Part shown: one piece after another, positions 1 through 64,000 of the stretch
How positions within the stretch are numbered: the stretch's first letter is position 1
Layout: each line of letters begins with the position of its first letter
NCBI GenBank assembly: GCA_016195025.1
Contig: JACQAL010000036.1
Span: forward strand, 19,411-83,410
Source of the DNA: Bacteroidota bacterium
GTDB lineage: Bacteria; Bacteroidota; Bacteroidia; Palsa-948
Length of the DNA stretch: 64,000 bases
Direction of reading: 5' to 3'
Program-made: the position numbers and the translations under genes
The notes under the pieces: generated by a model
Database searches by the model: none
What the model saw: the letters and a program-made list of their open reading frames with translations, nothing else
What the model was told of the DNA's origin: nothing

Positions 1-245
1 CTCCGTCAAAATCCCCTATGAAAATTGCCGAAGAGATGAACTTACTTCAGGAAAGTGATTCTGATTCATTAAGAGAATTGGCAAAGCAAGCCATTTTAAA
101 ATATCCGGAAAAAGTTTCCGAATATAAAAACGGAAAAGTTGGTTTGATAGGACTTTTCATGGGAGAAGTAATGAAACTTTCCAAAGGCAAAGCCGACCCG
201 AAGGTGGCAAATAAATTAGTAAAAGAAATGTTGGATAAAAGTTAA
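1..245 (+). CDS. gatB: 3' end of aspartyl/glutamyl-tRNA amidotransferase subunit B (GatB/YqeY C-terminal domain); the gene continues upstream of the window
   Basis: The C-terminal sequence ...YKNGKVGLIGLFMGEVMKLSKGKADPKVANKLVKEML matches the conserved GatB tail. The frame is open from window position 1. Confidence 0.6.
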   Translation, partial: PSKSPMKIAEEMNLLQESDSDSLRELAKQAILKYPEKVSEYKNGKVGLIGLFMGEVMKLSKGKADPKVANKLVKEMLDKS

Positions 246-254
246 CTTTGCAGT

Positions 255-1433
255 ATGAAAAAATATTTTTGGTTTTTACTTTTCGGTTTTTTGTTTCTGG
301 TTTCCTGCGGAGGCAATAAAGAAATTTCAGATTATCAGGTCGAGGGAAAATTATCAAACAGCAAGAAAGATACCATTCGGCTGGTGGATGTAAACTCCTC
401 GCAGATGAAAGTAATTGATTCTGCCATTGTGAATGAGAAGGGAGAATTTTATTTTACCAAAAAAGTTCCCGAAAAAGGATTTTACAGCATTCAGGTTTCG
501 GGAACAAATAATGTAACCATCATTGCCGACAGTTCAGAGAAAATAATTTTTGAAGGCGATGCAAAAAACCTGGCGGAGAAACCAAAGGTGAGCGGTTCGA
601 AAGATTCAGAAATGTTTCTTCGGTTTAATGAATCTACAAAAACAAATTTCAAAAAAATGGAAGCGCTTCGCATGCAGCAGGATTCCATCCGCAGAGTTTA
701 CGAAGCATACCTGAACACCACGCCCGATAAATTATTTCTCGATTCACTTTCGAAAATGCTGGAGCCCGTTTTCAATAAATTTTCTGACGAGTATAAGAAA
801 ACGGCAGATGAAACCAATTTGTACATCAAAAAATTCATAGATAAAAATCCATCTTCCTTCGCTTCGCTTGCGGCAGTGCAGATGCTGAATCCCGATAAAG
901 ACATTTCTTATTTTATAAAAGTGGCCGATTCGCTCACCGCAAAATATCCCGCAATAAAAAACCTGCAAGGGTTCAAGGAATTTGTTAACGGCAAGAAAAA
1001 ACTTTCCACCGGCATGGCAGCGCCTGAAATTACAATGAACGATAAAGACGGAAAACCGCTTTCGCTTTCTTCGCTGAAAGGAAAAATTGTGCTCGTTGAT
1101 TTCTGGGCATCGTGGTGCAAGCCATGCAGGGCGGAAAATCCATTTGTGGTTTCGCTCTATACTAAATACAAAGATAAAGGGCTGGATATTTTCAGCGTGT
1201 CACTCGATTTTAATAAAGATGCCTGGCTGAAAGCCATTGCGCACGATAAACTCTCCTGGAAAAATCATGTTACGGATTTGAAGCAATGGCAATCGCCTGT
1301 GGTTGCAGAATATGGTTTCCAGGGAATTCCTTTTACAGTTCTTCTCGATAAAAACGGAAATGTTGCCGGAAAAAATCTGGAAGGACCGGAACTCGAAGAA
1401 AAAATTAAGGAACTGCTGAATTGTAAGATGTAA
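255..1433 (+). CDS. TlpA/ResA-like thiol:disulfide oxidoreductase lipoprotein (N-terminal DUF4369-like domain plus C-terminal thioredoxin fold)
   Basis: Lipoprotein signal (LFLVSCGG). A WASWCKPCRAENP redox CxxC motif sits in a thioredoxin-like C-terminal domain. Confidence 0.75.
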   Translation: MKKYFWFLLFGFLFLVSCGGNKEISDYQVEGKLSNSKKDTIRLVDVNSSQMKVIDSAIVNEKGEFYFTKKVPEKGFYSIQVSGTNNVTIIADSSEKIIFEGDAKNLAEKPKVSGSKDSEMFLRFNESTKTNFKKMEALRMQQDSIRRVYEAYLNTTPDKLFLDSLSKMLEPVFNKFSDEYKKTADETNLYIKKFIDKNPSSFASLAAVQMLNPDKDISYFIKVADSLTAKYPAIKNLQGFKEFVNGKKKLSTGMAAPEITMNDKDGKPLSLSSLKGKIVLVDFWASWCKPCRAENPFVVSLYTKYKDKGLDIFSVSLDFNKDAWLKAIAHDKLSWKNHVTDLKQWQSPVVAEYGFQGIPFTVLLDKNGNVAGKNLEGPELEEKIKELLNCKM

Positions 1434-1442
1434 ATTGTTTGC

Positions 1443-1778
1443 TTATCGCTTTCCTCCTCTCGGTTTCGGCTTGAACATACGGATAAGAAAAAATTCTTTT
1501 TTATTCTGGTTGATTCGGTTTGCCCTGCGCTGGTCGCGGTGCATACGTTTGCGCGTGGCTTTTGTCTGAAGCGATTTTTCATGCGCCCGCACTGCTTTTT
1601 TGTCTGCCCGTTCTTCGTTTCGTTTTGCTTTCCATTCCGCTTTGGCTTTTTTGCGTTTCATACGCCTTGTTTCCACATCGTTCTTTTTTTCAGTCGGAGT
1701 TTCTTTATTGTCCTGTGAAAAAACAGGAAATGAAATAAAAAGAAAAAAGACAAGAACTATTTTGAGCGTGAATTTCAT
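1443..1778 (-). CDS. hypothetical small secreted, extremely basic (K/R-rich) protein
   Basis: N-terminal signal peptide MKFTLKIVLVFFLFISFPVFSQ, followed by about 85 residues that are more than 40% K/R. No family recognised. Confidence 0.35.
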   Translation of the reverse strand: MKFTLKIVLVFFLFISFPVFSQDNKETPTEKKNDVETRRMKRKKAKAEWKAKRNEERADKKAVRAHEKSLQTKATRKRMHRDQRRANRINQNKKEFFLIRMFKPKPRGGKR

Positions 1779-1837
1779 TTTTCAGAATACAAGTTTAGAT
1801 AAAAATAATGTAACTTTGTTTCACCTTCAACAGAGAA

Positions 1838-2263
1838 ATGAACAAAGTTGTCAAATATTATTCCATAGTTTTTATGGCGCTTGTTTCTTTTTGCGGATGC
1901 AAGAAAAAAGATAACGATCGTGTTCCGAATGTGTATGTTGATATTTATGTGTATGCAACCGACCCCAATTTTTCACCTCTGAATGCGGTGAACGGCTATC
2001 AATATTTTAGTGGCGGCTCAAAGGGAATTATTGCTTTCCGAAAATCGCAAAATGAAATTATGGCATACGACCGGCACTGCACTTACCAGGTTTCAGATGG
2101 AAATGCCGCGAGCGTTGATGCCAGCGGCTTAATTGCCGTTGACGGAGTGTGCGGTTCAAAATTTTTACTCACCGATGGCTCTGTAAATGCAGGCCCTGCT
2201 TCTGTTCCTCTCAAACGCTATCAAACCACTTTTGACGGAAGCGTTTTACATATCTTCAATTAA
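1838..2263 (+). CDS. hypothetical lipoprotein
   Basis: Lipoprotein signal ...ALVSFCGCKK. No recognisable catalytic motif. Confidence 0.45.
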   Translation: MNKVVKYYSIVFMALVSFCGCKKKDNDRVPNVYVDIYVYATDPNFSPLNAVNGYQYFSGGSKGIIAFRKSQNEIMAYDRHCTYQVSDGNAASVDASGLIAVDGVCGSKFLLTDGSVNAGPASVPLKRYQTTFDGSVLHIFN

Positions 2264-2266
2264 AGT

Positions 2267-3232
2267 ATGATTGTAGTCACAGGAGCTGCAGGATTTATCG
2301 GAAGTTGTTTGGTTTCGAAACTGAATCAGGAAGGATTTAAAGATATTGTGGTGGTAGATGACTTTTCACGTGAAGAGAAAAATAAAAATCTTTCCGGAAA
2401 AATAGTTTCAAAAAATATTCACCGCGATGATTTTTCGGCCTGGCTGAAGGAAAATCACCGCATGGTGCAGTTTGTTTTTCATATTGGCGCAAGAACAGAC
2501 ACTGCCGAATTTGATAAAACGATTTTCGACAAACTCAATCTCAACTATTCAAAAAAAATATGGAGCATTTGCGTGGAGTTTGGTCTTCCGCTCGTGTATG
2601 CTTCTTCTGCGGCTACGTATGGAGCAGGGGAATTTGGCTACGATGACAATCACGCTCTCGTTGAAAAATTAAAACCGCTGAATCCTTACGGAGAATCAAA
2701 AAATGAATTTGATAAATGGGCTTTGAAGCAGGAGCGCAAACCTTACTTCTGGTGCGGACTGAAATTTTTCAATGTATACGGTCCGAATGAATATCATAAA
2801 GGAAGAATGGCATCGGTGATTTTTCATGCGTTCAATCAAATTCAGGAAACCGGTAAAGTAAAATTATTCCGCTCGCATAATCCGAAATATAAAAACGGAG
2901 AACAGTTGCGGGATTTTGTATACGTAAAAGATGTAACCGATGTCTGCTTATGGTTTTTGCGCACACGGAAAAATTCCGGCATTTACAATTTGGGTTCGGG
3001 CACGGCAAGAACATTTTTAGATTTGGCAAATACTGTTTTTTTATCGCTCGGGAAAAAACCAACCGTTGAATTTATAGATACGCCTGCTGATATTCGCGAT
3101 AAATACCAATACTTCACCGAAGCAAAAATGGAAAAATTAAAAAATGCAGGATGCGAAATTAAATTCACTTCGCTGGAAGAAGGAATTAATGATTACGCGG
3201 TAAATTATCTTGAAGAAAAAAAATATTATTAG
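2267..3232 (+). CDS. hldD: ADP-L-glycero-D-manno-heptose 6-epimerase
   Basis: N-terminal NAD-binding motif VVTGAAGFIGS. Length and overall similarity fit the RfaD/HldD family of SDR epimerases. Confidence 0.8.
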   Translation: MIVVTGAAGFIGSCLVSKLNQEGFKDIVVVDDFSREEKNKNLSGKIVSKNIHRDDFSAWLKENHRMVQFVFHIGARTDTAEFDKTIFDKLNLNYSKKIWSICVEFGLPLVYASSAATYGAGEFGYDDNHALVEKLKPLNPYGESKNEFDKWALKQERKPYFWCGLKFFNVYGPNEYHKGRMASVIFHAFNQIQETGKVKLFRSHNPKYKNGEQLRDFVYVKDVTDVCLWFLRTRKNSGIYNLGSGTARTFLDLANTVFLSLGKKPTVEFIDTPADIRDKYQYFTEAKMEKLKNAGCEIKFTSLEEGINDYAVNYLEEKKYY

Positions 3233-3933
3233 CGGCTCACGCACATTTTCCCCGAAGAAATGTTTTCATTCCCGGAAATCAAATCGTAGGAGTAAACTCC
3301 GGCAGGCAAATCAAGATTCATAACATTAATCCCCTGCCCTACCCTGTTCGTGCTTACTGCGCTTCCGTAAATATTGTAGAACACAAGCGTCATGCTGCCT
3401 GTGTTTTTCTCAGATGAAATTGCTATGCTGAAATTTTCTCCTGCCATTACGGGTGACGGATAAATTTTCACATTCGCTTTTCCTGTGGAATGTTCATTCA
3501 CGCCAGCCACGCATAAGGTAGAACAATAATAGCGCTGATACAAAGTATTGGAAGGAGTGCTTACATTTTTAAATTTGAAATAGCAGGTGCCGCTGTCAAC
3601 AGTGGTAGTATAAAAATGCAGAATAAATTTTTGATGCGCATTAGACGCAAGAGAAAAACGCACGCTGTCTTTTGTGGGAAGATAGCATACATTGAGGCAA
3701 AATGCAGTTGTCCAGCCGGAAGCCGCCACATTCTGCACGCGCACCACATCTATATCGAGCGTATTGGGAGTGCTATTATAAATGGTGTCGCCCAAATAAC
3801 ATTCAATATCCTTGCCGGCAGTATCGCATCTGGATGTATCGGGCATGGCAATGGTGAGTGCCTGCGAAAATCCTTCTACTACGCCTAAGAGGCTGCTCAG
3901 GATGACAACTATCAAGAGTAATAATTTTTTCAT
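3229..3933 (-). CDS. secreted protein with T9SS (Por) C-terminal sorting domain
   Basis: Signal peptide plus a C-terminal beta-rich tail (...VYSYDLISGNENISSGKMCVSR) typical of type A T9SS CTDs. It is a paralog of the gene at 4076..4777. Confidence 0.55.
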   Translation of the reverse strand: MKKLLLLIVVILSSLLGVVEGFSQALTIAMPDTSRCDTAGKDIECYLGDTIYNSTPNTLDIDVVRVQNVAASGWTTAFCLNVCYLPTKDSVRFSLASNAHQKFILHFYTTTVDSGTCYFKFKNVSTPSNTLYQRYYCSTLCVAGVNEHSTGKANVKIYPSPVMAGENFSIAISSEKNTGSMTLVFYNIYGSAVSTNRVGQGINVMNLDLPAGVYSYDLISGNENISSGKMCVSR

Positions 3934-4075
3934 ACTAAATTTTTTACAAAGTAATTCATCCGGTGTTTATTCCTGAAACTAAATGTACTCGGTTTTTTAA
4001 TATTCTACAGAACAAAATTAGAATTAATTAACTGCTATGCAACAAAATGGCGCTGGCAAAATTAATTTTGATACC

Positions 4076-4777
4076 TTATTTTGTAACGGCAATTTTTCCT
4101 GTCTTCAAAAGAGAATTCCGGTTAATTAAATTGTAAATATAAATTCCCTGCGGAAGATTCATGGAAAAATAATTATCTCCGCTTACCAGCCCGTCAATGT
4201 GAGAAGCGCGGTTCCCGCACACATCATAAACAATAAGAGAATAGTTGCCTTCTATATGCCGCCTGTCAGAAATACGGAAGCAGAATGTGCTTCCCGCAAT
4301 TACTGGCGAAGGAAAAAGCTGAACGCTTACATCCTCTGCAATTTCATTTGCGTGTAATCCCTTTACAGTGATTCCAACAAACTTTTTGTAAAAAACATTG
4401 GTTGAATCAGATTCATTTCTGAATCTTACAATCACCGTGGAAGTATCGGCAACAGAGTCGGAATAAAAGTGCATGCGAAACACGCCTGCCGACTGTGCGT
4501 AAAAATATTCATTGGCGCTGTCCACCCATTGAGGATAGCAAACATCAAGGCAGAGAGAAGTTCCCCAGCCGGGAGCGGTATCGTTCAGGACGCGAATGGC
4601 GTCCACCCACAATCCTTTATTGGAAGTATTCTTCAAACTATCTTCGCAATAAAACGCATCGCCCGGATTTGCATATTCTACGGTATCGGTTCCCAAGAAA
4701 ATAACACTCTGCGCAAAACTTTTAGAAGTAAAAACAGTAAGCAATAAACAAACGGAAAGAAAAAAAATTTTTCTCAT
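4076..4777 (-). CDS. secreted protein with T9SS C-terminal sorting domain (paralog of 3229..3933)
   Basis: Signal peptide. It shares blocks with the neighbour (CL[ND]VCY..., ...HFY..., FRNESDSTN) and ends in a CTD (...IYIYNLINRNSLLKTGKIAVTK). Confidence 0.55.
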   Translation of the reverse strand: MRKIFFLSVCLLLTVFTSKSFAQSVIFLGTDTVEYANPGDAFYCEDSLKNTSNKGLWVDAIRVLNDTAPGWGTSLCLDVCYPQWVDSANEYFYAQSAGVFRMHFYSDSVADTSTVIVRFRNESDSTNVFYKKFVGITVKGLHANEIAEDVSVQLFPSPVIAGSTFCFRISDRRHIEGNYSLIVYDVCGNRASHIDGLVSGDNYFSMNLPQGIYIYNLINRNSLLKTGKIAVTK

Positions 4778-4780
4778 CCT

Positions 4781-5770
4781 TTATTCAATTATAATTTTCC
4801 CGGAAGAAACAGTTCCGTTTTCATCGCTGAGTTTGTAAAAATAAATTCCATGCCCCGTCCCTGAAGGGAGAGAGACCTGAATGGTTGAATTGTTGGATGG
4901 CTGGATGGTTGATGCAAAAACTTTTTCTCCAAACACATTGTATATTTCTAAACCGGAAACAGCAGACCGTAAACCGGAAACTGTAAATCTGCCGTCAGCC
5001 GATGGATTGGGATAAACAGAAATAGTTGATGAAACATTCGGCTCGTTTACGGAAGTGAGCACAGCAAGCAACTGGTCAATGCAGGGAGCCATTTCGTTGG
5101 GCGCTTTGTCAAACCAGCCGTGCTTGCAGTAAACTTTTCCATCAGCGGGGTTAATGAGGTACGCATTGTTGGGTGCAGGACCAAAGTGCGTCCAGAACTC
5201 GTTGCACGGACCATCAATTACCATAGGAATACTTGGATTTGCCGGTGTATAACAGGCGCAGGTATTGTTCACCATATCGGTGGCAGTTGCTTTTCGCTGA
5301 CCATAAGTGGTTTCCTGAAGATATTTGATTGTGTTCGGATTCGGGTCCCATACATTGCAACTATAAGGGCTTACATCCGGAGATTTGGGATGCGCTTCGC
5401 AAACATACACTACCAGGAAATTTACCTTGCTTCCGTATTTGCTAAAAAGCATATTTAAACTATCCGTTTTGCCGCGCCAAACGGGGCAGGTATAACTTCC
5501 CGCCACAATGCAAAGCGGCTTGCCGGTGTTAATTAACGTTTGCGCATTGTAAGGAGTTCCTGAAATAGTATAAAGCGTAAAATCGGGAATGAGCGTGCCC
5601 ACGAGGTAACCATCGGTATCAAAGTTGTAACTTCCCGAACAGGCAGGCGTGCAAACGCTGCTATTATCGGGCGGAAGAACGGAAACCCCGATGGTTGGAG
5701 CCAGCGTGGCCTGGGAAAACAAAGCAATGGAAAAAAGAATGGCGGAGGTGAGGGTAAAAAGTTTTTTCAT
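4781..5770 (-). CDS. Cys-rich secreted protein with a peroxiredoxin/thioredoxin-fold-like region (GSYTCPVW) and a T9SS C-terminal domain
   Basis: Signal peptide. Contains a TCPV redoxin-like motif and many cysteines. C-terminal CTD ...IYFYKLSDENGTVSSGKIIIE. Confidence 0.5.
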   Translation of the reverse strand: MKKLFTLTSAILFSIALFSQATLAPTIGVSVLPPDNSSVCTPACSGSYNFDTDGYLVGTLIPDFTLYTISGTPYNAQTLINTGKPLCIVAGSYTCPVWRGKTDSLNMLFSKYGSKVNFLVVYVCEAHPKSPDVSPYSCNVWDPNPNTIKYLQETTYGQRKATATDMVNNTCACYTPANPSIPMVIDGPCNEFWTHFGPAPNNAYLINPADGKVYCKHGWFDKAPNEMAPCIDQLLAVLTSVNEPNVSSTISVYPNPSADGRFTVSGLRSAVSGLEIYNVFGEKVFASTIQPSNNSTIQVSLPSGTGHGIYFYKLSDENGTVSSGKIIIE

Positions 5771-5782
5771 CTGTAAAATTTA

Positions 5783-6124
5783 TTAGTTGATGTTAATTGA
5801 AACGCTTTTTGTTTTGGATTGCTTGCCCGGGTGGTTCACCGTGCACGATACCGTTATTTGCGAAGCACCTGCCGGAGCATTATACACCACCTGAGCGCTG
5901 CTGCCGCTGATGCTTCCTGAATTTACAGACCAATGGTAGGTTATTTCGGGGCAGGCATTCTGCACGGTGGCGGTTATTTTGGTGGATGCCGATTTGGAAA
6001 GCGTATACGTATCGGCAGAAAGATTGGTGAATTGAATCTCATCATTCGTTTTGGACGCACCTGGCTTCAGGCAGGAAGAGAAAACGATGGCAATAAAACC
6101 AATAAAAAGAAGAAGTTTTTTCAT
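5783..6124 (-). CDS. hypothetical lipoprotein (Ig-like beta protein)
   Basis: Lipoprotein signal ...VFSSCLKPG followed by a beta-rich sequence. Confidence 0.4.
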   Translation of the reverse strand: MKKLLLFIGFIAIVFSSCLKPGASKTNDEIQFTNLSADTYTLSKSASTKITATVQNACPEITYHWSVNSGSISGSSAQVVYNAPAGASQITVSCTVNHPGKQSKTKSVSININ

Positions 6125-6190
6125 GTTGAAAGATTGTTAAGGATGGATTTGTCCTTAGACGTATAAAGGTAGTAAAAGGTTACAGAAAAA

Positions 6191-6424
6191 CTAAAGTATT
6201 CCTATATACCAGCCCCAATCCTGCCCGTCACCCCAGTTCAATGTACCATCTAATCTTCTTGATTCTGCAGGCAAACTGCAACCATCGCAATCACCTATTT
6301 TCACGAAATTATTATTAAGCCGGTATCTATAATACCAATACTTTCCATGGTTCTCCACTGGGCTTTGAGAGAAAACCTCTAAATGACAAAAGATAAAAAA
6401 TAAAATTATTATTATTCTATTCAT
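6191..6424 (-). CDS. hypothetical small secreted protein (start placed at the internal MNRIIIILFF... signal)
   Basis: Signal-like N-terminus. Lies in a very AT-rich stretch. Confidence 0.3.
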   Translation of the reverse strand: MNRIIIILFFIFCHLEVFSQSPVENHGKYWYYRYRLNNNFVKIGDCDGCSLPAESRRLDGTLNWGDGQDWGWYIGIL

Positions 6425-6867
6425 AAAAATCCACAATAGTCTGTTGTTTTTTTTAATTTTAAGTAATATTCTTTATTATTATAAGTAGTTTTTAACCAAA
6501 ATTCTTTATTTGTTAAACGTTGTATTGCCCATTCGGTATCATCTGGATATAAAAAAAGAGGAGGATAACCATATACACGCGTAACAATTATATGTGTTCG
6601 ACCATCGAAACTTAACCTCCCATCCCTCCCATTGCGACCAATTTTAGAATAATCTTCTCCTTTATATCCAATTGTATATCCTCCACGATTATGTCCAATT
6701 CCCGTTGAGTCTGCATTATCAATAAGAACGGTTTCCACATTCCAATCTCCCCTTATTCTACGCGTTGCACCTCTCAAACTAATACACGGTCCCTCAGGAT
6801 ATTTTTTGCAATCGGTGATGCAAAACGTAATGAGTAGGAAAAACAATATGTGTTTTTTATATTTCAT
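6421..6867 (-). CDS. lipocalin-like lipoprotein (start at MKYKKHILFFLLITFCITDCKK rather than the upstream ATG)
   Basis: Lipobox ITDC followed by GDWNVETV, a lipocalin-like GxW motif. AT-rich. Confidence 0.4.
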   Translation of the reverse strand: MKYKKHILFFLLITFCITDCKKYPEGPCISLRGATRRIRGDWNVETVLIDNADSTGIGHNRGGYTIGYKGEDYSKIGRNGRDGRLSFDGRTHIIVTRVYGYPPLFLYPDDTEWAIQRLTNKEFWLKTTYNNKEYYLKLKKTTDYCGFL

Positions 6868-7258
6868 ATTCTTACTACTTGATTTTATTTTCCAACTTTT
6901 CAATTTTATCCGATAATAGTTCAATCATTTTATCCTGCTTCTCCAATTTGTTTTTCAACTCCTTATTCTCTTTATCTTTTTCCACCATGTATATAAATAA
7001 TTCTTCTATGGATTGCTGGTGCAGGTAGAGCATATCATTTATGCTCATACCATTTGATAGGATTTCTTTTTCGCTGGGATAATTTTACGGAAATGTTTGC
7101 GAAAGGTTTCAGAAAAGGAGAGAAAAAAATCAACCGCTCCCTCTCCGTGCTGTTAACAATTTTTAACATCCTTCTTCAAATAAACTTCCTCCTGCTGCCG
7201 TTAGAACATTTATAAAAACAACCGCATGCAAAAAAAATTACGCTAACGCTTATGCACC

Positions 7259-7504
7259 GTGAGCATAAAAGAAATAGAATACGTCCTCTCCAGGATAGGA
7301 GAAGAACAAGCCGAAGAATTTTATAAATATTTTCGCAGCCGCAGGTTTTCTTTTTCCGCCATTCATAAATATATCGAGTTAAAAAAACTGCTTCCTGCCA
7401 TCACTTCGAGCAAGCCGGTGCAACTCATTGCCCGCCAGTTTCACAAATCACGAATGTTTGTTTACCGTCTTAGAAAAAAATTCAACCGCAAACCACCCCC
7501 CTGA
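7259..7504 (+). pseudogene. possible remnant of an IS-family transposase OrfA (HTH only)
   Basis: ...KPVQLIARQFHKSRMFVYRLRKKF resembles the HTH_Tnp motif of IS3-like OrfA (e.g. IAREFGVSRSTLYRWRKKY). No catalytic ORF follows. Confidence 0.3.
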
Positions 7505-7669
7505 AAATTTTGTAACAGGTTGGGCAAACATGTTACAACGCCCCCGCGTTATAGCATAAGAAATAAAATCAACCGCAAAAAGATGAAGCAACTTTACTCA
7601 GGCGCGAACTAAAATTCAAACCGAATCACGAACAATAAAGTTTGTGATAACTGTTAAAACAAAAATAAA

Positions 7670-8377
7670 ATGAAACGTATTTTTTTCGCAGTCATGCACT
7701 GCACGCCCAAGCAATTCGGAAAATTATTTCAATTGCTCAACAAAGTGATTGGCAAACTCACTGCTAATTCCAACATCTACGGCAATCCCGACCCTTCGCT
7801 GGGTGTTCTGCAAAACGAGGTGGTGCCTTTTGAAAAAGCCATTGCCGATGCAAAAAAAGGAGGCAGCGAAGCCACCGAAGCCCGCAACAAGGAAGCGCTG
7901 AAAGTTCACGGCTTGCTCAAAGAGGAACTTACCTATGTGAACAAGGTTGCAAAGAACGACAAGGACACCATTCTTCTTTCGGGTTTTGATGCAAGCGAAG
8001 AGCCGGAACCCGCTGAAGTTCCCGATGCTCCTGTAATTAAAAAAATTGACGATGGCGATTCACCGGGCACTGCAAAAATTTTTCTGGCGAAAACCACCAG
8101 CCCGCTCCTGACCAAAAAACAGAAATTAACTTTCATAATAGAAATGACCACCACCGTTTCTGATGAAAGCAGTTTCAAAACAGTTTTGCTCACGCATAAT
8201 TCAAAAAAACTGATTGTGCCCAACCTCGTTCGCGGGCAGGAAGTGTTCATTCGTATTTCGGTAATGAACGCCCGCGGGCAGAGCAACTGGAGTACGGTCG
8301 TTTCTTTCATTTCAAGAACGGGAGTAAACCCTCCATCGCCATCGCCCAATCCGAATCCGCTGCCGCCTGCCGTTTAA
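7670..8377 (+). CDS. hypothetical protein with an FN3-like C-terminal region and a P/S/N-rich tail
   Basis: No signal peptide. C-terminal beta-rich block and PSPSPNPNPLPP tail. No family recognised. Confidence 0.4.
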   Translation: MKRIFFAVMHCTPKQFGKLFQLLNKVIGKLTANSNIYGNPDPSLGVLQNEVVPFEKAIADAKKGGSEATEARNKEALKVHGLLKEELTYVNKVAKNDKDTILLSGFDASEEPEPAEVPDAPVIKKIDDGDSPGTAKIFLAKTTSPLLTKKQKLTFIIEMTTTVSDESSFKTVLLTHNSKKLIVPNLVRGQEVFIRISVMNARGQSNWSTVVSFISRTGVNPPSPSPNPNPLPPAV

Positions 8378-8385
8378 CCGTCATG

Positions 8386-8441
8386 GAGCAGCCCTGCCTG
8401 TCATCACTAAACAAAAAAACCGATGGCGGGCAGGGCTTTTT
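8386..8441 (+). terminator. rho-independent terminator after 7670..8377
   Basis: GC stem gccctgcc(8391-8398)/ggcagggc(8429-8436) with inner catc/gatg pairing, followed by TTTTTCG. Confidence 0.45.
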
Positions 8442-8712
8442 CGTAACCGTTCGCGGAGTTACCGTCATCGTTCACCGAGTTACCGATATACTTCACCGGC
8501 TTACCGATGTACTTCACCGGCTTATCGTCATACATCAGGGGCTTATCTCCATATTTCAGCCGCTTACCTCCATACTTCAGCCGCTTATCGATGTACCTCC
8601 ATACTTCACCCATTTACCGTCATACTTCAGGGGCTTATCGTCATACTTCGATGGCTTACCGATATACATCACTCGCTTACCTCCATCGATAAGTCGCTTA
8701 CCTATCATCATT
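8440..8712. repeat. tandem repeat of about 12 copies of a 21-bp unit (consensus cttaycgnyatacttcasygg)
   Basis: Direct reading shows the units cttaccgatatacttcaccgg, cttaccgatgtacttcaccgg, cttatcgtcatacatcagggg, cttatctccatatttcagccg, cttacctccatacttcagccg and so on. Both strands translate it as open 7-aa repeats (KPVKYIG on minus, HRLTDVL on plus). Confidence 0.85.
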
Positions 8713-8825
8713 TTCCGATTGATTCTGCATATTACTTTGTATTCTGCAAAATTCCGATAGATGTAGGGAACAGAATTTTACTTTTCTCTGAAAAAGATGC
8801 TGCGATGTAAATAGAAAAATCAGTT

Positions 8826-10151
8826 TCAACCTTTTTCCTTCAGCAGCGATTCAATGAAAGAAATCATTTCCGCTTTTTCTTTTTCATGCTCGCTGCCGGT
8901 GGCGGGACCCGAATAGCCCGTGTGAATTTTCCGCACGTTTCCTTTTCTGTCAATAATAATTGTGGTGGGAAATGACATAACATGATTGAGCATGGGCAAT
9001 GCTTTGTCGGCATCTTTCGGATTAAATCCCGTAATCAGAAAATCATAACCGGCATTGAATTTATGTTGAAGGCGCAAAACATTTTCTTTTGCTTTCTCAA
9101 ATGCATCCGCTTTCTCGAAACACAATCCAATTATTTCAACCCCTTGCGATTTATATTTATTGTAAAGTTCGGAAAGAAAAATGGTTTCGTCCATGCAATT
9201 GGGGCACCACGAGCCCATGATTTGAAGAATCACTACTTTGTTTTTATATTTTTCATCCGAGAGCGAAACTTTTTTGTTCTCCGGATTCGGAAAAGTGAAA
9301 TCTACTTTTGGAAAACTTTTCTTCAGGAACGTGAGCGAGTCGGCATTTCTCAATCTGAAAGTGGAATCTTTATTTGCCAGCCATGTTTCCTGGTGGTGAA
9401 TGCCGGAATAAAATTCTCCCCAAATGGTGCTGTCTTCCAGAATCTGCGCGTGAAACACAAACGCATGCGAGCCATCAAAGCAGGAAAGCAGCATGTAATT
9501 TCCAAACACGCATCCTTCGAGATAGCGGTAGTCGCCCGTTTCGGTCAGAAAAGTTCCGGTGGCGCCATGCGCAGTTTGCCTGAACACTCCAATGGCGTAA
9601 GAACTATCGGGCTGATTGGGGCTGAACAGGCATTTCCATTTTCCTTCGAACAAAAAGTTTTTGTCATACTCCGGGCAATCGAAGCGGTTGGTTTCTCCGT
9701 AAACGGCTTTGAAGGGAATTACATTTTTATCTTTCCGCGAATGATTGTACCAGTTTCCTTCCAGCAGTGTGTCGCCTGAAATTTTGCATCGGAACTCCGA
9801 ATCAAACACGGGCATGCGGATAAAAACGGAATCGTTGCTGAAAGAAATTTCATTTACAATGATTTTTTCTTCTGCATTGTGAATAGTAATTTTGGTTGAA
9901 TCGTTTTGAAACGTTAAATCAAAATTGAAAGGAAGAATCAAGCCGGTGGAATCAACCAGAGTTAAAATGCCTCTCCATTTTCCTTCTTTGAGTAAAGAAA
10001 TTTTTTTTGCATTTCCGCAGGAGAATAGAATAGATATAAAAGCAATACAGGAAATAAGTAAAATGCAATGCAAATCCGCGAACACATGCGAACACCGCGA
10101 ATTATTTTGTGTTTTGTTCGCAGTGTTCGAATACATTCGCATAGTTCGCAT
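8826..10151 (-). CDS. TlpA-like thiol:disulfide oxidoreductase lipoprotein; the true start is probably downstream of 10151
   Basis: WCPNC redox motif in a C-terminal thioredoxin fold, with the lipobox LFSCGN. The first ~100 nt of the ORF coincide with a CGAA-periodic repeat array. Confidence 0.7.
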   Translation of the reverse strand: MRTMRMYSNTANKTQNNSRCSHVFADLHCILLISCIAFISILFSCGNAKKISLLKEGKWRGILTLVDSTGLILPFNFDLTFQNDSTKITIHNAEEKIIVNEISFSNDSVFIRMPVFDSEFRCKISGDTLLEGNWYNHSRKDKNVIPFKAVYGETNRFDCPEYDKNFLFEGKWKCLFSPNQPDSSYAIGVFRQTAHGATGTFLTETGDYRYLEGCVFGNYMLLSCFDGSHAFVFHAQILEDSTIWGEFYSGIHHQETWLANKDSTFRLRNADSLTFLKKSFPKVDFTFPNPENKKVSLSDEKYKNKVVILQIMGSWCPNCMDETIFLSELYNKYKSQGVEIIGLCFEKADAFEKAKENVLRLQHKFNAGYDFLITGFNPKDADKALPMLNHVMSFPTTIIIDRKGNVRKIHTGYSGPATGSEHEKEKAEMISFIESLLKEKG

Positions 10152-10166
10152 TAGTTTATCTGCAAC
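10040..10166. promoter_or_regulatory. CGAA-periodic repeat array with inverted symmetry between rseP and the TlpA-like gene
   Basis: Read on the minus strand: ctaaTGCGAActaTGCGAAtgtaTTCGAAcacTGCGAAcaaaacacaaaataaTTCGCggtgTTCGCatgtgTTCGCgg. Confidence 0.5.
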
Positions 10167-11504
10167 TCATTTGAAGATTCTGAAAATATCGTTGCCCAGC
10201 GCGTAAACCATCAGAGAGATTAATAAAAACATTCCGACATACTGCGCATATTCCAGAAACTTATCGCTGGGTTTTCTGCGGGTGATAACTTCGTACAATA
10301 AAAATAAAACGTGCCCGCCATCGAGCGCGGGAATCGGGAGAATGTTCATGAACGCAAGCACGATGGAAAGAACTGCGGTGAGTTCCCAGAACGGCTCCCA
10401 TTCCCATTGCGGTGGAAATAAATCTCCGATGGAAATAAAACTTCCCACGCCTTTGTACGCGCCCGTTTTGAAATTGAAAATAAGTTTGAACTGGCGGATG
10501 TAGTCCGTAAGTTTTTCAATTGCTTTGTGAATTCCCGCAGGGAAGGACTGAAAAAATCCATATTGCGTAACATTGAAGTCGTAAATTTTTTCTTTGCGCA
10601 ATTCTTTAAAGTCAATAAACGCTGGCGCCACTCCGATTTTTCCGGTACTGTCTGCCATAACAGAAATTACCAGCGTTTCTTCTCCGCGCTTTACAGTTAA
10701 TTTGACCTGCGAATTTTTTTTACCTGCCATCCGCGTCCTGAATTCATCGTAATAATTTATTGTGCTGTCATTAAGCGCAAGAATATGGTCTTTCTTTTTT
10801 ATTCCGGCTTTTTCCGCGTTGGAGTTTTCCGAAAATCCTCCTATGTAAAACGGAATGCGTGGAAAAAGAAATGGCGCGCGTTTGTCCACTAATTTCTCTA
10901 TGAAATCTTTTGGAATGACGAGCGTGGTGTCTTTCCCGTTTCTGTTTATCTGAACGTTTTTTCCATAGAGCATTTCGTGAATCACGTTCTGAAAGTTTTC
11001 CACGTTTTTTCCATCCACAGAAATAATTTTATCTCCGTTTCTGAAACCCACATCTTCCGCCAGCGAATCAATGCACCATATTCCGTCTTTCAAATTTGCG
11101 GTGGGCAAATATTTTTCTCCGAACGTAAAAAGCAGCATGGCATAAATTCCCATAGCGAGAATTAAATTCATCGTCACACCTCCAACCATCACAATCAATC
11201 TTTGCCATGCGGGCTTGCTGCGGAATTCCCATGGCTCGGCAGGTTTTTTCATCTGCTCTTTGTCCATGCTCTCATCAATCATTCCGGAGATTTTCACATA
11301 ACCTCCGAGCGGAATCCATCCGATGCCGTATTCCGTATCGCCTTTTTTTATTTTGAAGAGAGAGAACCAGGGGTCGAAGAAGAGATAAAATTTTTCCACG
11401 CGCATTTTGAAAAGTTTGGAAGGAATAAAATGCCCGAGTTCGTGCAGCACGACTAAAATTGAAAGTGAAAGAATAAGTTGCGAGGCTTTAATTAGAATTT
11501 CCAT
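10167..11504 (-). CDS. rseP: RIP metalloprotease RseP (site-2 protease with PDZ domain)
   Basis: HELGHF zinc motif near the N-terminus, multiple TM segments, PDZ region. Conserved dxr-rseP neighbourhood. Confidence 0.85.
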   Translation of the reverse strand: MEILIKASQLILSLSILVVLHELGHFIPSKLFKMRVEKFYLFFDPWFSLFKIKKGDTEYGIGWIPLGGYVKISGMIDESMDKEQMKKPAEPWEFRSKPAWQRLIVMVGGVTMNLILAMGIYAMLLFTFGEKYLPTANLKDGIWCIDSLAEDVGFRNGDKIISVDGKNVENFQNVIHEMLYGKNVQINRNGKDTTLVIPKDFIEKLVDKRAPFLFPRIPFYIGGFSENSNAEKAGIKKKDHILALNDSTINYYDEFRTRMAGKKNSQVKLTVKRGEETLVISVMADSTGKIGVAPAFIDFKELRKEKIYDFNVTQYGFFQSFPAGIHKAIEKLTDYIRQFKLIFNFKTGAYKGVGSFISIGDLFPPQWEWEPFWELTAVLSIVLAFMNILPIPALDGGHVLFLLYEVITRRKPSDKFLEYAQYVGMFLLISLMVYALGNDIFRIFK

Positions 11505-11512
11505 ATGAAAAT

Positions 11513-12685
11513 TTAGAGGGCAAAAGTAGGATAAAATTCCATAGCGGTTTTCCTTGCTTCCGAATCTGAATTAACAAAATCACTGTATGAAGGCTTGGCA
11601 ATAAACGGAACCTTTGAAATTGTTTTTTCAATCACTTCGGGGATTTTTGTAAAGGCAATTTTTTCTTCGAGAAATAATTTAACTGCAACTTCATTTGCTG
11701 CGTTCAGAATGCACGGAGCGTTGCCACCTTTCTTCATTGCTTCGAATGCAAGTGGAAGACAGCGAAAAGTTTTTGTATCGGGTTTTTCGAAAGATAAATT
11801 TGGATAATCAATAAAATTAAAACGCTCGAATGTTGAAGGCAAACGATTCGGATAACTCAGCGCGTATTGAATCGGCAATTTCATATCCGGCAAACCCATT
11901 TGGGCTTTCATTGAGCCGTCTTCAAATTGCACTATGGAATGAATAATACTTTGCGGATGAATGATGACTTCAATTTGTTCGGGCTTGAGATGAAACAACC
12001 ATTTCGCTTCAATCACTTCGAGTCCTTTGTTCATCAGCGTGGCGGAATCAATCGTGATCTTCGCACCCATTTCCCAGTTGGGATGTTTGAGTGCCTGCGC
12101 TTTTGTAACCGAAGAAAGAAACGCAGCATCTTTTCCTCGGAACGGACCGCCAGAAGCAGTGAGATAAATTTTTTCAATTTTGTTTTCCCATTCTCCCGCC
12201 ATGCACTGAAAAATTGCAGAGTGCTCCGAATCCACAGGATAAATATTTACTCCGTTTTCTTTTGCGAGCGCGGTGACCAACTCTCCCGCGACAACCAGCG
12301 TTTCTTTATTTGCCAGCGCAATATTTTTTTTCGCTTTGATGGCGGAAATAACAGAAGCAAGTCCCGCATAGCCGACAATTCCTGCAAGCACAACATCTAT
12401 CGAATCCATTTGCACCACTTGCTCAATGGATTTATTTCCTGCGTAAACTTTTATCTGATGAGATGCAAGAGCAGATTTTATTTTTTCATATTTGCTTTCA
12501 TCAGCTATCACCACGCAGTTGGGTTTGAACTCTATTGCCTGCTGAATTAACAGATCAGCATTGCCGTTTGCCGTGAGAACTTCCACCACAAAACTTTCGG
12601 GATGTGATTTTATCACTTCCAGCGCCTGAGTTCCTATTGAACCTGTGCTGCCGAGGATGGCTATGTGTTTTTTCTTTTGCTTCAT
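11513..12685 (-). CDS. dxr: 1-deoxy-D-xylulose 5-phosphate reductoisomerase
   Basis: N-terminal ILGSTGSIG NADPH-binding motif and family-wide similarity. Confidence 0.9.
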   Translation of the reverse strand: MKQKKKHIAILGSTGSIGTQALEVIKSHPESFVVEVLTANGNADLLIQQAIEFKPNCVVIADESKYEKIKSALASHQIKVYAGNKSIEQVVQMDSIDVVLAGIVGYAGLASVISAIKAKKNIALANKETLVVAGELVTALAKENGVNIYPVDSEHSAIFQCMAGEWENKIEKIYLTASGGPFRGKDAAFLSSVTKAQALKHPNWEMGAKITIDSATLMNKGLEVIEAKWLFHLKPEQIEVIIHPQSIIHSIVQFEDGSMKAQMGLPDMKLPIQYALSYPNRLPSTFERFNFIDYPNLSFEKPDTKTFRCLPLAFEAMKKGGNAPCILNAANEVAVKLFLEEKIAFTKIPEVIEKTISKVPFIAKPSYSDFVNSDSEARKTAMEFYPTFAL

Positions 12686-12719
12686 TCGTAGATTCGTATA
12701 GATTCGTTTTTCGTAGATT
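12686..12719. repeat. intergenic CGAA-periodic element (copy 1) filling the M23-stop to dxr-start spacer
   Basis: cattcgtagattcgtatagattcgtttttcgtagatt holds three ATTCGT units at ~10-bp spacing. It closely resembles the elements at 50307 and 59939. Confidence 0.6.
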
Positions 12720-13605
12720 AAAAAACCATATACTCCTGCGGGTCAATCGGAGTGCCGTTATACCAGAGTTCAAAATGCAAATGCGGTCCGCTGGTTTGCT
12801 CGCCAGAGTTTCCAATCACCGCAATGGCTTCGCCTGCTTTCACAAACTGCCCCGCTTTTTTCATCAGCACCGAGCAATGCTTGTATGCCGACACCAGATT
12901 ATTTGAATGTTGTATCTGAATGGTATAACCCGTTTCAGAAGTCCATCCCGAAAATAAAACTGTTCCGTCAAGCGCGGCTTTGATGGGTTCATTTTCTTTC
13001 GCGGCAATATCCACTCCGTAATGTTCTTCCGCAGAGTTGAACGAAGCGGTTACCATTCCTTTCACAGGAGTGAAAAAGAAAAAGCTGCTGATTCCTTTTC
13101 CGTTTTTATTTTCTGAAAACGCCAGCGAATATTTATCCTGCGATTCCACTTCCGAACGGAATGCGACTTCTTCTTTGGTGGGTTTGATGTCTGCATTTTT
13201 CGGAACAGGATTTTTTTCTGTTTTATTTTTTTGAACCGCTGTGTCTCCTGAAACATTTCCGTTCAGAATATTTTTCAGGTTGTCCATTGCCTGCGTGCGC
13301 AGGTTCAATTCATATTGCAGCGAATCAAGTTTCAGCGAAAGATTGATGAGTTCCTGCCTCGTATTCACTTCCAAGCCGTAGCCGGGAATGTATTCGCGCA
13401 GCGGAGTGAATGCAACTAAACTTACGGTGAGCGTTATCATCACAATCGAAATCAATCCCACAAGCACAAAAATATTTAATGGGGTAAGCTTGAGAGAAAA
13501 TTGCTCCTCGAAAGAATCATCGTTCATCACCACCAGCCGGTAGCGATTGCGGATTTTCGCCCAGAAACCCTGTTTTTTCTTTTCTTCCATATAATAAGGT
13601 AGCAA
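12718..13605 (-). CDS. M23 family metallopeptidase with an N-terminal TM anchor
   Basis: HxxxD...GNSG...HLHFE motifs of LytM/M23 peptidases. Confidence 0.75.
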   Translation of the reverse strand: MLPYYMEEKKKQGFWAKIRNRYRLVVMNDDSFEEQFSLKLTPLNIFVLVGLISIVMITLTVSLVAFTPLREYIPGYGLEVNTRQELINLSLKLDSLQYELNLRTQAMDNLKNILNGNVSGDTAVQKNKTEKNPVPKNADIKPTKEEVAFRSEVESQDKYSLAFSENKNGKGISSFFFFTPVKGMVTASFNSAEEHYGVDIAAKENEPIKAALDGTVLFSGWTSETGYTIQIQHSNNLVSAYKHCSVLMKKAGQFVKAGEAIAVIGNSGEQTSGPHLHFELWYNGTPIDPQEYMVF

Positions 13606-13637
13606 AGATAGAAAAACTCACCCCGTCCTTCCGGACA

Positions 13638-13662
13638 CCCCTCTCTTTGCGAAAGAGAGGGG
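13638..13662. promoter_or_regulatory. perfect 25-bp GC-rich palindrome (11-bp arms) in the divergent M23/sir intergenic region
   Basis: cccctctcttt gcg aaagagagggg. No flanking T or A run, so it is not a canonical terminator. Confidence 0.5.
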
Positions 13663-13741
13663 AAGGGGTAAGTTCCAAAAAATAAATTTGGTGGTTTCAA
13701 AAAGGTTTGTACATTTGCCTACTAAATTGGTCGAGTTTCAA

Positions 13742-13831
13742 ATGAAGACAAAAATTACTTTCCAGACAATTATGACAATGTGTTGCTGCTGCTATATGCG
13801 GACGAGGAAGGGTTTTGTTTTTAAGCGATAA
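13742..13831 (+). CDS. 29-aa Cys-codon leader peptide MKTKITFQTIMTMCCCCYMRTRKGFVFKR upstream of the sulfate-assimilation operon
   Basis: ATG at 13742. Four consecutive Cys codons at 13781-13792, four Met codons, stop TAA at 13829. A terminator hairpin follows directly. Confidence 0.45.
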   Translation: MKTKITFQTIMTMCCCCYMRTRKGFVFKR

Positions 13832-13855
13832 AAAAATAAAACGTAACAGGCAAAA

Positions 13856-13888
13856 GCCCTTCCGAATAAAACCGCGAAGGGCTTTTTT
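13856..13888 (+). terminator. intrinsic terminator/attenuator in the sir leader, with a competing antiterminator
   Basis: Stem gcccttc(13856-62)/gaagggc(13876-82) followed by TTTTTT. The upstream ggaaggg (13805-13811, inside the leader ORF 3' end) can pair with cccttcc (13857-13863). Confidence 0.45.
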
Positions 13889-13934
13889 GTTGCCCGGAAT
13901 CCGAACAAGAATCATAAAAAAGAAAAAATAAAAT

Positions 13935-16055
13935 ATGCAAAGTTTCAGAACAGAGTTAGAAAATCCAATCGTAGAAAAAGACATTCTCGATTTGGAAAAA
14001 AAGATTTCTCTTTTCCGCGAAGGGAAAATTGATTCCGAAAAATTCCGTTCGCTTCGCCTTGCGCGCGGAGTTTACGGGCAGCGCCAGCAGGGAGTGCAGA
14101 TGATTAGGATAAAAATTCCGTTTGGAAAACTTTCGGTAAATCAATTGCTCGCCATCGCGGATATTTCGGATGAATATTCAACAGGCAATCTTCACCTCAC
14201 CACGCGTCAGGATGTGCAGATACATTATGTGTCGCTCGACAAAACTCCTGAACTCTGGGCAAAACTCGAGGCGAGCGACATCACGCTCCGCGAAGCGTGC
14301 GGAAACACAGTACGCAACATCACCGCGTCTGACATCGCGGGCATTGACCCGAAAGAACCTTTTGATGTTACGCCTTACGCGAACGCACTCTTCAAATTCT
14401 TTTTGAGAAATCCTATTCAGGAATCTCTCGGAAGAAAATTCAAGATTGCTTTTTCTTCGAGCGATGACGACACCGCTTATACTTTCATTCACGATTTAGG
14501 ATTTATTCCTAAGGTGAAAATTGAAAATGGAAAAATTGTTCGCGGTTTCAAAGTGGTGATTGGAGGAGGACTTGGTGCTCAACCATTCCTCGCACACACG
14601 GCTTATGAATTCCTGCCGGAAGAAAAAATTATTCCATTCGCGGAAGCAGCAGTCCGCGTGTTTGACCGCTATGGAGAAAGAACCAACCGCCACAAAGCGC
14701 GTTTGAAATATCTCATAGCGAAAATAGGGCTGGGAGAATTTTTGAGATTGGTGGAAGAAGAAACGCTCTCTTTGAAATCTGTTTCGTCAGAAGTTAAATT
14801 TGAATCTGAGATTCCGGATTTATCTCATCTGCAAAATACATTTACAACTTTAAAAATTTCTGACGACAGAAAATATCAGGAATGGTTAGACACAAACACA
14901 TTTGAACAAAAACAGCAGGGATATTTTGCGGTAGGAATAAATGTTCCGTTGGGAAATATAAAAACGAATAACGTTAGGAAGTTCGCAGAGATTGTAAAAA
15001 AATATTCTGCGGATGACATTCGTATTACTATCTCGCAAAACTTTTTGTTGCGCTTTGTTCCGAAACAGGCACTTCCCGCATTGTATAAAGAACTTGACGC
15101 AATCGGTTTGACTTTGCCCGGCTTTGGAAGCATTGCCGATATAACGGCTTGCCCGGGAACAGATACCTGCAATTTGGGAATTTCAAATTCCACAGGCATT
15201 GCGCTCGAACTTGAAAAAGTTATCCGCAATGAATTTTCGGAATTAGTTTACGAAAAGAATATTAAAATAAAAATCAGCGGGTGCATGAATTCCTGCGGAC
15301 AGCATTCGCTCGCGCACATCGGTTTTCACGGAAGCACTTTCAAGGCAGGCGCGCACGTTGTTCCCGCGTTGCAATTGCTTCTCGGTGGCGGTGCAACAGG
15401 AAATGGCGAAGGAAGAATCTCAGATAAGATTGTAAAAATTCCTTCCAAGCGCGGTCCCGCTGTTCTGAGAGCGATTCTTCGTGATTATGAAAAAAATTCT
15501 TTGCAGGAAGAAACCTTCAACGAATATTTTGACGCGCAGGGAAGAGAATATTTTGAAAATCTTTTGAAAGAGTTTACGGATTTATCTGCGCTCACCAATG
15601 ATGAATATAAAGATTGGGGATATGATGAAGCGTTCAAACCTGCAATCGGAGTTGGAGAATGCGCTGGAGTGCAGATTGATTTGGTGGCAACATTATTTTT
15701 TGAAGCAGAAGAAAAACTGGATTCTGCATTCACTTCTTTCGCTGAAAAACTTTTTGCCGATTCAATTTATCATTCATACAGCACATTTATTCATTCTGCA
15801 AAAGCAATATTGCTCACAAAACAAATTCAAACCAATTCTCAGTACAGTGTGCTGAATGAGTTTGAAAAACATTTTATACAGACAGGAGAAGATAAATTTC
15901 AGAATGGATTCAAAACTTTAGTTCTCCAAATTAACCAGACAGAACCTGAAAAAGAATTCGCTGAGTTTTATTTCACGCAGGCAAAATCATTTTTGAAATG
16001 GGTGAAAGAATACCGCGAAGAACAAATTAAAAAGGAAAGTTTAATCACAGCATAG
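13935..16055 (+). CDS. sir: assimilatory sulfite reductase hemoprotein (siroheme/[4Fe-4S], ferredoxin-type) with a C-terminal extension
   Basis: Nitrite/sulfite reductase ferredoxin-like half-domains and Cys clusters (CPGTDTCNLG, SGCMNSCGQH). Sits in an operon with cobA, cysH and cysD. Confidence 0.8.
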   Translation: MQSFRTELENPIVEKDILDLEKKISLFREGKIDSEKFRSLRLARGVYGQRQQGVQMIRIKIPFGKLSVNQLLAIADISDEYSTGNLHLTTRQDVQIHYVSLDKTPELWAKLEASDITLREACGNTVRNITASDIAGIDPKEPFDVTPYANALFKFFLRNPIQESLGRKFKIAFSSSDDDTAYTFIHDLGFIPKVKIENGKIVRGFKVVIGGGLGAQPFLAHTAYEFLPEEKIIPFAEAAVRVFDRYGERTNRHKARLKYLIAKIGLGEFLRLVEEETLSLKSVSSEVKFESEIPDLSHLQNTFTTLKISDDRKYQEWLDTNTFEQKQQGYFAVGINVPLGNIKTNNVRKFAEIVKKYSADDIRITISQNFLLRFVPKQALPALYKELDAIGLTLPGFGSIADITACPGTDTCNLGISNSTGIALELEKVIRNEFSELVYEKNIKIKISGCMNSCGQHSLAHIGFHGSTFKAGAHVVPALQLLLGGGATGNGEGRISDKIVKIPSKRGPAVLRAILRDYEKNSLQEETFNEYFDAQGREYFENLLKEFTDLSALTNDEYKDWGYDEAFKPAIGVGECAGVQIDLVATLFFEAEEKLDSAFTSFAEKLFADSIYHSYSTFIHSAKAILLTKQIQTNSQYSVLNEFEKHFIQTGEDKFQNGFKTLVLQINQTEPEKEFAEFYFTQAKSFLKWVKEYREEQIKKESLITA

Positions 16056-16056
16056 A

Positions 16057-16122
16057 ATGAAAAAGTTTCTGATAAAATATAAGTACGAATACTGTTGTTG
16101 CTGTCGAATGTGTCGAATGTGA
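16057..16122 (+). CDS. second Cys-codon mini-ORF MKKFLIKYKYEYCCCCRMCRM (21 aa), starting 1 nt after the sir stop
   Basis: ATG at 16057. Codons tgt tgt tgc tgt at 16093-16104 plus two more Cys. Stop TGA at 16120. Contains the tandem gtcgaatgt x2. Confidence 0.35.
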   Translation: MKKFLIKYKYEYCCCCRMCRM

Positions 16123-16184
16123 AGTAACTAAAACCGGAAACAAAACACCTGAAACTAAAAACTAATAACTATAAACTAAAAATT

Positions 16185-16958
16185 ATGTCAAACAAAAAAA
16201 TACAACCCAAACTAACTCTCGCAGGCGCAGGTCCCGGAGATCCGGATTTAATCACTGCGAAAGCAATCAACGCACTCGGAAAAGCCGACATTGTTTTGTA
16301 CGATGCGCTTGTAAATCCCGTTCTTCTTAAATATGCTTCACCGAATGTGAAAAAGATTTTCGTAGGAAAAAGAAACGGGCAGCATTCACTCAAGCAGGAG
16401 CAAATCAATAATCTCATAGTGGATTTAGCATTTACTTACGGACACATTGTTCGTTTAAAAGGAGGCGACCCATTTGTTTTCGGGCGCGGCTACGAAGAAA
16501 TTGAATATGCAGAATCATTCAACATAGAAACAGAAGTGATTCCCGGAATTTCTTCTTCAGTAGGCGTTCCTGCACGCGCTGGAATTCCTGTCACGCACCG
16601 TGGAGCCAGCGAAAGTTTCTGGGTGATTACCGGAACTACGCGCACAGGAGAACTTTCAAAAGATATTGCGCTCGCTTCACAGAGCACAGCAACAGTTGTC
16701 ATCCTGATGGGCGTTCATAAACTTCACGAGATTGTGGAAGTTTATAAATCATCCGGAAAAGAAAATCTTCCGATAGCGCTGATTCAGAACGGAACTTTGC
16801 CCGAAGAAAAAATTGCAGTGGGAACAATTTCTACCATAGAGAAAATCGTGAAAGAAAAACAAATCGGTTCGCCTGCAGTGATTGTTGCCGGAGAAGTTGT
16901 GAAACTTCATCCTGAATTTGTAGCGGAAGAAGTTTTGGAAAAATATCTGTTAAATTAA
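16185..16958 (+). CDS. cobA: uroporphyrinogen-III C-methyltransferase (siroheme branch)
   Basis: GAGPGDPDLIT motif and tetrapyrrole methylase fold. Confidence 0.85.
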   Translation: MSNKKIQPKLTLAGAGPGDPDLITAKAINALGKADIVLYDALVNPVLLKYASPNVKKIFVGKRNGQHSLKQEQINNLIVDLAFTYGHIVRLKGGDPFVFGRGYEEIEYAESFNIETEVIPGISSSVGVPARAGIPVTHRGASESFWVITGTTRTGELSKDIALASQSTATVVILMGVHKLHEIVEVYKSSGKENLPIALIQNGTLPEEKIAVGTISTIEKIVKEKQIGSPAVIVAGEVVKLHPEFVAEEVLEKYLLN

Positions 16959-16980
16959 TTTTCGTAAAGCAAAAACAAAA

Positions 16981-18531
16981 ATGGAAACCATAGAAGAAAA
17001 AATTACAATTGAAAAACAGGAAACCAACATCAATAAATTGTTTCCTATTTTTTTAAAGCTGGAGAAACTGAAAGTTCTCATTGTAGGCGGAGGAAATGTT
17101 GCGCTGGAAAAACTGAATGCAGTTCTTGCAAACAGTCCCGAAACGAATATAACTATTGTTGCGCCCGAAATCATAAATGAGATTTTCAAAATCTCCTATG
17201 AAAATGAGAATGTGAAAATAAAACAGCGCGTGTTTTTTCCCGGTGATTTGTTCAATGCAGATATTGTGATTGCCGCCACTGGCGACCACGACACGAACAA
17301 AATCATAAAGGACGAAGCGAAGAAGCGCGAAATGCTTGTGAACGTTGCCGATACTCCGGAGCTTTGCGACTTTTATCTTGGAAGCATTGTGAACAAAGGC
17401 GATTTGAAAATTGCCGTTTCTACAAATGGAAAATCTCCCACGCTTGCCAAGCGCGTCAAGGAAGTTTTGAATGATGCTATTCCGAATGAAACACAAAATG
17501 TTTTGGACAATCTCGAAGTGATTAGAAAAAAGTTGAACGGAAATTTTTCAGAGAAAGTAAAAAAGTTAAATGAAATTACTTCGGTATTAGCAGTGGAAAA
17601 TAATATTCATTCACTTCAGCCACACTTGCTGGTTGAAGAGGAAGAAAAACCAAAATACAAGCAGGCGAAATATTGGGTTATTTATTCCTTCTCCGCAATT
17701 GCATTGATGATTGTCGGGCATCTTTTATTTTCGTATTTGCCGCTGAATGCAATCGGAGGTTATATAGGTGAAGTTGCCGGTAAAATTGACAGCACACTTT
17801 TAATTTTTGTTGTCGGAGGATTTTTGGCGCAAATGGTAGATGGCGCGCTTGGAATGGCGTACGGAGTTACGGCAACAACTTTTCTTTTATCATTCGGAAT
17901 TTCTCCGGCTGCTGCGAGTGCAAGCGTGCACGCTTCGGAAATTTTTACGACCGGTGCTTCCGGAATTTCTCATCTGCGTTTTAAAAATGTGAACACAAAA
18001 TTGTTTCGCAATCTTTTAATCCCGGGAATTCTCGGAGCAATTCTCGGAGCATACATTTTATCTTCTCTGGAAAATTATGCGGTGTATATCAAACCTTTCG
18101 TTTCAGTTTATACATTGATTCTCGGAGTGGTGATTATCCGAAAAGCGATTCGGAAAATCCAGACGAAGAAAAAAATAAAACGAGTCGGACGCCTTGCTTT
18201 CATCGGAGCATTTCTCGATTCCATTGGCGGTGGCGGATGGGGACCGATTGTTTCTTCCACACTTATTGCGCGCGGAAGAAGCTGGCGCTACACCATCGGT
18301 TCGGTAAACCTTGCAGAATTTTTTGTAACACTTGCAAGTTCGATTACATTTTTCACCGTAATAGGAATTCATCACTGGTATGTAATTATCGGTTTAATCA
18401 TTGGCGGAATGATTGCCGCGCCTTTTGCCGCTTATCTCACTTCAAAAATTCCGGTTCGCGCAGGATTAATTACAGTAGGAGTTGTGGTGATTGTTGTAAG
18501 TTTGAGGATTCTTTTTAAAACATTCTTTTAG
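16981..18531 (+). CDS. fusion of a CysG N-terminal-like precorrin-2 dehydrogenase/sirohydrochlorin ferrochelatase domain with a TSUP (TauE/SafE, DUF81) membrane transporter domain
   Basis: Residues ~1-210 carry the Rossmann motif VLIVGGGNVALEK of Met8/CysG-N. Residues ~230-516 are polytopic, with the TSUP glycine motif (LDSIGGGGWGPIV). Confidence 0.7.
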   Translation: METIEEKITIEKQETNINKLFPIFLKLEKLKVLIVGGGNVALEKLNAVLANSPETNITIVAPEIINEIFKISYENENVKIKQRVFFPGDLFNADIVIAATGDHDTNKIIKDEAKKREMLVNVADTPELCDFYLGSIVNKGDLKIAVSTNGKSPTLAKRVKEVLNDAIPNETQNVLDNLEVIRKKLNGNFSEKVKKLNEITSVLAVENNIHSLQPHLLVEEEEKPKYKQAKYWVIYSFSAIALMIVGHLLFSYLPLNAIGGYIGEVAGKIDSTLLIFVVGGFLAQMVDGALGMAYGVTATTFLLSFGISPAAASASVHASEIFTTGASGISHLRFKNVNTKLFRNLLIPGILGAILGAYILSSLENYAVYIKPFVSVYTLILGVVIIRKAIRKIQTKKKIKRVGRLAFIGAFLDSIGGGGWGPIVSSTLIARGRSWRYTIGSVNLAEFFVTLASSITFFTVIGIHHWYVIIGLIIGGMIAAPFAAYLTSKIPVRAGLITVGVVVIVVSLRILFKTFF

Positions 18532-19235
18532 TGAGCGCTGAAAAAATAAATAGAATTGAAAAACTTGTTTCTGGAAAATCTCCGGAAGAATCTCTTGCTT
18601 TGCTTTCAAAAGAATTTTCCGGGACAATAATTTTCTCCACCAGTTTTGGTTTGGAAGACCAGGCAATCACGCATATTATTTTTTCACAAAATGTTCCGAT
18701 AAAAGTTTTCACTCTTGAAACAGGAAGATTGTTTCCCGAAACATATTCTGTTTGGAACAACACCAGAAAAAAATATGGGAAGAACATAGAATCTTTTTCT
18801 CCGAATGAAACCGCAGTGCAGAAATTAGTTTCAGAAAAAGGCCCGAACAGTTTTTATGAATCAGTTGAAAACAGATTAGAATGTTGTTTCATACGCAAAG
18901 TAGAACCGCTGCAGCGCGCGTTGATGGGAAATGAAATCTGGATTACGGGAATCCGAAAAAAACAATCGCAGCACAGAAATATTCTTTCTTCGGTGGAATG
19001 GGATGAGAAAAACAATATTGTAAAGTTTCATCCTTTGTTTGACTGGAGTTTTGATGAAGTAAAAAGTTTTATAAAGAAAAATAATATTCCCTATAATTCT
19101 TTGCACGACAAAGGATTTCCCAGTATCGGATGTCAGCCCTGCACGCGAGCAGTAAAAAACGGAGAAGATGCCCGAGCGGGAAGATGGTGGTGGGAAGACA
19201 CAACTAAAAAAGAATGCGGATTACATACACATTGA
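18531..19235 (+). CDS. cysH: phosphoadenylyl-sulfate (PAPS) reductase, thioredoxin-dependent
   Basis: The C-terminus ...SIGCQPCTR...ECGLH matches E. coli CysH. No CC...CxxC Fe-S motif is present. Confidence 0.85.
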   Translation: MSAEKINRIEKLVSGKSPEESLALLSKEFSGTIIFSTSFGLEDQAITHIIFSQNVPIKVFTLETGRLFPETYSVWNNTRKKYGKNIESFSPNETAVQKLVSEKGPNSFYESVENRLECCFIRKVEPLQRALMGNEIWITGIRKKQSQHRNILSSVEWDEKNNIVKFHPLFDWSFDEVKSFIKKNNIPYNSLHDKGFPSIGCQPCTRAVKNGEDARAGRWWWEDTTKKECGLHTH

Positions 19236-19238
19236 ATT

Positions 19239-20144
19239 ATGAAATATCATTTAGATTATCTTGACCAACTCGAATCCGAATCTATTCACATTTTTCGTGA
19301 AGTGGTGGGGCAATTTGAACGCCCTGCGCTTTTATTTTCCGGAGGAAAAGATTCCATCACATTAGTTCATCTTGCACTGAAAGCATTCCGTCCGGGAAAA
19401 TTTCCCTTTCCTTTAGTTCACATTGATACCGAACATAATTTTCCGGAAGCAATTCAGTTCAGAGACGAGTTGGTAAAAAAAATAGGAGAGAAATTAATTG
19501 TGCGAAGTGTTGGAGATACGATTAAACAAAAAGGATTGGTTGAACAAAGAGGAAGATTCTACAGCCGAAACGCTTTGCAAACCTATACGTTGCTTGACAC
19601 GATTGAAGAATTCCGTTTTGATGCTTGTATTGGTGGAGCACGCAGAGATGAAGAAAAAGCGCGAGCGAAAGAAAGAGTTTTTTCTGTGCGTGATGAATTC
19701 GGGCAGTGGGATCCGAAAAAACAAAGACCGGAGTTGTGGAGCATTTACAACGGAAGAATCCGTCAGGGAGAAAATGTGCGCGTGTTTCCGATTTCCAACT
19801 GGACAGAACTGGACGTTTGGAATTACATCAAGCGTGAGAAAATTGATTTGCCTTCCATTTATTTTTCTCACAAAAGAAAATGCATTGTTCGCCCCGGTGG
19901 CTTGCTGGCACTGACTGATTTTGTTTACACCGATGCGGACGATAGAATTGAAGAAAGAAAAGTTCGCTTCCGTACTGTTGGTGATGCAACATGTACCGCT
20001 GCGGTAGAATCAGAAGCAAATTCACTGGATGATATCATCCGTGAAATAGAAGAAACAAAAATCTCCGAACGCGGTGCAACGCGTTTGGATGACCAAACTT
20101 CCGATGCTTCGATGGAAGACAGGAAAAAGGGTGGTTATTTCTAA
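19239..20144 (+). CDS. cysD: sulfate adenylyltransferase subunit 2
   Basis: PP-loop SGGKDS and strong CysD similarity throughout. Confidence 0.9.
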   Translation: MKYHLDYLDQLESESIHIFREVVGQFERPALLFSGGKDSITLVHLALKAFRPGKFPFPLVHIDTEHNFPEAIQFRDELVKKIGEKLIVRSVGDTIKQKGLVEQRGRFYSRNALQTYTLLDTIEEFRFDACIGGARRDEEKARAKERVFSVRDEFGQWDPKKQRPELWSIYNGRIRQGENVRVFPISNWTELDVWNYIKREKIDLPSIYFSHKRKCIVRPGGLLALTDFVYTDADDRIEERKVRFRTVGDATCTAAVESEANSLDDIIREIEETKISERGATRLDDQTSDASMEDRKKGGYF

Positions 20145-20165
20145 GAAAACATTATAAAAAATTTG

Positions 20166-20247
20166 TAGGCGAGAGAGGATTTGAACCTCCACGGGTTTCC
20201 CCACTGGTTTCTAAGACCAGCACGTCTGCCAGTTCCGCCACTCGCCC
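20166..20247 (-). tRNA. tRNA-Leu (anticodon TAG), type II with a long variable arm
   Basis: Hand-folded cloverleaf. Acceptor GGGCGAG/CTCGCCT, anticodon loop CTTAGAA, variable arm TGGGGAAACCCGT, T-loop TTCAAAT. No encoded CCA. Confidence 0.8.
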
Positions 20248-20303
20248 GCGTTACTGCAAAATGTTTTGGCAAAAATAATATAAATCATTCGGCATGGGAA
20301 ACT

Positions 20304-20570
20304 TCATCCGCCCGGATGTTTTCTCAAATGTTCATCGGCAGAAAATGGTCCGGAGCCGTACACGAGAAAAACAAGCAGCAGTGCCACAACAAGAATAGAA
20401 AACCAGAACTGTGAATAAAAATCAAACATTCCGCTTTCTTTCCCGTTGAGAATTACCGCGCCAATCAGAATGGGAATCTGAAAAACAATTGCCCAGCGAG
20501 TAATTAATCCGAGCGCGATTAAAATTCCAGCACCCATCGCAATTCGCTCTATGTTAACTTTAGTTTCCAT
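20304..20570 (-). CDS. small three-TM membrane protein (DoxX-like?)
   Basis: Three hydrophobic helices. Weak family assignment. Confidence 0.4.
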   Translation of the reverse strand: METKVNIERIAMGAGILIALGLITRWAIVFQIPILIGAVILNGKESGMFDFYSQFWFSILVVALLLVFLVYGSGPFSADEHLRKHPGG

Positions 20571-20668
20571 ATTGATTTTTCGTTTAAGGTACGGAAGCGA
20601 AGCAATTACTAAAAATTAAATTCGATGCCTTGCAAATAATTACTCATGCGCTGTTTCCATCATAAGAA

Positions 20669-21364
20669 TTATGCAAGAAATTTCAGGCGCTGCATCAGCC
20701 CTTTTAATTTTGAACGGCTCACAGGAATAAGTTTCGGACCAAGCACCAAGCAATTATCTTCTATCTCCGAAATTTTATCAAGCCGGATGATGTAAGAATT
20801 ATGTGCGCGGAAAAATTTTTTTTCAGAGAGGGCTTTTTCCATTCCCTTCATAGTGGAATGGATGGTGTATTTATTGACTGATCTGTGAATGGTTACATAA
20901 TCTGCCAGCGCTTCCACAAACAAAATATCACGCGTATCAATTTTCACAAGGCGGGAATTCACCTTAATAAATAAATGTTCCTCATCGTGCGAAGAAATTC
21001 CTGTCTGCATTTCGTGCATTCGTTTGGCTTTTGTAATGGAGCGGAAAAAACGTTCGTTCGAAATTGGTTTCACTATAAAATCGGTTACTTCAAAATCAAA
21101 TGCGTCCACTGCAAAATCTTTATTCGAGGAAATTAAAATCACCTGTGGGCGCTCTTCTTTCAACGCGTTCATCAGTTCCAGTCCGTTTGTTTCGGGCATC
21201 ATCACATCGAGAATCATTAAATCCACTTGTTCGCCCATTAATGCAGTAATTGCTTCTGCAGGAGAAGAACAGGACTGGGCCAGATTCAAAAAAGAAACTT
21301 GCGCAATTTTATTTTCCAAATCGAGCCGGGCAGTAGCATCATCGTCTACAATTATGCAGTTCAT
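20669..21364 (-). CDS. LytTR-family response regulator (receiver plus LytTR DNA-binding domain), orphan
   Basis: Receiver motifs (IVDDD..., LDVMMP). The C-terminal LytTR domain has the ...HRS.... shape. No histidine kinase is adjacent. Confidence 0.8.
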   Translation of the reverse strand: MNCIIVDDDATARLDLENKIAQVSFLNLAQSCSSPAEAITALMGEQVDLMILDVMMPETNGLELMNALKEERPQVILISSNKDFAVDAFDFEVTDFIVKPISNERFFRSITKAKRMHEMQTGISSHDEEHLFIKVNSRLVKIDTRDILFVEALADYVTIHRSVNKYTIHSTMKGMEKALSEKKFFRAHNSYIIRLDKISEIEDNCLVLGPKLIPVSRSKLKGLMQRLKFLA

Positions 21365-21973
21365 ATAGGAGGAATCGAAAAATGTATGCCAACTATCGAA
21401 AGAAAATTAAAAAATTATTTTCCGTTCTATCTTTGAATAGAATGTTCTTTGAAGTATAGTAGCCGGCAGAAAAAGGAAAAAAACAAAAGGTTGTTCTACC
21501 GCTAAAACAGTAATCCAACTTAGGTTTTTGAGTTTTTCTCCGGCGATATATATACAATGGCTGAAGAAGTTAGTATGAGAATTATTTTTCTTGAGCCGAT
21601 AATGAGAAAGGGCGGCTTTCGCAGAATTTTTTCCTGACGGAAAAGGCATTGCAGTAAAAAAATCTACTCTGCGAAAGCGCTCGGACTCATTAAATATGAT
21701 AGAAACTATTTTCTCATCCTGCATCAACGGATGATGATATCATCGTTTCGAGACAAAGTTGAAGTCAGATAAGAGGTTGGATGAGAAAAAACGCAGGCAG
21801 AGAGGACGAGAGCAATTTACCGATTTATCGGCATTTTGCTACTTCCTCTCAGAATGCTTGCGTGATGTAAATTATAAGCCGCAGAACTGCAAAACGGGTA
21901 GGAAAATATTTTTAGAAAAAAAAATTTTGATTCCTGTACTTGCGAATGAAAAAGATTCTGCGGTTTATTTTTG

Positions 21974-22045
21974 TGGTCTCACCCGGATTCGAACCGGGAT
22001 TTTGAGCTCCGGAGACCCATGTACTATCCATTATACTATAAGACC
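21974..22045 (-). tRNA. tRNA-Arg (anticodon CCG)
   Basis: Cloverleaf with anticodon loop CTCCGGA, identical to the E. coli Arg-CCG loop. T-arm CCCGG/TTCGAAT/CCGGG. Confidence 0.7.
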
Positions 22046-22076
22046 AAAAAATAGAATTACAAAAGCGAAGAAAATG

Positions 22077-22160
22077 TGCCCGGAAAAGGAATCGAACCTT
22101 CACGGTATTGCTACCATTGGTGTTTGAGACCAACGCGTCTACCAGTTCCGCCATCCGGGC
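22077..22160 (-). tRNA. tRNA-Leu (anticodon CAA), type II
   Basis: GCCCGGATGGCGGAACTGGTAGACGCG..., anticodon loop CTCAAAC, long variable arm, T-loop TTCGATT. Confidence 0.8.
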
Positions 22161-22191
22161 AGGGATGCAAATGTAAAATTGATTGTCAAAT

Positions 22192-22602
22192 CTAAATCCG
22201 TTTCAGATAAAAATTTTCCTGCGTGCGCATTTCTTTTTTCTCTTTTGCCTTTTTGTCTTTGTAGCCGCAGAGGTGTAGAATTCCGTGAATCATTACGCGA
22301 TTTAATTCGTTCTGAAATGATGCGCCAAACTTTTTTGCATTTTCTTGCACGCGCGGAATGCTGATGAAAATTTCTGCCGTTAATTTTGGGGATGGATATT
22401 GAAAAGTGATAATATCCGTAAGCGTATTATGCTTAAGAAATTTTTTATTCAGCGAAAGAAGAAATTTATCATCGCAGAAAATAAAATTAATTTCTCCGGC
22501 TTTTCTTTTTTCTTTACCAATAACAGAGATAAGAAATTTTTTCACAGCATTTTCTTTCTTCAATGAAAAAGAAATATTCTGTGAAAAAAAATGAACAGCC
22601 AT
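22192..22602 (-). CDS. ybeY: rRNA maturation endoribonuclease YbeY
   Basis: HGILHLCGYKDK, which is the H..LHL.GYDH zinc motif. Confidence 0.8.
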   Translation of the reverse strand: MAVHFFSQNISFSLKKENAVKKFLISVIGKEKRKAGEINFIFCDDKFLLSLNKKFLKHNTLTDIITFQYPSPKLTAEIFISIPRVQENAKKFGASFQNELNRVMIHGILHLCGYKDKKAKEKKEMRTQENFYLKRI

Positions 22603-22612
22603 TCAGCAGTTC

Positions 22613-23950
22613 TTAGAAGAGTTTGTGAGTTTCTAAAAACTTTGTTGTGTAATTTCCTTTTCGGAAATCCTCGTTCTCCATTAGTTTGATGTGAAAAGCA
22701 ATTGTAGTTTTCACGCCTTCAATTACAAATTCTCCGAGCGCGCGGTGCATTTTTGAAATGGCTTCTTCGCGTGTTTGCGCAACGGTAATCAGTTTTGCAA
22801 CCATTGAATCGTAATAAGGCGGAATCACGTAGCCGGCATAAATGTGAGTGTCCACGCGAATGCCATGCCCGCCCGGTACATGCAGCGTGGTGATTTTTCC
22901 CGGTGAAGGACGGAAATCATTTTGCGGATCTTCGGCATTAATGCGGCACTCGATGGAATGCAGTTGCGGAAAATAATTTTTCCCTGAAATAGGAACTCCG
23001 GCTGCAATCTGAATTTGCTCGCGGATTAAATCGTAGTCAATCACTTCTTCCGTGATCGGATGCTCGACTTGAATCCGTGTGTTCATCTCCATGAAATAAA
23101 AATTGCGGTGCTTGTCAACCAGAAATTCTATTGTGCCCACACCTTCGTATTTAATTGCGTTGGCAAGTTTCACAGCGGCTTCGCCCATAGCGTTGCGCAG
23201 TTCCGGAGTCATAAACGGGGAAGGTGTTTCTTCAGCAAGTTTCTGATGCCGTCTTTGAATCGAGCAATCCCGTTCGGAAAGATGACATGCTTTTCCATAT
23301 TGGTCGCCCGCAATCTGAATTTCTATATGGCGCGGCTCCTCAATAAATTTTTCCATGTACATGCCGTCATTTCCAAAAGAGGCGAGCGCTTCTTTGCGCG
23401 CAGATTCCCAGGCGTGCTCGATTTCTTTTTCTTCGTGAACAATGCGCATTCCTTTTCCTCCGCCACCCGCAGTTGCTTTCATCAAAACGGGATAGCCGAT
23501 TTTTTTTGCAGTGGCTTTTGCATCTTCCAAACTTTCGAGCAAACCATCCGAGCCGGGAACGCAGGGAACTCCGGCTTTTTTCGCAGTGGCTTTTGCCGAT
23601 GCTTTGTCGCCCATTGCATCAATCATTTCCGGTGTGGGACCGATGAATTTTATTTCGTGCTCGGCACAAATCTGGGCGAACTTGGAACGCTCAGATAAAA
23701 ATCCATAGCCGGGATGAATGGCATCTGCATTGGTGATTTCAGCTGCAGCAATAATATTTGGAATGTTCAGATAAGAATCTTTGCTTGCTGGCGGACCTAT
23801 GCAAACCGCTTCATCGGCAAAACGAACGTGTAAAGAATCTTTATCGGCAGTGGAATAAACGGCAACCGTTTTTATTCCCATTTCCTTGCAGGAACGAATG
23901 ATTCGCAGGGCAATTTCCCCGCGATTGGCTATAAGTATTTTTTTAAACAC
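22613..23950 (-). CDS. accC: acetyl-CoA carboxylase biotin carboxylase subunit
   Basis: ATP-grasp biotin carboxylase beginning [19 protein letters not shown]..., with strong conservation throughout. Confidence 0.9.
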
Positions 23951-24065
23951 AAATTTGGTTTAAGGTTATTGGTTTATTAGTTTTAGTTGATTGGTTTTTA
24001 GTTTTTGTTAACCAGAACCGGCAACTAAAAACCAAAATCAATAACTAAGAAACAAAGAACTAAAA

Positions 24066-24482
24066 TCAGTTTTTAATAGAAACGTCCACTACAAATTTAT
24101 TCTTGAGCAATCTTCTTCCGATTAAAACGGGGTAGCGCATAGCCCCCCGGTCGGTGAGCGAAATTATTGATTTTATTGTTCTGCCCGCAATGCGAATTTT
24201 TGTTTTGATTACAAATCTTTTTTCCGCTTCCCCGAAGGAATTTTTTATTTTTTTCTGCGAGAAATTTTCGAAGCAATGTTCTTTTTCATTGAAGACAGGA
24301 TGCGTGGGGTCGAGCACCTTGAAACATAATTTTTTTTCTTTCACGCGGATGGCATGGCAATGCAAGGTGTTTGAGTAGGCGCCTGTATCTATCTTGGCAA
24401 AAATTCCGGTAACACCGAGCTCCGGAAAATCCACCATTTCCCTTCTGCCGATGATTTGTTTGGGTTTTATTTTTTTTTGCAT
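24066..24482 (-). CDS. DUF785 / RimK-associated retropepsin-like putative protease
   Basis: Size and motifs (KIDTGA...) of the 'ATP-dependent zinc protease' (PF05618) family. Confidence 0.55.
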   Translation of the reverse strand: MQKKIKPKQIIGRREMVDFPELGVTGIFAKIDTGAYSNTLHCHAIRVKEKKLCFKVLDPTHPVFNEKEHCFENFSQKKIKNSFGEAEKRFVIKTKIRIAGRTIKSIISLTDRGAMRYPVLIGRRLLKNKFVVDVSIKN

Positions 24483-24483
24483 G

Positions 24484-27400
24484 CTAAACTTTTACGCCCA
24501 TCACGAGTATATCATCAATCTGCTCCAGGTTTCCTTTCCATTCTTCAATGGTTTCATCCAGAATTATTTTTTGTTGCTCCATCGGTTTATGGTGGATAGA
24601 AAGAATTAATTCTTTCAACCGGCTGCGTTTGAATTTTTTTCCTTGCTTTCCTCCAAACTGGTCGCCATAGCCGTCCGAATAAAGATAAATCGTATCACCT
24701 TTCTGAATTTCCAGTTCGTGGTTGGTGAAATTTTTTCTCGAGATGAATTGCCCGATGGGCTGCTTGTCTCCGCGGATTTCTTTCAACTCGCCATTCCGAA
24801 TCAAAAGCATCGGATGATTTGCCCCGCTGAATTCCAGTTTCATATTTTTCCGGTCAAGACCGCAGAGAGAAATATCCATTCCGTCTTTTATATCCTGCGT
24901 TTCTCCTCCGCGGCTCAACACATCAGTTACGCCCTCATTTAACTTGTCGAGAATTTCTGAAGGAGTACGCAGTTGAAACATTATTATTGCGCGCTGAATA
25001 TTTCCATGCGCCACCAAACTTACAAATGCTCCGGGAACTCCGTGCCCGGTGCAATCAATGGCGGCAAAAAACAATTTACTTTCTTTTTTATTTGCCCAGT
25101 AAAAATCTCCGCTCACAATATCTTTCTGCTTGAAGAGAACAAAATAATCTTCCATGTGCTCGTCCATATATTTTTTTGCAGGAAGCAGCGCATCCTGAAT
25201 CCGTTTTGCATAACGGATGCTGCTGGTAATGTCTTTATTTTTTTCTTCAATGATTTTTTTCTGCTCCACCACTTCGTGTGTGCGCTGTTCCACTTTTTCT
25301 TCAAGAATTTTATTTTGCCGCTGCAGCGCTTTCACGCGGAGTTTCATCGAAACATAAAAAAATGCTGCAAGAAAAATTGCGCAAAGCAGATAAAACCACA
25401 CTGTTTTCCAGAAGGGCGGCTTAATGACGAAGTGATACGAAACCGGTTCGCTCCACATTCCTTCCGCGTTGGAAGCAGAAACTTGGAAAGTATATTCTCC
25501 GTTCGGCAGATTCGGATACGAAGCCATTCTGTTTTCAGTGGGAAGCGACCACTCTTTATTGTGCCCATCGAGTTTATAGCGGTAGCGCACTTTTTCGGGC
25601 GCGCGCAAAAAAGTTCCCATGAATTCAAACACAAACTGGTTTTGCTTGTAACTGAATTCCGGAGAAGCATTCATCGGGTAAAGTTGAAGCATCACCTGCA
25701 ATCCCGTGAGTTGAGTTTTTGGCGCGAGATAATCGAGTGAGTCGAAGGAAGAACGAAACCTTATAATTCCGTTGTCGGTTCCCATCCACACAATTCCGTT
25801 TTTATCGCGGAAGAAAACATTTTGATTGGGAGAAAAATCATTTCCCGCTTCGCTGAAATTATATTGGCGTGCTTGCTTTGGATTTTTTCCGTCAAGCACA
25901 TCTATGCCGTTGTCGTGCGCAATCACCACATCGTTTCCCGCCCCGAGGGAAAGAATATCGGGCGACAAATCGCGGATTCCATTTTCAGTTCCGTAGTTCG
26001 TGAATGTTCTCCCGTTGTAAGAATAAATTCCTCCTTCCTGCGTGGCAAACCAAATAAGCCCGCTTTCGTCTTCGATGATGGAATAAACAATATCGCTTTT
26101 TAATCCTCCTGCTTTTGTGTTGAAGGAAGAAAAAAATTTCCCATCGTAGCGCGTAATGCCTCCGCCATCGGTGCCAAACCATAAAATATTTCTGCTGTCG
26201 CGGAAAGCGTAATACGCATAAATACTTCCGATGCCGTCTTCCTCCGAAAAATTTTTGACAGCGGATTTTCCCCTGTAATTTTCTTCCGTGAAAGAAATTT
26301 TTGAAACGCCTCCGCCTAAAGTCGCAAGCCAGATGTTTCCGTCTTTATCATCGCAGATGGACATGATGTTGTTGCTCGCCAGCCCTTGCGCTTCTGAAAA
26401 AATTGTTGTGCTGCCTGTTTCAGGGTTCAGAAGATAAGCGCCATGCCCGTAAGTTCCAACCCACACGTTTCCGTTTTTCCCTTCGAAGAGAGAAACGATT
26501 CTGAAGTCAGATTTTTTATCGCTGAAAAATAATTTGCTCTTGGGAATTCCCGATTCATCAAAATGAAAAGTGAACAACCCTTTTGGCGTGCTTATCCAGT
26601 AATTTCCTTTTGAATCGTTCATCAGCGCGCGAATGGAATCGGAAGGCAGCCCATCTTTCATAGTAAAAACTTCGAAGCGGCTGCGGCAATATTGCGTCAA
26701 ACCTTTTTCGGTTCCAATCCAGATATTTTTTTCTGTGTCTTCAAAAAGCACTTGAACTTTCTGATTGGAATGCGCATTGTGCCCTGAAACAGGAAATCGG
26801 AAATAGTAGTTGTCACGAACGGTGAATGCAATCAAACCGCCTTCGGCTTCCGCACCAATCCACACCGCGCCTGAATAATCTACGAGCATGGAATAAATGG
26901 GGCCGAATTTCCACCCGCCTTTTATTCCGGGACGAATAATTTTTTTCTCTGCCAAATCATAATTGCAGAAACCCGAATCGCGCATGGCAATCCAGATTTT
27001 TCCCTTCCGGTCTTTTAAAATTATCGGAACAATATTATCGGGAAGCCCGCTTTTTGTGGTGAGATAATTTTTTTTGCCGCCTTCCAGAATAGTAATTCCC
27101 CCATCAGTGCCGAGCCAGATGCTTCCTTCTTTTGCTTCGCAGATGGAATACACAAAATCATCGCTCAATCCGTTTTTAGAATTATAATGAGAAATATTTT
27201 TCCCATCGAAAAGATATGTGCCCGAACCATATGTTCCAATCCAGACATTTTTTTTGCTGTCGGCAACAATGCAGGAAATTTTTTCTTTATCGGCAGAATC
27301 TTTCTGTGTGAAAGAAGAAAACTTTTCATTCCGGAGGAGAGAAATTTTTCCATCGGCATAACCAATCCAAAGTATGCTGTCTGAATTTTCGAGAAGTGCA

Positions 27401-27666
27401 GTTACTGAATTGGATGAAAGCCCGTCCTTCCTCTGAAAAAGCTTATAGGAAATTCCGTTGTAGCGAATCAATCCGAGTTCGGTTCCAACCCATAAATTTC
27501 CGCTATGGTCTTGCGCGATTGCCTGGATTTTAATTTCTTTTTTTCCGGAAATAAGTTGATGAATGCGGATGGATTGCTGGGCGGAGAGATGCTGAAACAA
27601 GTTCAGCAGGCCTGAAAGAAAAAAAATGAACGCTGCGAAACGGAGAGTTCTGTTTATGCACCTCAT
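24484..27666 (-). CDS. sensor protein: periplasmic two-component-regulator beta-propeller/Y_Y_Y domain, TM, coiled coil, C-terminal PP2C/SpoIIE-type serine phosphatase
   Basis: Repeated W.GT..GL...DG propeller blades. A TM segment (WFYLLCAIFLAAFFYV). C-terminal GDFYW...DCTGHG...DG...SDG PP2C motifs. Confidence 0.75.
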   Translation of the reverse strand: MRCINRTLRFAAFIFFLSGLLNLFQHLSAQQSIRIHQLISGKKEIKIQAIAQDHSGNLWVGTELGLIRYNGISYKLFQRKDGLSSNSVTALLENSDSILWIGYADGKISLLRNEKFSSFTQKDSADKEKISCIVADSKKNVWIGTYGSGTYLFDGKNISHYNSKNGLSDDFVYSICEAKEGSIWLGTDGGITILEGGKKNYLTTKSGLPDNIVPIILKDRKGKIWIAMRDSGFCNYDLAEKKIIRPGIKGGWKFGPIYSMLVDYSGAVWIGAEAEGGLIAFTVRDNYYFRFPVSGHNAHSNQKVQVLFEDTEKNIWIGTEKGLTQYCRSRFEVFTMKDGLPSDSIRALMNDSKGNYWISTPKGLFTFHFDESGIPKSKLFFSDKKSDFRIVSLFEGKNGNVWVGTYGHGAYLLNPETGSTTIFSEAQGLASNNIMSICDDKDGNIWLATLGGGVSKISFTEENYRGKSAVKNFSEEDGIGSIYAYYAFRDSRNILWFGTDGGGITRYDGKFFSSFNTKAGGLKSDIVYSIIEDESGLIWFATQEGGIYSYNGRTFTNYGTENGIRDLSPDILSLGAGNDVVIAHDNGIDVLDGKNPKQARQYNFSEAGNDFSPNQNVFFRDKNGIVWMGTDNGIIRFRSSFDSLDYLAPKTQLTGLQVMLQLYPMNASPEFSYKQNQFVFEFMGTFLRAPEKVRYRYKLDGHNKEWSLPTENRMASYPNLPNGEYTFQVSASNAEGMWSEPVSYHFVIKPPFWKTVWFYLLCAIFLAAFFYVSMKLRVKALQRQNKILEEKVEQRTHEVVEQKKIIEEKNKDITSSIRYAKRIQDALLPAKKYMDEHMEDYFVLFKQKDIVSGDFYWANKKESKLFFAAIDCTGHGVPGAFVSLVAHGNIQRAIIMFQLRTPSEILDKLNEGVTDVLSRGGETQDIKDGMDISLCGLDRKNMKLEFSGANHPMLLIRNGELKEIRGDKQPIGQFISRKNFTNHELEIQKGDTIYLYSDGYGDQFGGKQGKKFKRSRLKELILSIHHKPMEQQKIILDETIEEWKGNLEQIDDILVMGVKV

Positions 27667-27688
27667 TTAGAAAATATAAAATAAAAAA

Positions 27689-28240
27689 TCAGGTTGACTT
27701 GAGAGCAATTTTCACAGTAACATTTACCACTTTGGCTATTGCGAGCGAATTCATTTTTGAAACTTTTATTCCATGGTCTTCAAGTGGAATGGAAAAACCG
27801 GAATCAACGGAAATCTGTCCTTCCTTCACCGTAATTTTTGCATCAATGATTCTTTCTTTTTCAACTCCGTGAAGCAGCAGCATTCCTTTTCCGCGAACGG
27901 TATAAGTTCCGGGAACTGCGAGGTTCACATCTTCAATTATTTTTCCTTTGAAAGAGGTTTCGGGATATTTGGGCGACTCTACAAATTTTTCGTTGAAATG
28001 TTTTTTCTGCTGGGCATTTATAAATCCCTGGAAAGAAGAAAGCGGAATCGAAAAAGAAAAAGTGCGCTTGCTCACGTCCACAGTTCCTTTCACATCAGTA
28101 GAAGCGCCTTTGATAGTTTCAAAATTTGCAGAAGAAACAAACGAAACGTTCGCAGTTTGAATGGCGAGCTCATCCGAACTATGCGGGCAGAAGGAAGTGC
28201 AGGCAAGGGCAATAAATATGGGTAAGAAAACTTTTTTCAT
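27689..28240 (-). CDS. YceI-like periplasmic protein
   Basis: Signal peptide and YceI-like beta-barrel pattern. Confidence 0.65.
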   Translation of the reverse strand: MKKVFLPIFIALACTSFCPHSSDELAIQTANVSFVSSANFETIKGASTDVKGTVDVSKRTFSFSIPLSSFQGFINAQQKKHFNEKFVESPKYPETSFKGKIIEDVNLAVPGTYTVRGKGMLLLHGVEKERIIDAKITVKEGQISVDSGFSIPLEDHGIKVSKMNSLAIAKVVNVTVKIALKST

Positions 28241-28335
28241 TAGAAATTCCCGCTATGAAATCGGTTGGCTAAAGTAAAAAAAATACTGATAAGAATATAG
28301 CCAAATTCATTTCTTATAATAGGGTTTATGGAATT

Positions 28336-31300
28336 TTGATTTACCTTGCATCCATTCATTGTTCTTTGTTCAATGTTTATTGTCCAATGCTTAATAAAAA
28401 CAAAAAAATGAAAAAAATTTTTCTCATCGCGGTTTTATTTTCTTCCCTTATTGTAACTGCTCTTGGATTTTATTTTAATCCTGCATCTCCTTTTCCAAAA
28501 CCAAAAGGGGTTTCACTTTTAATTTTTCCCAAAGGAAGCACCTATGAAAAGGAATGGAAGAAAGTGGATTCACTCACAAATAAAGGGCTGACAAAATCCG
28601 CGCTGGATGTAGTGGAAGGAATTTATGCAAAAGCAAAAACCGACAACAACGCTCCGCAGATTGTGAAGGCAATCATTCACCGCATAAAATTAGAATCTTA
28701 TATGGAAGAATATTCTGTGCAGAAATCGATTAACAAGCTGAATGAAGAAATAAAAGATTCCAAATATCCGCTCACGCCTGTTTTGCATTCCGTGCTGGCG
28801 GAAATGTACTGGCATTATTACCAGCAGAACCGCTGGAAATTTCAGAACAGAACGCAGACAGTGAATTTTAAAATGGACGACATCAATACCTGGGATTTGA
28901 AAACCATTGTTGATCAGACTATGAAACATTATCAATCATCGCTCAAAGATGTTGACTCGCTCAAGCGCACGCCTTTGAATATTTATGACGATGTAATTAT
29001 CAATGATGAAGTGAAAAATACGGATAAGCCCGCTACGACAAGAAAACTTCGCCCATCACTTTTTGATTTTCTCGCGCACCGCGCAGTTGATTTCTATATA
29101 AATGAAGAACCGGATATTATCAAGCCCGCTTTCAAGTTTGAACTTAATAGCGAAAGTTATTTCTGGAGTTACAATGATTTTGCAAAACTGAAAATCGAGA
29201 ACAAAGATTCTCTCTCGCTGAAATTTTATGGAATAAAATTATTGCAGGACTTAATTGCGTTTCACAGTAATGATGCGAATCCCGAAGCGCTGATTGATGT
29301 TGACTTAAAGAGATTGAAGTTTGTCAGAAGCAAGTCCATCATCGAGATAAAAGACAGTTTGTATTTGCAGGCGTTGGAAAATCTTGAAAAGAAATTTTTA
29401 TCGAATCAATCTTCAACAGAAATCTCCTATGAAATTGCGCAGGAGCATAACAATCGCGGAGCAAAATATAATCCGCTCATAGGTGATGATAACAAGTGGG
29501 AAAAGAAAATCGCTTTGCAGATTTGCGAAGACGCGATAAAAAGATTTCCGGAATCATTCGGAGCAAACAACTGCAAATATTTAGAGTCGCTCATCAAAAC
29601 AAAATCTGTTACGTTTAATGTGGAAGAAGGAAATCTTCCCGGCAAACCGTTCCGCGCAAGAGTTCAGTATAATAATCTAAGCAAAATTTATTTGCGAGTC
29701 ATAAAAGAAAGCGCAGACAGATTTTCTAAAGATGTAGAAAATCTTTATGGCGAAAAACTCATAGACAAATTTTTAAAACAAGAAACGGTGAAAGAATGGA
29801 GTTTGGATTTGCTTTCTGATGGCGACTATCAATCTCATTCCTCGGAAATAAAAATTGATTCGCTTCCGCTGGGGCATTATGTATTGCTCATCGGCTCTGA
29901 TAAAAGTTTTACTTACAACAAAAACGGAATTGCGTATGGAAATCTTTTCGTTACAAATCTCAGTTATGTTCAGCGCAGAACAGAAAATGGCGGTTATGAC
30001 TTCACGGTTTTTCATAGGGAAAACGGAAATCCGCTGAAAGGAGTGAACGCGCAGCTCTGGTACAACAAATATAATTACACGCTTCGCAGGTATGAATACC
30101 GCAAAGGAGATTCTTATTTAACGGATGAAAATGGGTTCTTTCATATTCCTGCTTCAAAGAATGATTCGTATGAAAATGATTTTGTGGAGTTCACTAATGG
30201 AAACGATAAATTGTATTCCGATAACGGAATTTATCTCTACCGCTATTATCCGCAGGAGAAAAAATTTTATCCTCATACCTATATGTTCACGGACCGAGCG
30301 ATTTATCGTCCGGGACAAACAATTTATTTCAAGGGAATCATGATTGAGAGCGATGGAGAAACCAATCGCATCCTTGCGAACAGAACGGAAAATGTAATTC
30401 TTTACGATGTGAACTACCAAGAAGTAGCAAAAGTTTTACTCACGACAAATGAATACGGAAGTTTCAACGGAACATTTGTGCTTCCGCAAAATTTACTCAA
30501 TGGACAAATGCATCTGGGAAATGCGTACGGCTACGCGTATGTTTCCGTGGAAGATTACAAGCGCCCCAAGTTTGAAGTGACCGCGCCTCCGATAAAAGGA
30601 GTTTACAAACTGAACGGAAATGTGGAAGTGAAAGGCAAAGCAGAATCGTATGCAGGTGCAAATATTTCAGGAGCAGAAGTGAAATACCGTGTTGTCCGCA
30701 ATGCAACGTTTCCTTATTACTGGTACTGGTGGAGAGGATATTATCCTTCGTCTCCGCAAATGGAAATCACAAATGGAATCACCACAACGAATGATACGGG
30801 AGGATTTGTCATCAACTTCAAAGCAATTCCTGATTTGAGTATTTCGAAAAATTATTCTCCGCTATATACGTACACAATTTATTCCGATGTCACTGACATC
30901 ACCGGAGAAACACACAGTAATGTAAATTCTGTTTCGGTTGGATACAACGCGATGAAGATGGATGTGAACATTGGCGGAAATGTTTCAAAAGACTCTGTGC
31001 CGAAGTTCAATATCAATACAACAAATCTTAATGGAGAATATGAGCAAGCAAAAGTAAAAGTGCAGATATGGAAACAGGTTGAACCGAATCGCCTGTTCAG
31101 AAAAAGATTATGGGAACAAGCCGACAAACACCTGATGACTAAAGACGAATACTATGCGAATTTCCCGAATGATGAATATGCTGACGAAAGCAATTCTTAC
31201 AAATGGGAAAAAGGCGCGCAGGTTTTCTCTTCTGAAATCGAAACCATAAAAGACAAGGATGAACTTTCACTCAGCACGATTGCAAACTGGCAAGCGGGTT

Positions 31301-34300
31301 CTTATGTAATGGAAGCCACCACAAAAGATAAATTCGGAGAAGAAGTGAAGGATGTGAAATACTTTACAGTGTATTCTTCAAACGGAAATATAGTTCCTGT
31401 AAATGATTATGACTGGTACTCCGCGTTGAAATCAGACGGAGAGCCCGGCACCAAAGCAACTTTCCTTATCGGGACAAAATCTTCCGACACAAAAGTTTTA
31501 TTCGAGATAGAACACAAGAATGAAATTGTGAAAAAAGAATGGCTTACATTGAACAATGAGCAAAAGAAAATTGAAATTCCCATAGAGGAAAAACATAGAG
31601 GGAATTTTGCATGTCATTTAATTTTTGTGAAGAATGGTCGCGCATATTCGCATGACCAAACCATCACTGTTCCATATACAAATAAAGAACTGGATTTGCA
31701 GTACGAAACTTTCCGCGATAAATTAATTCCCGGACAAAAAGAAGAATGGAAATTAAAAATCAAAAGCAAGAAAGGCGATAAGATTGCTTCCGAACTTCTC
31801 ATGGCAATGTACGATGCTTCGCTCGATGCTTTCCGCGCGAACAGCTGGGCGTTCAACATTTACAATACCTATTACGCGCAGCGCAGCTGGGAAATTTATC
31901 CAGTCGCAAAAAATAATACTTCGCAAATTTTTTCCAAGGACTGGAATATTTATCCTGCGCTTCTCTATAAATATTACGACCGGCTGAATTGGTTTGGCTA
32001 TTACAATTATGGTTACGGAAACTACAGGTATTATTATAAAGGAGGAGGTAGAAAAGATTATGATGGAGATTATGAAATGGATGAAGGTGTGGCCGGTGCG
32101 GCAGAAAAAATGCCCGCTGCAAAAGCAGATTCACAAACTGAGACAACTGTAAATGCCTATGGATTTCTTGGCGGAGTAAAAAAGGAAGCATCTAAAAATA
32201 AAGATAAAGCCGGTGAAGAAGTTGATTATTCAGTTCCTCTTATTGATGCCGATGCAAACACGGGCGGAACCGTTACAAGAGAACAATCAGGAAAATCTCA
32301 CGAATCACTCGCAAATATTTCAGCAAGAAAAAATCTGGCGGAGACTGCATTCTTCTTCCCAACGCTGATGACGGATGAGAACGGAAACGTAATTATCAAG
32401 TTCACCGTTCCCGAAGCGCTCACGAAATGGAAAGTGATGGGGCTCGCGCACACAAAAGATTTAAAATACGGGCAGATTGAAAAAGAAGTGGTGACGCAAA
32501 AAGAACTGATGGTGACTCCGCACGCTCCGCGTTTCTTCCGCGAGAATGATAAAATAACTTTTACCGCGAAAGTGGATAATCTTTCTTCTGCCGATATGAA
32601 CGGAACCGCGCAACTTTTTTTGTACGATGCAATCACGATGAAGCCGCTGAATATTTTTGTTGTCTCAGCAACTGATAATGTGAAAGGAGAAGCGACTTCT
32701 GTTACTTCCTTCACTGCGAAGAAAGGACAAAGCGCTCCGCTTGAATGGAATCTTTCAATTCCTGAAGGCGTTGGCGCAATCACTTATAAAGTGGTTGCGA
32801 AAGCAGGAAACTTTACCGATGGAGAAGAGAATGCAGTTCCTGTTTTGACAAACAGGATGCTGGTAACAGAATCTCTTCCGCTCCCGATTAGAAGCAAGCA
32901 AACAAAAACTTTTAAGTTCGAAAAATTTATTTCCCAGAACAATGGTTCAAGCACGTTGCGAAATCATAAACTCACTTTGGAATTTTCCGCAAATCCTGCA
33001 TGGTACGCGATGCAGTCGCTTCCTTATATAATGGAGTATCCGTATGAATGCGCGGAGCAAACTTTTTCAAGATTCTATGCAAACTCGATTGCTTCGCACA
33101 TTGCCAACTCTTCCCCGAAAATAAAATCTGTGTTTGATAGTTGGAAATCTTCTTCGCCCGATGCATTCTTATCCAACTTGCAAAAAAATCAGGAGTTAAA
33201 ATCTTTGATGCTCGAAGAAACTCCGTGGGTGCTCGATGCGAAAGATGAAAGCGAAAGGAAGAAAAGAGTCGGATTGCTTTTCGATTTAAATAAAATGTCG
33301 AACGAACTTGAATCTGCGCTGAACAAATTGCAGAAGATGCAGGCGAGCAATGGCGGCTGGCCATGGTTCGAAGGAATGCCCGATGACCGTTACATCACGC
33401 AGCATATCGTAACTGGAATGGGACATCTCGATCACCTCGGAGTAAAAAATATTCGCGAAGATTCTAAATCGTGGAATATGGTGAAGAATGCGGTGAGATA
33501 TCTGGATGACAGAATCCGCGAGGATTACGAATGGATTTTGAAACACGATAAAGAAAATATTGACAAAGACCATTTGAGTTACGAGCAGATTCAATATTTA
33601 TATGCGAGAAGTTATTTCAAAGATATTTCTATCGCGAATCATAATCAGAAAGCATTTGATTATTATAAAGGACAAGCGCAAAAATATTGGCTCGGCAAAG
33701 GAAGATACATGAACGGAATGATCGCACTCGGGCTTTTCCGCTATGGAGATAAAAAAAATCCTGCGGATATTATGAAATCGCTGAAAGAAAATTCTCTCAG
33801 CAGCGAAGAAATGGGAATGTACTGGAAAGAAAACTACGAAGGATTTTACTGGTACGAAGCGCCTATTGAATCACAAGCGTTATTGATAGAAGCATTTGAT
33901 GAAGTGGCGGGAGATAAAAAAGCAGTGGATGATTTAAAAGTTTGGCTGTTGAAATCAAAGCAAACGCAGAACTGGGAATCCACGAAAGCAACTACGGAAG
34001 CAGTTTACGCTTTGTTGTTGAGAGGAACCGACTGGCTCGCTACAGAATCCAATGTGGAAATTTCCCTCGGTGATATGAAGATCGATCCTAAAAATATGCC
34101 AGACGTAAAAGTAGAAGCAGGCACCGGCTATTTCAAAACATCGTGGAGCGGAAGCGACATAAAACCGCAGATGGGAAATATAACTGTGAGTAAAAAAGAC
34201 GAAGGCGTTTCCTGGGGCGCAGTGTACTGGCAATATTTTGAACAACTGGATAAAATCACTCCGCATAAAACTCCGCTTCAACTCGTGAAAAAACTTTTCA

Positions 34301-34695
34301 TAGAAAAAAATACTGCGTCAGGTCCCGTGATTGAGCCTGTAACTGAAAACACAAAACTTAAACCCGGAGATAAATTAAAAGTGAGAATTGAATTGCGTGT
34401 TGACCGAGACATGCAATATGTTCACATGAAAGATATGCGCGCTTCGGGATTCGAACCGACAAATGTTTTTTCGCAGTATAAATATCAGGATGGGCTTGGT
34501 TATTACGAAAGCACGCGCGATGCATCCACAAATTTTTTCTTCTCGCACCTGAACAAAGGAACTTATGTGTTTGAATATCCTTTAGTGGTTTCTCACAGCG
34601 GTGATTTTTCAAACGGCATTACAACCATACAGTGCATGTATGCTCCGGAATTTACCAGCCACAGTGAAGGAATACGAGTGAAAGTGGGGAAGTAA
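28336..34695 (+). CDS. very large alpha-2-macroglobulin family protein with a thioester motif; the real start is probably the MKKIFLIAVLF at 28408
   Basis: MEYPYECAEQTF carries the CxEQ thioester signature in the PYGCGEQ position. Size, signal and TM at the N-terminus fit bacterial A2M. Confidence 0.8.
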   Translation: MIYLASIHCSLFNVYCPMLNKNKKMKKIFLIAVLFSSLIVTALGFYFNPASPFPKPKGVSLLIFPKGSTYEKEWKKVDSLTNKGLTKSALDVVEGIYAKAKTDNNAPQIVKAIIHRIKLESYMEEYSVQKSINKLNEEIKDSKYPLTPVLHSVLAEMYWHYYQQNRWKFQNRTQTVNFKMDDINTWDLKTIVDQTMKHYQSSLKDVDSLKRTPLNIYDDVIINDEVKNTDKPATTRKLRPSLFDFLAHRAVDFYINEEPDIIKPAFKFELNSESYFWSYNDFAKLKIENKDSLSLKFYGIKLLQDLIAFHSNDANPEALIDVDLKRLKFVRSKSIIEIKDSLYLQALENLEKKFLSNQSSTEISYEIAQEHNNRGAKYNPLIGDDNKWEKKIALQICEDAIKRFPESFGANNCKYLESLIKTKSVTFNVEEGNLPGKPFRARVQYNNLSKIYLRVIKESADRFSKDVENLYGEKLIDKFLKQETVKEWSLDLLSDGDYQSHSSEIKIDSLPLGHYVLLIGSDKSFTYNKNGIAYGNLFVTNLSYVQRRTENGGYDFTVFHRENGNPLKGVNAQLWYNKYNYTLRRYEYRKGDSYLTDENGFFHIPASKNDSYENDFVEFTNGNDKLYSDNGIYLYRYYPQEKKFYPHTYMFTDRAIYRPGQTIYFKGIMIESDGETNRILANRTENVILYDVNYQEVAKVLLTTNEYGSFNGTFVLPQNLLNGQMHLGNAYGYAYVSVEDYKRPKFEVTAPPIKGVYKLNGNVEVKGKAESYAGANISGAEVKYRVVRNATFPYYWYWWRGYYPSSPQMEITNGITTTNDTGGFVINFKAIPDLSISKNYSPLYTYTIYSDVTDITGETHSNVNSVSVGYNAMKMDVNIGGNVSKDSVPKFNINTTNLNGEYEQAKVKVQIWKQVEPNRLFRKRLWEQADKHLMTKDEYYANFPNDEYADESNSYKWEKGAQVFSSEIETIKDKDELSLSTIANWQAGSYVMEATTKDKFGEEVKDVKYFTVYSSNGNIVPVNDYDWYSALKSDGEPGTKATFLIGTKSSDTKVLFEIEHKNEIVKKEWLTLNNEQKKIEIPIEEKHRGNFACHLIFVKNGRAYSHDQTITVPYTNKELDLQYETFRDKLIPGQKEEWKLKIKSKKGDKIASELLMAMYDASLDAFRANSWAFNIYNTYYAQRSWEIYPVAKNNTSQIFSKDWNIYPALLYKYYDRLNWFGYYNYGYGNYRYYYKGGGRKDYDGDYEMDEGVAGAAEKMPAAKADSQTETTVNAYGFLGGVKKEASKNKDKAGEEVDYSVPLIDADANTGGTVTREQSGKSHESLANISARKNLAETAFFFPTLMTDENGNVIIKFTVPEALTKWKVMGLAHTKDLKYGQIEKEVVTQKELMVTPHAPRFFRENDKITFTAKVDNLSSADMNGTAQLFLYDAITMKPLNIFVVSATDNVKGEATSVTSFTAKKGQSAPLEWNLSIPEGVGAITYKVVAKAGNFTDGEENAVPVLTNRMLVTESLPLPIRSKQTKTFKFEKFISQNNGSSTLRNHKLTLEFSANPAWYAMQSLPYIMEYPYECAEQTFSRFYANSIASHIANSSPKIKSVFDSWKSSSPDAFLSNLQKNQELKSLMLEETPWVLDAKDESERKKRVGLLFDLNKMSNELESALNKLQKMQASNGGWPWFEGMPDDRYITQHIVTGMGHLDHLGVKNIREDSKSWNMVKNAVRYLDDRIREDYEWILKHDKENIDKDHLSYEQIQYLYARSYFKDISIANHNQKAFDYYKGQAQKYWLGKGRYMNGMIALGLFRYGDKKNPADIMKSLKENSLSSEEMGMYWKENYEGFYWYEAPIESQALLIEAFDEVAGDKKAVDDLKVWLLKSKQTQNWESTKATTEAVYALLLRGTDWLATESNVEISLGDMKIDPKNMPDVKVEAGTGYFKTSWSGSDIKPQMGNITVSKKDEGVSWGAVYWQYFEQLDKITPHKTPLQLVKKLFIEKNTASGPVIEPVTENTKLKPGDKLKVRIELRVDRDMQYVHMKDMRASGFEPTNVFSQYKYQDGLGYYESTRDASTNFFFSHLNKGTYVFEYPLVVSHSGDFSNGITTIQCMYAPEFTSHSEGIRVKVGK

Positions 34696-34788
34696 AAAAG
34701 TGATTTCATTTTTTCGCGCCAAAAAATAGTTTACAGGAAATTTTCCCAACATCTATCTTTTTCCTACTATTGTCTGCGCAAATTCATT

Positions 34789-36684
34789 ATGCCAAGGATT
34801 TACTTATTTCTGTTTTATTTTCTCTCTGAGTTATTTTGCTTTTCTCAAAATCAGAGCAGCGAAAAAGCAAAGTGGTTTATGTTCCGCAAATCTGATTCTG
34901 CCTTTTATTTTTCCGGGAAGGCAATGAAAGAAGCAAAAGATTCTTCCGATTTTTACTATGGAAAATTTTTATTCGGACAATGTATTTTCTGGCAAGGGCA
35001 TATTGACAGCAGCATTTCATATTACAATGCTGCAGAAAAATTTTTCATCCGAACAAAAGATTCTCTGCGCCTGATGGAAGTATGTGCTGAAACCGGAAAT
35101 GCGCTGAAGGTTAATTCACAATATGACAAATCGTATGATTGCCTGATGAAAGCGCTGAATATTGCACAGTCGGTTAATTCCCTGCGCTGGCAGACAATGC
35201 TCAATATTTATTTGGCAGAACATGCGCGCGCCATCGGCAACAAAGCAAATGCGCTGGTGTTTATTGACCGCGCATTTAATCTTGATAATATTAATCCGCT
35301 GAAAGATGATGACCTTGCCGAACTTTATCATCGCAAAGCCGCCATTGAACATGAGTTCGGCAATGCGGAAAATGCCGAAGCATATTCGCTGAAGAGTTTA
35401 AAAATTTCCGAAGCGCTCGGCAACCTTCATCAGCAGGCTACTTCTTATAATGAACTGGGATTTTACTATGGAAACCATCGTCCACAAGATGTTGTACAAT
35501 ATGAAAAGCCCTTGCAATATTATTACAAAGCGGAAAGTATTTGGGGAAAATTAAACTTCAAAAGATATTATACATGGGTTTGGAGAAACATTGCGCGCGA
35601 ACTTTGGAGCAACCACCGCTATGAAGAATCCACGCGCCTGCTGAAAAAAACGCTTTCTATTTCTGAAGAAAATCATTGGGATGAAGTTTCTTCGGATGTT
35701 TCTCAACAGTTAGCGGCAAATTTTGAATCACAGAAAAAGACCGACAGCGCTTTATACTATTATAAAAAACACAACGACTATTTTGCTTCCACGCAGGAAA
35801 AAATCAGAAGCAAAGGATTTGAAGACATTGTCATAAAATATGCCACTCAGCAAAAAGAAGAAATGCTCCGGAAGCAAGAGCGCGAAACTTCACTGGCAAA
35901 AATGGAAGCGGAAAAAACAGCGAGCCAGCGGAATTTTATTCTGCTGCTGCTTTTTATTCTTATCCTACTCTTTGTGGTAATTGCCTATTTAACATTATCG
36001 CTGCAAAAGAAAAATATTTTGCTCGGAGAAGGAAACAGGAAAATTGAATCTATCAACAAGCAATTGAAATCGGAACTGAACCAGAAAAATATTCTTCTTG
36101 CCGAACTTCACCACCGCGTAAAAAATAATCTGGCAATTCTTTCCGGGCTCATCAATCTTCAAAAGGAATCCGTGAAGGACGCAGCCGCAAGCGAAATTCT
36201 TCAGGACACGCAGAACCGAATCCGCACCATTGCCATTATTCACCAGGGATTGTACAGCATCAATGATTCTGAAAAAATTAATTTTGAAAAATATCTTCAG
36301 GAACTTTCTTCTTCCTTAATCAGCGCTTACAAAAAGCAAAAAGAAAAAATTGAATGCACAATAGATTTTCAAAACATTGCGGTTAATATCAATAAAGCCG
36401 TGCCGCTTGCGCTCATCATGAATGAACTTTTATCCAATTCGCTTAAGCATGCATTTAAAAATTCTCATGGCGGAAAAATGGGGATTACCGGAAGAATGGA
36501 AAATAAATTCCTGCATCTTTTTGTTTATGATAATGGTCCCGGCTTTTCTCCCGATTTCAATAATCTTTCTTCTTCATCACTGGGATTGCATCTGGTAAAA
36601 ATTCTTTCCGAGCAACTGGATGCAGAATATCATTATCATTCTCAAAAAGGGAAAAGCGAATTTAGTTTTTTAATTCCGCTTTAA
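34789..36684 (+). CDS. sensor histidine kinase with N-terminal TPR repeats, one TM, coiled coil, and HisKA_2 plus HATPase domains
   Basis: The phospho-acceptor box LHHRVKNNLAILSGLINLQ and the ATPase region. Confidence 0.75.
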   Translation: MPRIYLFLFYFLSELFCFSQNQSSEKAKWFMFRKSDSAFYFSGKAMKEAKDSSDFYYGKFLFGQCIFWQGHIDSSISYYNAAEKFFIRTKDSLRLMEVCAETGNALKVNSQYDKSYDCLMKALNIAQSVNSLRWQTMLNIYLAEHARAIGNKANALVFIDRAFNLDNINPLKDDDLAELYHRKAAIEHEFGNAENAEAYSLKSLKISEALGNLHQQATSYNELGFYYGNHRPQDVVQYEKPLQYYYKAESIWGKLNFKRYYTWVWRNIARELWSNHRYEESTRLLKKTLSISEENHWDEVSSDVSQQLAANFESQKKTDSALYYYKKHNDYFASTQEKIRSKGFEDIVIKYATQQKEEMLRKQERETSLAKMEAEKTASQRNFILLLLFILILLFVVIAYLTLSLQKKNILLGEGNRKIESINKQLKSELNQKNILLAELHHRVKNNLAILSGLINLQKESVKDAAASEILQDTQNRIRTIAIIHQGLYSINDSEKINFEKYLQELSSSLISAYKKQKEKIECTIDFQNIAVNINKAVPLALIMNELLSNSLKHAFKNSHGGKMGITGRMENKFLHLFVYDNGPGFSPDFNNLSSSSLGLHLVKILSEQLDAEYHYHSQKGKSEFSFLIPL

Positions 36685-36688
36685 TGCT

Positions 36689-37219
36689 TCATCCTACCAC
36701 GCTTCCTAATTGCATCAGCACGTTGGCAACTTTCAAACTTTGGGAATCAAGTGCGGATTTGTTAATGTCGAATTTCAATGCATCGTCTTCTTCCACCACA
36801 AAACTTATGGCAGCGCCTTTTTTTGCCAAGCCCTCGCGCTCGGCTACAATCAACACCGGTTTGCCTTTTGTTTTTTCGGCAATAAGTTTCAACATGGAAC
36901 TTTTTTGAGAAGGAATATAAATCAGGTTGCAGGAAGCAGCTTCTTCTGCCGATGAAATAATTTTCACAATAATTTTTTTCCCTTTTGCTTTTTTATTTTC
37001 AGACAGCACCTGCAATTCTTTTTGTATAGGGGAATCGCCCGCCACTCCGATTATAAATTCATTTTTTTCATCGGGCGGCCATTCGACATATTTAATAAAG
37101 TTGTACAGAAACAATGTGTACGCTTTATAATCTTTATCCTGAGAAAAAACTTTTTCACTTTTTCCTCCGATGAAAACAAAAAATCCAATTGCAAAAATAT
37201 AATTCACCGCTTGTTTCAT
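36689..37219 (-). CDS. DUF4154 (YfiR-like) periplasmic protein
   Basis: Signal peptide and DUF4154 pattern (YTLFLYNFIKYVEWP). Confidence 0.5.
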   Translation of the reverse strand: MKQAVNYIFAIGFFVFIGGKSEKVFSQDKDYKAYTLFLYNFIKYVEWPPDEKNEFIIGVAGDSPIQKELQVLSENKKAKGKKIIVKIISSAEEAASCNLIYIPSQKSSMLKLIAEKTKGKPVLIVAEREGLAKKGAAISFVVEEDDALKFDINKSALDSQSLKVANVLMQLGSVVG

Positions 37220-39294
37220 CTTCTCTGCTTTTTTTCCGATTTTACTTCGTAAATTATTTTCACCAGAATTTCTCTCGATGGTCCAGGCAGCGGGGCATGA
37301 TAGCCGTTGTAGGGCTGAATGAATTTATATTTCGAATCAAGAATATCGTAACATCCTGCGCCAACTGTTAATCCCTTCACGCCAAAATTTCCGACATTGA
37401 TAAAAAAATTTGCAAGAAGAATTGATGGAAATTTTTCGAGAACAGAATTTTCTGCGCTGTCAATAGTAGAATAACCGTAACGCGCTCCTATGTAAGAAAG
37501 AGTGGTAGAAATTCCAAAATGTTTTCCCGCCTTGAACCACGCGCTTACATTTGCTTTATGCGAGGGAAAAGAAAGCAGCATATCAAAATGCCCGGGCACA
37601 GAATAGTCGGCAATTTTCTTTTTTTGTGAAACGGTATAAAAGGAATAATTGGCAATCAGATATCCCCATTTATCCCGCACCCGGTATTCAAGTTCCATGC
37701 CTGTGCTTCCGGCTTCTCCGTAATTTTTATAGTTGTCGGTGTAGAGGGAATCATTGAAATAATATACGATGGGATTTTTTGTGGTGATGTCAAAAACATT
37801 TGCTGTGAAAAGTGATTTGCGCGTGAGTTGGTAGCCAATTTCAAATTCTTTTACCGAAGTGTATTCCGGTTTGATTGAATCATGCCCGAGATTTATATTT
37901 TCAATAGATGGAGCCCTGAATGAATTGCTGTAAAGCAATTTAAAATGAAACCGGTTTATTTTTTTTGTAAGGCCGATTCGCGGGGCAAAAGCAGAACCAT
38001 AATCGCTATGAATATCGTAGCGCGCTCCCAGAATAAAATTTACAAACCGGGTTTTTGCCAGGCATTGAAGAAAGTATGCCTGATTAAAATAACTGACTGT
38101 TTTTTTTCCGTTGTAAAATTTTCCGCTGTCGCTTTGGTCAACTGCTTTTTCGGAATATGCTTCAACTCCTGCAATGAAATTTATTTTACGGGTGAGATTA
38201 TAGGAGGCAGTAATATTTCCGGTGAAACGCTGTGCTGCCTTGTTGTAATTTTCTGCAAGCGTATCAATGTTGGTAATAGTTTGCCAGGGAGTTTGACTTT
38301 TTATATTCAACTTTGGCGTGATGGTTAATTTTTTTTTCTTTCCGGCAACTGCAGCATATTTCAATTCAAAAAAATGTGATTTAAAATCCAGCGGATAAGC
38401 AAAAGTTTTTATGGAATCATACGAATCGCGCGTAGTGGTTTGATACAAATCCAAAATCCACCGCGCGCTGAATCCCTTATACGCCATTCCGGCATTGATG
38501 TGTGTGGGATTTAGTTGGGAATTCCCCGTCATGTTGTAACTGTTTCCATACAGGTCAGAATAATTTTGATCACTCCGGTTCGCGCTCCCGACAAAAGCGC
38601 CAATAGTAAACTCAAAATCTTTTTTTATTTTTCCGGCAGAGAGATTAAAATTTCTTCTGCCCGTTGCGCTTTCCATCTGCCCGTAAGTTCCCGTTAGTGA
38701 AATGCCCGGCAAATCAACTGCGCTTTTAGTAATGATGTTAATCACTCCGTATTCCGCGAAGCCACCATAGATGGCAGAGCCCGGACCGCGCATCACTTCA
38801 ATTTTTTTTATCTGGTCAACCGGAAAATGATTTCCGAATTGATTGGTGGCGAAAAGAAGTTCATTCATTTCCTGCCCATCGAGCAGTACGAGCATTTTTC
38901 CTTCGTGCGCCCACAATCCGCGCGTGCCAAGTCCCACCACGCCTTCCACATCCACACCGAAATCAATTCCGGGAACCAAACGCAACACGTCAATTAAATC
39001 TCGCGCGCCTGAGTTACGAATTTCCTCATCAGTAATAAGGGTAACAATTCCGGGTGACTCGCGCGCGGTGAGTGGTTTTTTTGATGCAGCAAGAATGAGC
39101 TGATTGATGAGTTCTTCCAGTTCGGAAGGAACACCGTGAGCTTTCAGCGTGAGCAATTGCTCCAGCGACATTTCAAAATAATCGAACGTGTCTTTTGGAA
39201 GAACAGTCGGCTGAAAATTTTGCTGTGAGAATCCTTCGACTTCGCTCAGGATAACAAATGAAAGAGAAAATAAAAAAGAAAAAAATAGTTTCAT
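37216..39294 (-). CDS. TonB-dependent outer-membrane receptor
   Basis: Plug-domain motif MRGPGSAIYGGFAEYGVINIITK, beta-barrel body, terminal aromatic. Confidence 0.8.
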   Translation of the reverse strand: MKLFFSFLFSLSFVILSEVEGFSQQNFQPTVLPKDTFDYFEMSLEQLLTLKAHGVPSELEELINQLILAASKKPLTARESPGIVTLITDEEIRNSGARDLIDVLRLVPGIDFGVDVEGVVGLGTRGLWAHEGKMLVLLDGQEMNELLFATNQFGNHFPVDQIKKIEVMRGPGSAIYGGFAEYGVINIITKSAVDLPGISLTGTYGQMESATGRRNFNLSAGKIKKDFEFTIGAFVGSANRSDQNYSDLYGNSYNMTGNSQLNPTHINAGMAYKGFSARWILDLYQTTTRDSYDSIKTFAYPLDFKSHFFELKYAAVAGKKKKLTITPKLNIKSQTPWQTITNIDTLAENYNKAAQRFTGNITASYNLTRKINFIAGVEAYSEKAVDQSDSGKFYNGKKTVSYFNQAYFLQCLAKTRFVNFILGARYDIHSDYGSAFAPRIGLTKKINRFHFKLLYSNSFRAPSIENINLGHDSIKPEYTSVKEFEIGYQLTRKSLFTANVFDITTKNPIVYYFNDSLYTDNYKNYGEAGSTGMELEYRVRDKWGYLIANYSFYTVSQKKKIADYSVPGHFDMLLSFPSHKANVSAWFKAGKHFGISTTLSYIGARYGYSTIDSAENSVLEKFPSILLANFFINVGNFGVKGLTVGAGCYDILDSKYKFIQPYNGYHAPLPGPSREILVKIIYEVKSEKKQRR

Positions 39295-39371
39295 GGGGAA
39301 TCAAAAATAGAAATTAAAACGCAAAATGTTTAACTGGCACGAAAAATGAAATCAACAATCGTAAAATGAAA

Positions 39372-40112
39372 TTATTCTGTTTCTTTCAGCGTGAGCGAAG
39401 CGAGAATCCAGAGAATGAAAATGTAACCGCCAAGTATAGCAAAGTCCGCATAAGTTGAACTTAAATCGTAATCCGGTTTGATGATTTCGTGAATGATATT
39501 TACTGCGTAGTGGAGCGGAAGACAATCTCCAACAATTTCTGCCCATTTTGGAAGTCCGCTCGGGTCAACAATTAATCCTGTGAGAAATACGGAAGGAAGA
39601 ACAATCAGAGGAATGAATGGGAACACATGTCCTTCATGTTTTGCAAACGTGGAAACAAAAATTCCTAACATGACAGAAACAATTGCCAGCAGCCAGATGA
39701 CAATGAAAAGCATAACGACTGTTTTCGTTTCGTAATCTAATTCAAACAGCCAGATGGTTTCGAAAAGAACTGCCGTTGCCTGCAAAGTTGCCAGCCCGAA
39801 ATAGCCAAGCGTGTATCCTCCAATGATGGACATTTTTGAAAATCCCCCAATCATCATTCGTTCAAGCGTTCCGCGTGTTCTTTCCTGTACCAAAAGAATA
39901 GCGCAGAGAATAAAACTTAGGAAATGCACTATGAACGCGCTCATGGGAATTGTAAAGCTGGTATAAGAAATAAAAGGGTTGGCAGGAAATGTGTCGAATA
40001 AAAGTTTAAGCAAGTAAATAATGATGAGCGGGGCAATGATGGAGAGGGCTAAAAATCTTTTGTCGCCTTTCAATTGGCTGAGTACTCGTCCCGCTATGAT
40101 AAATGTGTTCAT
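39372..40112 (-). CDS. ABC-2 type transporter permease
   Basis: Six TM helices. Translationally coupled to the ATPase upstream (overlap at 40112/40113). Confidence 0.7.
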   Translation of the reverse strand: MNTFIIAGRVLSQLKGDKRFLALSIIAPLIIIYLLKLLFDTFPANPFISYTSFTIPMSAFIVHFLSFILCAILLVQERTRGTLERMMIGGFSKMSIIGGYTLGYFGLATLQATAVLFETIWLFELDYETKTVVMLFIVIWLLAIVSVMLGIFVSTFAKHEGHVFPFIPLIVLPSVFLTGLIVDPSGLPKWAEIVGDCLPLHYAVNIIHEIIKPDYDLSSTYADFAILGGYIFILWILASLTLKETE

Positions 40113-40973
40113 TTATTTTTTTTCGCTTTCTTCTTTTTCTCTTACAATCGCAAGAATAATATCTTCAATATTATCTGAATGGAGTTCAATGGATGAAATA
40201 TTTTTCTCTAATCCGAACTTTTTCAATTCATTTGCCAAACTTTCCGGAGTAGATTCAATAATTGATTCTTTTGTTTCATTTCCCGAATGGATTTTCATTT
40301 TTGTTTTTCCCCGCTCTAATATTTTCTGCGGAGTGTCCACTGCAAGAATTTCCCCGTTGCGCAGAATGGTGACTTTGTCGCAGAGCATTGCTTCATCCAT
40401 CAAATGTGTGCTGATAAAAAGCGTAACTCCTTTGTCGGCAAGTTTGCGGAATAAAATCCAGGATTGCATTTTCAGGTGAGGGTCAACTGCGGCAGTCGGC
40501 TCGTCCAGGAAAAGAATTTTCGGGTCATGCACCAGCGCACAGCAGAGCGAAACTCTTTTTTTCATTCCGCCAGAAAAAGTTCCGACTTTATCATTTGCCC
40601 GAGAAGTCAGTTCAGCGAAAGAAATAATTTCATCTGTTTTCTTTTTTAAATCCGAAACATTCTGCGCTTTGCCGAAAAATAAAATATTATTTTTTGCGGA
40701 AAGGTCATCGTACAGTGCAGGACTTTGCGGCATATAGCCGATTTGCTTTCGGAGTTTCCATTTGTCTTTGAGCGGGTCAAGCCCTAAAACTTTTGAGGAG
40801 CCATCAGTTGGTCGAAGCGAACCAACCAGCGCTTTTATCAGCGTAGTTTTTCCTGCGCCATTCGGTCCAACCAATCCATAAATAGTTCCTTCGGGAACAT
40901 CGAGGTTGACATTATTAAGCGCGCGGAGTTTTCCGTAGGATTTTGAAAGGCTTTTTATCTCGACTGCGTTCAC
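40113..40973 (-). CDS. ABC transporter ATP-binding protein
   Basis: Walker A GPNGAGKTT, an ABC signature and Walker B. Confidence 0.85.
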   Translation of the reverse strand: MNAVEIKSLSKSYGKLRALNNVNLDVPEGTIYGLVGPNGAGKTTLIKALVGSLRPTDGSSKVLGLDPLKDKWKLRKQIGYMPQSPALYDDLSAKNNILFFGKAQNVSDLKKKTDEIISFAELTSRANDKVGTFSGGMKKRVSLCCALVHDPKILFLDEPTAAVDPHLKMQSWILFRKLADKGVTLFISTHLMDEAMLCDKVTILRNGEILAVDTPQKILERGKTKMKIHSGNETKESIIESTPESLANELKKFGLEKNISSIELHSDNIEDIILAIVREKEESEKK

Positions 40974-40988
40974 GTTGTAAAAATAAAA

Positions 40989-43900
40989 TTATTTGCCGAC
41001 TAATTTTTTCAATCCGGTTTTCCAATTAGAAGCAATCAGGTACATTACGGGAACAAGAATCAATGTCAAAAATGTAGCAAACCCTAAACCAAAAATCATT
41101 GTCCACGAAAGAGGTCCCCAGAATGCAACGCTGTCTCCGCCAAAAAATAAATGCGGATTTAATTTTGTAAAGAGAGTTACGAAATCAATGTTCAGTCCCA
41201 CAGCTAACGGAATCAATCCGAGAATAGTTGCAGACGCAGTGAGAATTACCGGAGTCATTCTCGTTCTTCCCGCTTCGATGATTGCCTCGCGCACAGGCAT
41301 TCCCTGTTCTATCATCAGGTCTGTAAATTCTACGAGAAGAATTCCGTTCCGCACTACGATTCCTGCGAGCGCAACAATTCCGATTCCTGTCATCACGATA
41401 GACATATCCATTTTGAATATTGAAACCCCCAGCAAAACCCCGATTACACTGAAGAAAATTTCTGTGAGAATGATAAAGGGTTTGCTGACAGAATTAAATT
41501 GCAGGACAAGAATTAAAATAATAAGTCCTATGGAAGTGAGAAGCGCGCCACCGAGGAACGAAGCAGTTTCCTTTTGTTCTTCCTGTTCCCCTGCCATTAT
41601 AATGGAAACTCCATCGGGCGCTTTGAATTTGTTTACTTCCTTTTGCATTTTCGCTACCACTTCGTTCGGATTAAAATTGCTAAGAACATTCGAGCCAAGG
41701 GTGATAATGCGTTTCTGATTTTTTCTTTTTATTCCCGAAAAAGTATTTTCATAGCGGATATCTGCAAAAGCGGAAAGCGGAACCTGGCGAATCATTCCGT
41801 TCATTGCCATGTCGCGGTAAACGATGGTGAGATTTTTAAGCGCGTCAATATTATTTCTTTGCTCGGAAAGATAACGAACCTGAATCGGGTATTCATCTTC
41901 CAAATCTCGGAACTTGGATGTTCTGTCCAAACCAAAAACGGCCTTTCTGATTTCAGAAGCAATTTGTCCTACAGAAATTCCTTCGCGGTTGGCACGCTCG
42001 CGGTTGATGTCAAAAACAATTTCCGGTTTGTTATCCTGGAAATCAGATTTTAATTCTTCCACGCCATCAATATGAATTGAATCGAGATAATGTTTTAATT
42101 TTTTTGACGACTTCATTAAATCTTTCAAATCATCTCCGGTGATTTCAATTGAAATCGGTTTGGATGTCGGAGGTCCCGCGCGTTCCTGGTCAACTGTAAT
42201 TTCTGCTCCGGCAATTCCCCGCACAGCCGCGCGAACTTTATCAAGATAAGCAGAAGTAGATTCTCCGTTTCTTTCCGCATAAGGAACAAAAGCGATTTGC
42301 AGTTTTCCTTTATTAGGATATGGACTTTGATCTTCATCCTGCGGATCGGTAACGCTGATAGTCACGTTTGTGATAATAGATTGCACGATTGGATTTTGTT
42401 TTCCACCGGGATAAACAACATTGTTCACGCGCTTCTCCACATCTTTCATCACTTCGTTCGTGTAGGCAGGATCTGTGCCGATGGGAAGAGAAACATATAC
42501 GAAAACAAAATTCGGCTGCCCTTTCGGAAAGAAAACAACTTTTGGAGAACGAACCATCATAAGTACAATGGAGAAAATAAAAATTCCAACGGTTGCGAAC
42601 ATTGTTTTCCATGGATTGTTCAACGCGCGTGAAAGAAAACGTTTATATCGCTCGGTAGCTGCAGGCCAGACTTTTTCCTGGAATTTTTTCACCCAGTTCT
42701 CTATAAAAAATCTATAAAGTAAATTCAGAGCGAGCATGAGAATGAGAAAGTTTCCCATTCCGATATTTCTTCCGAGATAAAATAATAACGCCAGAACGAT
42801 AAAAATTATCGAAGTGATTTTCGCTCCGCGTGTCCATTTCGATTTATTGTGTTCGTTTTCATCGTGCGGTTTCATAAATCTCACAGCGAAAACAGGATTA
42901 ATAATATACGCAACGAGAAGCGAAGCCATTAATGTTATGATGAGCGTGATAGGAAGGAAAAACATAAATTTTCCGATAACACCTTTCCAGAATGCGAGCG
43001 GAATAAATGGCGCGAGCGTAGTCAGAGTTCCTGAAAGTACGGGAAGAAAAACTTCTCCGGCTGCCATCTTAGCAGCTTCTTTGATATTTCTTTTTCCGTT
43101 TCTGAAAATGCGGTGAGTATTTTCAATGACCACAATTGCGTCATCCACCACAATTCCCAGAGCAAGCAAAAACGCAAAGAGCACAATCATATTCATTGTG
43201 AAACCAATGCTCGGCATAATCAGGAACGCGATGAACATGGAAAGCGGAACGGACATCGCTACGAAAATTGCGTTGGTCGCGCCCATAAAAAACATGAGGA
43301 TGATTGTTACGAGAATAAATCCTATGACAATTGTATTTATCAAATCATGAAGTGTAATACGCGTTCTGTCAGATTGGTCGCCTGTGAGAACAATATTTAA
43401 ATCTTTCGGAAAATCTTTTTCTTTCATCTCATCTACGATGTTTCGGATTTTGTCGCTCGCTTCAATCAGATTAAATCCTGCGCGTTTCACCACGCTGAGC
43501 GTTATTACATTTTTTCCACCGAGCCGCGCAAAACTTTCCTGCTCGTGAAAAGTGTCTTTCACTTCAGCAATGTCTTTCAGATAAATCGCAGCGCCTGTAG
43601 GAGATTTTATAATAAGATTCTTTAATTCATCAATGGTCTTGAATTCTTTTTTCACATTGAGTGTGCGTTGCATGCCTTCCATTTTCACTGTTCCTCCGGA
43701 CATATTCAGGTTTTCAGAACCGACCGCGCGTTCAATATCTCCGAGAGAAATCTGCGCTGCCTGAGTTTTGTACATGTTAACATTAATTTGAATTTCTCTG
43801 TTGAGTGCGCCAATCAAATCCACTCGCGTGATTTCTTTCATCTCCTCAATTTTATCTTTGAGTTTGTCTGCGTATTTTTTCAGTTTGTTCAAATCAAAAT

Positions 43901-44360
43901 CTCCGGAAAGATTCACGAACATAATCGGGAGTTCGGAAAAATTAATATCAATTACGTTAGGTTCGTGCGGCAAATCATTCGGTAAATCAGATTTTGCTTT
44001 GTCCACTCCGTCTTTCACTTTTTGTTTCGCTATGGCAATATTTACATCTGTGCTGAACTCTACAATCACATTTGAATAATCCTGGAAAGAATTGCTGGTG
44101 ATTTTTTTCACACCAGAAATAGATTTCATTTGCTTTTCAATTGGTTTAGTCACCAGGTTTTCCATATTAGCAGGTGAAGTGCCGGGATAAACGGTGCTCA
44201 CATAAATTTTCGGCAGAACAATTTCCGGAAAACTTTCCTTCGGAATATTATTGTAAGCGAAAATTCCTGCCAACGTAATAATTACCGTGAGCACAAAAAC
44301 AGTCGTGCGGTTATTTATCGCCCATGTGCTTGGTTTAAATTCTTTATTGAGGTCTTCCAT
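40989..44360 (-). CDS. RND efflux permease (AcrB/CzcA superfamily, 1123 aa)
   Basis: Twelve TM segments, two large periplasmic loops, and family-wide similarity. Confidence 0.85.
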   Translation of the reverse strand: MEDLNKEFKPSTWAINNRTTVFVLTVIITLAGIFAYNNIPKESFPEIVLPKIYVSTVYPGTSPANMENLVTKPIEKQMKSISGVKKITSNSFQDYSNVIVEFSTDVNIAIAKQKVKDGVDKAKSDLPNDLPHEPNVIDINFSELPIMFVNLSGDFDLNKLKKYADKLKDKIEEMKEITRVDLIGALNREIQINVNMYKTQAAQISLGDIERAVGSENLNMSGGTVKMEGMQRTLNVKKEFKTIDELKNLIIKSPTGAAIYLKDIAEVKDTFHEQESFARLGGKNVITLSVVKRAGFNLIEASDKIRNIVDEMKEKDFPKDLNIVLTGDQSDRTRITLHDLINTIVIGFILVTIILMFFMGATNAIFVAMSVPLSMFIAFLIMPSIGFTMNMIVLFAFLLALGIVVDDAIVVIENTHRIFRNGKRNIKEAAKMAAGEVFLPVLSGTLTTLAPFIPLAFWKGVIGKFMFFLPITLIITLMASLLVAYIINPVFAVRFMKPHDENEHNKSKWTRGAKITSIIFIVLALLFYLGRNIGMGNFLILMLALNLLYRFFIENWVKKFQEKVWPAATERYKRFLSRALNNPWKTMFATVGIFIFSIVLMMVRSPKVVFFPKGQPNFVFVYVSLPIGTDPAYTNEVMKDVEKRVNNVVYPGGKQNPIVQSIITNVTISVTDPQDEDQSPYPNKGKLQIAFVPYAERNGESTSAYLDKVRAAVRGIAGAEITVDQERAGPPTSKPISIEITGDDLKDLMKSSKKLKHYLDSIHIDGVEELKSDFQDNKPEIVFDINRERANREGISVGQIASEIRKAVFGLDRTSKFRDLEDEYPIQVRYLSEQRNNIDALKNLTIVYRDMAMNGMIRQVPLSAFADIRYENTFSGIKRKNQKRIITLGSNVLSNFNPNEVVAKMQKEVNKFKAPDGVSIIMAGEQEEQKETASFLGGALLTSIGLIILILVLQFNSVSKPFIILTEIFFSVIGVLLGVSIFKMDMSIVMTGIGIVALAGIVVRNGILLVEFTDLMIEQGMPVREAIIEAGRTRMTPVILTASATILGLIPLAVGLNIDFVTLFTKLNPHLFFGGDSVAFWGPLSWTMIFGLGFATFLTLILVPVMYLIASNWKTGLKKLVGK

Positions 44361-44369
44361 AAAATTTTC

Positions 44370-45611
44370 TTACACAGGTTTTATTGCGTGAACTTTTTTA
44401 GTAACAAATTGATTTATCATATACATCATCATTACGGTAATTATCATAGCGCCAATCACTACGTAGCCAAGCGTGTCGTAATGCAAAATTTTTCCATTCG
44501 GCATTTGCACTACAATTAATCCTGCAACAGCCGAAGCAATTCCTCCGGAGATTTGCTGAATGGAAGCGTTGACGCTCATAAATGCTCCTCTGTCTTGCGC
44601 ATCGGGAATTGCAGTCATCAGCGCAGAAGCAGGAATGATGCGGGACAAAACTCCAACGAAAAGCAAAACACTTAGGACGACAACAATCCAAAGCGGGGTG
44701 ATGCCGAGGTTGCAATAAATGGCGACTATAATCATTGTAAGAAGCGTTCCCGCTATAAACACATTGAACTTTCCGATTTTGTCGCTCAATCTTCCTGCGA
44801 GCGGGCCAGCTCCAATTGAAAAAATTCCGGTGATCATATATAATAAAGGAAGCTGGTCAAGAGTGATTCCGAGATTGTTCACCGAGAATGCGCTGCCGAA
44901 AGGCATCATCATAAATCCTCCTGTGGCGAGAAGAACGGTTGCGGCAAACGCGCGGAGATAATCTGTTCGCAAAATTGTTTTGTACAAATGCACAAAAGCA
45001 TTCCGGTCAAGTTTCTTTTTTAAATGCTCATCAATTGGTTGCAGATAAAAAAGAATTATGATTCCAATAATAATTCCTAAACCTACAATCATAATGAACG
45101 GTGAATGCCATCCGAAATGATTCGCGAGAAATAATCCGATAGGAAGTCCGAGCACTTGGCTTGCGGAAAATCCCATTTGTACAAAACCCATCACACGCCC
45201 GCGTTTTTCTAATTCAAATAAATCGGTGATGATAGCTGCACCGATTGAACCAATAACTCCGCCAAACATTCCGGTGATGATTCTCGCGCCTAGAAGAAAA
45301 GAATAATTGGGAGCGATTCCGCAGAGAAAAGTTCCAATGAGAAATCCGCTGTAGAAAAACACCAAAAGTTTTTTCCGGTCGAATTTATCCGCAAAACCTG
45401 CAGTGAGCAATCCTGAAATTCCCGCGCTGAAAGCGTAAGCAGAAACTGCAAAACCAAATTGAGTTGTAGTGATGTGCAGAATGGGCAGGAGAATTGCGCT
45501 GAGCGGAGCCATCACCATAAAATCTAAAATTACGGTGAATTGTCCGAGCGTAAGTATCGCAATGACGAATGCCTGGTACTTTGTAAATTTTTTTAAGCTG
45601 CGTGTTTCCAT
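44370..45611 (-). CDS. MFS transporter (12 TM)
   Basis: MFS motif A GFADKFDRKKLL between TM2 and TM3. Confidence 0.8.
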   Translation of the reverse strand: METRSLKKFTKYQAFVIAILTLGQFTVILDFMVMAPLSAILLPILHITTTQFGFAVSAYAFSAGISGLLTAGFADKFDRKKLLVFFYSGFLIGTFLCGIAPNYSFLLGARIITGMFGGVIGSIGAAIITDLFELEKRGRVMGFVQMGFSASQVLGLPIGLFLANHFGWHSPFIMIVGLGIIIGIIILFYLQPIDEHLKKKLDRNAFVHLYKTILRTDYLRAFAATVLLATGGFMMMPFGSAFSVNNLGITLDQLPLLYMITGIFSIGAGPLAGRLSDKIGKFNVFIAGTLLTMIIVAIYCNLGITPLWIVVVLSVLLFVGVLSRIIPASALMTAIPDAQDRGAFMSVNASIQQISGGIASAVAGLIVVQMPNGKILHYDTLGYVVIGAMIITVMMMYMINQFVTKKVHAIKPV

Positions 45612-45612
45612 T

Positions 45613-46731
45613 TTAGAACTTTATTTCTTCTCCTTCGTTTAATTCCTGGAATCCTTTCGTGATTAATTTATCTCCTTCTTTTAATCCTTCAACGATTTCA
45701 GAATTTCCATTGTATGTTTTTCCAACCTTCACCCGAACTTTTTTTGCTTTGTTTGCATCTGCAACAAAAACAAAATCTCCTTCTTCCGCATGCTGCACAA
45801 CACTTACGGGAGCGATGAACGCTTTTGGATTTGAGTAGTCAATAATTTTTACAACCGCCACCATGTTCGGGTGATAATCTTTTTTATTGTCGAGATTAAT
45901 ATTCACCGTGAAAGTTCTGTTCAATGGAGAAATAACTTTTGCTGCGTAAGAAATTTTTGTTTTTACCGTGTCATTCATGTCAGGAAAAATTATTTCCACA
46001 TCGTTTCCGTTTTTAATTTTTGCCGCATAAGATTCCGCCACCTCTGCTTTCACTTTCAAACTATTCATGTTCACCACGCGAATGGCGGGAAGCCCGGGCA
46101 TGGTTGCTTGCCCGAGTTTAATATCTACTGCATCCACGGTTCCGTCAATCGGAGATTTTATTTTTGTCATTTCAATTTGCTGTTGCAAACTCGCCAATTT
46201 TTTTTCCAAACTTTCTTTTTGATTTTTTGCCTGCAAGTATTGTAACTCGGTTCCGATTTTTTGTTCCCAAAGATTTTTTTGCTTTTCATACATTGTGTTT
46301 GCAAGTTCGAGCCCGCTTTGCAATTCTGCAAGACCTTGCTGCATTGCTTTTGAATCCAGTTCTGCCATCACTTGCCCGCTGTGAACTTCGTCACCCGCTT
46401 TCACATTTATTTTTGAAACAGTTCCTCCCATCTCTGCGTTCACGGAAACATTTTCATCCGCATCTACTTTTCCCTGCACATCAATATAATTATTGAATGT
46501 GCGCGGAACAAGTGCAGTCAACTCAACAGTTTTCGATTTTTCATTTTTCGAAGTGTCATTCTTTGCAATTTCTATTTCCAGTTTGGAGATTTCTCCCTGA
46601 ACGGAAGCCATTACTTTTTTTAAACTATCCAGCTTATGAGTTTTTGTGTCTTTGGATTCATTTTTATTTCCTCCGCAAGCAGAAAAAAATAAAATTGTTC
46701 CGATAAGAATTTTGATTGAGATTTTTTTCAT
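45613..46731 (-). CDS. efflux periplasmic adaptor (membrane fusion protein, HlyD/AcrA family)
   Basis: Lipoprotein signal, coiled coil, and beta-barrel/lipoyl-like domains. Confidence 0.8.
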   Translation of the reverse strand: MKKISIKILIGTILFFSACGGNKNESKDTKTHKLDSLKKVMASVQGEISKLEIEIAKNDTSKNEKSKTVELTALVPRTFNNYIDVQGKVDADENVSVNAEMGGTVSKINVKAGDEVHSGQVMAELDSKAMQQGLAELQSGLELANTMYEKQKNLWEQKIGTELQYLQAKNQKESLEKKLASLQQQIEMTKIKSPIDGTVDAVDIKLGQATMPGLPAIRVVNMNSLKVKAEVAESYAAKIKNGNDVEIIFPDMNDTVKTKISYAAKVISPLNRTFTVNINLDNKKDYHPNMVAVVKIIDYSNPKAFIAPVSVVQHAEEGDFVFVADANKAKKVRVKVGKTYNGNSEIVEGLKEGDKLITKGFQELNEGEEIKF

Positions 46732-46748
46732 AAAAAAAATTTCTTCTT

Positions 46749-48137
46749 TTATTTTATTGTTCCTGTTGCTTTATCGTAATCTACTTTTGAAATCAAGGCA
46801 TCATACAAAGCGTTATAGTAATTTGTTTGCGCTTCGGTGAGCGATGTTTGCGCAGTCATCACTTCGAGGTTTGAGCCAACGCCCTGTTCGTATTTTATTT
46901 TGGTTGTTTTGTAAACCGATTCAGCGAGCTCGATATTTTTTTTCTGAGTTTCAAGCGAAGCGGCAGCATTCTGCAGGTTAATTTTTGCCGATGAAATTTC
47001 CAGATCAATTCCCTGCTGAATCATCTTCAGATTATTTTCTGCTTTCAGTAAATCTATTTTTGATTGCTGAATTCGGTAATGATTCTGGAAGCCGTCAAAA
47101 ATCCCAACGTTGATTCGCGCTCCGACAATTATGGTTGGGTACCATCCTTTTTTCGTATCAAAAAAATCAAACTTGGTGCGGTAAGCATTTGCGCTTGCAC
47201 TTCCGAAAAGAGCTGCACTGGGCAAATAGCGCATCCTGTTTCTTTTCAGATTTAATTGTGAAACGTTTTTCTGAGTTTGCAGAAGAGAGTATTCAATTCT
47301 TTTTCCGTAATCACATTTATCGGAAGAAATTTCAGGAGCAAATTTTATATCTGAAAGTTTGTCGCTAAGCGAAAGAGCTGCCATTTGATCCATTCCAATC
47401 TGAAATTTCAGCAAGGCAATTCCCAACTGCTGAAGGCGCTGTATTTTTTCTTTCTCCACTAAAAGGTTATTATAGGTAACCGTGATTCTGTCCAAATCAA
47501 TTTTTTCCGCAACTCCGTTTTCATTCAGCGCTTTTGTAGTTTCCATCAGGGTTTTTATACGCGCAATGTTTGCGTCAACGAGTTTTGTCCGCTCATCATT
47601 CACAAGCACGGAGTAATATGCTTTCGTTACAGAAACCGAAACATCAATCTTGGTTCGCTGTGTTGCTTTGCGCGAAAGTTCCAGGTAAGTTTTTGCTGCT
47701 TGCAAGCCGACTAAATAATCGCTGTTGAAAACAAGTTGAGTTGCATCAATTCCTGCAGAAGAAGAATACGGCAATCCGAATTTCACCGCCATGTATGCAT
47801 CAGAAGGCGCAAAAGGATTAAATGCTTTTGCGGGAATCACCGTTGTGGGAATTTCCAGAAAATCATTTGCCGTTACACTTCCATTTACCTGCGGCAAACC
47901 GATGCCTCTTGTTTCTCTTACTTTCATTTTTGCGCTTTGTTCATCGTAGGCAGCATTCTGCACCTGCGTTTGATTTTTCATAGCGAAATCAATTGCCTGC
48001 TGAAGCGAGAAAGAATATTTTTTGGTGTCTCTTTGATTTTGTGAGAAAGAAAAATTGCAAAGAGAGGAAAAGAAAACTGCTGTTACAATTTGTAATTTGT
48101 TCCCGATAGCTATCGGGATTGTAATTTGTAATTTCAT
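46749..48137 (-). CDS. TolC-family outer-membrane efflux protein
   Basis: Signal peptide and the duplicated TolC repeat pattern. Confidence 0.8.
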   Translation of the reverse strand: MKLQITIPIAIGNKLQIVTAVFFSSLCNFSFSQNQRDTKKYSFSLQQAIDFAMKNQTQVQNAAYDEQSAKMKVRETRGIGLPQVNGSVTANDFLEIPTTVIPAKAFNPFAPSDAYMAVKFGLPYSSSAGIDATQLVFNSDYLVGLQAAKTYLELSRKATQRTKIDVSVSVTKAYYSVLVNDERTKLVDANIARIKTLMETTKALNENGVAEKIDLDRITVTYNNLLVEKEKIQRLQQLGIALLKFQIGMDQMAALSLSDKLSDIKFAPEISSDKCDYGKRIEYSLLQTQKNVSQLNLKRNRMRYLPSAALFGSASANAYRTKFDFFDTKKGWYPTIIVGARINVGIFDGFQNHYRIQQSKIDLLKAENNLKMIQQGIDLEISSAKINLQNAAASLETQKKNIELAESVYKTTKIKYEQGVGSNLEVMTAQTSLTEAQTNYYNALYDALISKVDYDKATGTIK

Positions 48138-48139
48138 AA

Positions 48140-48754
48140 CTATTCTTCTTCTATAATTTGTTTGTGTTTGTTGACGAGTTTATGTCCTTTGAGCGTGCAG
48201 ATACCATAAAGAAAATGTTCGAGCATGGCAAGCTGCACTTCCAGAATTTTAAATTTATCGGGCGGAAAAACATTCGGATTGAAACCCATTTCAATTTGCT
48301 CCACGCGAAGCCGGGCAAGAATTTTTGTACTAATCTCCTGCCGGATATATCCTTGTTTCATTCCGCGCACGAGCATATCTTCCACCATTGTTAAAATATT
48401 ATTTTCTCGGAATTCCTTAAATAATTTCCAGGATGGCGAATGATATTTTTGCAAATCGTAAATTAAATTCGGATTCATCTGGCTTATAACTTTTCCCAGG
48501 TGCTGCATTATGTTAAACATTTCTTCTATTACATTTTCAGATTCAGATGTGATGCGCCTGAAATTTTTTTGATCCATTTTCATTTTCATTTGCATCAGAG
48601 CGCGCACTACTGCATCTTTGTCCTTATAAAACCGGTAAATTGTTTTTTTGGAAATGGAAAGATGCTTCGCAATATCATCCATGGATACACTCCGGATTCC
48701 GTAGCGGAAAAAAAGTTCCTGCGCTGCCTGCAATATTCTTTCTTTTGCGTTCAT
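48140..48754 (-). CDS. TetR/AcrR family transcriptional regulator (start at MNAKERILQ..., not at the 48898 ATG)
   Basis: N-terminal HTH ...SMDDIAKHLSISKKTIYRFY. Confidence 0.75.
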   Translation of the reverse strand: MNAKERILQAAQELFFRYGIRSVSMDDIAKHLSISKKTIYRFYKDKDAVVRALMQMKMKMDQKNFRRITSESENVIEEMFNIMQHLGKVISQMNPNLIYDLQKYHSPSWKLFKEFRENNILTMVEDMLVRGMKQGYIRQEISTKILARLRVEQIEMGFNPNVFPPDKFKILEVQLAMLEHFLYGICTLKGHKLVNKHKQIIEEE

Positions 48755-48908
48755 AAAAAGAGCGACAAAACTAAAGAAACTTTTAACATTTCCTAAGTTT
48801 CCTGAAAATATTTTTTGAATAATGAGATTTAAATTAAAAATTTGTGGCAAAAACTCCACATAACAGAAATTACGCACATACGGTTGCGAATCTCCCAAAA
48901 GTTTATTT

Positions 48909-50306
48909 TTGCCTGCTCGTTACCTTATATATTATATGAAGAGAACAAAAGTTGCAGAGTTGCTTAACAGCACCGACTTCGGAAAAGAAGTTACTGTAAT
49001 GGGCTGGGTGCGCACCAAGCGTGAAAGCAAGAGTATTGCATTTGTTGCAGTGAACGATGGCTCTACCATTCATAATATCCAGGCAGTAGTAGATATAAAT
49101 AATGAATCGCTGAAATTAATTTCTACCGGAGCGTGCGTTTCAATTACCGGAACTTTAGTTCAATCACAAGGCAAAGGACAAACCTCCGAAATACAAGCAA
49201 AAAAAATTGAAGTGTTTGGAACAGCCGATGAAAGTTTTCCGCTTCAGAAAAAAGGACACACGCTGGAATTTCTTAGAGAGATTGCACATTTACGTCCACG
49301 CACAAATACGTTTGGCGCGGTGCTTCGTGTTCGCCACGCGCTTGCTTACGGCATTCATAAATTTTTTAACGACAAGGGATTTTTTTATTTGAACTCCCCA
49401 ATCATTACGGGAAGCGATGCGGAAGGCGCAGGAGAAATGTTTCACGTAACAAATTTGAATCTGGAAAATCTTCCGAAGAAGGATGGCAAAATAAATTTTG
49501 AAGAAGATTTTTTTGGAAAGGAAACTAACTTAACCGTATCAGGACAATTGGAAGGAGAATGTGCCGCAACAGGAATTGGTTTGATATATACTTTCGGTCC
49601 CACTTTCCGAGCGGAAAATTCAAACACGCCTCGCCATCTCGCAGAATTCTGGATGATAGAACCTGAAATGGCGTTCTATGATATTCACGACAACATGGAT
49701 CTCGCGGAAGAGATGTTAAAATATTTGGTGAAGTACGCGCTTGAACATTGCATGGATGATTTGACTTTCCTGAACAACATGTACGATAAAGAACTTTTGA
49801 ATCGCCTGCACTCGGTGGCGAATTCAACCTTTAAAAGAATTACTTACACGGAAGGAATTGAAATTCTTGAAAAGTCAAAACAGAAATTTGAATTCCCTGT
49901 GAAATGGGGAATTGATCTGCAGCGCGAGCACGAAAGTTTTCTGGTGGAATATTTTAAAACGCCCGTCATCGTTACCGGATATCCAAAGGAAATCAAAGCA
50001 TTTTACATGAAGCAGAATGAAGATGGAAAAACAGTTCGCGCGATGGATGTTTTATTTCCGTATGTAGGAGAAATAATTGGCGGCTCGCAGCGCGAAGAAA
50101 ATTATGACAAACTTTATTCGAGAATAAAAGAACTCGGAATAAAAGAAGAAACATTGTGGTGGTATCTCGAACTCAGAAAATTCGGAACCTGCCCGCACGC
50201 GGGATTTGGTTTGGGATTAGAGCGATTGGTTTTGTTTGTAACCGGAATGCAAAATGTGCGCGATGTAATTCCATTTCCGCGCACGCCTAAGAATGCAGAG
50301 TTCTAA
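48909..50306 (+). CDS. asnS: asparagine--tRNA ligase
   Basis: Class II aaRS motifs plus an OB anticodon-binding N-terminus. The start may be the MKRTKVAEL at 48936. Confidence 0.9.
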
Positions 50307-50340
50307 TTTCGTAAATTCGTAATGATTCGTTATCCGTACC
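50307..50340. repeat. intergenic CGAA-periodic element (copy 2) between the asnS stop and the rpoN start
   Basis: tttcgtaaattcgtaatgattcgttatccgtacc immediately before the ATG. It is about 85% identical to copy 3. Confidence 0.6.
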
Positions 50341-51831
50341 ATGCTTAAGCAGACCTTACAACAAAAACTTCTTCTGAAACTTTCACCTGCGCAAATTCAG
50401 TTGATGAAACTGCTGCAACTTCCTATTACTTCGCTCGAGCAGCGCATTAAAGACGAAATGGAAATCAACCCTGCGCTGGAAGATTCTTCTGTGGAAGAAA
50501 TTAAAGAAGAAAAAGAGGAAGAAGAGTTGAGTGATGAGGAACGCGAAGAGAAAGAAGAAAAAGAAAAGGAAGATGAAGAACGAAATGCACAGGAAGATTT
50601 TTCTCCGGAAGATTATTTAGACGATGATGACGAGATTTCCTACTATAAACTTCAGGTTAACAATAAAGGAAAAGACGATGAAGATAAAAGCATGCCGATG
50701 GCTTCATCGGTGAGTTTTCAGGAAACGCTTTTCAGTCAGTTGGAAAATCTGGAGATGAATGAGCGCGAGCGAATGATTGCCGAATATCTTCTTGGCTGCA
50801 TTGATGAGGATGGATATTTGCGCAGAGATATTTCTTCAATTGTGGACGACATGGCATTTTCGCAAAACATTACAACTTCAGCAGAAGAACTCCAATCGGT
50901 TTTGAAAATGATTCAGGATGAATTTGAACCGGCAGGAATTGGCGGAAGAAATTTGCAGGAATGTTTGAAACTTCAGATTGAAAGAAAGAAATGGAATGAA
51001 ACGCGCGCGTTTGCCTTGCGAATCATCGAAGAGCAGATAGATGAGTTTTCAAAAAAGCATTACAAAAAAATTGCGGACTATTTTCAACTGAAAGAAGACG
51101 ATGCAAAACTTAAAGAAGCACTCGATGAAATTTTAAAACTCAATCCGCGTCCGGGCGGTTCGGCTAAAGAATCCGGTCGAACGATGCTTGAAATTATTCC
51201 CGACTTTCTTCTTTATAATAATAATGGAACGCTCGAGCTTTCATTGAATAGCCGCAATGCGCCCGATTTGCGCATCAGCAATGTATATCAGCAAATGCTG
51301 AATGAATATGGGCAGCGCACAGATAAAACGGGAACAGAAGCCGCGCAGTTTGTGAAACAAAAAATTGAAGGCGCAAAACAATTCATAAATAATTTGAAAG
51401 AAAGGCAAAATACTCTTGCCAGCATTATGAATGCAATTCTCGAATACCAGAAAGATTATTTTCTCACAGGCGATGAACTTTTGCTCAAGCCGATGATATT
51501 AAAAGATATTGCCGACAGAGTGAAACTCGATATATCAACCATTTCACGTGTGACGAGTACAAAATATGTGCAGACAAATTTCGGAACCATTCTTTTGAAA
51601 TCTCTTTTCAACGAAGCCATTTCTACCGAAGAAGGCGAAGACATTTCTTCCAAGAGAGTAAAAAAAATAATTTCTGACGCCATTGAAGCCGAAGACAAAC
51701 ACAAACCGCTCACCGATGAAGCCCTTATGCAGATTCTGAAAAAACAAAGTTTTGTCATAGCGAGAAGAACAGTAGCAAAGTATCGCGAAATGCTCGATAT
51801 TCCTGTGGCAAGGATGCGAAAAAAGTTGTGA
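50341..51831 (+). CDS. rpoN: RNA polymerase sigma-54 factor
   Basis: N-terminal LLKLSPAQIQLMKLLQLP activator-interaction region. C-terminal RpoN box ARRTVAKYRE. Confidence 0.9.
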   Translation: MLKQTLQQKLLLKLSPAQIQLMKLLQLPITSLEQRIKDEMEINPALEDSSVEEIKEEKEEEELSDEEREEKEEKEKEDEERNAQEDFSPEDYLDDDDEISYYKLQVNNKGKDDEDKSMPMASSVSFQETLFSQLENLEMNERERMIAEYLLGCIDEDGYLRRDISSIVDDMAFSQNITTSAEELQSVLKMIQDEFEPAGIGGRNLQECLKLQIERKKWNETRAFALRIIEEQIDEFSKKHYKKIADYFQLKEDDAKLKEALDEILKLNPRPGGSAKESGRTMLEIIPDFLLYNNNGTLELSLNSRNAPDLRISNVYQQMLNEYGQRTDKTGTEAAQFVKQKIEGAKQFINNLKERQNTLASIMNAILEYQKDYFLTGDELLLKPMILKDIADRVKLDISTISRVTSTKYVQTNFGTILLKSLFNEAISTEEGEDISSKRVKKIISDAIEAEDKHKPLTDEALMQILKKQSFVIARRTVAKYREMLDIPVARMRKKL

Positions 51832-51903
51832 AATTTTTTTCTTGCACAGTTTATTTATATTTATACCTTTAATATCCTCAATAATTAACTAAACTTTTTC
51901 CCC

Positions 51904-52362
51904 ATGAAAGTAAAATTACTCGCCCTCATCGCCCTCATCGCCACCGCAAGCATTACAATTATTTTCAGTTGCAAAAAGAAAACTGACGATACGCAAAACA
52001 CTACAACCACTACTCCCACTGCTTCGAGCAGCAATTGGGCGGGTTCGTGGAAAACAACAGACCAATGTCCTACTTCTTCCACCTATACTTTAACGATTAC
52101 TGCTTCCGGTTCTTCTTTAACATTAAAAGGTCTTTTTCATGGCTGTTTTCTTTCTGTGAGCGCAACTGCATCAGGAAATAATTTTACTATTCCTTCTCAA
52201 ACTTTTAATAGTTCTTCGCAAAGCATTTGCGGATATCCTTATACAGTAAGTGGCTCTGGATCAATCAGCGGAAGTTCTCTTAACGCACTTAGTTTTAGTT
52301 TTACTGTAAAAGATAGTTCCGGAAATACCACCAGTTGCACTTCGAGTTCAACCAAATTGTAA
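51904..52362 (+). CDS. hypothetical Thr/Ser-rich lipoprotein
   Basis: Lipobox IFSCKK. Confidence 0.45.
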   Translation: MKVKLLALIALIATASITIIFSCKKKTDDTQNTTTTTPTASSSNWAGSWKTTDQCPTSSTYTLTITASGSSLTLKGLFHGCFLSVSATASGNNFTIPSQTFNSSSQSICGYPYTVSGSGSISGSSLNALSFSFTVKDSSGNTTSCTSSSTKL

Positions 52363-52368
52363 CTAAGG

Positions 52369-52977
52369 TTGAAAGGAGATTTTTTATTTGCAAAAGTTAT
52401 TTCCTATTGTTTTCATCCCTTATTACTGCCAGTAATTGGTTTGTTTTTTATTTTTAACATCAATGATGCATCGCTTTGGATTTCGGATGAGCTGAAATTA
52501 TTTTTATATGCAGTTACTTTTACTGCTACATTTCTTCTTCCTTTACTTAGTGCATTTCTTCTTCTTCAGTTGAAAATTATTTCTTCACTTGAAATGAAAA
52601 CCCGGCAGGAAAGAAAAATTCCTTATCTCGTTGCCGCTGTTTTTTATTTTGCAGAATCTTATTTTCTTCTGAAAACAGATGCACCCATTCTCATTAAAGC
52701 GCTGATGTTTGGCGCAACGCTTCTTGTTGCATCCGTTTTATTCATAAATCTCTTCTGGAAAATTTCCGCGCACATGGTTGGCATAGGAGGATTAATCGGA
52801 ATGCTCATTGCCATTTCGTATCGCTTGCAAATAAGCTTACACTTAATTTCAATTTCTCTTTTTCTCATAGCAGGATTAGTAGGTTTTTCACGGCTGAAAC
52901 TTTCAGCGCACAATCCTGCCGAAGTGTATATTGGTTTTCTTTTGGGCATTGGGGTGCAGTTAATTCTTTTTTTGTGA
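52369..52977 (+). CDS. PAP2-superfamily-like integral membrane protein
   Basis: Degenerate PAP2 motifs (KISAHMVG; SRLKLSAHNPAE) and six TM segments. Confidence 0.4.
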   Translation: MKGDFLFAKVISYCFHPLLLPVIGLFFIFNINDASLWISDELKLFLYAVTFTATFLLPLLSAFLLLQLKIISSLEMKTRQERKIPYLVAAVFYFAESYFLLKTDAPILIKALMFGATLLVASVLFINLFWKISAHMVGIGGLIGMLIAISYRLQISLHLISISLFLIAGLVGFSRLKLSAHNPAEVYIGFLLGIGVQLILFL

Positions 52978-53048
52978 AAGAAAAGTTACAAAAAAAGTTT
53001 CCTTCAATTATTTTTCTTCTGATATTCGCCTTCTGAATTTTTAGAACA

Positions 53049-53741
53049 ATGTTCGCTATGGCAACTACGAAAACCGCAACGTCTGAATTTATTATTCAGC
53101 CGGCAGATTCATCGCATTTTCATTATGCGGAAGAAATCTGCACCCACTACGAAGAAAGCGCCAAGCAGCGCGGAACCGGAATTGCCAAGCGCACACCGGA
53201 ATACGTGACAGAAAAAATGCGCGAGGGCAAAGCAATCATCGCGATTCACCGTGACAGAAGATTTGCGGGCTTCAGTTATATTGAAACATGGTCGCACGGA
53301 AATTATGTGGCGAACTCGGGACTGATTGTAAATCCTGCTTTCCGAATGCACGGGCTTGGCTCTCAAATCAAGAAAGCAATTTTTGAACTCTCGAAGAAAA
53401 AATATCCGCGCGCAAAAATTTTTGGAATCACCACCAGTATGGCTGTCCTGAAAATGAATTCTGATTTGGGATATCGTCCCGTAGTTTTTTCTGAACTAAC
53501 TCAAGATGATGAATTCTGGAAGGGCTGTCAGAGCTGTCCGAACTTTGATATTCTCACGCGCAACAGCCGCAAGATGTGTTTGTGCACGGGAATGTTGTAT
53601 GACCCCGCGCAGAATGAAGGGAAAAAATTCGAAATCAGAAAACAACTTGCAAAGTTTGAACGTTGGCTGAGAATGAAACAATACATACTGCTGAAAAAAT
53701 TTCGAAGTGATAATTCAGAAAACGGAAGCAATTCCCAATAA
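53049..53741 (+). CDS. GNAT-family N-acyltransferase of the Bacteroidota arginine cluster (N-acetyl/N-succinyl-glutamate synthase-like)
   Basis: A GNAT fold placed as the first gene of the arg cluster. Confidence 0.6.
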   Translation: MFAMATTKTATSEFIIQPADSSHFHYAEEICTHYEESAKQRGTGIAKRTPEYVTEKMREGKAIIAIHRDRRFAGFSYIETWSHGNYVANSGLIVNPAFRMHGLGSQIKKAIFELSKKKYPRAKIFGITTSMAVLKMNSDLGYRPVVFSELTQDDEFWKGCQSCPNFDILTRNSRKMCLCTGMLYDPAQNEGKKFEIRKQLAKFERWLRMKQYILLKKFRSDNSENGSNSQ

Positions 53742-53831
53742 GCATGGAAGATTGGATGACCGGATGGTTGGATGATTTTTGGCTGTTAAACATTCTTCCA
53801 ATCATCCACTCTTCCATCCTTCCTTACAACT

Positions 53832-55037
53832 ATGAAAACAAATCCTAAAAAAACTGTTCTGCTTGCATTCAGCGGAGGGCTGGATACAACCTATTGCGCA
53901 ATTTATTTAGCGCAGGAAAAAAATCTTGAAGTTCATACTGCCATTGTGAACACGGGCGGATTTTCTTCAGACGAATTAAAAAAAATTGAGAAGCACGCAT
54001 ATTCGCTCGGAATAAAAAAACATTACACGCTGGATGAAACTTCTTCTTATTATAATGAATGCATTCGCTTTTTAATTTATGGGAATGTTCTGCGCGGGGG
54101 AGTTTATCCGCTTTCTGTTTCTGCTGAAAGAGTTTTTCAGTCAAAGGCAATTGCATTGCAGGCGAAAAAAATAAAAGCTGATTTTATTGCGCACGGAAGC
54201 ACTGGCGCAGGCAATGACCAGGTGAGGTTTGATGTCATCTTCAATATTCTCATTCCGGAAATAAAAATTCTTACTCCTATCCGTGAATTAAAACTTTCGC
54301 GCGAGGAAGAAATAAATTTCCTGAAGGAGAACGGAGTTAAAATGAATTTTGAGAAAGCGCTTTACTCGATCAACAAAGGTTTGTGGGGAACAAGTGTGGG
54401 TGGAAAAGAAACACTCACTTCTGATAAATCTCTTCCCGAAGAAGCATTCCCAACGCAGCTTTCAAAAACAAAAGAAGAGGAACTGGAAATAGGTTTTGCA
54501 AAAGGAGAAGTTAAAAGCGTGAATGGAAAAAAATATTCCGATTCGGTTTCTGCTATACAAAAAATTTCTGAAATCGCTTCTGCATTCGCGATCGGGCGCG
54601 ACATTCACATTGGCGATACGATTATAGGAATAAAAGGAAGAGTAGGTTTTGAAGCGGCAGCTCCGCTCATTATTATCAAGGCGCACGCAACTTTGGAAAA
54701 ACATACGCTCACAAAATGGCAATCGCACTGGAAAGAGCAAATGGGAAATTGGTACGGAATGATGCTGCACGAAGGACAATTTCTCGAACCTGTTATGCGC
54801 AACGTAGAAACTTTTATGGAAGGCACGCAGAAAAATGTAACGGGCACTGTGAAAGTTTTGCTTGCGCCTTACCGCTTCAGCATTATCGGAATAAATTCAA
54901 AATATGATTTGATGTCTTCGAAGTTTGGAAAATACGGAGAGATGAATAATGCGTGGAGCGGGGAAGATGTGAAAGGATTTTCAAAAATTATTTCTAACCA
55001 GACGATGATTTATCATAGGGTAAATGAAAAAGAATAG
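53832..55037 (+). CDS. argG: argininosuccinate synthase
   Basis: PP-loop AFSGGLDTT. Confidence 0.9.
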   Translation: MKTNPKKTVLLAFSGGLDTTYCAIYLAQEKNLEVHTAIVNTGGFSSDELKKIEKHAYSLGIKKHYTLDETSSYYNECIRFLIYGNVLRGGVYPLSVSAERVFQSKAIALQAKKIKADFIAHGSTGAGNDQVRFDVIFNILIPEIKILTPIRELKLSREEEINFLKENGVKMNFEKALYSINKGLWGTSVGGKETLTSDKSLPEEAFPTQLSKTKEEELEIGFAKGEVKSVNGKKYSDSVSAIQKISEIASAFAIGRDIHIGDTIIGIKGRVGFEAAAPLIIIKAHATLEKHTLTKWQSHWKEQMGNWYGMMLHEGQFLEPVMRNVETFMEGTQKNVTGTVKVLLAPYRFSIIGINSKYDLMSSKFGKYGEMNNAWSGEDVKGFSKIISNQTMIYHRVNEKE

Positions 55038-55998
55038 TTCTATAAAAGTTGGAATTGCGGGTGGAGCGGGTTATACAGGCGGAGAACTGATTCGGATTTT
55101 GTTAAATCATCCGAAAGCAGAAATTATTTTCGTTCACAGCAAAAGCAATGCAGGAAATCTTTTAAGCGATGCGCACACAGATCTGCTCGGAGAAACTGAA
55201 ATGAAATTTTCTTCATCGCTTTCAAAAGATATTGATGTTTTATTTTTATGCCTTGGACACGGAGAGTCAGTAAAATTTCTTTCAGCAAATAAAATTAGTG
55301 ACAAGATTAAGGTTATTGATTTGAGTCAGGATTTTCGCCTGAACTCAAAAGATTTTGTTTATGGTTTGCCGGAATTGCAGAGAGAAAAAATAAAAACCGC
55401 AAACAACATTGCAAACCCTGGTTGCTTCGCCACTGCAATTCAACTTGCGCTGCTTCCGCTTGCTGATAAAAAACTTTTGAATGATGAAGTGCACGTAAGC
55501 GCAGTTACGGGCTCAACAGGCGCAGGGCAATCGCTTTCCGCTACTAATCATTTTACTTGGAGAAATAATAATATTTCTATTTACAAAGCATTCACGCATC
55601 AGCATCTGGGAGAAATTACTCACAGCATAAAGCAATTGCAAAAGATTTTTTCATCTGACATTAATTTCATTCCTTACAGAGGAAATTTTGCCAGAGGAAT
55701 TCTGGCTTCTGTATATGTCAACTCGAAATTATCTATTTATGAAGCAAAAAAGCTTTACAAGGATTTCTATAAGGCACATCCGTTCGTTTTTATTTCAGAA
55801 AAAAATCCTGATGTGAAGCAAGTGGTGAATACTAATAAATGCATTCTCTATCTTGAAAAATACGGAGACAAATTATTTATTCAAAGCGTGATTGATAATT
55901 TAACGAAAGGTGCTTCCGGGCAAGCAGTTCAGAATATGAATTTGATTTTTGGATTGGATGAAACTACTGGATTAAAATTAAAACCGTCAGCATTCTGA
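55024..55998 (+). CDS. argC: N-acetyl-gamma-glutamyl-phosphate reductase
   Basis: N-terminal NAD(P)-binding motif VGIAGGAGYTGGELIR and a catalytic Cys region. Confidence 0.85.
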   Translation: MKKNSSIKVGIAGGAGYTGGELIRILLNHPKAEIIFVHSKSNAGNLLSDAHTDLLGETEMKFSSSLSKDIDVLFLCLGHGESVKFLSANKISDKIKVIDLSQDFRLNSKDFVYGLPELQREKIKTANNIANPGCFATAIQLALLPLADKKLLNDEVHVSAVTGSTGAGQSLSATNHFTWRNNNISIYKAFTHQHLGEITHSIKQLQKIFSSDINFIPYRGNFARGILASVYVNSKLSIYEAKKLYKDFYKAHPFVFISEKNPDVKQVVNTNKCILYLEKYGDKLFIQSVIDNLTKGASGQAVQNMNLIFGLDETTGLKLKPSAF

Positions 55999-57137
55999 TG
56001 AAAACATTTGACGTATATCCGCTTCTCGATGTTGAGCCGGTAAAGGCGCTCGGTTGCTGGCTCTGGGATAAAAGCGGAAATAAATATTTGGATTTATATG
56101 GCGGACACGCGGTAATTTCTATCGGGCATTCCCATCCTTATTATGTAAGGAAAATTGAAGAGCAGTTAGAGAAGATTGGTTTTTATTCTAACTCAATTCG
56201 CATTCCGATTCAAGATGAACTCGCACAAAAACTTGGAGAACTTTCCAGCTATGCGGATTATAATTTATTTCTCTGCAACAGCGGTGCGGAAGCGAATGAG
56301 AATGCGTTTAAACTTGCTTCATTCTACAACGGAAGAAAAAAAATTATTGCGTTCAGCAAATCATTTCACGGCAGAACTTCGCTTGCGGTTGCTTCAACGG
56401 ATAACAAATCCATTATCGCGCCTGTGAATGAAATCGAAAATATTTTATTTCTTCCTTTCAATGACGCAACCGCTTTTGAAAATTCAATGAACGATTCCGT
56501 TTGCGCTGTGATTATTGAAGGAATGCAGGGAGTGGGAGGCGTGAATGTTCCAACGGATTCTTTTTTACAGAAAGCAAAATCACTCTGCGAAAAATATAAT
56601 TCGGTTTTGATTCTGGATGAAGTGCAGAGCGGTTACGGCAGAAGCGGAAAATTTTTCGCGCACCAGTATTCAGGAATCAAACCGGATATTATCACCACGG
56701 CAAAAGGAATGGGCAATGGTTTTCCCATAGGAGGAATTCTCATCAGTCCGAAATTCCAGGCGAAGCATCACCAACTCGGAACAACTTTCGGAGGTAATCA
56801 TCTTGCTTGCGCTGCCGCGATTGCTGTGCTCGATGTTATCAAAAACGAAAAGCTGATGATGAATGCAAAAGCGATTGGAGATTATTTAATTTCTTGTCTG
56901 AAAAAAATTAACGGAGTGAAAGAAGTTCGCGGAAGAGGTTTGATGATTGGCATTGAACTGGAATTTCCCTGCGAACAAATCAGGAATGAACTAATCTTCA
57001 CACATAAAATTTTTACCGGCTCTTCTTCCAATAAAAATACCATCCGCATTCTTCCTCCGCTTTCACTTTCAAAAGAGGAAGCGGAAATTTTCCTTCACGC
57101 ATTTGCTGCAGTGATGAAAAAATCTCTTGTCAAATAG
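55998..57137 (+). CDS. argD: acetylornithine/succinylornithine aminotransferase (class III PLP)
   Basis: Class III aminotransferase motifs and a PLP-lysine region (TTAKGMGNG). Confidence 0.85.
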   Translation: MKTFDVYPLLDVEPVKALGCWLWDKSGNKYLDLYGGHAVISIGHSHPYYVRKIEEQLEKIGFYSNSIRIPIQDELAQKLGELSSYADYNLFLCNSGAEANENAFKLASFYNGRKKIIAFSKSFHGRTSLAVASTDNKSIIAPVNEIENILFLPFNDATAFENSMNDSVCAVIIEGMQGVGGVNVPTDSFLQKAKSLCEKYNSVLILDEVQSGYGRSGKFFAHQYSGIKPDIITTAKGMGNGFPIGGILISPKFQAKHHQLGTTFGGNHLACAAAIAVLDVIKNEKLMMNAKAIGDYLISCLKKINGVKEVRGRGLMIGIELEFPCEQIRNELIFTHKIFTGSSSNKNTIRILPPLSLSKEEAEIFLHAFAAVMKKSLVK

Positions 57138-58098
57138 AATGAAGAAATTCACTTCTGTTGATGACGTGCTGAATATTAATCAGCTTGTACTTGAAGCGCT
57201 GGTTGAAAAAAAATTTCCTTTTGCAAATAAAGAATTTGGAAAAAACAAAACTCTCGGGTTAATTTTTCTGAACCCGAGTTTGCGTACGCGGCTCAGCACA
57301 CAGCGTGCCGCGCAAAATCTTGGGATGGATGTCATCGTGATTAACCTTGACAAAGAAGGATGGAATATTGAAACGAAAGATGGCGTTGTGATGGACGGCT
57401 CTGCGGCAGAGCATATAAAGGAAGCGGCTGCCGTCATCGGTCAGTATTGCGATGTCATTGGTGTGCGTTCGTTTCCAAAATTTCATAGCAGAGAGGAAGA
57501 TTACAGTGAAGAGACATTAAAAAAATTTCTTCAGCATTCCGGAGTTCCGGTAATCAGTTTGGAATCTGCAACGCTTCATCCGTTTCAGTCGCTGGCGGAT
57601 TTAATTACGATTAATGAAGTTTGGAAACAGAAAGTGGAAAATAAAAAACCAAAAGTTGTTTTATCCTGGGCGCCTCATCCAAAAATTCTTCCTCAGGCGG
57701 TTCCAAACTCCTTTGCTCAATGGATGTTGAAAACCGATTTTGATTTTGTCATCACGAATCCGCGCGGCTATGAACTCGCAGATGAATTTACAAAAGGCGC
57801 AAAAATTATTTACAATCAGGATGAAGCATTTAAGGGAGCAGATTTTATTTACGCGAAGAACTGGTCTTCCTATAGAGAATATGGAAAAATTTTATCGCAG
57901 GATAAAGAATGGACAATCACAAATAAAAAAATGTCGCTTACGAATAACGGAAAATTTATGCATTGCCTTCCCGTGCGAAGAAACGTGATTGTATCTGATG
58001 AAGTGCTGGACGGGAAAAATTCGGTAGTGATTCAGCAGGCAGGAAACAGAATCTGGTCGGCACAAGTTGTGCTGAAAAAAATCCTTCAGAGTTTGTGA
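57127..58098 (+). CDS. N-acyl-L-ornithine carbamoyltransferase (ArgF'-type, N-acetyl- or N-succinyl-ornithine specific)
   Basis: The S.RTR carbamoyl-phosphate motif SLRTRLS, and the ...HCLP motif. Confidence 0.8.
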   Translation: MSNRMKKFTSVDDVLNINQLVLEALVEKKFPFANKEFGKNKTLGLIFLNPSLRTRLSTQRAAQNLGMDVIVINLDKEGWNIETKDGVVMDGSAAEHIKEAAAVIGQYCDVIGVRSFPKFHSREEDYSEETLKKFLQHSGVPVISLESATLHPFQSLADLITINEVWKQKVENKKPKVVLSWAPHPKILPQAVPNSFAQWMLKTDFDFVITNPRGYELADEFTKGAKIIYNQDEAFKGADFIYAKNWSSYREYGKILSQDKEWTITNKKMSLTNNGKFMHCLPVRRNVIVSDEVLDGKNSVVIQQAGNRIWSAQVVLKKILQSL

Positions 58099-58877
58099 AA
58101 AAAATATTTGTCATAAAGATTGGCGGCAACGTGATAGATGATGAAACGCAACTTTCATCTTTCCTGGATGATTTTTCTAAAATAAAAGAGATGAAAATTC
58201 TTATTCACGGTGGAGGAAAAATTGCAACAGAACTTTCCAAACAACTCGGCATAGAATCAAAAATGATAGACGGCAGAAGAATTACAGATTCAGAAACCTT
58301 GAAAGTTGTTCAGATGGTTTATGGCGGATTGATTAATAAAAATATTGTTGCAAAACTTCAAGGGAGAAAATGCAATGCGATTGGATTAACCGGAGCAGAT
58401 GGAAATATTATTCTGGCAAAAAAAAGAAAATCAGAAATTGATTATGGTTTTGTGGGCGATGTGAAAAAAGTCAATGCAGAAAAAATATTTTCAATTCTGA
58501 ATTCCGGATTGGTTCCTGTCATTGCTCCGCTCACACACAATGGTAAAGGACAAATTCTGAATACAAATGCTGACACAATAGCAGCGGCAGTGGCAGCGGC
58601 AGTAGCAGGCAAATACAATGTCACTTTAATTTACTGCTTTGAAAAATCAGGTGTGCTGAGAAATGTGGAAGATGAAAATTCTGTGATTAAGAGAATGAAT
58701 TCAACAGATTACAAAAAACACAAAGCAGAAGGAATAATTTCTAAAGGAATGATTCCCAAACTGGATAATGCCTTTGACGCGATTAAGAAAAAAGTAAAAT
58801 CAGTTGTAATTTGTCACTCAAAAGACTTGTCAAAAGTTGCTTCAAACAAAAAGGTTGGAACACGTCTTGAGAAATGA
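58095..58877 (+). CDS. argB: acetylglutamate kinase
   Basis: Amino-acid kinase fold, VIKIGG...HGGG. Confidence 0.85.
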   Translation: MKKIFVIKIGGNVIDDETQLSSFLDDFSKIKEMKILIHGGGKIATELSKQLGIESKMIDGRRITDSETLKVVQMVYGGLINKNIVAKLQGRKCNAIGLTGADGNIILAKKRKSEIDYGFVGDVKKVNAEKIFSILNSGLVPVIAPLTHNGKGQILNTNADTIAAAVAAAVAGKYNVTLIYCFEKSGVLRNVEDENSVIKRMNSTDYKKHKAEGIISKGMIPKLDNAFDAIKKKVKSVVICHSKDLSKVASNKKVGTRLEK

Positions 58878-59938
58878 CTATAGAAAATCTCATTAACGAA
58901 GCAACCGGACTTCTCAAAGAATTAATTTCAATTGAATCATTCAGCACGCAGGAAAATAAAACTGCCGATGCACTTCAGAATTTTTTTGAAAGACACGGAG
59001 TCAAAACTTTCCGGAAAGGAAATAACGTGTGGGCTAAGAACAAATATTTTGATTCTACAAAACCAACGATTCTTCTCAACTCCCATCACGATACAGTAAA
59101 ACCAAACGCGAGCTGGACACTGAATCCATTTCAATCAATAGTGAAAGATGAAAAACTTTTTGGTTTAGGAAGCAATGATGCGGGTGGTGCGTTAGTTTCT
59201 ATCATCGCAACTTTTCTTTACTTCAATGAAAATAAAAATCTGAAATATAATTTTATTATAGCAGGAACTGCGGAAGAAGAAAATTCCGGAAAAGGCGGAG
59301 TGGAATTAATGCGCGATGAAATAGGTAAAATAGATTTTGCTATTGTGGGTGAGCCCACTGAAATGAAAATGGCAGTTGCTGAAAAAGGATTGATGGTGCT
59401 GGATTGCATTGCAAAAGGAAAAGCGGGACACGCTGCGCGCGACATAGGAGAAAATGCAATTGTGAGTGCGATAAAAGATATTGAATGGTTTCATTCTTAC
59501 CAGTTCGATAAAGTTTCTGAAACGCTTGGACCAATTAAAATGACTTGTACAATTATAAATTCCGGAAGCCAGCATAATGTAATTCCTGATATCTGCAAGT
59601 TCACCGTTGATGTGCGCACAACAGAAGTTCATTTGAATGAAGTGGTTTTAGAAACTATCCGTGCGAATGTGAAAAGCAAAGTAACTCCGCGCTCCACGAG
59701 ATTGCAGCCATCCGGCATAGATAAAAATCAGTTGCTTGTTAAGACGGCAAAGAAACTTAGAATAGAAATTTTTGGTTCGGCAACAACTTCGGATATGGCG
59801 TTGTGGAAAGTTCCCGCAGTGAAAATGGGTCCCGGAAAATCTGAGCGTTCGCATACTGCGGATGAATTTATTTACTTAAAAGAAATTGAAGAAGGAATCA
59901 AAATCTATATTAAACTCTTGGAAGAAATTGTTTTATAG
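58874..59938 (+). CDS. argE: M20-family deacylase (acetylornithine deacetylase / succinylornithine desuccinylase)
   Basis: M20 metal-binding motifs (HHDTV, GTAEEE). Confidence 0.75.
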   Translation: MTIENLINEATGLLKELISIESFSTQENKTADALQNFFERHGVKTFRKGNNVWAKNKYFDSTKPTILLNSHHDTVKPNASWTLNPFQSIVKDEKLFGLGSNDAGGALVSIIATFLYFNENKNLKYNFIIAGTAEEENSGKGGVELMRDEIGKIDFAIVGEPTEMKMAVAEKGLMVLDCIAKGKAGHAARDIGENAIVSAIKDIEWFHSYQFDKVSETLGPIKMTCTIINSGSQHNVIPDICKFTVDVRTTEVHLNEVVLETIRANVKSKVTPRSTRLQPSGIDKNQLLVKTAKKLRIEIFGSATTSDMALWKVPAVKMGPGKSERSHTADEFIYLKEIEEGIKIYIKLLEEIVL

Positions 59939-59977
59939 TTCATTCGTATATTCGTAGCGATTCGTTATCCGTACCCT
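59939..59977. repeat. intergenic CGAA-periodic element (copy 3) between the argE stop and the argH start
   Basis: ttcattcgtatattcgtagcgattcgttatccgtaccct, then ATG. Confidence 0.6.
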
Positions 59978-61318
59978 ATGAAGTTGTGGCAGAAAAAAAT
60001 ATCCGTGAACAAGCAAGTTGAAAAATTCACCATCGGAAAAGACCGTGAATTGGATTTGCTATTAGCCGAACACGATGTGCTTGGCTCGATGGCGCACGCG
60101 AAAATGCTCGCGCACGTTGGCTTGCTGAAAAAAAATGATCAGAGAAAACTTCATTCGGAACTAAAAAATATTTTACAAAAAATTCAATTTGGAAAATTTG
60201 TAATTGAAAATGGTGTGGAGGATGTGCATTCGCAAATTGAATTTCTTTTGACTAAAAAGTTGGGAGAGATTGGGAAAAAAATTCATTCTGCCCGCTCGCG
60301 CAACGACCAGGTTCTGCTTGACATAAAACTTTTTTCAAGAATGGAAATTTTCAAAGTGGCAGAAAATGTTTCAGCGCTTTTCAATCTTTTTATTTCTCTC
60401 AGTAACAAGAACAAGAACAAACTTCTTCCCGGCTATACACATTTACAGATTGCGATGCCTTCTTCCTTCGGGCTTTGGTTTGGCGCGTATGCCGAAAGTT
60501 TAAAAGATGATTTAGAATTTTTGTTTTCAGTTTACAAAATCATAAACAAAAATCCGCTGGGTTCAGGAGCGGGATATGGTGGTTCACTTCCGATAAACAG
60601 AAATCTCACAACAAAACTTTTAGGTTTTGACGGACTGAATCATAATTCCGTTTATGCGCAAATGACAAGAGGGAAAACGAAAAAGCTGGTGAGCTATGCG
60701 CTGGCAAATATTGCTTCGACACTTTCAAAACTTGCAATGGATGTTTGCCTCTTTATGAACCAGAATTTTGATTTCATTTCTTTTCCGGAAGAATTAACCA
60801 CCGGCTCCAGCATTATGCCTCATAAAAAAAATCCTGATGTGTTTGAATTGATTCGCGGAAAGTGCAACCGGATGCAAATTCTTCCGGAACAGATTTCTGC
60901 AGTGACAAAAAATCTTCCATCCGGCTATCACAGGGATTTTCAAATTCTGAAAGAAATTTATTTTCCTGCTTTTGCTGAGTTGAATGATTGCCTGACAATG
61001 ACAACTTTTATGCTTGAAAAAATAAAAGTGAAAGACAATATTCTTTCAGATGAAAAATACAAATACCTTTTCAGCGTGGATGCTGTAAATGAACTGGTGA
61101 AAAAAGGAATGCCATTTCGCGAAGCATATAAAAAAGTCGGAGAGGAAATTGCTTCAGGAAAATTCTTCCGTCCGAAAAAAGTTTCTTACACGCATGAAGG
61201 AAGCATTGGCAATCTGAAGAATGAAGTGATTGTTCGGGAGATGAATGCGGTGAGAAAAAATTTCAGAAGAGAATCTGCAAGAGTGAAAAGGATACTAAAC
61301 AACCTTCAGAAGAAATAA
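59978..61318 (+). CDS. argH: argininosuccinate lyase
   Basis: Fumarate-lyase signature GSSIMPHKKNPD. Confidence 0.9.
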   Translation: MKLWQKKISVNKQVEKFTIGKDRELDLLLAEHDVLGSMAHAKMLAHVGLLKKNDQRKLHSELKNILQKIQFGKFVIENGVEDVHSQIEFLLTKKLGEIGKKIHSARSRNDQVLLDIKLFSRMEIFKVAENVSALFNLFISLSNKNKNKLLPGYTHLQIAMPSSFGLWFGAYAESLKDDLEFLFSVYKIINKNPLGSGAGYGGSLPINRNLTTKLLGFDGLNHNSVYAQMTRGKTKKLVSYALANIASTLSKLAMDVCLFMNQNFDFISFPEELTTGSSIMPHKKNPDVFELIRGKCNRMQILPEQISAVTKNLPSGYHRDFQILKEIYFPAFAELNDCLTMTTFMLEKIKVKDNILSDEKYKYLFSVDAVNELVKKGMPFREAYKKVGEEIASGKFFRPKKVSYTHEGSIGNLKNEVIVREMNAVRKNFRRESARVKRILNNLQKK

Positions 61319-61337
61319 ATTATTCATTAAAATTTTG

Positions 61338-61411
61338 TGGGCCCTGCTGGGAACGATCCAGCGACCCTCAGATTATGAGTCTGATGCTCTAACCAGCTGA
61401 GCTAAGGGCCC
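61338..61411 (-). tRNA. tRNA with anticodon CAT, most similar to the tRNA-Ile2 (lysidine) type
   Basis: The cloverleaf GGGCCCTTAGCTCAGCTGGTTAGAGCA... with anticodon loop CTCATAA. Its acceptor and T-stem are near-identical to E. coli tRNA-Ile2. The T-loop reads ATCGTTC. Confidence 0.7.
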
Positions 61412-61422
61412 AATTCTTATTT

Positions 61423-62070
61423 TTGGAATGCAAATTTAACTTTCCTGTGCAAATAAACAGTTCGATTAAGAATATCATTTTTGATTTGGGTGGAGTGATT
61501 CTCAATATTGATTATTCACTCTGCGAAAAAGCGTTTACAAAATTTGGAGTGCATGATTTTAAAAATATTTATTCGCAAAAAGGCCAGTTGGATTTGTTTG
61601 ATGATTTTGAAACAGGAAAAATTTCTGCCGGTGAATTCAGAACACGGCTTAAGAAATTAATTCCTCAGAAAGTTTCGGATGAACAATTTGATGAGGCATG
61701 GGATGCCATGCTTCTTGATTTGCCGAAAGAGAGAGTTGAATTATTGCAGAAGTTAAAAAAACAATATAGAACTTTTCTTCTCAGCAATACAAATGAAATC
61801 CATATTAAATGGGTTTCAGACCATCTCTTTCGGACTTTTGGATTTAAAATTTTTAATTCTCTTTTTGAAAAAGTATATTTCTCCTATGAGATGGGAATGA
61901 GAAAGCCCAATGCTGAAATCTTTGAGTTAGTTTTGAAAGAAAATAAGCTGAAAAAAGATGAAACACTTTTTATTGATGATTCCATACAGCATATTGAAAG
62001 TGCGAAGCAAATCGGAATTAAAACTTTATTCCTGGAGAAAGGAAAAACTATTTTGGATTTATTTACCTGA
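61423..62070 (+). CDS. HAD-superfamily hydrolase
   Basis: Motif I IIFDLGGV. Confidence 0.7.
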   Translation: MECKFNFPVQINSSIKNIIFDLGGVILNIDYSLCEKAFTKFGVHDFKNIYSQKGQLDLFDDFETGKISAGEFRTRLKKLIPQKVSDEQFDEAWDAMLLDLPKERVELLQKLKKQYRTFLLSNTNEIHIKWVSDHLFRTFGFKIFNSLFEKVYFSYEMGMRKPNAEIFELVLKENKLKKDETLFIDDSIQHIESAKQIGIKTLFLEKGKTILDLFT

Positions 62071-62464
62071 TTTCTTGACATAATTCCACCAGCACCCCAT
62101 TCGTGCTTTTGGGATGAAGAAAGCAAACCATTTTATTATCCGCTCCGTGAAAAGGTTCATCGCGTGTGAAAATAAATCCAGCTTCTTTCAGCCGTTTCAT
62201 TTCTGCTTTTATATCTTCCACTTCGTAAGCGATGTGATGAATACCTTCGCCTCTTTTCTCTATGAATTTTGCAACAGCACTTTCAGGATTTGAAGCTTCG
62301 AGCAATTCAATTTTTGTTTCACCTATCTGAAAAAAAGAAGTGGTTACTCCTTCGTGTTCTACTTTTTCTTCCTTATATAAATTTTTCCCAAAGAGTTTTG
62401 AAAAAAGTTTATTTGCTTCTTTTAAATTCTTTACAGCAATTCCTATATGTTCAACTTTTTTCAC
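62063..62464 (-). CDS. mce: methylmalonyl-CoA epimerase (VOC/glyoxalase fold)
   Basis: HIGIAV...GEGIHHIAYEV metal-ligand pattern. Size 133 aa. Confidence 0.75.
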   Translation of the reverse strand: MKKVEHIGIAVKNLKEANKLFSKLFGKNLYKEEKVEHEGVTTSFFQIGETKIELLEASNPESAVAKFIEKRGEGIHHIAYEVEDIKAEMKRLKEAGFIFTRDEPFHGADNKMVCFLHPKSTNGVLVELCQEIR

Positions 62465-62473
62465 AATAAAAAA

Positions 62474-62496
62474 CCCCTCTCCAAAGGGCAGAGGGG
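62474..62496 (-). terminator. rho-independent terminator for 62524..63315 (minus-strand sense)
   Basis: Stem cccctct/agagggg with a 9-nt loop. On the minus strand it is followed by a T6 run (plus-strand A-run 62467-62473). Confidence 0.5.
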
Positions 62497-62523
62497 AAAA
62501 TAATATCGGGGGTTTTTCAAGGG

Positions 62524-63315
62524 CTACTTCTTAATGAACTCAGCTGTTTTATTATCGTAGTTCAGATAATAAACTCCTTTGGCTAAGTTTGCGCAATCCA
62601 CTTCTTTGCCGAATCCTTTCTTCACCACGTTTCCATACTGGTCGTAAATTTCATAGAGCGTTTCGGCAGAAAATGTAATGTCTTTTGAAACTTTTACGGG
62701 AGCGTAAGTGACTTCGGCAATAGTTGAAACATATTTTACGGGCTTGGAATAGCGGGGTTGGCTGGTATAATCCACTTGCTTGAGGCGGATTTGATTTTCA
62801 CCGGAGTGAAGCGTGGTAACTTTGAAAACATAATCGTTGTTGTCACCAATTCCTTTTCCTTCGGTTTCGCCCACTTTCACCCATTTGTTCCAGCGGTATT
62901 GCTCAATCACAAACGGAAGTTTTCCGGTTTCATTTTTAGTTGTCCACTTCAGCGTTCCGTCCGCATCTAATTTCATGGCGGTAACTTCATAAGTGCTTTT
63001 TGGTTTGAGAACTTCCGGATTCAGAACTTTGGGTTTGCAATCGTCCTTGTGAGTAATCTTCACAGAAATTTTATCTCCAATCTTAAACTGGTAATTATTG
63101 AAATCAATTTCAAACGCGCTGGAGTTCACCTCATCGGTGGTAACCTGCCCGTTCACTTCCACTTTCTGAACGCAAAAACCCACACCGCTTCCGGCAAAAG
63201 GATTTTGCACGTATAAATTTTTCCCCTGGTAATTTCCTTCGAGAATAATGTTGCCCGCTGAAGAAATAAATGCAACACTAAGAAATGCCTGAATCAGAAA
63301 GATTGCTTTTTTCAT
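62524..63315 (-). CDS. hypothetical secreted beta-rich protein
   Basis: Signal peptide. The C-terminus ...GVYYLNYDNKTAEFIKK could be a T9SS type-B-like tail. Confidence 0.5.
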   Translation of the reverse strand: MKKAIFLIQAFLSVAFISSAGNIILEGNYQGKNLYVQNPFAGSGVGFCVQKVEVNGQVTTDEVNSSAFEIDFNNYQFKIGDKISVKITHKDDCKPKVLNPEVLKPKSTYEVTAMKLDADGTLKWTTKNETGKLPFVIEQYRWNKWVKVGETEGKGIGDNNDYVFKVTTLHSGENQIRLKQVDYTSQPRYSKPVKYVSTIAEVTYAPVKVSKDITFSAETLYEIYDQYGNVVKKGFGKEVDCANLAKGVYYLNYDNKTAEFIKK

Positions 63316-63446
63316 CCGCTTAAGAGGTCAGTTTTTTGCTTGGCAAATATAATACTTTATTGAAATGACAACTTTTTTTTGAACATTTTAAGGGGGCTCT
63401 CGGTGCTAATAATTTTTACTTTTGCGCGGGCGCAAAGTGTGTAAAT

Positions 63447-64000
63447 GAAAAAAATTTATTATATAGTCGGAATTATAGTATTGGCAGCATGCGGCAATCC
63501 GAATGGAATATCTCATCCCGAAGCCGCGGGCGGGCGCATATATGGCGGCACATTGAAAGTGAATGAAAATGACAAGTATGTTTCTCTGTATCCGCATCTG
63601 ATTACCGATGTAATTTCTCTCGATATTGCCAGCCAGATGTATGACGGGTTGGTTCGCATTGATGCAAAAAACATTGCCAAAATATTACCCGACATTGCAG
63701 AAAGCTGGACGATGGATGAATCGGGAACGGTTTATACTTTCAAGTTAAAGAAGGGCGTGAAGTTTCACGATGATGCTTGTTTCAAGGATGGAAAAGGGCG
63801 CGAAGTGAAAGCATCGGATTTCAAATATGTGTTTGATTTGCTTTTTGACGAAGGCGAGAAAACAAGTTTTGCTTCCACGTTCAAGCAGCGAATCAAAGGC
63901 GGAAAAGAGGGCGTGAAGGCGCCCGATGATTACACGCTTCAGATTACGCTCGCTTCTCCCACCGGAGTTTTTTTGTATTTGCTTGCCGGTTCGCAGGGAT
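63447..64000 (+). CDS. 5' part of an ABC transporter substrate-binding lipoprotein (family 5, peptide/nickel type); it continues beyond the window
   Basis: Lipobox LAACGN. The sequence ...VSLDIASQMYDGLVRID...ESWTMDESGTVYTFKLKKGVKFHDD is SBP_bac_5-like. Confidence 0.7.

Follow-up and report, generated by a model that had tools for sequence, protein, structure and literature searches.

A 32-nucleotide array of phased heptamers at gene junctions of a Bacteroidota genome and its probable relationship to mobile elements carrying GxxExxY genes

Among described families of short bacterial repeats, the closest analogue of the element reported here appears to be the REP/REPIN-RAYT (TnpA_REP) system, in which short extragenic repeats are found either singly or as inverted doublets around a short spacer, lie mostly in intergenic DNA near the ends of coding sequences, and are accompanied by one small gene that is flanked by inverted repeats and greatly outnumbered by orphan repeats. 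The same properties characterize a sharply bounded 32-nt repeat, which we name E, identified in a 64,000-nt stretch of a Bacteroidota contig (hereafter the window; 40% G+C), since E occurs both singly and in inverted doublets (24 of 130 copies among the matches listed) and all 7 of 7 associated genes lie between inverted repeats. However, each REP is palindromic, whereas E is built of four direct heptamers; the RAYT is a HUH Y1 transposase, whereas the protein associated with E is predicted to adopt a PD-(D/E)XK fold (PF13366 / TIGR04256) and not that of a Y1 HUH enzyme; and, unlike REP sequences, the same 32-nt sequence of E recurs across phyla. E is thus best classed neither as a REP nor as a classical MITE.

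Pairs of E do resemble MITEs, such as the Correia elements, in that they are non-coding, measure approximately 80-110 nt, possess inverted arms around an internal sequence amplified in homologous form, show polymorphism among relatives, and have the same arms as a gene-bearing counterpart, here carrying a GxxExxY gene as candidate mobilising enzyme. They differ in lacking a visible target-site duplication and a recognisable DDE transposase, in having phased heptamer arrays as arms, and in that single arms are the commonest form. Terminal inverted repeats were found for the pairs and for site 2 of the window (see below), though not for sites 1, 3 and 4 alone. The associated gene is also reminiscent of free-standing homing endonucleases and other selfish nuclease genes, being a tiny nuclease-fold gene with a D...ExK motif, wedged among host genes and patchily distributed in relatives, but no intron or intein is involved, and a dispersed repeat, not a single host site, flanks it. 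Similarly, Rickettsia palindromic elements are short selfish repeats able to sit in frame within coding sequences, as one copy of E does, yet they are palindromic and restricted to a lineage, and an in-frame E was seen only once. Iteron and response-regulator arrays resemble E in that a 6-7 nt core is repeated directly at close to helical spacing, suggestive of cooperative binding by a multimer; E, however, is unlinked to an origin or regulon, dispersed, polymorphic, and found in either orientation. TIGR-Tas arrays were discarded as a match, as E has no variable spacers.

An initial annotation had reported four junctions of the window with a shared architecture of units 8-10 bp apart, ending in CGTAnnnT. 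A pattern scan places exact matches to TTCGTAnATTCGTAnnnATTCGTTnTnCGTA at 12685-12715, 50308-50338 and 59943-59973, all on the + strand; allowing up to 3 mismatches adds no match in the window, and 100 dinucleotide shuffles yielded 0. A looser scan for unit clusters likewise found no other four-unit cluster. Three of the four sites are thus copies of one element, with the formula ATTCGTA-n-ATTCGTA-nnn-ATTCGT(T)-(A/T)T(T/C)CGTA-G, that is, four ATTCGTA heptamers plus G, while the rseP-tlpA junction (site 2) proved to be an inverted pair made of other units. The periodicity holds, although as fixed start-to-start distances of 8, 10 and 7 nt (TTCGTA cores at offsets 0, 8, 18 and 25) rather than a loose spacing, and the proposed ending is not conserved, E finishing in ...TTCGTA(G). 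The sites and their borders are as follows.

12684-12716, + strand: E copy 1 (site 1), solo arm, antisense to the flanking genes M23 and dxr; heptamers ATTCGTA 12684-12690, ATTCGTA 12692-12698, ATTCGTT 12702-12708 and TTTCGTA 12709-12715, then G 12716.
12718-12720 and 12683-12685: borders of site 1, the M23 stop (TTA) and the dxr ATG (CAT), respectively.
10074-10152, no strand: site 2, gene-less inverted pair of a TTCGC/GCGAA dialect; GCGAA-type arm 10074-10102, loop of ~13 nt 10103-10115, TTCGC-type arm 10116-10152.
10167-10169 (- strand) and 10071-10073 (- strand): neighbours of site 2, the rseP stop and the probable tlpA TTG start, respectively.
50307-50338, + strand: E copy 2 (site 3), solo arm, sense to asnS and rpoN; heptamers TTTCGTA 50307-50313, ATTCGTA 50315-50321, ATTCGTT 50325-50331 and ATCCGTA 50332-50338.
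50304-50306 and 50341: borders of site 3, the asnS stop, directly after which E begins, and the rpoN ATG, 2 nt past E.
59942-59973, + strand: E copy 3 (site 4), solo arm, sense to argE and argH; heptamers ATTCGTA 59942-59948, ATTCGTA 59950-59956, ATTCGTT 59960-59966 and ATCCGTA 59967-59973.
59936-59938 and 59978: borders of site 4, the argE stop, 3 nt before E, and the argH ATG, 4 nt past E.

Each copy fills the entire 32-39 nt spacer separating two co-directional genes, whose names are backed by Pfam (M23 peptidase/Dxr, AsnS/RpoN, and M20 peptidase (ArgE-like)/ArgH); the earlier description had missed that site 1 is antisense and sites 3 and 4 are sense. At site 1, 2 nt separate heptamer 4 from the M23 stop, and heptamer 1 shares bases with the dxr ATG (- strand: TACGA|ATG). 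The argE-argH junction is the sole non-overlapping one of its arg gene row. E has no self-complementarity, its units being direct heptamers, and the solo copies have predicted RNA folds of 0 to -7 kcal/mol, no more stable than those of shuffled sequences and unlike a REP-type palindrome; site 1, at 0 kcal/mol, is less stable than all 200 of its shuffles. Pairing between 5' and 3' untranslated regions, with an arm at the gene start and a reverse arm at the stop, was also considered and rejected, as no partner arm follows rpoN or argH and none precedes M23.

Site 2 is a related dialect and not a fourth copy of E. Its first arm holds three GCGAA-type units and its second four TTCGC/TTCGA units, spaced ~10 nt apart, with a predicted RNA hairpin of -38.6 kcal/mol (z = -5.1), and it shares the string GTGTTCGCATG with the arrays surrounding a GxxExxY gene in the relative L135. 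The longest thioredoxin-fold ORF at this locus (tlpA; 441 aa, ATG at 10151, - strand) opens within site 2, translating it as MRTMRMYSNTANKTQNNSRCSHVFAD. When relatives are compared, TTG at 10073 emerges as the likely start instead, giving a lipoprotein-like ...ILFSCGN sequence, in which case site 2 would create a mis-called N-terminus. Two further arrays were observed in the window, namely TACGAAT/GTCGAAT units with a run of AACTAA units at 16084-16182, ahead of the gene at 16185, and an inverted pair of TTAGTTT / AACTAAA arrays at 23955-24062, in the gap between two genes whose ends are at 23950 and 24066; both arrays could belong to this class of element, either in decayed form or as separate dialects.

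Several other features of the window were recorded in passing. A 27-codon ORF at 13742-13825 (+ strand) encodes MKTKITFQTIMTMCCCCYMRTRKGFVF, with four consecutive Cys codons, preceded by the TAnnTTTG-like TACATTTG at 13710-13717, followed by a hairpin and T-run at ~13855-13892, and located just upstream of a 706-aa gene (13935-16055) that corresponds to a NIR_SIR (sulfite/nitrite reductase) protein in relatives; the region 13710-13892 resembles a cysteine leader-peptide attenuator. A perfect hairpin, CCCCTCTCTTTGCGAAAGAGAGGGG (13640-13665), is present in the divergent region ahead of the M23 gene, and the ORF at 8383-8760 contains a 21-nt tandem repeat (8427-8715; 7 in-register copies of a 113-nt reference at 62-79% identity). 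Further, TTTTATCCTACTTTTGCC at ~11515-11535 (- strand), located at the dxr 3' end or in the dxr-rseP spacer, is conserved in the window and L129-L134; it holds a Bacteroidota -7-like TAnnTTTG and may represent an internal rseP promoter.

Orthologous junctions were compared in relatives. The Dxr protein of the window itself has a 100% identical counterpart on a 225-kb MAG contig labelled 'Bacteroidetes bacterium'. In L129, L130 and L132, with Dxr proteins 87-88% identical to that of the window, the M23 stop is separated from the dxr ATG by 0-1 nt (...TTTTAA|ATG...), and rseP from tlpA or the next gene by 0-4 nt, so that sites 1 and 2 represent extra DNA in the window; relative to close relatives, the window elements are insertions. 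In L131 and L135 (Dxr 82%), degenerate reverse-complement copies lie directly past the M23 stop, at the same junction as site 1, and that of L135 retains nearly the same phasing. Absence of the copy at 87-88% Dxr identity yet presence at 82% would imply precise loss, repeated insertion, or a Dxr identity that misreports the gene tree. A metagenome scan with RpoN recovered 7 relatives, one of which was informative (L121, RpoN 54% identical), in which asnS and rpoN are 16 nt apart and E is absent. The 90 kb of loci fetched via RpoN or Dxr contained no E-like match, defined as agreement at 19 or more of 28 specified positions, and no target-site duplication is visible at the junctions inspected (L148, L088 and the window sites).

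The rpoN copy behaves differently from that between M23 and dxr. Between L109 and the window, the alignable stretch of E differs by one substitution and one indel, its 'free' bases included, while the surrounding region is 74% identical in nucleotides and nearby third codon positions are ~47% identical. As this copy is far better conserved than neutral DNA, unlike the M23-dxr copy that is decaying in the equally distant L131 and L135, its conservation suggests selection or an acquired host role. Shine-Dalgarno sequences are largely unused in Bacteroidota, and solo arms, being unstructured as RNA, would suit a leader in this group; one might speculate that the rpoN copy is kept as such a leader directly before the start codon.

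Scanning one genome per species with TTCGTnnATTCGTnnnnATTCGTnnnnCGT identified at least 120 loci carrying E, all of them, among the matches listed, in metagenome-assembled genomes (MAGs). These loci are labelled as Patescibacteria/CPR (59, of many classes), Bacteroidota (46), Gammaproteobacteria (6) and other or unlabelled (9), such that, among the matches listed, the same 32-nt sequence is common to several phyla with its phasing fixed. A sequence logo of 138 copies among the matches listed shows a sharp 32-33 nt boundary with unconserved flanks, as well as conservation at positions left free by the pattern (A-1 in 120/138, A5 in 136/138, T25 in 138/138, A30 in 118/138 and G31 in 77/138). As in the window, most of the Bacteroidota copies inspected have ATTCGTT as unit 3 and AT(T/C)CGTA after it, whereas CPR copies end mostly in ATTCGTAATTCGTAG; some Bacteroidota MAGs carry tandem expansions of up to ~290 nt. 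One copy, in L046 (~7680-7712, - strand), lies in frame within a FemAB-like coding sequence, adding LRITNLYECTNN between ...AEKKGIS and KKNDVEEF.... Genes adjoining E are miscellaneous housekeeping genes with no shared theme and no regulon. Two E-bearing contigs (L001 and L063) belong to a MAG labelled Bifidobacterium breve; as their 36-38% G+C does not fit Bifidobacterium, for which about 59% is typical, they are probably mis-binned or mislabelled.

The description of a non-random intergenic repeat family without a named motif was borne out. Rfam searches returned only tRNAs in the window at the gathering threshold and nothing at the elements of L148 and L088 at E<=1, and an exact-string literature search for the repeat retrieved no paper. 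A collection of viral contigs yielded 0 matches to the E pattern, which was taken to exclude a phage origin of E, and no relative of the GxxExxY query alignment.

Using a simple and admittedly crude ORF map, 143 copies of E among the matches listed were classified by genomic context.

Sense, between co-directional genes: 43/143.
Antisense, between co-directional genes: 42/143.
Between divergent genes: 13/143.
Between convergent genes: 8/143.
Inside a long ORF call: 16/143; in just 3 of these does an open frame extend for 50 codons or more on both sides.
At locus edges: 21/143.

Sense and antisense copies are therefore equally frequent, but the element itself is polar. In 21/43 sense copies a start codon is at most 10 nt from heptamer 4, and in 25/42 antisense copies a reverse-strand stop is at most 9 nt from it (both among the matches listed). 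The heptamer-4 end is commonly 2-10 nt from the neighbouring end of a coding sequence, be it start or stop, while the heptamer-1 side shows a broad gap with a median of ~75 nt. Pairing follows the same polarity: among the matches listed, 24/130 copies have an inverted partner on the upstream, heptamer-1 side, with loops mostly of 9-44 nt, and 0/130 have one downstream, on the heptamer-4 side, head-to-head pairs being found only at gene-scale distances of 445-5743 nt. This polarity is what would be expected if heptamer 4 were the outer end of an element residing in a tiny intergenic spacer. Two other readings of orientation were set aside: polarity set by the replication strand, an idea raised by the three + strand copies of the window, as neighbouring copies more than 300 nt apart share orientation in 11 cases and oppose it in 17; and sigma-70, Bacteroidota -33/-7 or ECF promoters, for which no convincing hexamers were seen by eye and orientation to genes is random. 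Free positions are complementary between paired arms in only 38/88 cases, most of them contributed by a few perfect palindromes, which argues that the pair is not maintained by hairpin selection; a conserved hairpin in pairs was rejected on this ground. Pairs in L038 and L044 have homologous loops across several loci and two CPR MAGs, indicating that pairs have been amplified as units.

Closer inspection of tail-to-tail pairs 0.4-2.3 kb apart revealed that 2 of 4 enclose a small ORF, corresponding to PF13366 (PDDEXK_3) and TIGR04256 ('GxxExxY protein'). All 7 of 7 GxxExxY genes examined are flanked by an inverted array on one side and a direct array on the other, the arrays being of the E type around five, of the site-2 type around one and GC-rich around one. 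Four of the seven (L070a/L070b, L088 and L091, at three loci) came from loci ascertained through E. In comparison, L136, L140 and L148 were fetched by the GxxExxY protein alone (L136 is orthologous to the L070a locus and is not counted separately), and each has exactly two E-like matches, on the '-' strand upstream and on the '+' strand downstream of the gene. In L148, for example, the upstream stop is followed by 11 nt, an arm ACGAATAACGAATTTGTACGAATATACGA overlapping the ATG, the gene and its stop, 20 nt, an arm ATTCGTAAATTCGTACAAATTCGTAATTCGT, 7 nt and the next ATG; the overlap of the reverse-complement arm with the GxxExxY ATG (TACGA|ATG) is the same as that of site 1 with the dxr ATG. L140 has degenerate arms in the same arrangement, L136 has arrays on both sides of its gene, and E-type arms surround those of L088, L091 and L070a. 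The gene of L135 lies between dxr and rseP, with ATGCGAAT arrays upstream and TTTTCGCAGTGTTCGCATGAATTTCGCATCGC arrays downstream in the dialect of site 2, and the second gene of L070 (L070b) has inverted GC-rich arrays on either side. The window copies of E share the exact architecture of the arms bracketing GxxExxY genes. All seven genes thus occupy the 'loop' position, whereas host genes face heptamer 4.

Presence of the gene varies among relatives, L135 and P0013 possessing one and the 64-kb window having none. Only 4 GxxExxY genes were found in ~0.93 Mb of E-centred loci (among the matches listed), so that most E copies are orphaned. Identical GxxExxY proteins were found across samples in the same genomic context only, and nothing therefore points to recent movement of the gene-bearing copies. 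No further gene that might mobilise the arrays was seen beside them, and a tblastn search of plasmids with GxxExxY found no match.

GxxExxY proteins match PF13366 at E = 1e-21 to 1e-28 as well as TIGR04256, and the family comprises 6,287 clusters at 50% identity (E <= 1e-3). A 2012 survey of PD-(D/E)XK proteins lists the function of PF13366 as 'Unknown', with multiple transfers between divisions (PMC3424549). In a 12-sequence alignment, D78, E88 and K90 are invariant and the D...ExK motif is intact. An AlphaFold model (pLDDT 84.6) matches the folds of Cas4, lambda exonuclease and splicing endonuclease, with Foldseek hits to Cas4 SSO0001 and lambda exonuclease at E ~1e-4, albeit at TM scores of only 0.45-0.49; a PDB sequence search returned chance-level matches only. 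With the D...(D/E)xK motif and a modelled alpha-beta-beta-beta-alpha-beta core, the protein is predicted to be a PD-(D/E)XK nuclease. Proteins associated with the ATTCGTA dialect share 39-54% identity among themselves and 29-37% with the two from the TTCGC and GC-rich dialects, which, in this seven-locus sample, hints that array dialect co-varies with GxxExxY clade. The literature searched contained no paper tying PF13366 to repeats, although curator notes may exist outside it. Several N-terminally extended GxxExxY gene calls were seen to read ACGAAT arrays as ...RITN..EYTN.. peptides. In others (P0233, P0252, P0150, P0013 and P0025) the call fuses RuvC, a PaaI-like thioesterase or Dxr to the GxxExxY domain, consistent with genes inserted so close behind host genes that stops were lost or are read through.

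We consider it probable that the window contains three solo arms and one gene-less pair, in a sister dialect, of a compact selfish GxxExxY-associated element. Under a rival reading that we regard as unlikely, E and its pairs would be an independent REP- or MITE-like family moved by other machinery, and the GxxExxY gene a homing-like parasite entering pair loops through homology to the 32-nt arms, which would be its target rather than its ends. The constant loop position of the gene fits this reading, as does the large excess of gene-less over gene-bearing pairs; the frequent differences between paired arms at free positions (38/88 complementary) also fit independent arms better than freshly copied inverted repeats, and some homing endonucleases, e.g. 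I-Ssp6803I, use the PD-(D/E)XK fold. Against it, the arrays adjoin no other candidate for a mobilising gene, and the apparent shift of dialect with GxxExxY clade suggests specific recognition, a pattern that homing would nevertheless predict as well.

A host cis-regulatory array, that is, a promoter or operator ahead of housekeeping genes bound by a host factor, seems still less likely. Although a long ORF starts within 20 nt downstream, in the TTCGTA direction, of 54/143 copies among the matches listed, antisense copies after stops are as common as sense copies (42 vs 43) and the downstream genes have no common theme, in place of the related genes at constant orientation and position that characterize a transcription-factor regulon; nor does the consensus, by eye, contain sigma-70 or Bacteroidota -33/-7 hexamers. 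Orthologous positions are similarly divided, for the near-invariance of the rpoN copy in L109 (one substitution and one indel, against ~47% identity at third codon positions) and the phasing fixed across phyla would favour a host function, but E is absent from L121, L129, L130 and L132 and from 90 kb of relatives' DNA, is decaying between M23 and dxr in L131 and L135, and occurs as tandem expansions and in frame within a coding sequence (L046). Of the initial proposal of a protein-binding array, binding thus survives as the most plausible molecular role of the heptamers, while a host regulatory array does not sit well with these observations. Least probable, and in our estimation very improbable, is an action of E as RNA, whether as a site of processing, a signal for termination-reinitiation or an unstructured leader promoting initiation. 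Solo copies are indeed unstructured (site 1 at 0 kcal/mol), sense copies finish 2-10 nt ahead of start codons, and site 2 would form a strong intercistronic hairpin, yet sense and antisense copies, whose RNAs are complementary, are equally common and equally placed at the ends of coding sequences, Rfam has no match, and free positions of pairs show no hairpin-preserving covariation. The processing or reinitiation signal suggested earlier is therefore disfavoured, orientation being random to transcription and solo copies having no RNA structure. On balance, presence/absence in relatives, equal orientations, the lack of a regulon and the in-frame copy favour end-repeats of a selfish element over a host array.

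For the GxxExxY-associated element, the intact form would measure ~0.5-0.6 kb and consist of a reverse-complement arm (CTACGAAT TACGAAT nnn TACGAAT n TACGAAT), one small GxxExxY / PDDEXK_3 gene, and a direct arm (ATTCGTA n ATTCGTA nnn ATTCGTA ATTCGTAG), with heptamer 4 outermost at both ends; residing in very short intergenic spacers, its outer ends would abut the stop and start codons of its neighbours. The four phased heptamers may be binding sites of the element's own nuclease, which would drive either transposition or homing into pre-existing pairs. Loss of the gene from most copies would leave arm-loop-arm pairs, able to amplify as units in the manner of MITEs or REPINs, and single arms, the latter presumably through deletion of the centre and one arm, and the relics in the window would now part genes that abut in relatives. 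Some observations sit less easily with this model: solo arms that fill 32-39 nt spacers would call for a very clean deletion or a separate route of insertion, and conservation of the rpoN copy fits a host function better than junk. The missing target-site duplications at the inspected junctions, the lack of any sign of recent movement in the gene-bearing copies and the predominance of orphans also count against it.

These results tie a dispersed 32-nt repeat, in a testable manner, to a large protein family without an assigned function. More tentatively, and with somewhat less than even confidence, we propose that GxxExxY / PDDEXK_3 proteins (>6,000 clusters) might be the mobilising nucleases of an undescribed class of minimal mobile elements, whose ends would consist of 6-7 nt direct repeats, arrayed in phase and in a dialect particular to each clade, whose gene-less pairs and solo arms would be scattered over gene junctions of Patescibacteria, Bacteroidota and other uncultured lineages, and some of whose arms, such as that at rpoN, may have been recruited as gene-start context. 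The arrays can serve annotation by marking gene boundaries and mis-called starts, e.g. that of the 441-aa tlpA ORF, and they illustrate a route by which abutting genes (TAA|ATG) become separated. If true, the proposal would account for many of the unusual spacers in MAGs, along with fused gene calls and low-complexity 'hypothetical proteins' (RITN/EYTN peptides). If the nuclease does move the arms, they would together constitute a partnership resembling that of REPINs and RAYTs, built on a different enzyme fold and extending across candidate-phyla bacteria and Bacteroidota.

Follow-up and report, generated by a model that had tools for sequence, protein, structure and literature searches.

In a 64-kb stretch of DNA from a Bacteroidota bacterium (hereafter, the window), a mini-ORF with a run of cysteine codons lies directly ahead of a sulfite reductase gene (sir), which raises the question of whether this ORF and the RNA around it control the genes downstream. 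To our knowledge, the regulation of sulfate assimilation in Bacteroidota is essentially unknown. An earlier interpretation of the window (hereafter, the sequence-only reading) proposed attenuation, and that proposal is supported by conservation of the ORF, by the terminators that follow it, and by a recurring antiterminator pairing whose sequence differs by lineage. We consider it likely that the element controls the sulfate-reduction operon by ribosome-mediated transcription attenuation with the classical four segments, in response to how far tRNA-Cys (and probably elongator tRNA-Met too) is charged.

Leader ORF and downstream operon

Based on ORFs and Pfam domains, the operon on the plus strand runs from sir to a pair of PAPS_reduct-domain genes (13935-20144). 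Pfam analysis identified sir itself (13935-16055), a cobA-like tetrapyrrole methylase of the uroporphyrinogen-III type (16185-16958), a sirohaem-synthase/TauE fusion (16981-18531), and the two PAPS_reduct-domain genes (18531-19235 and 19239-20144), all on the plus strand; judging by length, the latter two probably encode the PAPS reductase CysH and the sulfate adenylyltransferase subunit CysD. These domains bear out the earlier assignment of the operon to the sulfate-to-sulfide branch of cysteine synthesis.

The leader ORF, read directly from the sequence (13742-13831, plus strand), comprises 29 codons (MKTKITFQTIMTMCCCCYMRTRKGFVFKR) and a stop; inspection places its ATG at 13742 and its TAA at 13829-13831. 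Four consecutive Cys codons (13781-13792), present ahead of sir as previously claimed, lie within a regulatory codon block M-T-M-C-C-C-C-Y-M (13772-13798, plus strand) that also holds Met codons at 13772-13774, 13778-13780, and 13796-13798. In the six-frame translation of the whole window, CCCC occurs twice, versus 0.12 occurrences expected from triplet frequency, and both runs are in non-coding parts of the sir operon. Among 97 distinct leaders, Met accounts for 35% of residues other than Cys within or beside the Cys cluster versus 4.6% elsewhere. This strong concentration of Met codons around the Cys run goes beyond the sequence-only reading, which took the sensor to be Cys only. A 95-aa ORF on the minus strand (13697-13984) overlaps the leader; we treated it as spurious because it has no Pfam family.

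A candidate Bacteroidota-type promoter (13687-13717, plus strand) consists of a -33 TTTG (13687-13690), a 19-nt spacer, and a -7 box TACATTTG (13710-13717); 24 nt separate it from the leader ATG. The pattern searched was TTTG-N18-20-TANNTTTG, which we take to be the consensus of Bacteroides and Flavobacterium promoters. Because the window contains about as many matches as chance predicts (three versus 2.1 expected), the match is weak alone and is a candidate only. In the nearest relative, locus L082, the -7 box is unchanged, as are the bases flanking it. The position of the candidate promoter suggests a leadered mRNA, with a probable 5' untranslated stretch of ~20 nt. A sigma-70 promoter scan returned one promoter-like site, located within the upstream gene and without relevance to promoters of Bacteroidota. 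The 137-nt upstream space contains a perfect 11-bp palindrome.

Terminator and alternative helices

A canonical intrinsic terminator follows the leader ORF at the positions described before. Its core, gcccttc (13856-13862) paired with gaagggc (13876-13882), is followed by T6 (13883-13888), and with flanking A/U pairs the stem extends over 13852-13864 and 13873-13886. The predicted fold has an energy of -22 kcal/mol (z = -3.9), which none of 200 shuffles equalled. The terminator region (13852-13888) ends 46 nt before the sir ATG, and the gene upstream of the leader is divergent; the terminator therefore does not end another gene. A consensus terminator scan gave no match at the leader because the scan model excludes a bulged, long-looped stem.

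The 5' arm of the terminator can also pair upstream. The 5' strand of the antiterminator (segment 2, 13806-13820, plus strand; GGAAGGGUUUUGUUU) lies inside codons R22-F27; within it, GGAAGGGTTTT (13806-13816) pairs with AAAGCCCTTCC (13853-13863) over 11 bp, including one G-U, and four more pairs (13817-13820 with 13848-13851) extend the helix. This duplex has an energy of -18.1 to -19.5 kcal/mol, which none of 200 shuffled segments matched. The sequence-only reading had recognized both the antiterminator and the pairing of ggaaggg with the terminator 5' arm; however, ggaaggg is at 13806-13812 rather than 13805-13811, and the helix, which starts at 13806, has 11-15 bp rather than 7. Segment 3 (13848-13864, plus strand) contributes 13848-13863 to the antiterminator and 13852-13864 to the terminator as its 5' arm, and segment 4 (13873-13888, plus strand) contains the terminator 3' arm (13873-13886), which overlaps the T6 run.

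In the minimum-free-energy fold of the full leader (z = -3.3), segment 1 (13743-13762, plus strand) acts as an anti-antiterminator: 13743-13753 is predicted to pair with 13813-13823, and 13758-13762 with 13806-13810, with a duplex energy of -14.6 kcal/mol. The segment 1:2 helix is also predicted in L082, in which a U-G pair is replaced by C-G. Based on these folding models, both the window and L082 have an upstream segment that could sequester the antiterminator strand when there is no translation.

Comparison across sir loci

We searched for mini-ORFs ≤400 nt upstream of sir in 80 genome loci and 72 metagenome loci (152 loci). Mini-ORFs with at least two adjacent Cys codons were present at 44/80 genome loci, compared with 5/80 on the antisense strand and 1-9/80 in 20 dinucleotide shuffles; the metagenome loci gave 38/72 versus 4/72 antisense. 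For mini-ORFs with CCC, the counts were 21 in the genome loci (antisense, 0; shuffles, 0-1) and 23 in the metagenome loci (antisense, 0). The Cys-run mini-ORF thus occurs in orthologous sir leaders across Bacteroidota, strand-specifically and in two locus sets, as would be expected if the original interpretation were correct. A hairpin and a T-run follow the Cys leader in most cases. About half of the sir loci are without such a leader, and some carry an Rrf2 regulator gene upstream of sir instead.

In L082, Sir is 74% identical to that of the window, and the whole element is kept at 87% DNA identity. The homologous leader there is MKTKITFQTMMMCCCMCMRNWKDFVFMR; relative to the window, its Cys and Met codons are reshuffled and their order is not kept. 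Close relatives have two attenuators in tandem (types A and B), each with its own terminator. The type A leaders of these relatives have an antiterminator, GGAAAGCC, a few nt past the stop codon, and antiterminators of this kind co-change with the terminator arm in L027, L054, and L002; in the window, the 137-nt upstream space holds no type A leader. At a Pontibacter locus (L013), a SAM riboswitch lies directly upstream of a poly-Cys leader and sir.

We aligned the type-B leader of the window with those of 17 further loci (18 sequences). GCCCTTCC (segment 3) is nearly invariant across type-B elements, and a paired GGAAGG/CCUUCC core is present in 13-16 of the 18. Terminator pairs form in 89.5% of the alignment cells; antiterminator pairs form in 68.8%, compared with 38-62% in slid registers. 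Using a covariation structure derived from one of the aligned sequences, we found modest covariation in the terminator (three pairs changed on both sides) and an antiterminator score of 0.158, versus 0.116 when shuffled.

Because type-B stems are too invariant for a strong covariation signal, we used a cross-lineage swap test, in which leader segments were paired with their own terminator arm and with arms from foreign lineages, over 47 distinct arms. The mean difference was -2.9 kcal/mol in favor of the own arm (Wilcoxon p = 4e-6). The terminator/antiterminator covariation that the sequence-only reading suggested as a check is modest within type B; the preference for the own arm is seen across lineages. 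The antiterminator duplex reached a shuffle p ≤ 0.05 in 24 of 58 leader-terminator pairs, which are not independent of each other; in Pedobacter and most Mucilaginibacter leaders, it is weak (~-7 kcal/mol, shuffle p ~0.1-0.8). In these comparisons, the ORF, the regulatory codons, and the predicted alternative helices are conserved in orthologous leaders.

Ribosome position and proposed switch

To place the ribosome on the leader, we assumed a footprint of -15/+12 nt around the A site. With the ribosome on any of the four Cys codons, RNA from 13806 onward is free under this footprint, and emerged RNA that extends to 13872 adopts the antiterminator (-18.5 kcal/mol); in this model, a ribosome stalled at the Cys codons would leave the antiterminator free, as the sequence-only reading proposed. 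With M19 in the A site, again under the assumed footprint, the emerged RNA no longer folds into the antiterminator. With the ribosome at the stop codon, the terminator is the only helix predicted in the free 3' RNA. The assumed footprint at that position (~13814-13841) covers only ~3-7 nt of the antiterminator strand; the masking attributed earlier to a ribosome at the stop would therefore reach only the 3' portion of the strand. By a steric argument, this ribosome may block pairing mainly by sitting between the two strands.

On the complete leader RNA, the terminator is preferred in every modeled state (-27.4 versus -18.5 kcal/mol). Folding with ribosome masking, as suggested in the sequence-only reading, yields the antiterminator in nascent RNA but never on the complete transcript, and we rejected a purely thermodynamic switch on this basis. 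Because the terminator always wins at equilibrium, a switch here would have to be kinetic, like that of classical attenuators.

In the proposed mechanism, transcription probably starts a few bases past the -7 box at 13710-13717, and a ribosome would load on the AUG at 13742; translation starts in Bacteroidota are generally independent of Shine-Dalgarno pairing. When Cys-tRNA is plentiful, the ribosome would cross segment 2 to the stop at 13829 while the polymerase makes segments 3 and 4. Segment 2 would then be inside or just behind the ribosome, which would sit between segments 2 and 3; the terminator would form, and the transcript would end at ~13888. When Cys-tRNA is scarce, the ribosome would stall at 13781-13792, with its leading edge ~12 nt past the A site and short of 13806, and scarcity of Met-tRNA probably acts likewise at the two upstream Met codons. 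The stalled ribosome would keep segment 1 apart from segment 2, so that segment 2 would pair with segment 3 once emerged; the terminator would then not form in time, and the polymerase would read into sir. If the leader were not translated, segment 1 could pair with segment 2, and termination would be favored again. What we infer is where transcription starts, that the ORF is translated, that ribosomes stall on it, that the helices compete kinetically, and that the operon responds in any way to sulfur supply. Read-through would depend on an assumed kinetic trap and on tight ribosome-polymerase coupling, which is not known to have been studied in these organisms.

Relation to known regulators

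The element resembles trpL, hisL, leuL, thrL, and pheL of E. coli and Salmonella in having a short ORF with a run of end-product codons. It also shares with classical attenuators the mutually exclusive 1:2, 2:3, and 3:4 helices (predicted in the window), a 3:4 helix that, followed by a U tract, forms an intrinsic terminator shortly before the first structural gene, and a switch, here presumed to be kinetic, in which the terminator is the more stable helix; as in thrL and the ilv leaders, more than one amino acid is apparently read. It differs from them in its Cys and Met codons, its sulfate-reduction operon, and its phylum, and also in the occurrence of two different attenuators in series in close relatives. 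Furthermore, the antiterminator strand in the window is inside the ORF (14 nt beyond the Cys run and 9-23 nt ahead of the stop) rather than past the stop.

Cys leader peptides without intrinsic terminators have been predicted upstream of actinobacterial cys operons (PMC1262725). In mycobacteria, Ms5788A, a polycysteine uORF on a leaderless mRNA upstream of cysA2, works by occluding the next gene's ribosome-binding site, a translational attenuation that has polar effects (bioRxiv 10.1101/834739). Like the window leader, these uORFs have consecutive Cys codons ahead of genes for cysteine synthesis or sulfur assimilation, and the logic is the same as that proposed here: a ribosome stalled at Cys codons signals that cysteine is short and thereby lifts repression. 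Unlike the mycobacterial uORFs, the window has a terminator/antiterminator pair, a probable 5' untranslated stretch, and interleaved Met codons. Pairing of the Cys tract with the ribosome-binding region of the next gene does not appear in the predicted folds, in which the Cys codons pair locally, and the terminator does not reach the sir start, in contrast to occlusion of the mycobacterial type. The part of the window most similar to the actinobacterial type is a second Cys mini-ORF (16057-16122), which has no terminator. A Cys-containing leader peptide with proposed attenuation has also been predicted for cysS of Deinococcus deserti (PMC4007540). It is likewise a short 5' ORF with Cys codons ahead of a cysteine-related gene; however, it has only two Cys codons, is on a leaderless mRNA, precedes a tRNA synthetase gene, and belongs to another phylum, and it is known without comparative or structural analysis.

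Within Bacteroidota, leaders of Flavobacterium psychrophilum precede hisG (His-rich, MSLNQLHHHHFHICSQAKC) and ilvE (Ile-rich) (PMC9723704 supplement). These leaders and the Bacteroid-trp motif share the phylum and the logic of the window element but serve the Trp, His, and branched-chain pathways; their existence implies that leader-peptide attenuation operates in the phylum. SAM (S-box) riboswitches and the Cys T-box of Firmicutes likewise cause premature termination at the RNA level ahead of sulfur operons, but in these the RNA senses a metabolite or uncharged tRNA directly, with no translated ORF.

With the Rfam 15 covariance models, the best matches in 13000-14500 scored 14-20 bits versus thresholds of 42-114, and the best leader family was Phe_leader (18.3 bits versus a gathering score of 55). 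We regard the weak matches to InvR, ohsC, Phe_leader, and BTnc231, obtained at a permissive E-value, as noise. At the gathering threshold, the whole window contained four tRNAs only, with no riboswitch or T-box at the leader, and 11 related loci contained one SAM riboswitch only, in L013. No leader for Cys, Met, or sulfate assimilation in Bacteroidota was found in Rfam 15 or in the searched literature, to which Lyubetsky et al. 2014 (Comput Biol Chem) did not belong; that study reportedly covers genes associated with Cys-tract leader peptides and may mention leaders beyond Actinobacteria. These searches agree with the earlier statement that no Bacteroidota Cys leader has been described, although Cys leaders themselves have been described or predicted in Actinobacteria, mycobacteria, and Deinococcus. 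The window element is probably undescribed, and the mechanism proposed for it is that of a textbook leader-peptide attenuator.

Alternative explanations

The alternative that survives best, which we nevertheless consider improbable, is that the mini-ORF senses Cys-tRNA but acts via translation or Rho-dependent polarity, the hairpin being incidental or a constitutive partial terminator. This would match the actinobacterial Cys leaders, for which such a mode has been proposed and which are without terminators (PMC1262725), and the mycobacterial Ms5788A uORF, which acts on translation and not on termination (bioRxiv 10.1101/834739); it would also fit the second mini-ORF, with no terminator of its own, and the lineages in which antiterminator pairing is weak. 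The window ORF, however, is directly followed by a strong canonical terminator, and a hairpin and T-run follow the Cys leader in most lineages. The segment past the Cys codons is specifically complementary to its own terminator 5' arm, and the 46 nt between the terminator and the sir ATG argue against occlusion of the start codon.

It is very unlikely, in our view, that the ORF encodes a functional small peptide rich in Cys and Met (metal- or redox-active, or the precursor of a modified peptide), either co-transcribed with the operon or simply lying ahead of it, with the hairpin as its terminator. The N-terminal MKTKITFQT is identical in the window and L082, and type-B leaders have a common tail ending in -MHYCKR; outside the Cys/Met cluster, however, the peptides are unrelated between lineages and range from ~17 to 45 residues. 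That Cys and Met are permuted in L082 relative to the window is consistent with selection for codon content rather than for a peptide, and antiterminator nucleotides (GCGGAAGG / GGAAGGG) encode the conserved basic residues that follow the cluster. Although conserved small ORFs are often real small proteins, this element is always directly ahead of sulfate-assimilation genes, and its tandem copies with their own terminators would be odd for a peptide gene.

We give just as little credence to the idea that the terminated leader transcript is a trans-acting sRNA to which the Cys ORF is secondary, a role that could coexist with attenuation. A stable, terminator-ended transcript of ~165 nt would be expected under sulfur sufficiency, and the trp attenuator RNA of Sinorhizobium, rnTrpL / peTrpL, is reportedly a trans-acting precedent. 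The leader DNA is also conserved above the Sir expectation (87% versus 74%), but three mutually complementary segments and coding constraints explain this high conservation. Such an sRNA has no known target, and the only Rfam matches of sRNA type score well under their gathering thresholds (InvR, 19.8 bits versus 60; BTnc231, 14.1 versus 80.4).

A functionless chance ORF beside an ordinary hairpin is hardly credible: short ORFs and hairpins abound in AT-rich DNA between genes and the promoter match is no better than chance, but the CCCC expectation is 0.12 per window, the enrichment is strand-specific in two independent locus sets, 0/200 shuffles match the antiterminator, and the leader fold has a z-score of -3.3.

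Implications and the second Cys mini-ORF

Beyond attenuation of the sulfate-reduction operon in the window, we propose only tentatively that the leaders form an undescribed Bacteroidota attenuator family that reads Cys and Met jointly and is modular (single, types A and B in series, or behind a SAM riboswitch), with the second mini-ORF as a separate ribosome-based checkpoint inside the operon. If so, the leaders would be a concrete cis-regulator in the cultivable genera Pedobacter, Mucilaginibacter, Chitinophaga, and Pontibacter. Cysteine has long been without a leader-peptide attenuator: the authors of a 2020 mycobacterial study knew of no described one, and theirs is translational (bioRxiv 10.1101/834739). 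A terminator-based Cys attenuator would fill this gap, and it would be unusual for a leader to read Met codons as well. Annotating the mini-ORFs would improve operon models because gene callers miss them and Rfam is without them. The element could also serve as a compact sulfur-responsive switch for Bacteroidota genetic tools, and the tandem and SAM-riboswitch-coupled arrangements would represent natural stacked RNA logic.

The second Cys mini-ORF (16057-16122, plus strand; MKKFLIKYKYEYCCCCRMCRM), which carries the other CCCC run, starts 2 nt past the stop of sir, and 62 nt separate its end from the cobA-like ATG. It is not followed by a terminator (fold z = 0.06); a mode of control that needs no terminator is therefore probable within the operon. 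The mini-ORF may be part of the same control system as the leader. Similar mini-ORFs occur at the same place after sir in L082, L019, L022, L084, L005, L039, and L086.

Organization of the leader and its operon

The sulfite reductase gene sir (13935-16055, + strand) opens the sulfate-assimilation operon. ORF and domain searches identified, on the same strand, a tetrapyrrole methylase gene (16185-16958), a sirohaem-synthase/TauE fusion gene (16981-18531), and two genes with PAPS_reduct domains (18531-19235 and 19239-20144). Upstream of the leader, an M23 peptidase gene (12718-13605) is divergent; therefore, the leader hairpin terminates no other gene.

Based on reading of positions 13400-14300, the 29-codon ORF with four consecutive Cys codons described in the sequence-only reading is present: the mini-ORF MKTKITFQTIMTMCCCCYMRTRKGFVFKR runs on the + strand from an ATG at 13742 to a TAA at 13829-13831, and its translation places the Cys codons at 13781-13792, flanked by three Met codons (13772, 13778, and 13796). 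Six-frame translation of the 64-kb window identified two CCCC runs (0.12 expected), both in noncoding parts of the sulfate-reduction operon. The hairpin and T-run reported in the same reading are also real. The terminator core on the + strand consists of gcccttc (13856-13862) paired with gaagggc (13876-13882) and followed by T6 (13883-13888), and flanking A-U pairs and a two-pair extension beyond a one-base bulge give a full stem of 13852-13864 with 13873-13886. Folded alone, the hairpin has an energy of -22 kcal/mol (z = -3.9), and 0 of 200 shuffles were as stable; the whole leader (13735-13895) is likewise more stable than its shuffles (z = -3.3). A simple consensus terminator scanner did not pick up this hairpin because the scanner's hairpin model is too strict. 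The leader is a real, non-random feature.

A candidate promoter, TTTG-N19-TACATTTG (13687-13717, + strand), was identified by pattern match and ends 24 nt before the AUG; we take it to fit the -33/-7 consensus of Bacteroidota promoters. With three occurrences of the pattern in the window versus 2.1 expected, the match by itself is no proof of a promoter; L082, the nearest relative, has the same -7 box with identical flanks. Between the M23 peptidase gene and this promoter lies a perfect 11-bp inverted repeat, CCCCTCTCTTT-GCG-AAAGAGAGGGG (13638-13662), which is unique in the window, has a shorter form (CCCCTC…GAGGGG) in L082, and is followed by no T-run on either strand. It may serve as an operator or belong to the 5' leader of the divergent gene.

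Alternative helices and ribosome position

The end of the leader ORF is complementary to the 5' arm of the terminator over a greater length than was noted from the sequence alone: GGAAGGGUUUU (13806-13816) pairs with AAAGCCCUUCC (13853-13863) in 11 contiguous bp, including one G-U, and the predicted fold continues past a one-base bulge (13817-13820 with 13848-13851). The earlier proposal that ggaaggg pairs with the terminator arm thus stands, but the site is 13806-13812 rather than 13805-13811. The energy of this antiterminator duplex is -18.1 to -19.5 kcal/mol, which no shuffled segment equals. A third helix is predicted between 13743-13753 and 13813-13823 and between 13758-13762 and 13806-13810, and it belongs to the minimum-free-energy fold of the untranslated leader. 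With predicted helices 1:2 (-14.6 kcal/mol), 2:3 (the antiterminator, -19.5 kcal/mol), and 3:4 (the terminator, -22.0 kcal/mol), the leader has the four-segment layout of a classical attenuator.

We modeled the ribosome with an assumed footprint of -15 to +12 nt around the first base of the A site, folding only the RNA ahead of it. With the ribosome on any of the four Cys codons (4/4) and segment 4 (13873-13888) not yet out, the antiterminator was the best fold (-18.5 kcal/mol), which agrees with the earlier suggestion that a ribosome stalled at the Cys codons would leave the antiterminator strand free; with Met19 in the A site, it no longer was. In the complete leader transcript, the terminator state was always best (-27.4 kcal/mol), so any switch must be kinetic, as it is in textbook attenuators. 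The sequence-only reading also proposed that a ribosome at the stop codon would mask the antiterminator strand. Such a ribosome would cover about 13814-13841, reaching only the 3' end of segment 2 (13806-13820), but it would sit between segments 2 and 3; the masking proposal is therefore correct only in part.

Conservation across sir loci

With the Sir protein as query, we collected 80 genome loci from species representatives (58-67% identity; entirely or almost entirely Bacteroidota) and 80 metagenome loci (58-74% identity), 72 of which entered the leader counts. Up to 400 nt upstream of sir was searched for ATG mini-ORFs, with the antisense strand and, for the genome set only, 20 dinucleotide shuffles as controls. 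At least two adjacent Cys codons were found in 44/80 genome loci, compared with 5/80 in antisense and 1-9/80 in shuffles; three adjacent Cys codons were found in 21, compared with 0 in antisense and 0-1 in shuffles. Among metagenome loci, the corresponding counts were 38/72 sense and 4/72 antisense for at least two, and 23 and 0 for three. The Cys-run leader recurs, in a strand-specific manner, in about half of these sir regions. Carriers include Pedobacter (MNFNFIPNQLIAMQMMCCCKTQ), Mucilaginibacter (MKTNFTHKTTLMYCCMRSDRPWL), Pontibacter (…MCCCCCCSC), Chitinophaga, Rhodocytophaga, one Cyclobacteriaceae genome, one Flavobacteriales genome, and many other Bacteroidia.

Several seemingly leaderless loci have their leader farther upstream, before an extra first gene. 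Following tandem leaders and ahead of sir, this gene encodes an aldo/keto reductase in L003 (1335-2207, + strand) and, judged by ORF size, in L002 and L004 and a peroxiredoxin in L027 (2345-2977, + strand). In L007, a cysN-like gene precedes sir. In place of a leader, many Mucilaginibacter loci have a gene for an Rrf2-family regulator upstream of sir, suggesting that protein-based control replaces the attenuator. The Rrf2-family gene of L034 lies at 2404-2838 (+ strand; Pfam E = 2e-37), and similar 144-aa ORFs occur upstream of sir in L049, L055, L061, L069-L071, L074, and L080.

The leader of L082 (metagenome contig Ga0247727_10003553; Sir 74% identical to that of the window) is the same single unit, MKTKITFQTMMMCCCMCMRNWKDFVFMR, with 87% DNA identity to the window's leader. 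Helix 1:2 is also predicted there, with one U-G pair changed to C-G. Where the window's regulatory block is I-M-T-M-C-C-C-C-Y-M, that of L082 is M-M-M-C-C-C-M-C-M; its composition is kept and its order changed, as selection on codon content, not peptide, would predict.

Terminators and antiterminators in relatives

In most lineages, a hairpin and T-run follow the Cys leader, and in close relatives of the window two distinct leader-terminator units follow one another. Such tandem units, located 150-1350 nt upstream of sir, occur in L001, L003, L004, L005, L008, L012, L033, L039, L081, L083, L086, L087, and others. Type A has the leader MNNNFTYTLT..MMCCMMCA, an antiterminator strand (GGAAAGCC) a few nt past the stop codon, and the terminator GGCUUUCC…GGGAAGCC-U6. 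Type B has the leader M…MCMCCMMYLRMRKA..MHYCKR, with GCGGAAGG within the ORF encoding a conserved Arg-Lys, and the terminator GCCCUUCCGC…GAAGGGC-U6. Of the two, the window and L082 carry just type B. In the type-B leaders of L001, L003-L005, L012, L033, L039, and L083, one further Cys codon is conserved two codons ahead of the stop (…MHYCKR*). A stall at this position, far past the antiterminator strand, would not favor antitermination; the window's leader lacks the codon.

Within type A, the antiterminator strand changes together with the terminator 5' arm: GGAAAGCC with GGCUUUCC in most loci, GAAAAGC with GCUUUUC in L027, and UGAGAAGC with GCCUCUCA in L054. Within type B, covariation is modest, since all three segments that can pair with one another hardly vary. 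We scored the window's pairs on an alignment of 18 type-B sequences, one of which had supplied the tested structure. The terminator pairs formed in 89.5% of cells and the antiterminator pairs in 68.8%, whereas slid registers gave 38-62% for the antiterminator; the six core pairs (GGAAGG with CCUUCC) were each present in 13-16 of the 18 sequences. Across the genome set, 24 of 58 leader-terminator pairs, which are not independent, have an antiterminator duplex at shuffle p ≤ 0.05. In a swap test with 47 distinct terminator arms, the post-Cys segment paired better with its own arm than with foreign arms (mean difference -2.9 kcal/mol; mean rank 0.28 versus 0.5 expected; Wilcoxon p = 4e-6). Antiterminators found in Pedobacter and most Mucilaginibacter leaders were only weak.

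Methionine codons and a SAM riboswitch

We compared Met frequencies near to and away from the Cys cluster in the leader peptides of the window and of L001-L160 (97 distinct peptides in all). Of the non-Cys residues in the cluster or at most 3 residues from it, 35% are Met, whereas the figure elsewhere is 4.6% (odds ratio 11; nominal Fisher p about 1e-67, for related sequences). This codon usage suggests that both sulfur amino acids are read, and joint reading is plausible since the operon's sulfide feeds both Cys and Met. In L013 (Pontibacter toksunensis), a SAM riboswitch (RF00162, 63 bits; 2394-2495, + strand) lies directly before the poly-Cys leader and sir; this tandem is another way of combining Met-branch and Cys signals.

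Relation to known attenuators

The leader shares its logic and anatomy with trpL-, hisL-, and leuL-type attenuators. With the corrections to pairing site and masking, the comparative evidence supports the attenuator interpretation well; we consider this mechanism likely, and we infer that cysteine regulates the operon. Leader-peptide attenuation in Bacteroidota is documented for other pathways (hisG and ilvE leaders of Flavobacterium psychrophilum; the Bacteroid-trp motif; PMC9723704 and supplement), and a Cys-codon leader is predicted for Deinococcus deserti cysS (PMC4007540). The experimentally studied Cys-codon leader of Mycobacterium smegmatis acts on translation, not termination (bioRxiv 10.1101/834739), whereas the window's leader has a terminator. 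Rfam 15 scans of the window and 11 related loci gave no family matching the leader, and literature searches outside most subscription journals turned up no Bacteroidota Cys leader and no terminator-based Cys attenuator; this agrees with the sequence-only reading, which knew of no such family. The leader is best classed as a new instance of an established type of regulator, and it most likely represents a new family of that type. Although its mechanism is the textbook one, no Cys (and Met) leader with a terminator would precede it, and it would offer an initial way into the control of sulfur metabolism in a major phylum. Tandem and internal variants accompany it.

A second Cys-codon mini-ORF and the operon end

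A second mini-ORF, MKKFLIKYKYEYCCCCRMCRM (16057-16122, + strand), also contains four consecutive Cys codons; it begins two bases past the sir stop (16055), and 62 nt separate its end from the next gene (ATG at 16185). When folded, this region showed neither significant structure (z = 0.06) nor a terminator. L082 (MKTFFIHIRYEYCCCMRMR), L019, L022, L084, L005, L039, and L086 have similar mini-ORFs at the equivalent position. In the A-rich spacer, C outnumbers G (11 versus 4 by hand count), so candidate modes of action are Rho-dependent polarity or altered translation of the downstream gene.

Among the window's ORFs, no cysN-like gene directly follows the cysD-like gene (19239-20144). A tRNA-Leu(tag) gene (20165-20247, - strand) lies just past the end of the operon; the - strand also carries genes for tRNA-Arg(ccg) (21973-22045), tRNA-Leu(caa) (22076-22160), and tRNA-Met(cat) (61337-61411).

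Follow-up and report, generated by a model that had tools for sequence, protein, structure and literature searches.

Ribosome stalling on short open reading frames (ORFs) is a textbook amino-acid sensor in 5' leaders. In the trpL, hisL, and pheL attenuators, it takes place on a scarce charged tRNA at a 5' leader site, and the outcome is read through a terminator/antiterminator. In the Rho-dependent attenuation of tnaC-tnaA in E. coli, TnaC arrests at its stop codon on free tryptophan and masks an adjacent rut site. To our knowledge, sensing of cysteine by ribosome stalling has been shown only in mycobacteria. Bacteroidota do not use Shine-Dalgarno initiation, and their posttranscriptional control is poorly known. 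Cys leader ORFs without terminators precede mycobacterial cys operons (Seliverstov 2005, PMC1262725), and the tnaC-tnaA system was invoked as an analogy in the same study. The leaderless polycysteine sORFs of Actinobacteria form a "Cys ribulon" (Canestrari 2020, bioRxiv 10.1101/834739), and uORFC-8-2 of Rhodobacterales cysS is another classical ribosome-mediated attenuator (PMC8632094). Full-text literature searches found no paper on Cys or Cys/Met leader sORFs in Bacteroidota, and no leader peptide with both Met and Cys codons was found for any organism.

Here we describe a Cys-rich mini-ORF at the junction of sir and cobA in a 64-kb stretch of Bacteroidota DNA (the window). Judged from its sequence and from related loci, the mini-ORF is apparently real, conserved, and translated, and we class it with the known polycysteine sORF attenuators, in an altered layout. 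We put at about even the chance that it is a second, intraoperonic sensor of charged tRNA-Cys, and probably of tRNA-Met, that acts by ribosome occupancy on the distal genes. The operon contains the following features.

13710..13717, plus strand: TACATTTG, matching TAnnTTTG and located before the 5' leader.
13742..13831, plus strand: 5' leader ORF MKTKITFQTIMTMCCCCYMRTRKGFVFKR, with a Cys run at 13781-13792; putative first Cys sensor.
13852..13888, plus strand: intrinsic terminator of the 5' attenuator, predicted by folding (hairpin AAAAGCCCTTCCG...CGCGAAGGGCTTTT plus a T run).
13935..16055, plus strand: sir, ferredoxin-type assimilatory sulfite reductase (Pfam NIR_SIR, NIR_SIR_ferr, HEPN).
16057..16122, plus strand: junction mini-ORF (sORF) MKKFLIKYKYEYCCCCRMCRM, 21 codons, ending in TGA.
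16093..16119, plus strand: putative sensor segment of the mini-ORF (Cys codons at 16093-16104 and 16111-16113, Met codons at 16108-16110 and 16117-16119).
16123..16184, plus strand: untranslated spacer, 62 nt (36 A, 11 T, 11 C, 4 G).
16185..16958, plus strand: cobA, uroporphyrinogen-III C-methyltransferase, the first distal gene (Pfam TP_methylase).
16981-18531, plus strand: sirC-like::TauE fusion (Pfam NAD_binding_7, Sirohm_synth_M, TauE).
18531-19235, plus strand: cysH (Pfam PAPS_reduct).
19239-20144, plus strand: cysD (Pfam PAPS_reduct).

The gene names proposed in a first-pass annotation of the same DNA (sir, cobA, the fusion, cysH, and cysD) agree with the Pfam domains. The sir product carries a HEPN-like C-terminal extension, the distal genes that follow cobA span 16981..20144, and the end of the operon precedes a minus-strand tRNA at 20166-20247. 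The operon promoter is likely TACATTTG, given its match to TAnnTTTG, which we take to be the Bacteroidota -7 promoter consensus, and the string ttgtacatttgcc of the promoter region is also conserved in the related locus L082. By its sequence, the 5' leader with its CCCC run is a classical terminator-type Cys-codon attenuator. Its fold has a minimum free energy of -43.4 kcal/mol (z = -2.61 versus shuffles), and GGAAGGGTTTTG at 13806-13817, which duplicates most of the 3' arm of the terminator, is a candidate antiterminator by the pairing read from the sequence. Leaders homologous to this ORF are present in L082, L161-L163, and L167, and relatives have one or two 5' leaders, Cys/Met-rich and each with its own terminator.

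Read directly, the sequence at the junction consists of the sir TAG (16053-16055), a single A, and the ATG of the mini-ORF at 16057, which bears out the earlier placement of an ORF at 16057-16122 starting 1 nt past the sir stop. Four Cys codons in a row (TGT TGT TGC TGT, 16093-16104) run into a perfect 9-nt tandem, TGTCGAATG x2, at 16102-16119, which makes up codons 16-18 and 19-21 (CRM CRM) and contributes one additional Cys-Arg-Met unit. Overall, the 21 residues include 5 Cys (residues 13-16 and 19) and 3 Met (two of them internal, at 18 and 21). The first-pass annotation had the four consecutive Cys right but gave two further ones, for a total of six instead of five; the tandem of gtcgaatgt that it described is the same repeat with the register shifted by 1 nt. 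The tandem is single-copy in L161, an 88%-identical relative, and is therefore a recent duplication and no conserved site; as a binding site, it was ruled out on this ground.

Runs of at least four TGY codons occur only at 13781-13792 (5' leader) and 16093-16104 (mini-ORF), both in noncoding gaps of this one operon, on both strands of the whole 64 kb, versus about 0.1 such runs expected by our own estimate from base composition; that two CCCC runs are unlikely by chance, as had been supposed, holds for the window. The mini-ORF has 5 Cys codons, whereas sir has 6 in 706 amino acids and cobA has none. The operon proteins are sulfur-poor, and the Cys/Met-rich peptide is exceptional by contrast.

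Similar mini-ORFs are found at the sir-cobA junction in uncultured Bacteroidota. The family has at least about 18 members among the 80 loci listed from each of the genome and metagenome collections, a count that is a lower bound, and all of the evidence is comparative, with uncultured MAGs and metagenomes as its material. [quoted passage not shown] Members include the junction ORFs of L161 (MKKFRIIYKYEYCCSCMMCRM..), L162 (MKIHLIKYRYGRCCCKCK), L082 (MKTFFIHIRYEYCCCMRMR), L019 (MKKYIVHRKYCCCFCMCMR), and L022 (MKKINYKKFGYCCCCMSMP), and a single Cys is present in L163 (MKKLFIHIIYEYCRMRI), L173 (MKRKYTISIRFEYCRV), and five long "type II" ORFs. Neither the start Met nor the first Cys varies in the family alignment (A2). 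ORF length is about 20 codons, the Cys run begins at codons 11 to 14, and in most members it stops 3 to 6 codons ahead of the stop codon. Met codons are co-enriched with Cys codons. This layout resembles that of trpL, hisL, and pheL, ORFs of about 20 codons in which the regulatory codons extend from about codons 10 to 13 to within a few codons of the stop; the proposed sensing, by stalling on a scarce charged tRNA, is also alike. Unlike those attenuators, the mini-ORF has neither a terminator/antiterminator nor a 5' leader site and would be fed by ribosomes from sir.

The start of the mini-ORF is placed beside the sir stop in relatives as well as in the window. It lies at -4 to +4 nt relative to that stop in 11 of 17 members. 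The gap is 1 nt in six members (the window, L082, L019, L022, L162, and L004); L163 and L084 have 2 nt at this place, and L161 has 4 nt. The ATG overlaps the sir stop as ATGA in L012 and L085 and, beyond these 17 members, in L173. Cistrons of the ATGA termination-reinitiation type are likewise characterized by a start that lies only a few nucleotides from the upstream stop and is conserved in relatives. However, such cistrons couple the next enzyme, whereas here a 21-codon Cys/Met-rich sORF would be coupled and cobA lies 62 nt further on; in most Mucilaginibacter- and Pedobacter-type loci, the sir-cobA junction is itself a direct ATGA overlap. The first-pass annotation had suggested a check for a Cys-rich uORF at this junction in relatives, and one is conserved there, the link to the sir stop included. 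Pedobacter-type junctions with ATGAGATTTGAGA repeats and ORFs such as MRFETIDMRFENRKR were set aside; their Cys is unconserved, and they resemble another type of repeat element. L087 was left out; its NCRCCR stretch shares the frame of an ATGA start only if a T9 run is shortened by one T, which may point to a frameshift or an error of assembly.

The mini-ORF has been retained at the same place across sir identities of 58% to 88%, over which the adjacent spacer is not alignable. In the frame of the ORF, pN/pS is 0.29 for type I and 0.16 for type II, versus 1.0 to 1.5 in the other two frames, values that are based on 13 to 21 codons and nonindependent pairs. The low ratio in the ORF frame alone indicates that the mini-ORF is translated and that its peptide is constrained, with purifying selection on the N-terminal part. 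The single-Cys variants and the constrained N terminus leave open a role as an arrest peptide or as a coupling relay.

The spacer downstream of the mini-ORF contains no ATG, GTG, or TTG (16123..16184), and its G-poor tract continues into the first ~36 nt of cobA, with a GC skew of -0.79 at 16140-16219. All 11 poly-Cys members have an untranslated spacer, of 27 to 136 nt, whereas the five type II ORFs, the ends of which fall between -17 and +11 nt relative to the cobA ATG, have lost the Cys run and read SCW. Hairpin-free junction spacers (401 nt summed) contain 4.5% G and 18% C, versus about 16.5% each in control upstream regions. The predominance of C over G (11 C versus 4 G in the spacer of the window) may be rut-like, and A-rich, G-poor RNA is likewise typical of start regions in Bacteroidota (PMC6847099). 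The spacers of L019, L022, and L084 contain GC-rich hairpins, so that the type of spacer is not uniform across the family.

Three direct repeats of AACTAAAA had been noted in the spacer at 16125, 16151, and 16173; the repeats are present, but they begin at 16126, 16153, and 16174. The window holds 12 copies of this string versus 5.7 expected, a number reached by 3 of 100 shuffles. As a conserved element, the repeats were rejected, with relatives showing only loosely similar (A)AAC repeats in A-rich, G-poor spacer. The earlier proposal of a second translational Cys sensor is supported in part, by a conserved family, selection in the coding frame, leader-peptide design, and an operon with a Cys-codon attenuator in its 5' leader. 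The routes that it named, Rho-dependent polarity or reinitiation control, gained no support from our computations, and the exact AACTAAAA repeats are not conserved. A second cluster of the string, at 23981-24065, belongs to an unrelated inverted repeat.

A terminator scan gave no terminator-like site downstream of the mini-ORF, in agreement with the earlier remark that no obvious terminator follows it, and no TAnnTTTG promoter motif occurs anywhere from 14795 to 18497. An internal promoter or terminator at the junction was rejected, both scans being empty. Folding of the junction in the window gave -13.7 kcal/mol (z = +0.68), no better than shuffles, and the junction folds of the window, L019, L022, and L082 have no structure in common; a hairpin over the stop codon in L082 and a pairing of the Cys run with AACAACAAUA in L019 were not reproduced in other loci. 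Rfam scans returned only tRNAs and noise for 13000-23000 (E-value mode) and no match at the junction for five related loci (gathering mode). The best duplex between the Cys run and the spacer plus cobA start reaches -6.0 kcal/mol, versus a mean of -10.2 kcal/mol for 500 shuffles, 97% of which pair equally well or better. In the same test, none of 11 family loci outdid its own shuffles, and sequestration of the cobA start of the mycobacterial type was rejected. Because a terminator, a significant fold, an Rfam family, a promoter motif, and a duplex of the Cys run with the cobA start are all absent, mechanisms based on an RNA switch are not supported.

The mini-ORF is like the polycysteine sORFs of Actinobacteria in being a short ORF with a Cys run near its stop in a cysteine/sulfur-assimilation operon, in lacking a downstream intrinsic terminator, and in the proposed stalling on scarce Cys-tRNA; in both settings, several sORFs can be present per genome or operon. 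However, in Actinobacteria a leaderless mRNA opens with the sORF, whereas the mini-ORF is internal, behind 2.1 kb of sir coding sequence (706 codons). In Ms5788A, an RNA duplex hides the downstream ribosome-binding site, and such a duplex was sought but not found here. The mini-ORF also differs in belonging to a phylum without Shine-Dalgarno-based initiation, in the co-enrichment of Met, and in the constraint on its N-terminal peptide. As with tnaC, an unstructured spacer takes the place of a terminator after the ORF, and whether Rho acts is proposed to depend on ribosomes occupying the end of the ORF. TnaC stalls at the stop codon, whereas ribosomes on the mini-ORF would stall 6 to 10 codons before the stop in the Cys run, or 2 codons before it at Cys19. 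Arrest on tnaC masks the rut site, but a ribosome stalled in the mini-ORF would not cover the G-poor tract.

In the mechanism that we propose, ribosomes leaving sir would reinitiate 1 nt further on and enter CCCC-R-M-C-R-M. When Cys or Met is scarce, they would stall in the mini-ORF and the following ribosomes would queue, which would keep the junction covered while RNA polymerase passes the G-poor, A-rich spacer and the cobA start. When Cys is plentiful, the mini-ORF would be cleared at once, leaving an intercistronic stretch of ~130 nt naked between ribosome passages and exposed to Rho or an endonuclease, with lower expression of cobA, sirC::tauE, cysH, and cysD as the result. Overall, the distal genes would come under a second, multiplicative checkpoint, "ON when starved," based on ribosome occupancy and not on an RNA switch. 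The sensing part of this model is moderately well supported, whereas we infer both the effector, be it Rho or an RNase, and even the sign of its effect. The association of the untranslated spacer with the poly-Cys members, and of its loss with the loss of the Cys run in type II, supports the model. Cys and Met codons are mixed in the runs of the mini-ORF and of the tandem 5' leaders in relatives, which suggests that a single element reads both sulfur amino acids.

Several observations stand against the sensor model. A mechanical lever from the stalled ribosome to cobA was not found. The G-poor tract lies 3' of the site of stalling and so would be accessible to Rho or RNases with or without a stalled ribosome. 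Reinitiation past the mini-ORF stop would be one direct lever, but it would reduce cobA expression in starvation, which is physiologically the wrong direction. The mini-ORF is absent in several close relatives, the spacer is not uniform, and purifying selection on the 12 residues preceding the Cys run is not required for a pure codon sensor. Furthermore, the mini-ORF can persist without a strong starvation sensor, given the single Cys of L163, L173, and the five type II ORFs. If the mini-ORF regulates, it must work via ribosome occupancy alone, through Rho, RNase, or reinitiation. If the model is true, control of the "Cys ribulon" type reaches Bacteroidota in an unusual layout, with a midoperon sensor fed by termination-reinitiation that has neither a terminator nor a sequestering helix, and the locus would be a clean system for the study of signaling by stalled ribosomes in the absence of an RNA switch.

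Alternatively, the sORF may be a relay that hands ribosomes from sir towards cobA in a phylum that lacks Shine-Dalgarno sequences, with its Cys codons either incidental or serving to throttle cobA at low Cys. The direct sir-cobA overlap in most relatives, the location of the sORF starts on the sir stop, and the lack of a competing start codon in the spacer of the window are in line with this explanation, as are the type II ORFs, the ends of which have the classic termination-reinitiation geometry. However, the poly-Cys members stop too far from the cobA ATG for tight coupling, and cobA has a good start context of its own, with A at -3, -6, and -12, as judged by the determinants reported in PMC6847099. 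A throttle that works only with the 5' attenuator open and Cys lacking has no obvious benefit, and it would be left unexplained why 11 lineages have kept 3 to 5 Cys codons together with Met codons. We regard a relay as unlikely.

The constrained N terminus would be accounted for if the mini-ORF were a nascent-peptide-assisted arrest element, in which the conserved 12-residue N-terminal chain (MK.xF.I..[KR][YF][EG][YS]) and the invariant first Cys codon stall the ribosome on a small molecule in the manner of TnaC and tryptophan. Free cysteine, sulfide, sulfite, and O-acetylserine are candidate ligands, and the further Cys/Met codons would only add sensitivity to starvation. Such an element would be loaded only by ribosomes just off sir, would gate the distal half of the operon without an RNA switch, and might sense a sulfur metabolite besides the charging of Cys- and Met-tRNA. 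The frame-specific purifying selection falls on residues that are in the exit tunnel when the ribosome meets the first Cys, length and composition vary freely after the Cys run, single-Cys members persist, and type II preserves HIKFGSCWYDNFFK despite many synonymous changes. On the other hand, the N-terminal constraint could reflect needs of the initiation region (A-rich early codons, for example), the motif is only loosely conserved (mean column identity of 25% across the family), and no downstream lever is identified for this mechanism either. We consider it quite improbable.

There is likewise only a small chance that the mini-ORF is an evolutionary relic, a displaced or duplicated Cys/Met leader core that lost its terminator and is still translated, with no regulatory output in this genome. 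Its tail, C-M-C-M-R or C-R-M, also occurs in 5' type-B leaders (the 5' leader of L082 reads ..CCCMCMR.. and the junction member of L019 reads ..CCCFCMCMR), the Cys count has drifted between 1 and 5, and slippage is common in TGT repeats. The patchy distribution, with repeated loss, also fits a relic; no mini-ORF is found in the close relatives L081, L164-L168, and L172, where sir is 70 to 74% identical and the sir-cobA gaps are 9 to 53 nt. However, purifying selection is frame specific, the place and start position have been kept over the full range of sir identity, and an ORF of 66 nt that evolved neutrally would not outlast a divergence that leaves the adjacent spacer unalignable. A functional micropeptide, with the 21-amino-acid Cys-rich product acting in sulfur or Fe-S/siroheme metabolism, e.g., as a metal/sulfur carrier for Sir, is very unlikely; purifying selection on the peptide, one invariant Cys, and a gene that adjoins that of an Fe-S/siroheme enzyme are in its favor, but Cys count (1 to 5), Cys spacing, and C-terminal length are unconserved, unlike in a metal- or cluster-binding site, signal or transmembrane character is lacking, and many close relatives with the same enzymes have no such ORF.

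Poly-Cys junction sORFs are present in four of seven single-leader genomes versus one of seven double-leader genomes, small and phylogenetically nonindependent numbers that are only suggestive of a link between the number of leaders and the presence of the junction sORF. The single-Cys members, the constrained N terminus, and the co-enrichment of Met were not foreseen in the first-pass annotation. The conserved, translated sORF family in these genomes was missed by gene callers.

By Pfam, the operon consists of sir (NIR_SIR with a HEPN-like tail), cobA (TP_methylase), a sirC-like::TauE fusion, cysH, and cysD, in line with the gene names of the first-pass annotation. A short Cys-rich ORF, the junction sORF, lies between sir and cobA and, as had been reported, opens 1 nt past the sir stop codon, from which a single A separates its ATG at 16057. 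The features are as follows (positions within the window).

13710, + strand: -7-type promoter motif TACATTTG, upstream of the 5' leader
13742-13831, + strand: 5' leader ORF, MKTKITFQTIMTMCCCCYMRTRKGFVFKR
13852-13888, + strand: terminator of the 5' leader, a strong hairpin plus T run
13935-16055, + strand: sir, stop codon TAG at 16053-16055
16057-16122, + strand: junction sORF, 21 codons, MKKFLIKYKYEYCCCCRMCRM, stop codon TGA at 16120-16122
16093-16104 and 16111-16113, + strand: Cys codons of the sORF
16108-16110 and 16117-16119, + strand: internal Met codons of the sORF
62 nt after the sORF: spacer (36 A, 11 T, 11 C, 4 G), without an alternative start codon

The sORF peptide contains 5 Cys (not the four plus two first counted) and 3 Met in 21 residues. 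The perfect 9-nt tandem noted earlier is present as two copies of TGTCGAATG at 16102-16119, encoding Cys-Arg-Met twice; the three direct repeats noted in the spacer are also there, but AACTAAAA begins at 16126, 16153, and 16174 rather than at 16125, 16151, and 16173. The two four-Cys runs that had drawn attention to the operon, in the 5' leader (13781-13792) and the junction sORF, are the only runs of at least four TGY codons on either strand of the whole window. The sulfate-assimilation proteins of the operon contain strikingly few sulfur amino acids (sir has 6 Cys per 706 residues and cobA has none), which makes the sORF peptide an extreme outlier. Cys/Met counts across 13935-20144, start Met included, are 6/3 for sir, 0/2 for cobA, 1/6 for sirC::TauE, 5/1 for cysH, and 3/2 for cysD.

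Conservation of the sORF, a check proposed with the original observation, was surveyed in loci fetched around sir homologues (L numbers): 80 genome and 80 metagenome loci among the matches listed and 13 closer ones obtained by protein search and contig look-up. In most Mucilaginibacter- and Pedobacter-type loci, sir and cobA overlap as ATGA with no sORF, while homologous sORFs are present in the lineages nearest the window, including the following.

Junction sORFs in relatives (locus, sir identity to the window, peptide, position of the start)
L161, 88%, MKKFRIIYKYEYCCSCMMCRMWHAVKPRTR, 4 nt past the sir stop
L162, 85%, MKIHLIKYRYGRCCCKCK, 1 nt past the sir stop
L163, 76%, MKKLFIHIIYEYCRMRI, 2 nt past the sir stop
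L082, 74%, MKTFFIHIRYEYCCCMRMR, 1 nt past the sir stop
L169, 71%, MKRINKQISLIYFYCCFN, 10 nt past the sir stop
L173, 70%, MKRKYTISIRFEYCRV, ATGA overlap with the sir stop
L019, 64%, MKKYIVHRKYCCCFCMCMR, 1 nt past the sir stop
L022, 64%, MKKINYKKFGYCCCCMSMP, 1 nt past the sir stop

Additional members are found in L084, L086, L005, and L039. The family alignment shows no variation in the start Met or the first Cys, and every Cys run sets in at codon 11 to 14. Enrichment of Cys runs at the junction is strong: among 49 non-identical sir-cobA junctions of 60 to 300 nt, ATG-initiated ORFs with at least two consecutive Cys number 11 in the sense direction, 1 in antisense, and 0.21 in shuffles, and those with at least three number 7, 0, and 0.00, respectively. 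The sORF starts no more than 4 nt from the sir stop in 11 of 17 cases, the remaining starts being displaced by a repeat-like insertion. Such insertions (CGTCAGTCTGAGCG..AGTCGAAG or GTCATCCCGAGCGGAGTCGAGGG) separate the sORF from the sir stop or follow the sORF, which survives them (L005, 8125-8200; L039, 8125-8205; L083, 6128-6195; L084, 6200-6300; L163, 5200-5225).

Besides these short poly-Cys or single-Cys sORFs (type I), five loci carry longer junction ORFs of 47 to 54 codons that read SCW (type II: L003, 4418-4564; L004, 7075-7218; L012, 8133-8279; L083, 6197-6352; L085, 4583-4747). Their N terminus, MKTQFKHHIKFGSCWYDNFFK.., is strongly conserved, with a variable tail rich in Lys, Asn, and Gln, and they bridge sir and cobA: the start coincides with the sir stop or lies close to it, and the end falls -17 to +11 nt from the cobA ATG. 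Two point changes in CCC may have given rise to the SCW. Substitutions counted pairwise over the codons up to and including the first Cys give a pN/pS of 0.29 for type I (13 codons, five loci) and 0.16 for type II (21 codons, five loci), both from small sets of nonindependent pairs. The other two frames give 1.0 to 1.5, so that the signal is frame specific, with synonymous sites near saturation, and the spacers after the ORF in the same loci do not align. In our reading, the frame is translated and the N-terminal peptide is constrained.

At the upstream end of the operon, the 5' leader is a classical attenuator. It folds at -43.4 kcal/mol (z = -2.61), and GGAAGGGTTTTG at 13806-13817 duplicates most of the 3' arm of the terminator and can thus serve as an antiterminator by pairing with the 5' arm. 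At the junction, a scan found no terminator-like site after the sORF, as the first-pass annotation had noted; the fold is no better than those of shuffles (z = +0.68), Rfam gives no match, and no internal promoter motif was found nearby. The fold and the terminator scan exclude a terminator/antiterminator switch here. In mycobacteria, the next start is hidden in a duplex until a ribosome stalls on the Cys tract and opens it (10.1101/834739). The best pairing of the Cys-run segment with the spacer and first cobA codons beat its own shuffles in 0 of 11 loci (for the window, -6.0 against a shuffle mean of -10.2 kcal/mol; the real pairing is weaker than that of 97% of shuffles), which rules out such a sequestering duplex in these loci. 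RNA-switch models are thus not supported, and without switch, internal promoter, or duplex, any output must come from ribosome occupancy itself.

The G-poor tract of the spacer reaches ~36 nt into cobA (GC skew of -0.79 at 16140-16219), and the eight hairpin-free spacers together have 4.5% G and 18% C, against ~16.5% each in control upstream regions. Such base usage would suit a site for Rho loading and, equally, an efficient Bacteroidota start region, which has little structure and A at -3, -6, -12, and -13 (PMC6847099). All 11 poly-Cys members retain a spacer of 27 to 136 nt, whereas the five type II ORFs cover it completely and have lost the Cys run; the pattern favors a sensor acting on the untranslated spacer.

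The proposal of a second Cys sensor is partly supported, the sORF being conserved and frame constrained. We put at about an even chance that it is a Cys/Met-tRNA stalling sensor loaded by termination-reinitiation from sir. Ribosomes finishing sir would load the sORF; with Cys- or Met-tRNA scarce, a ribosome would be held there and would shield the junction from entry of Rho or an endonuclease, so that cobA-cysD expression would rise when sulfur amino acids are limiting. Both the effector and the direction of the effect are what we infer, and no clean mechanical lever was found, since the stalled ribosome leaves the G-poor tract uncovered. It would serve no purpose for a throttle to lower distal expression solely with the 5' attenuator already open, so evolutionary logic favors the sensor; a second step that is ON when starved would multiply the first, as the tandem 5' leaders of relatives evidently do.

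Four rivals stay alive because the sORF is kept with one Cys in L163, L173, and the type II ORFs, because its N terminus is constrained, and because it is missing from close relatives (L081, L164 to L168, L172). A coupling relay is improbable. An arrest peptide, for which the constrained N terminus is precisely the nascent chain present when the ribosome meets the first Cys, and a relic are each slightly less likely still. A micropeptide is only weakly viable: the number and spacing of Cys vary, which speaks against binding of a metal or cluster.

The nearest known parallels are the actinobacterial Cys leader sORFs, first noted as "without obvious terminators" and possibly Rho dependent (PMC1262725) and later shown to be translational attenuators (10.1101/834739); the Rhodobacterales cysS uORF, which has a terminator (PMC8632094), is a related case. 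The window sORF has the sensing principle in common with these systems but differs in three of their defining features, having neither a 5' or leaderless placement nor a terminator nor a sequestering duplex. Full-text searches turned up no account of leader sORFs with Cys or Cys/Met codons in Bacteroidota and no mention of leader peptides with both methionine and cysteine codons. Met is interleaved with Cys codons (MMCCMMCA, MCMCCMM, MMMCCCMCM, CCCCRMCRM) in 5' leaders and junction sORFs (window 16105-16119 and 13772-13798; leaders of L004, L005, L012, L082, L165, and L166), which suggests that one stalling element may read both sulfur amino acids.

Two tandem 5' leader ORFs are common upstream of sir in relatives (L081, L165, L166, L169, L172, L173, L004, L005, L012). 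In L081 (3635-3960, checked in sequence), MTNKKLFTANCTCNICCMMCN precedes MKITSNILLTIGTQAHCCCCMMCCCMQARREYALKC, each with its own hairpin and T-run terminator; the window has the second type only (13742-13888). A poly-Cys junction sORF occurs in 4 of 7 single-leader and 1 of 7 double-leader genomes, which are small numbers.

In L082 (6195-6290; the L170 and L171 locus, 4695-4790), the stretch from the sORF stop to the conserved KIQPKLTLAGAGPGD of cobA contains no ATG, GTG, or TTG, "ATGT" being absent relative to the window. Upstream, the cobA reading frame stays open as far as the sORF TAA and is in frame with the sORF; gene callers shorten the protein to 215 aa. A JGI and an ENA assembly carry the same sequence here. 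Possible explanations are a non-AUG start (ATT or ATA), readthrough of the stop codon, and a pseudogene. Seven Pedobacter-type loci (L064, L072, L073, L076, L150, L152, L154) have a different conserved junction element at about 8088-8135 or 6088-6135: tandem ATGAGATTTGAGA repeats from the sir stop (ATGA), with ORFs of ~15 aa such as MRFETIDMRFENRKR, and then "CATTCATTCAAAAT" repeats ahead of cobA; Cys is not conserved.

The HEPN-like C-terminal segment of the sulfite reductase (15693-15896, sir residues 587 to 654, Pfam E = 2.4e-5) accounts for the NCBI name "HEPN domain-containing protein" of many such enzymes. No cysN follows cysD, and a minus-strand tRNA marks the operon end. A GC-rich inverted repeat, CACCCCTCTCTTTGCGAAAGAGAGGGGAAGGGG, lies at 13620-13670 between a divergent M23 peptidase gene and the cys promoter, and L082 has a similar hairpin in the same place. 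A long imperfect inverted repeat at 23951-24065, between two minus-strand genes, is unrelated to the cys operon; its A/C-rich arm holds two copies of the AACTAAAA repeat, and its G/T-rich arm (GGTTTATTAGTTTTAGTTGATTGGTTTTTAGTTTTTGTTAACC) holds two more on the minus strand.
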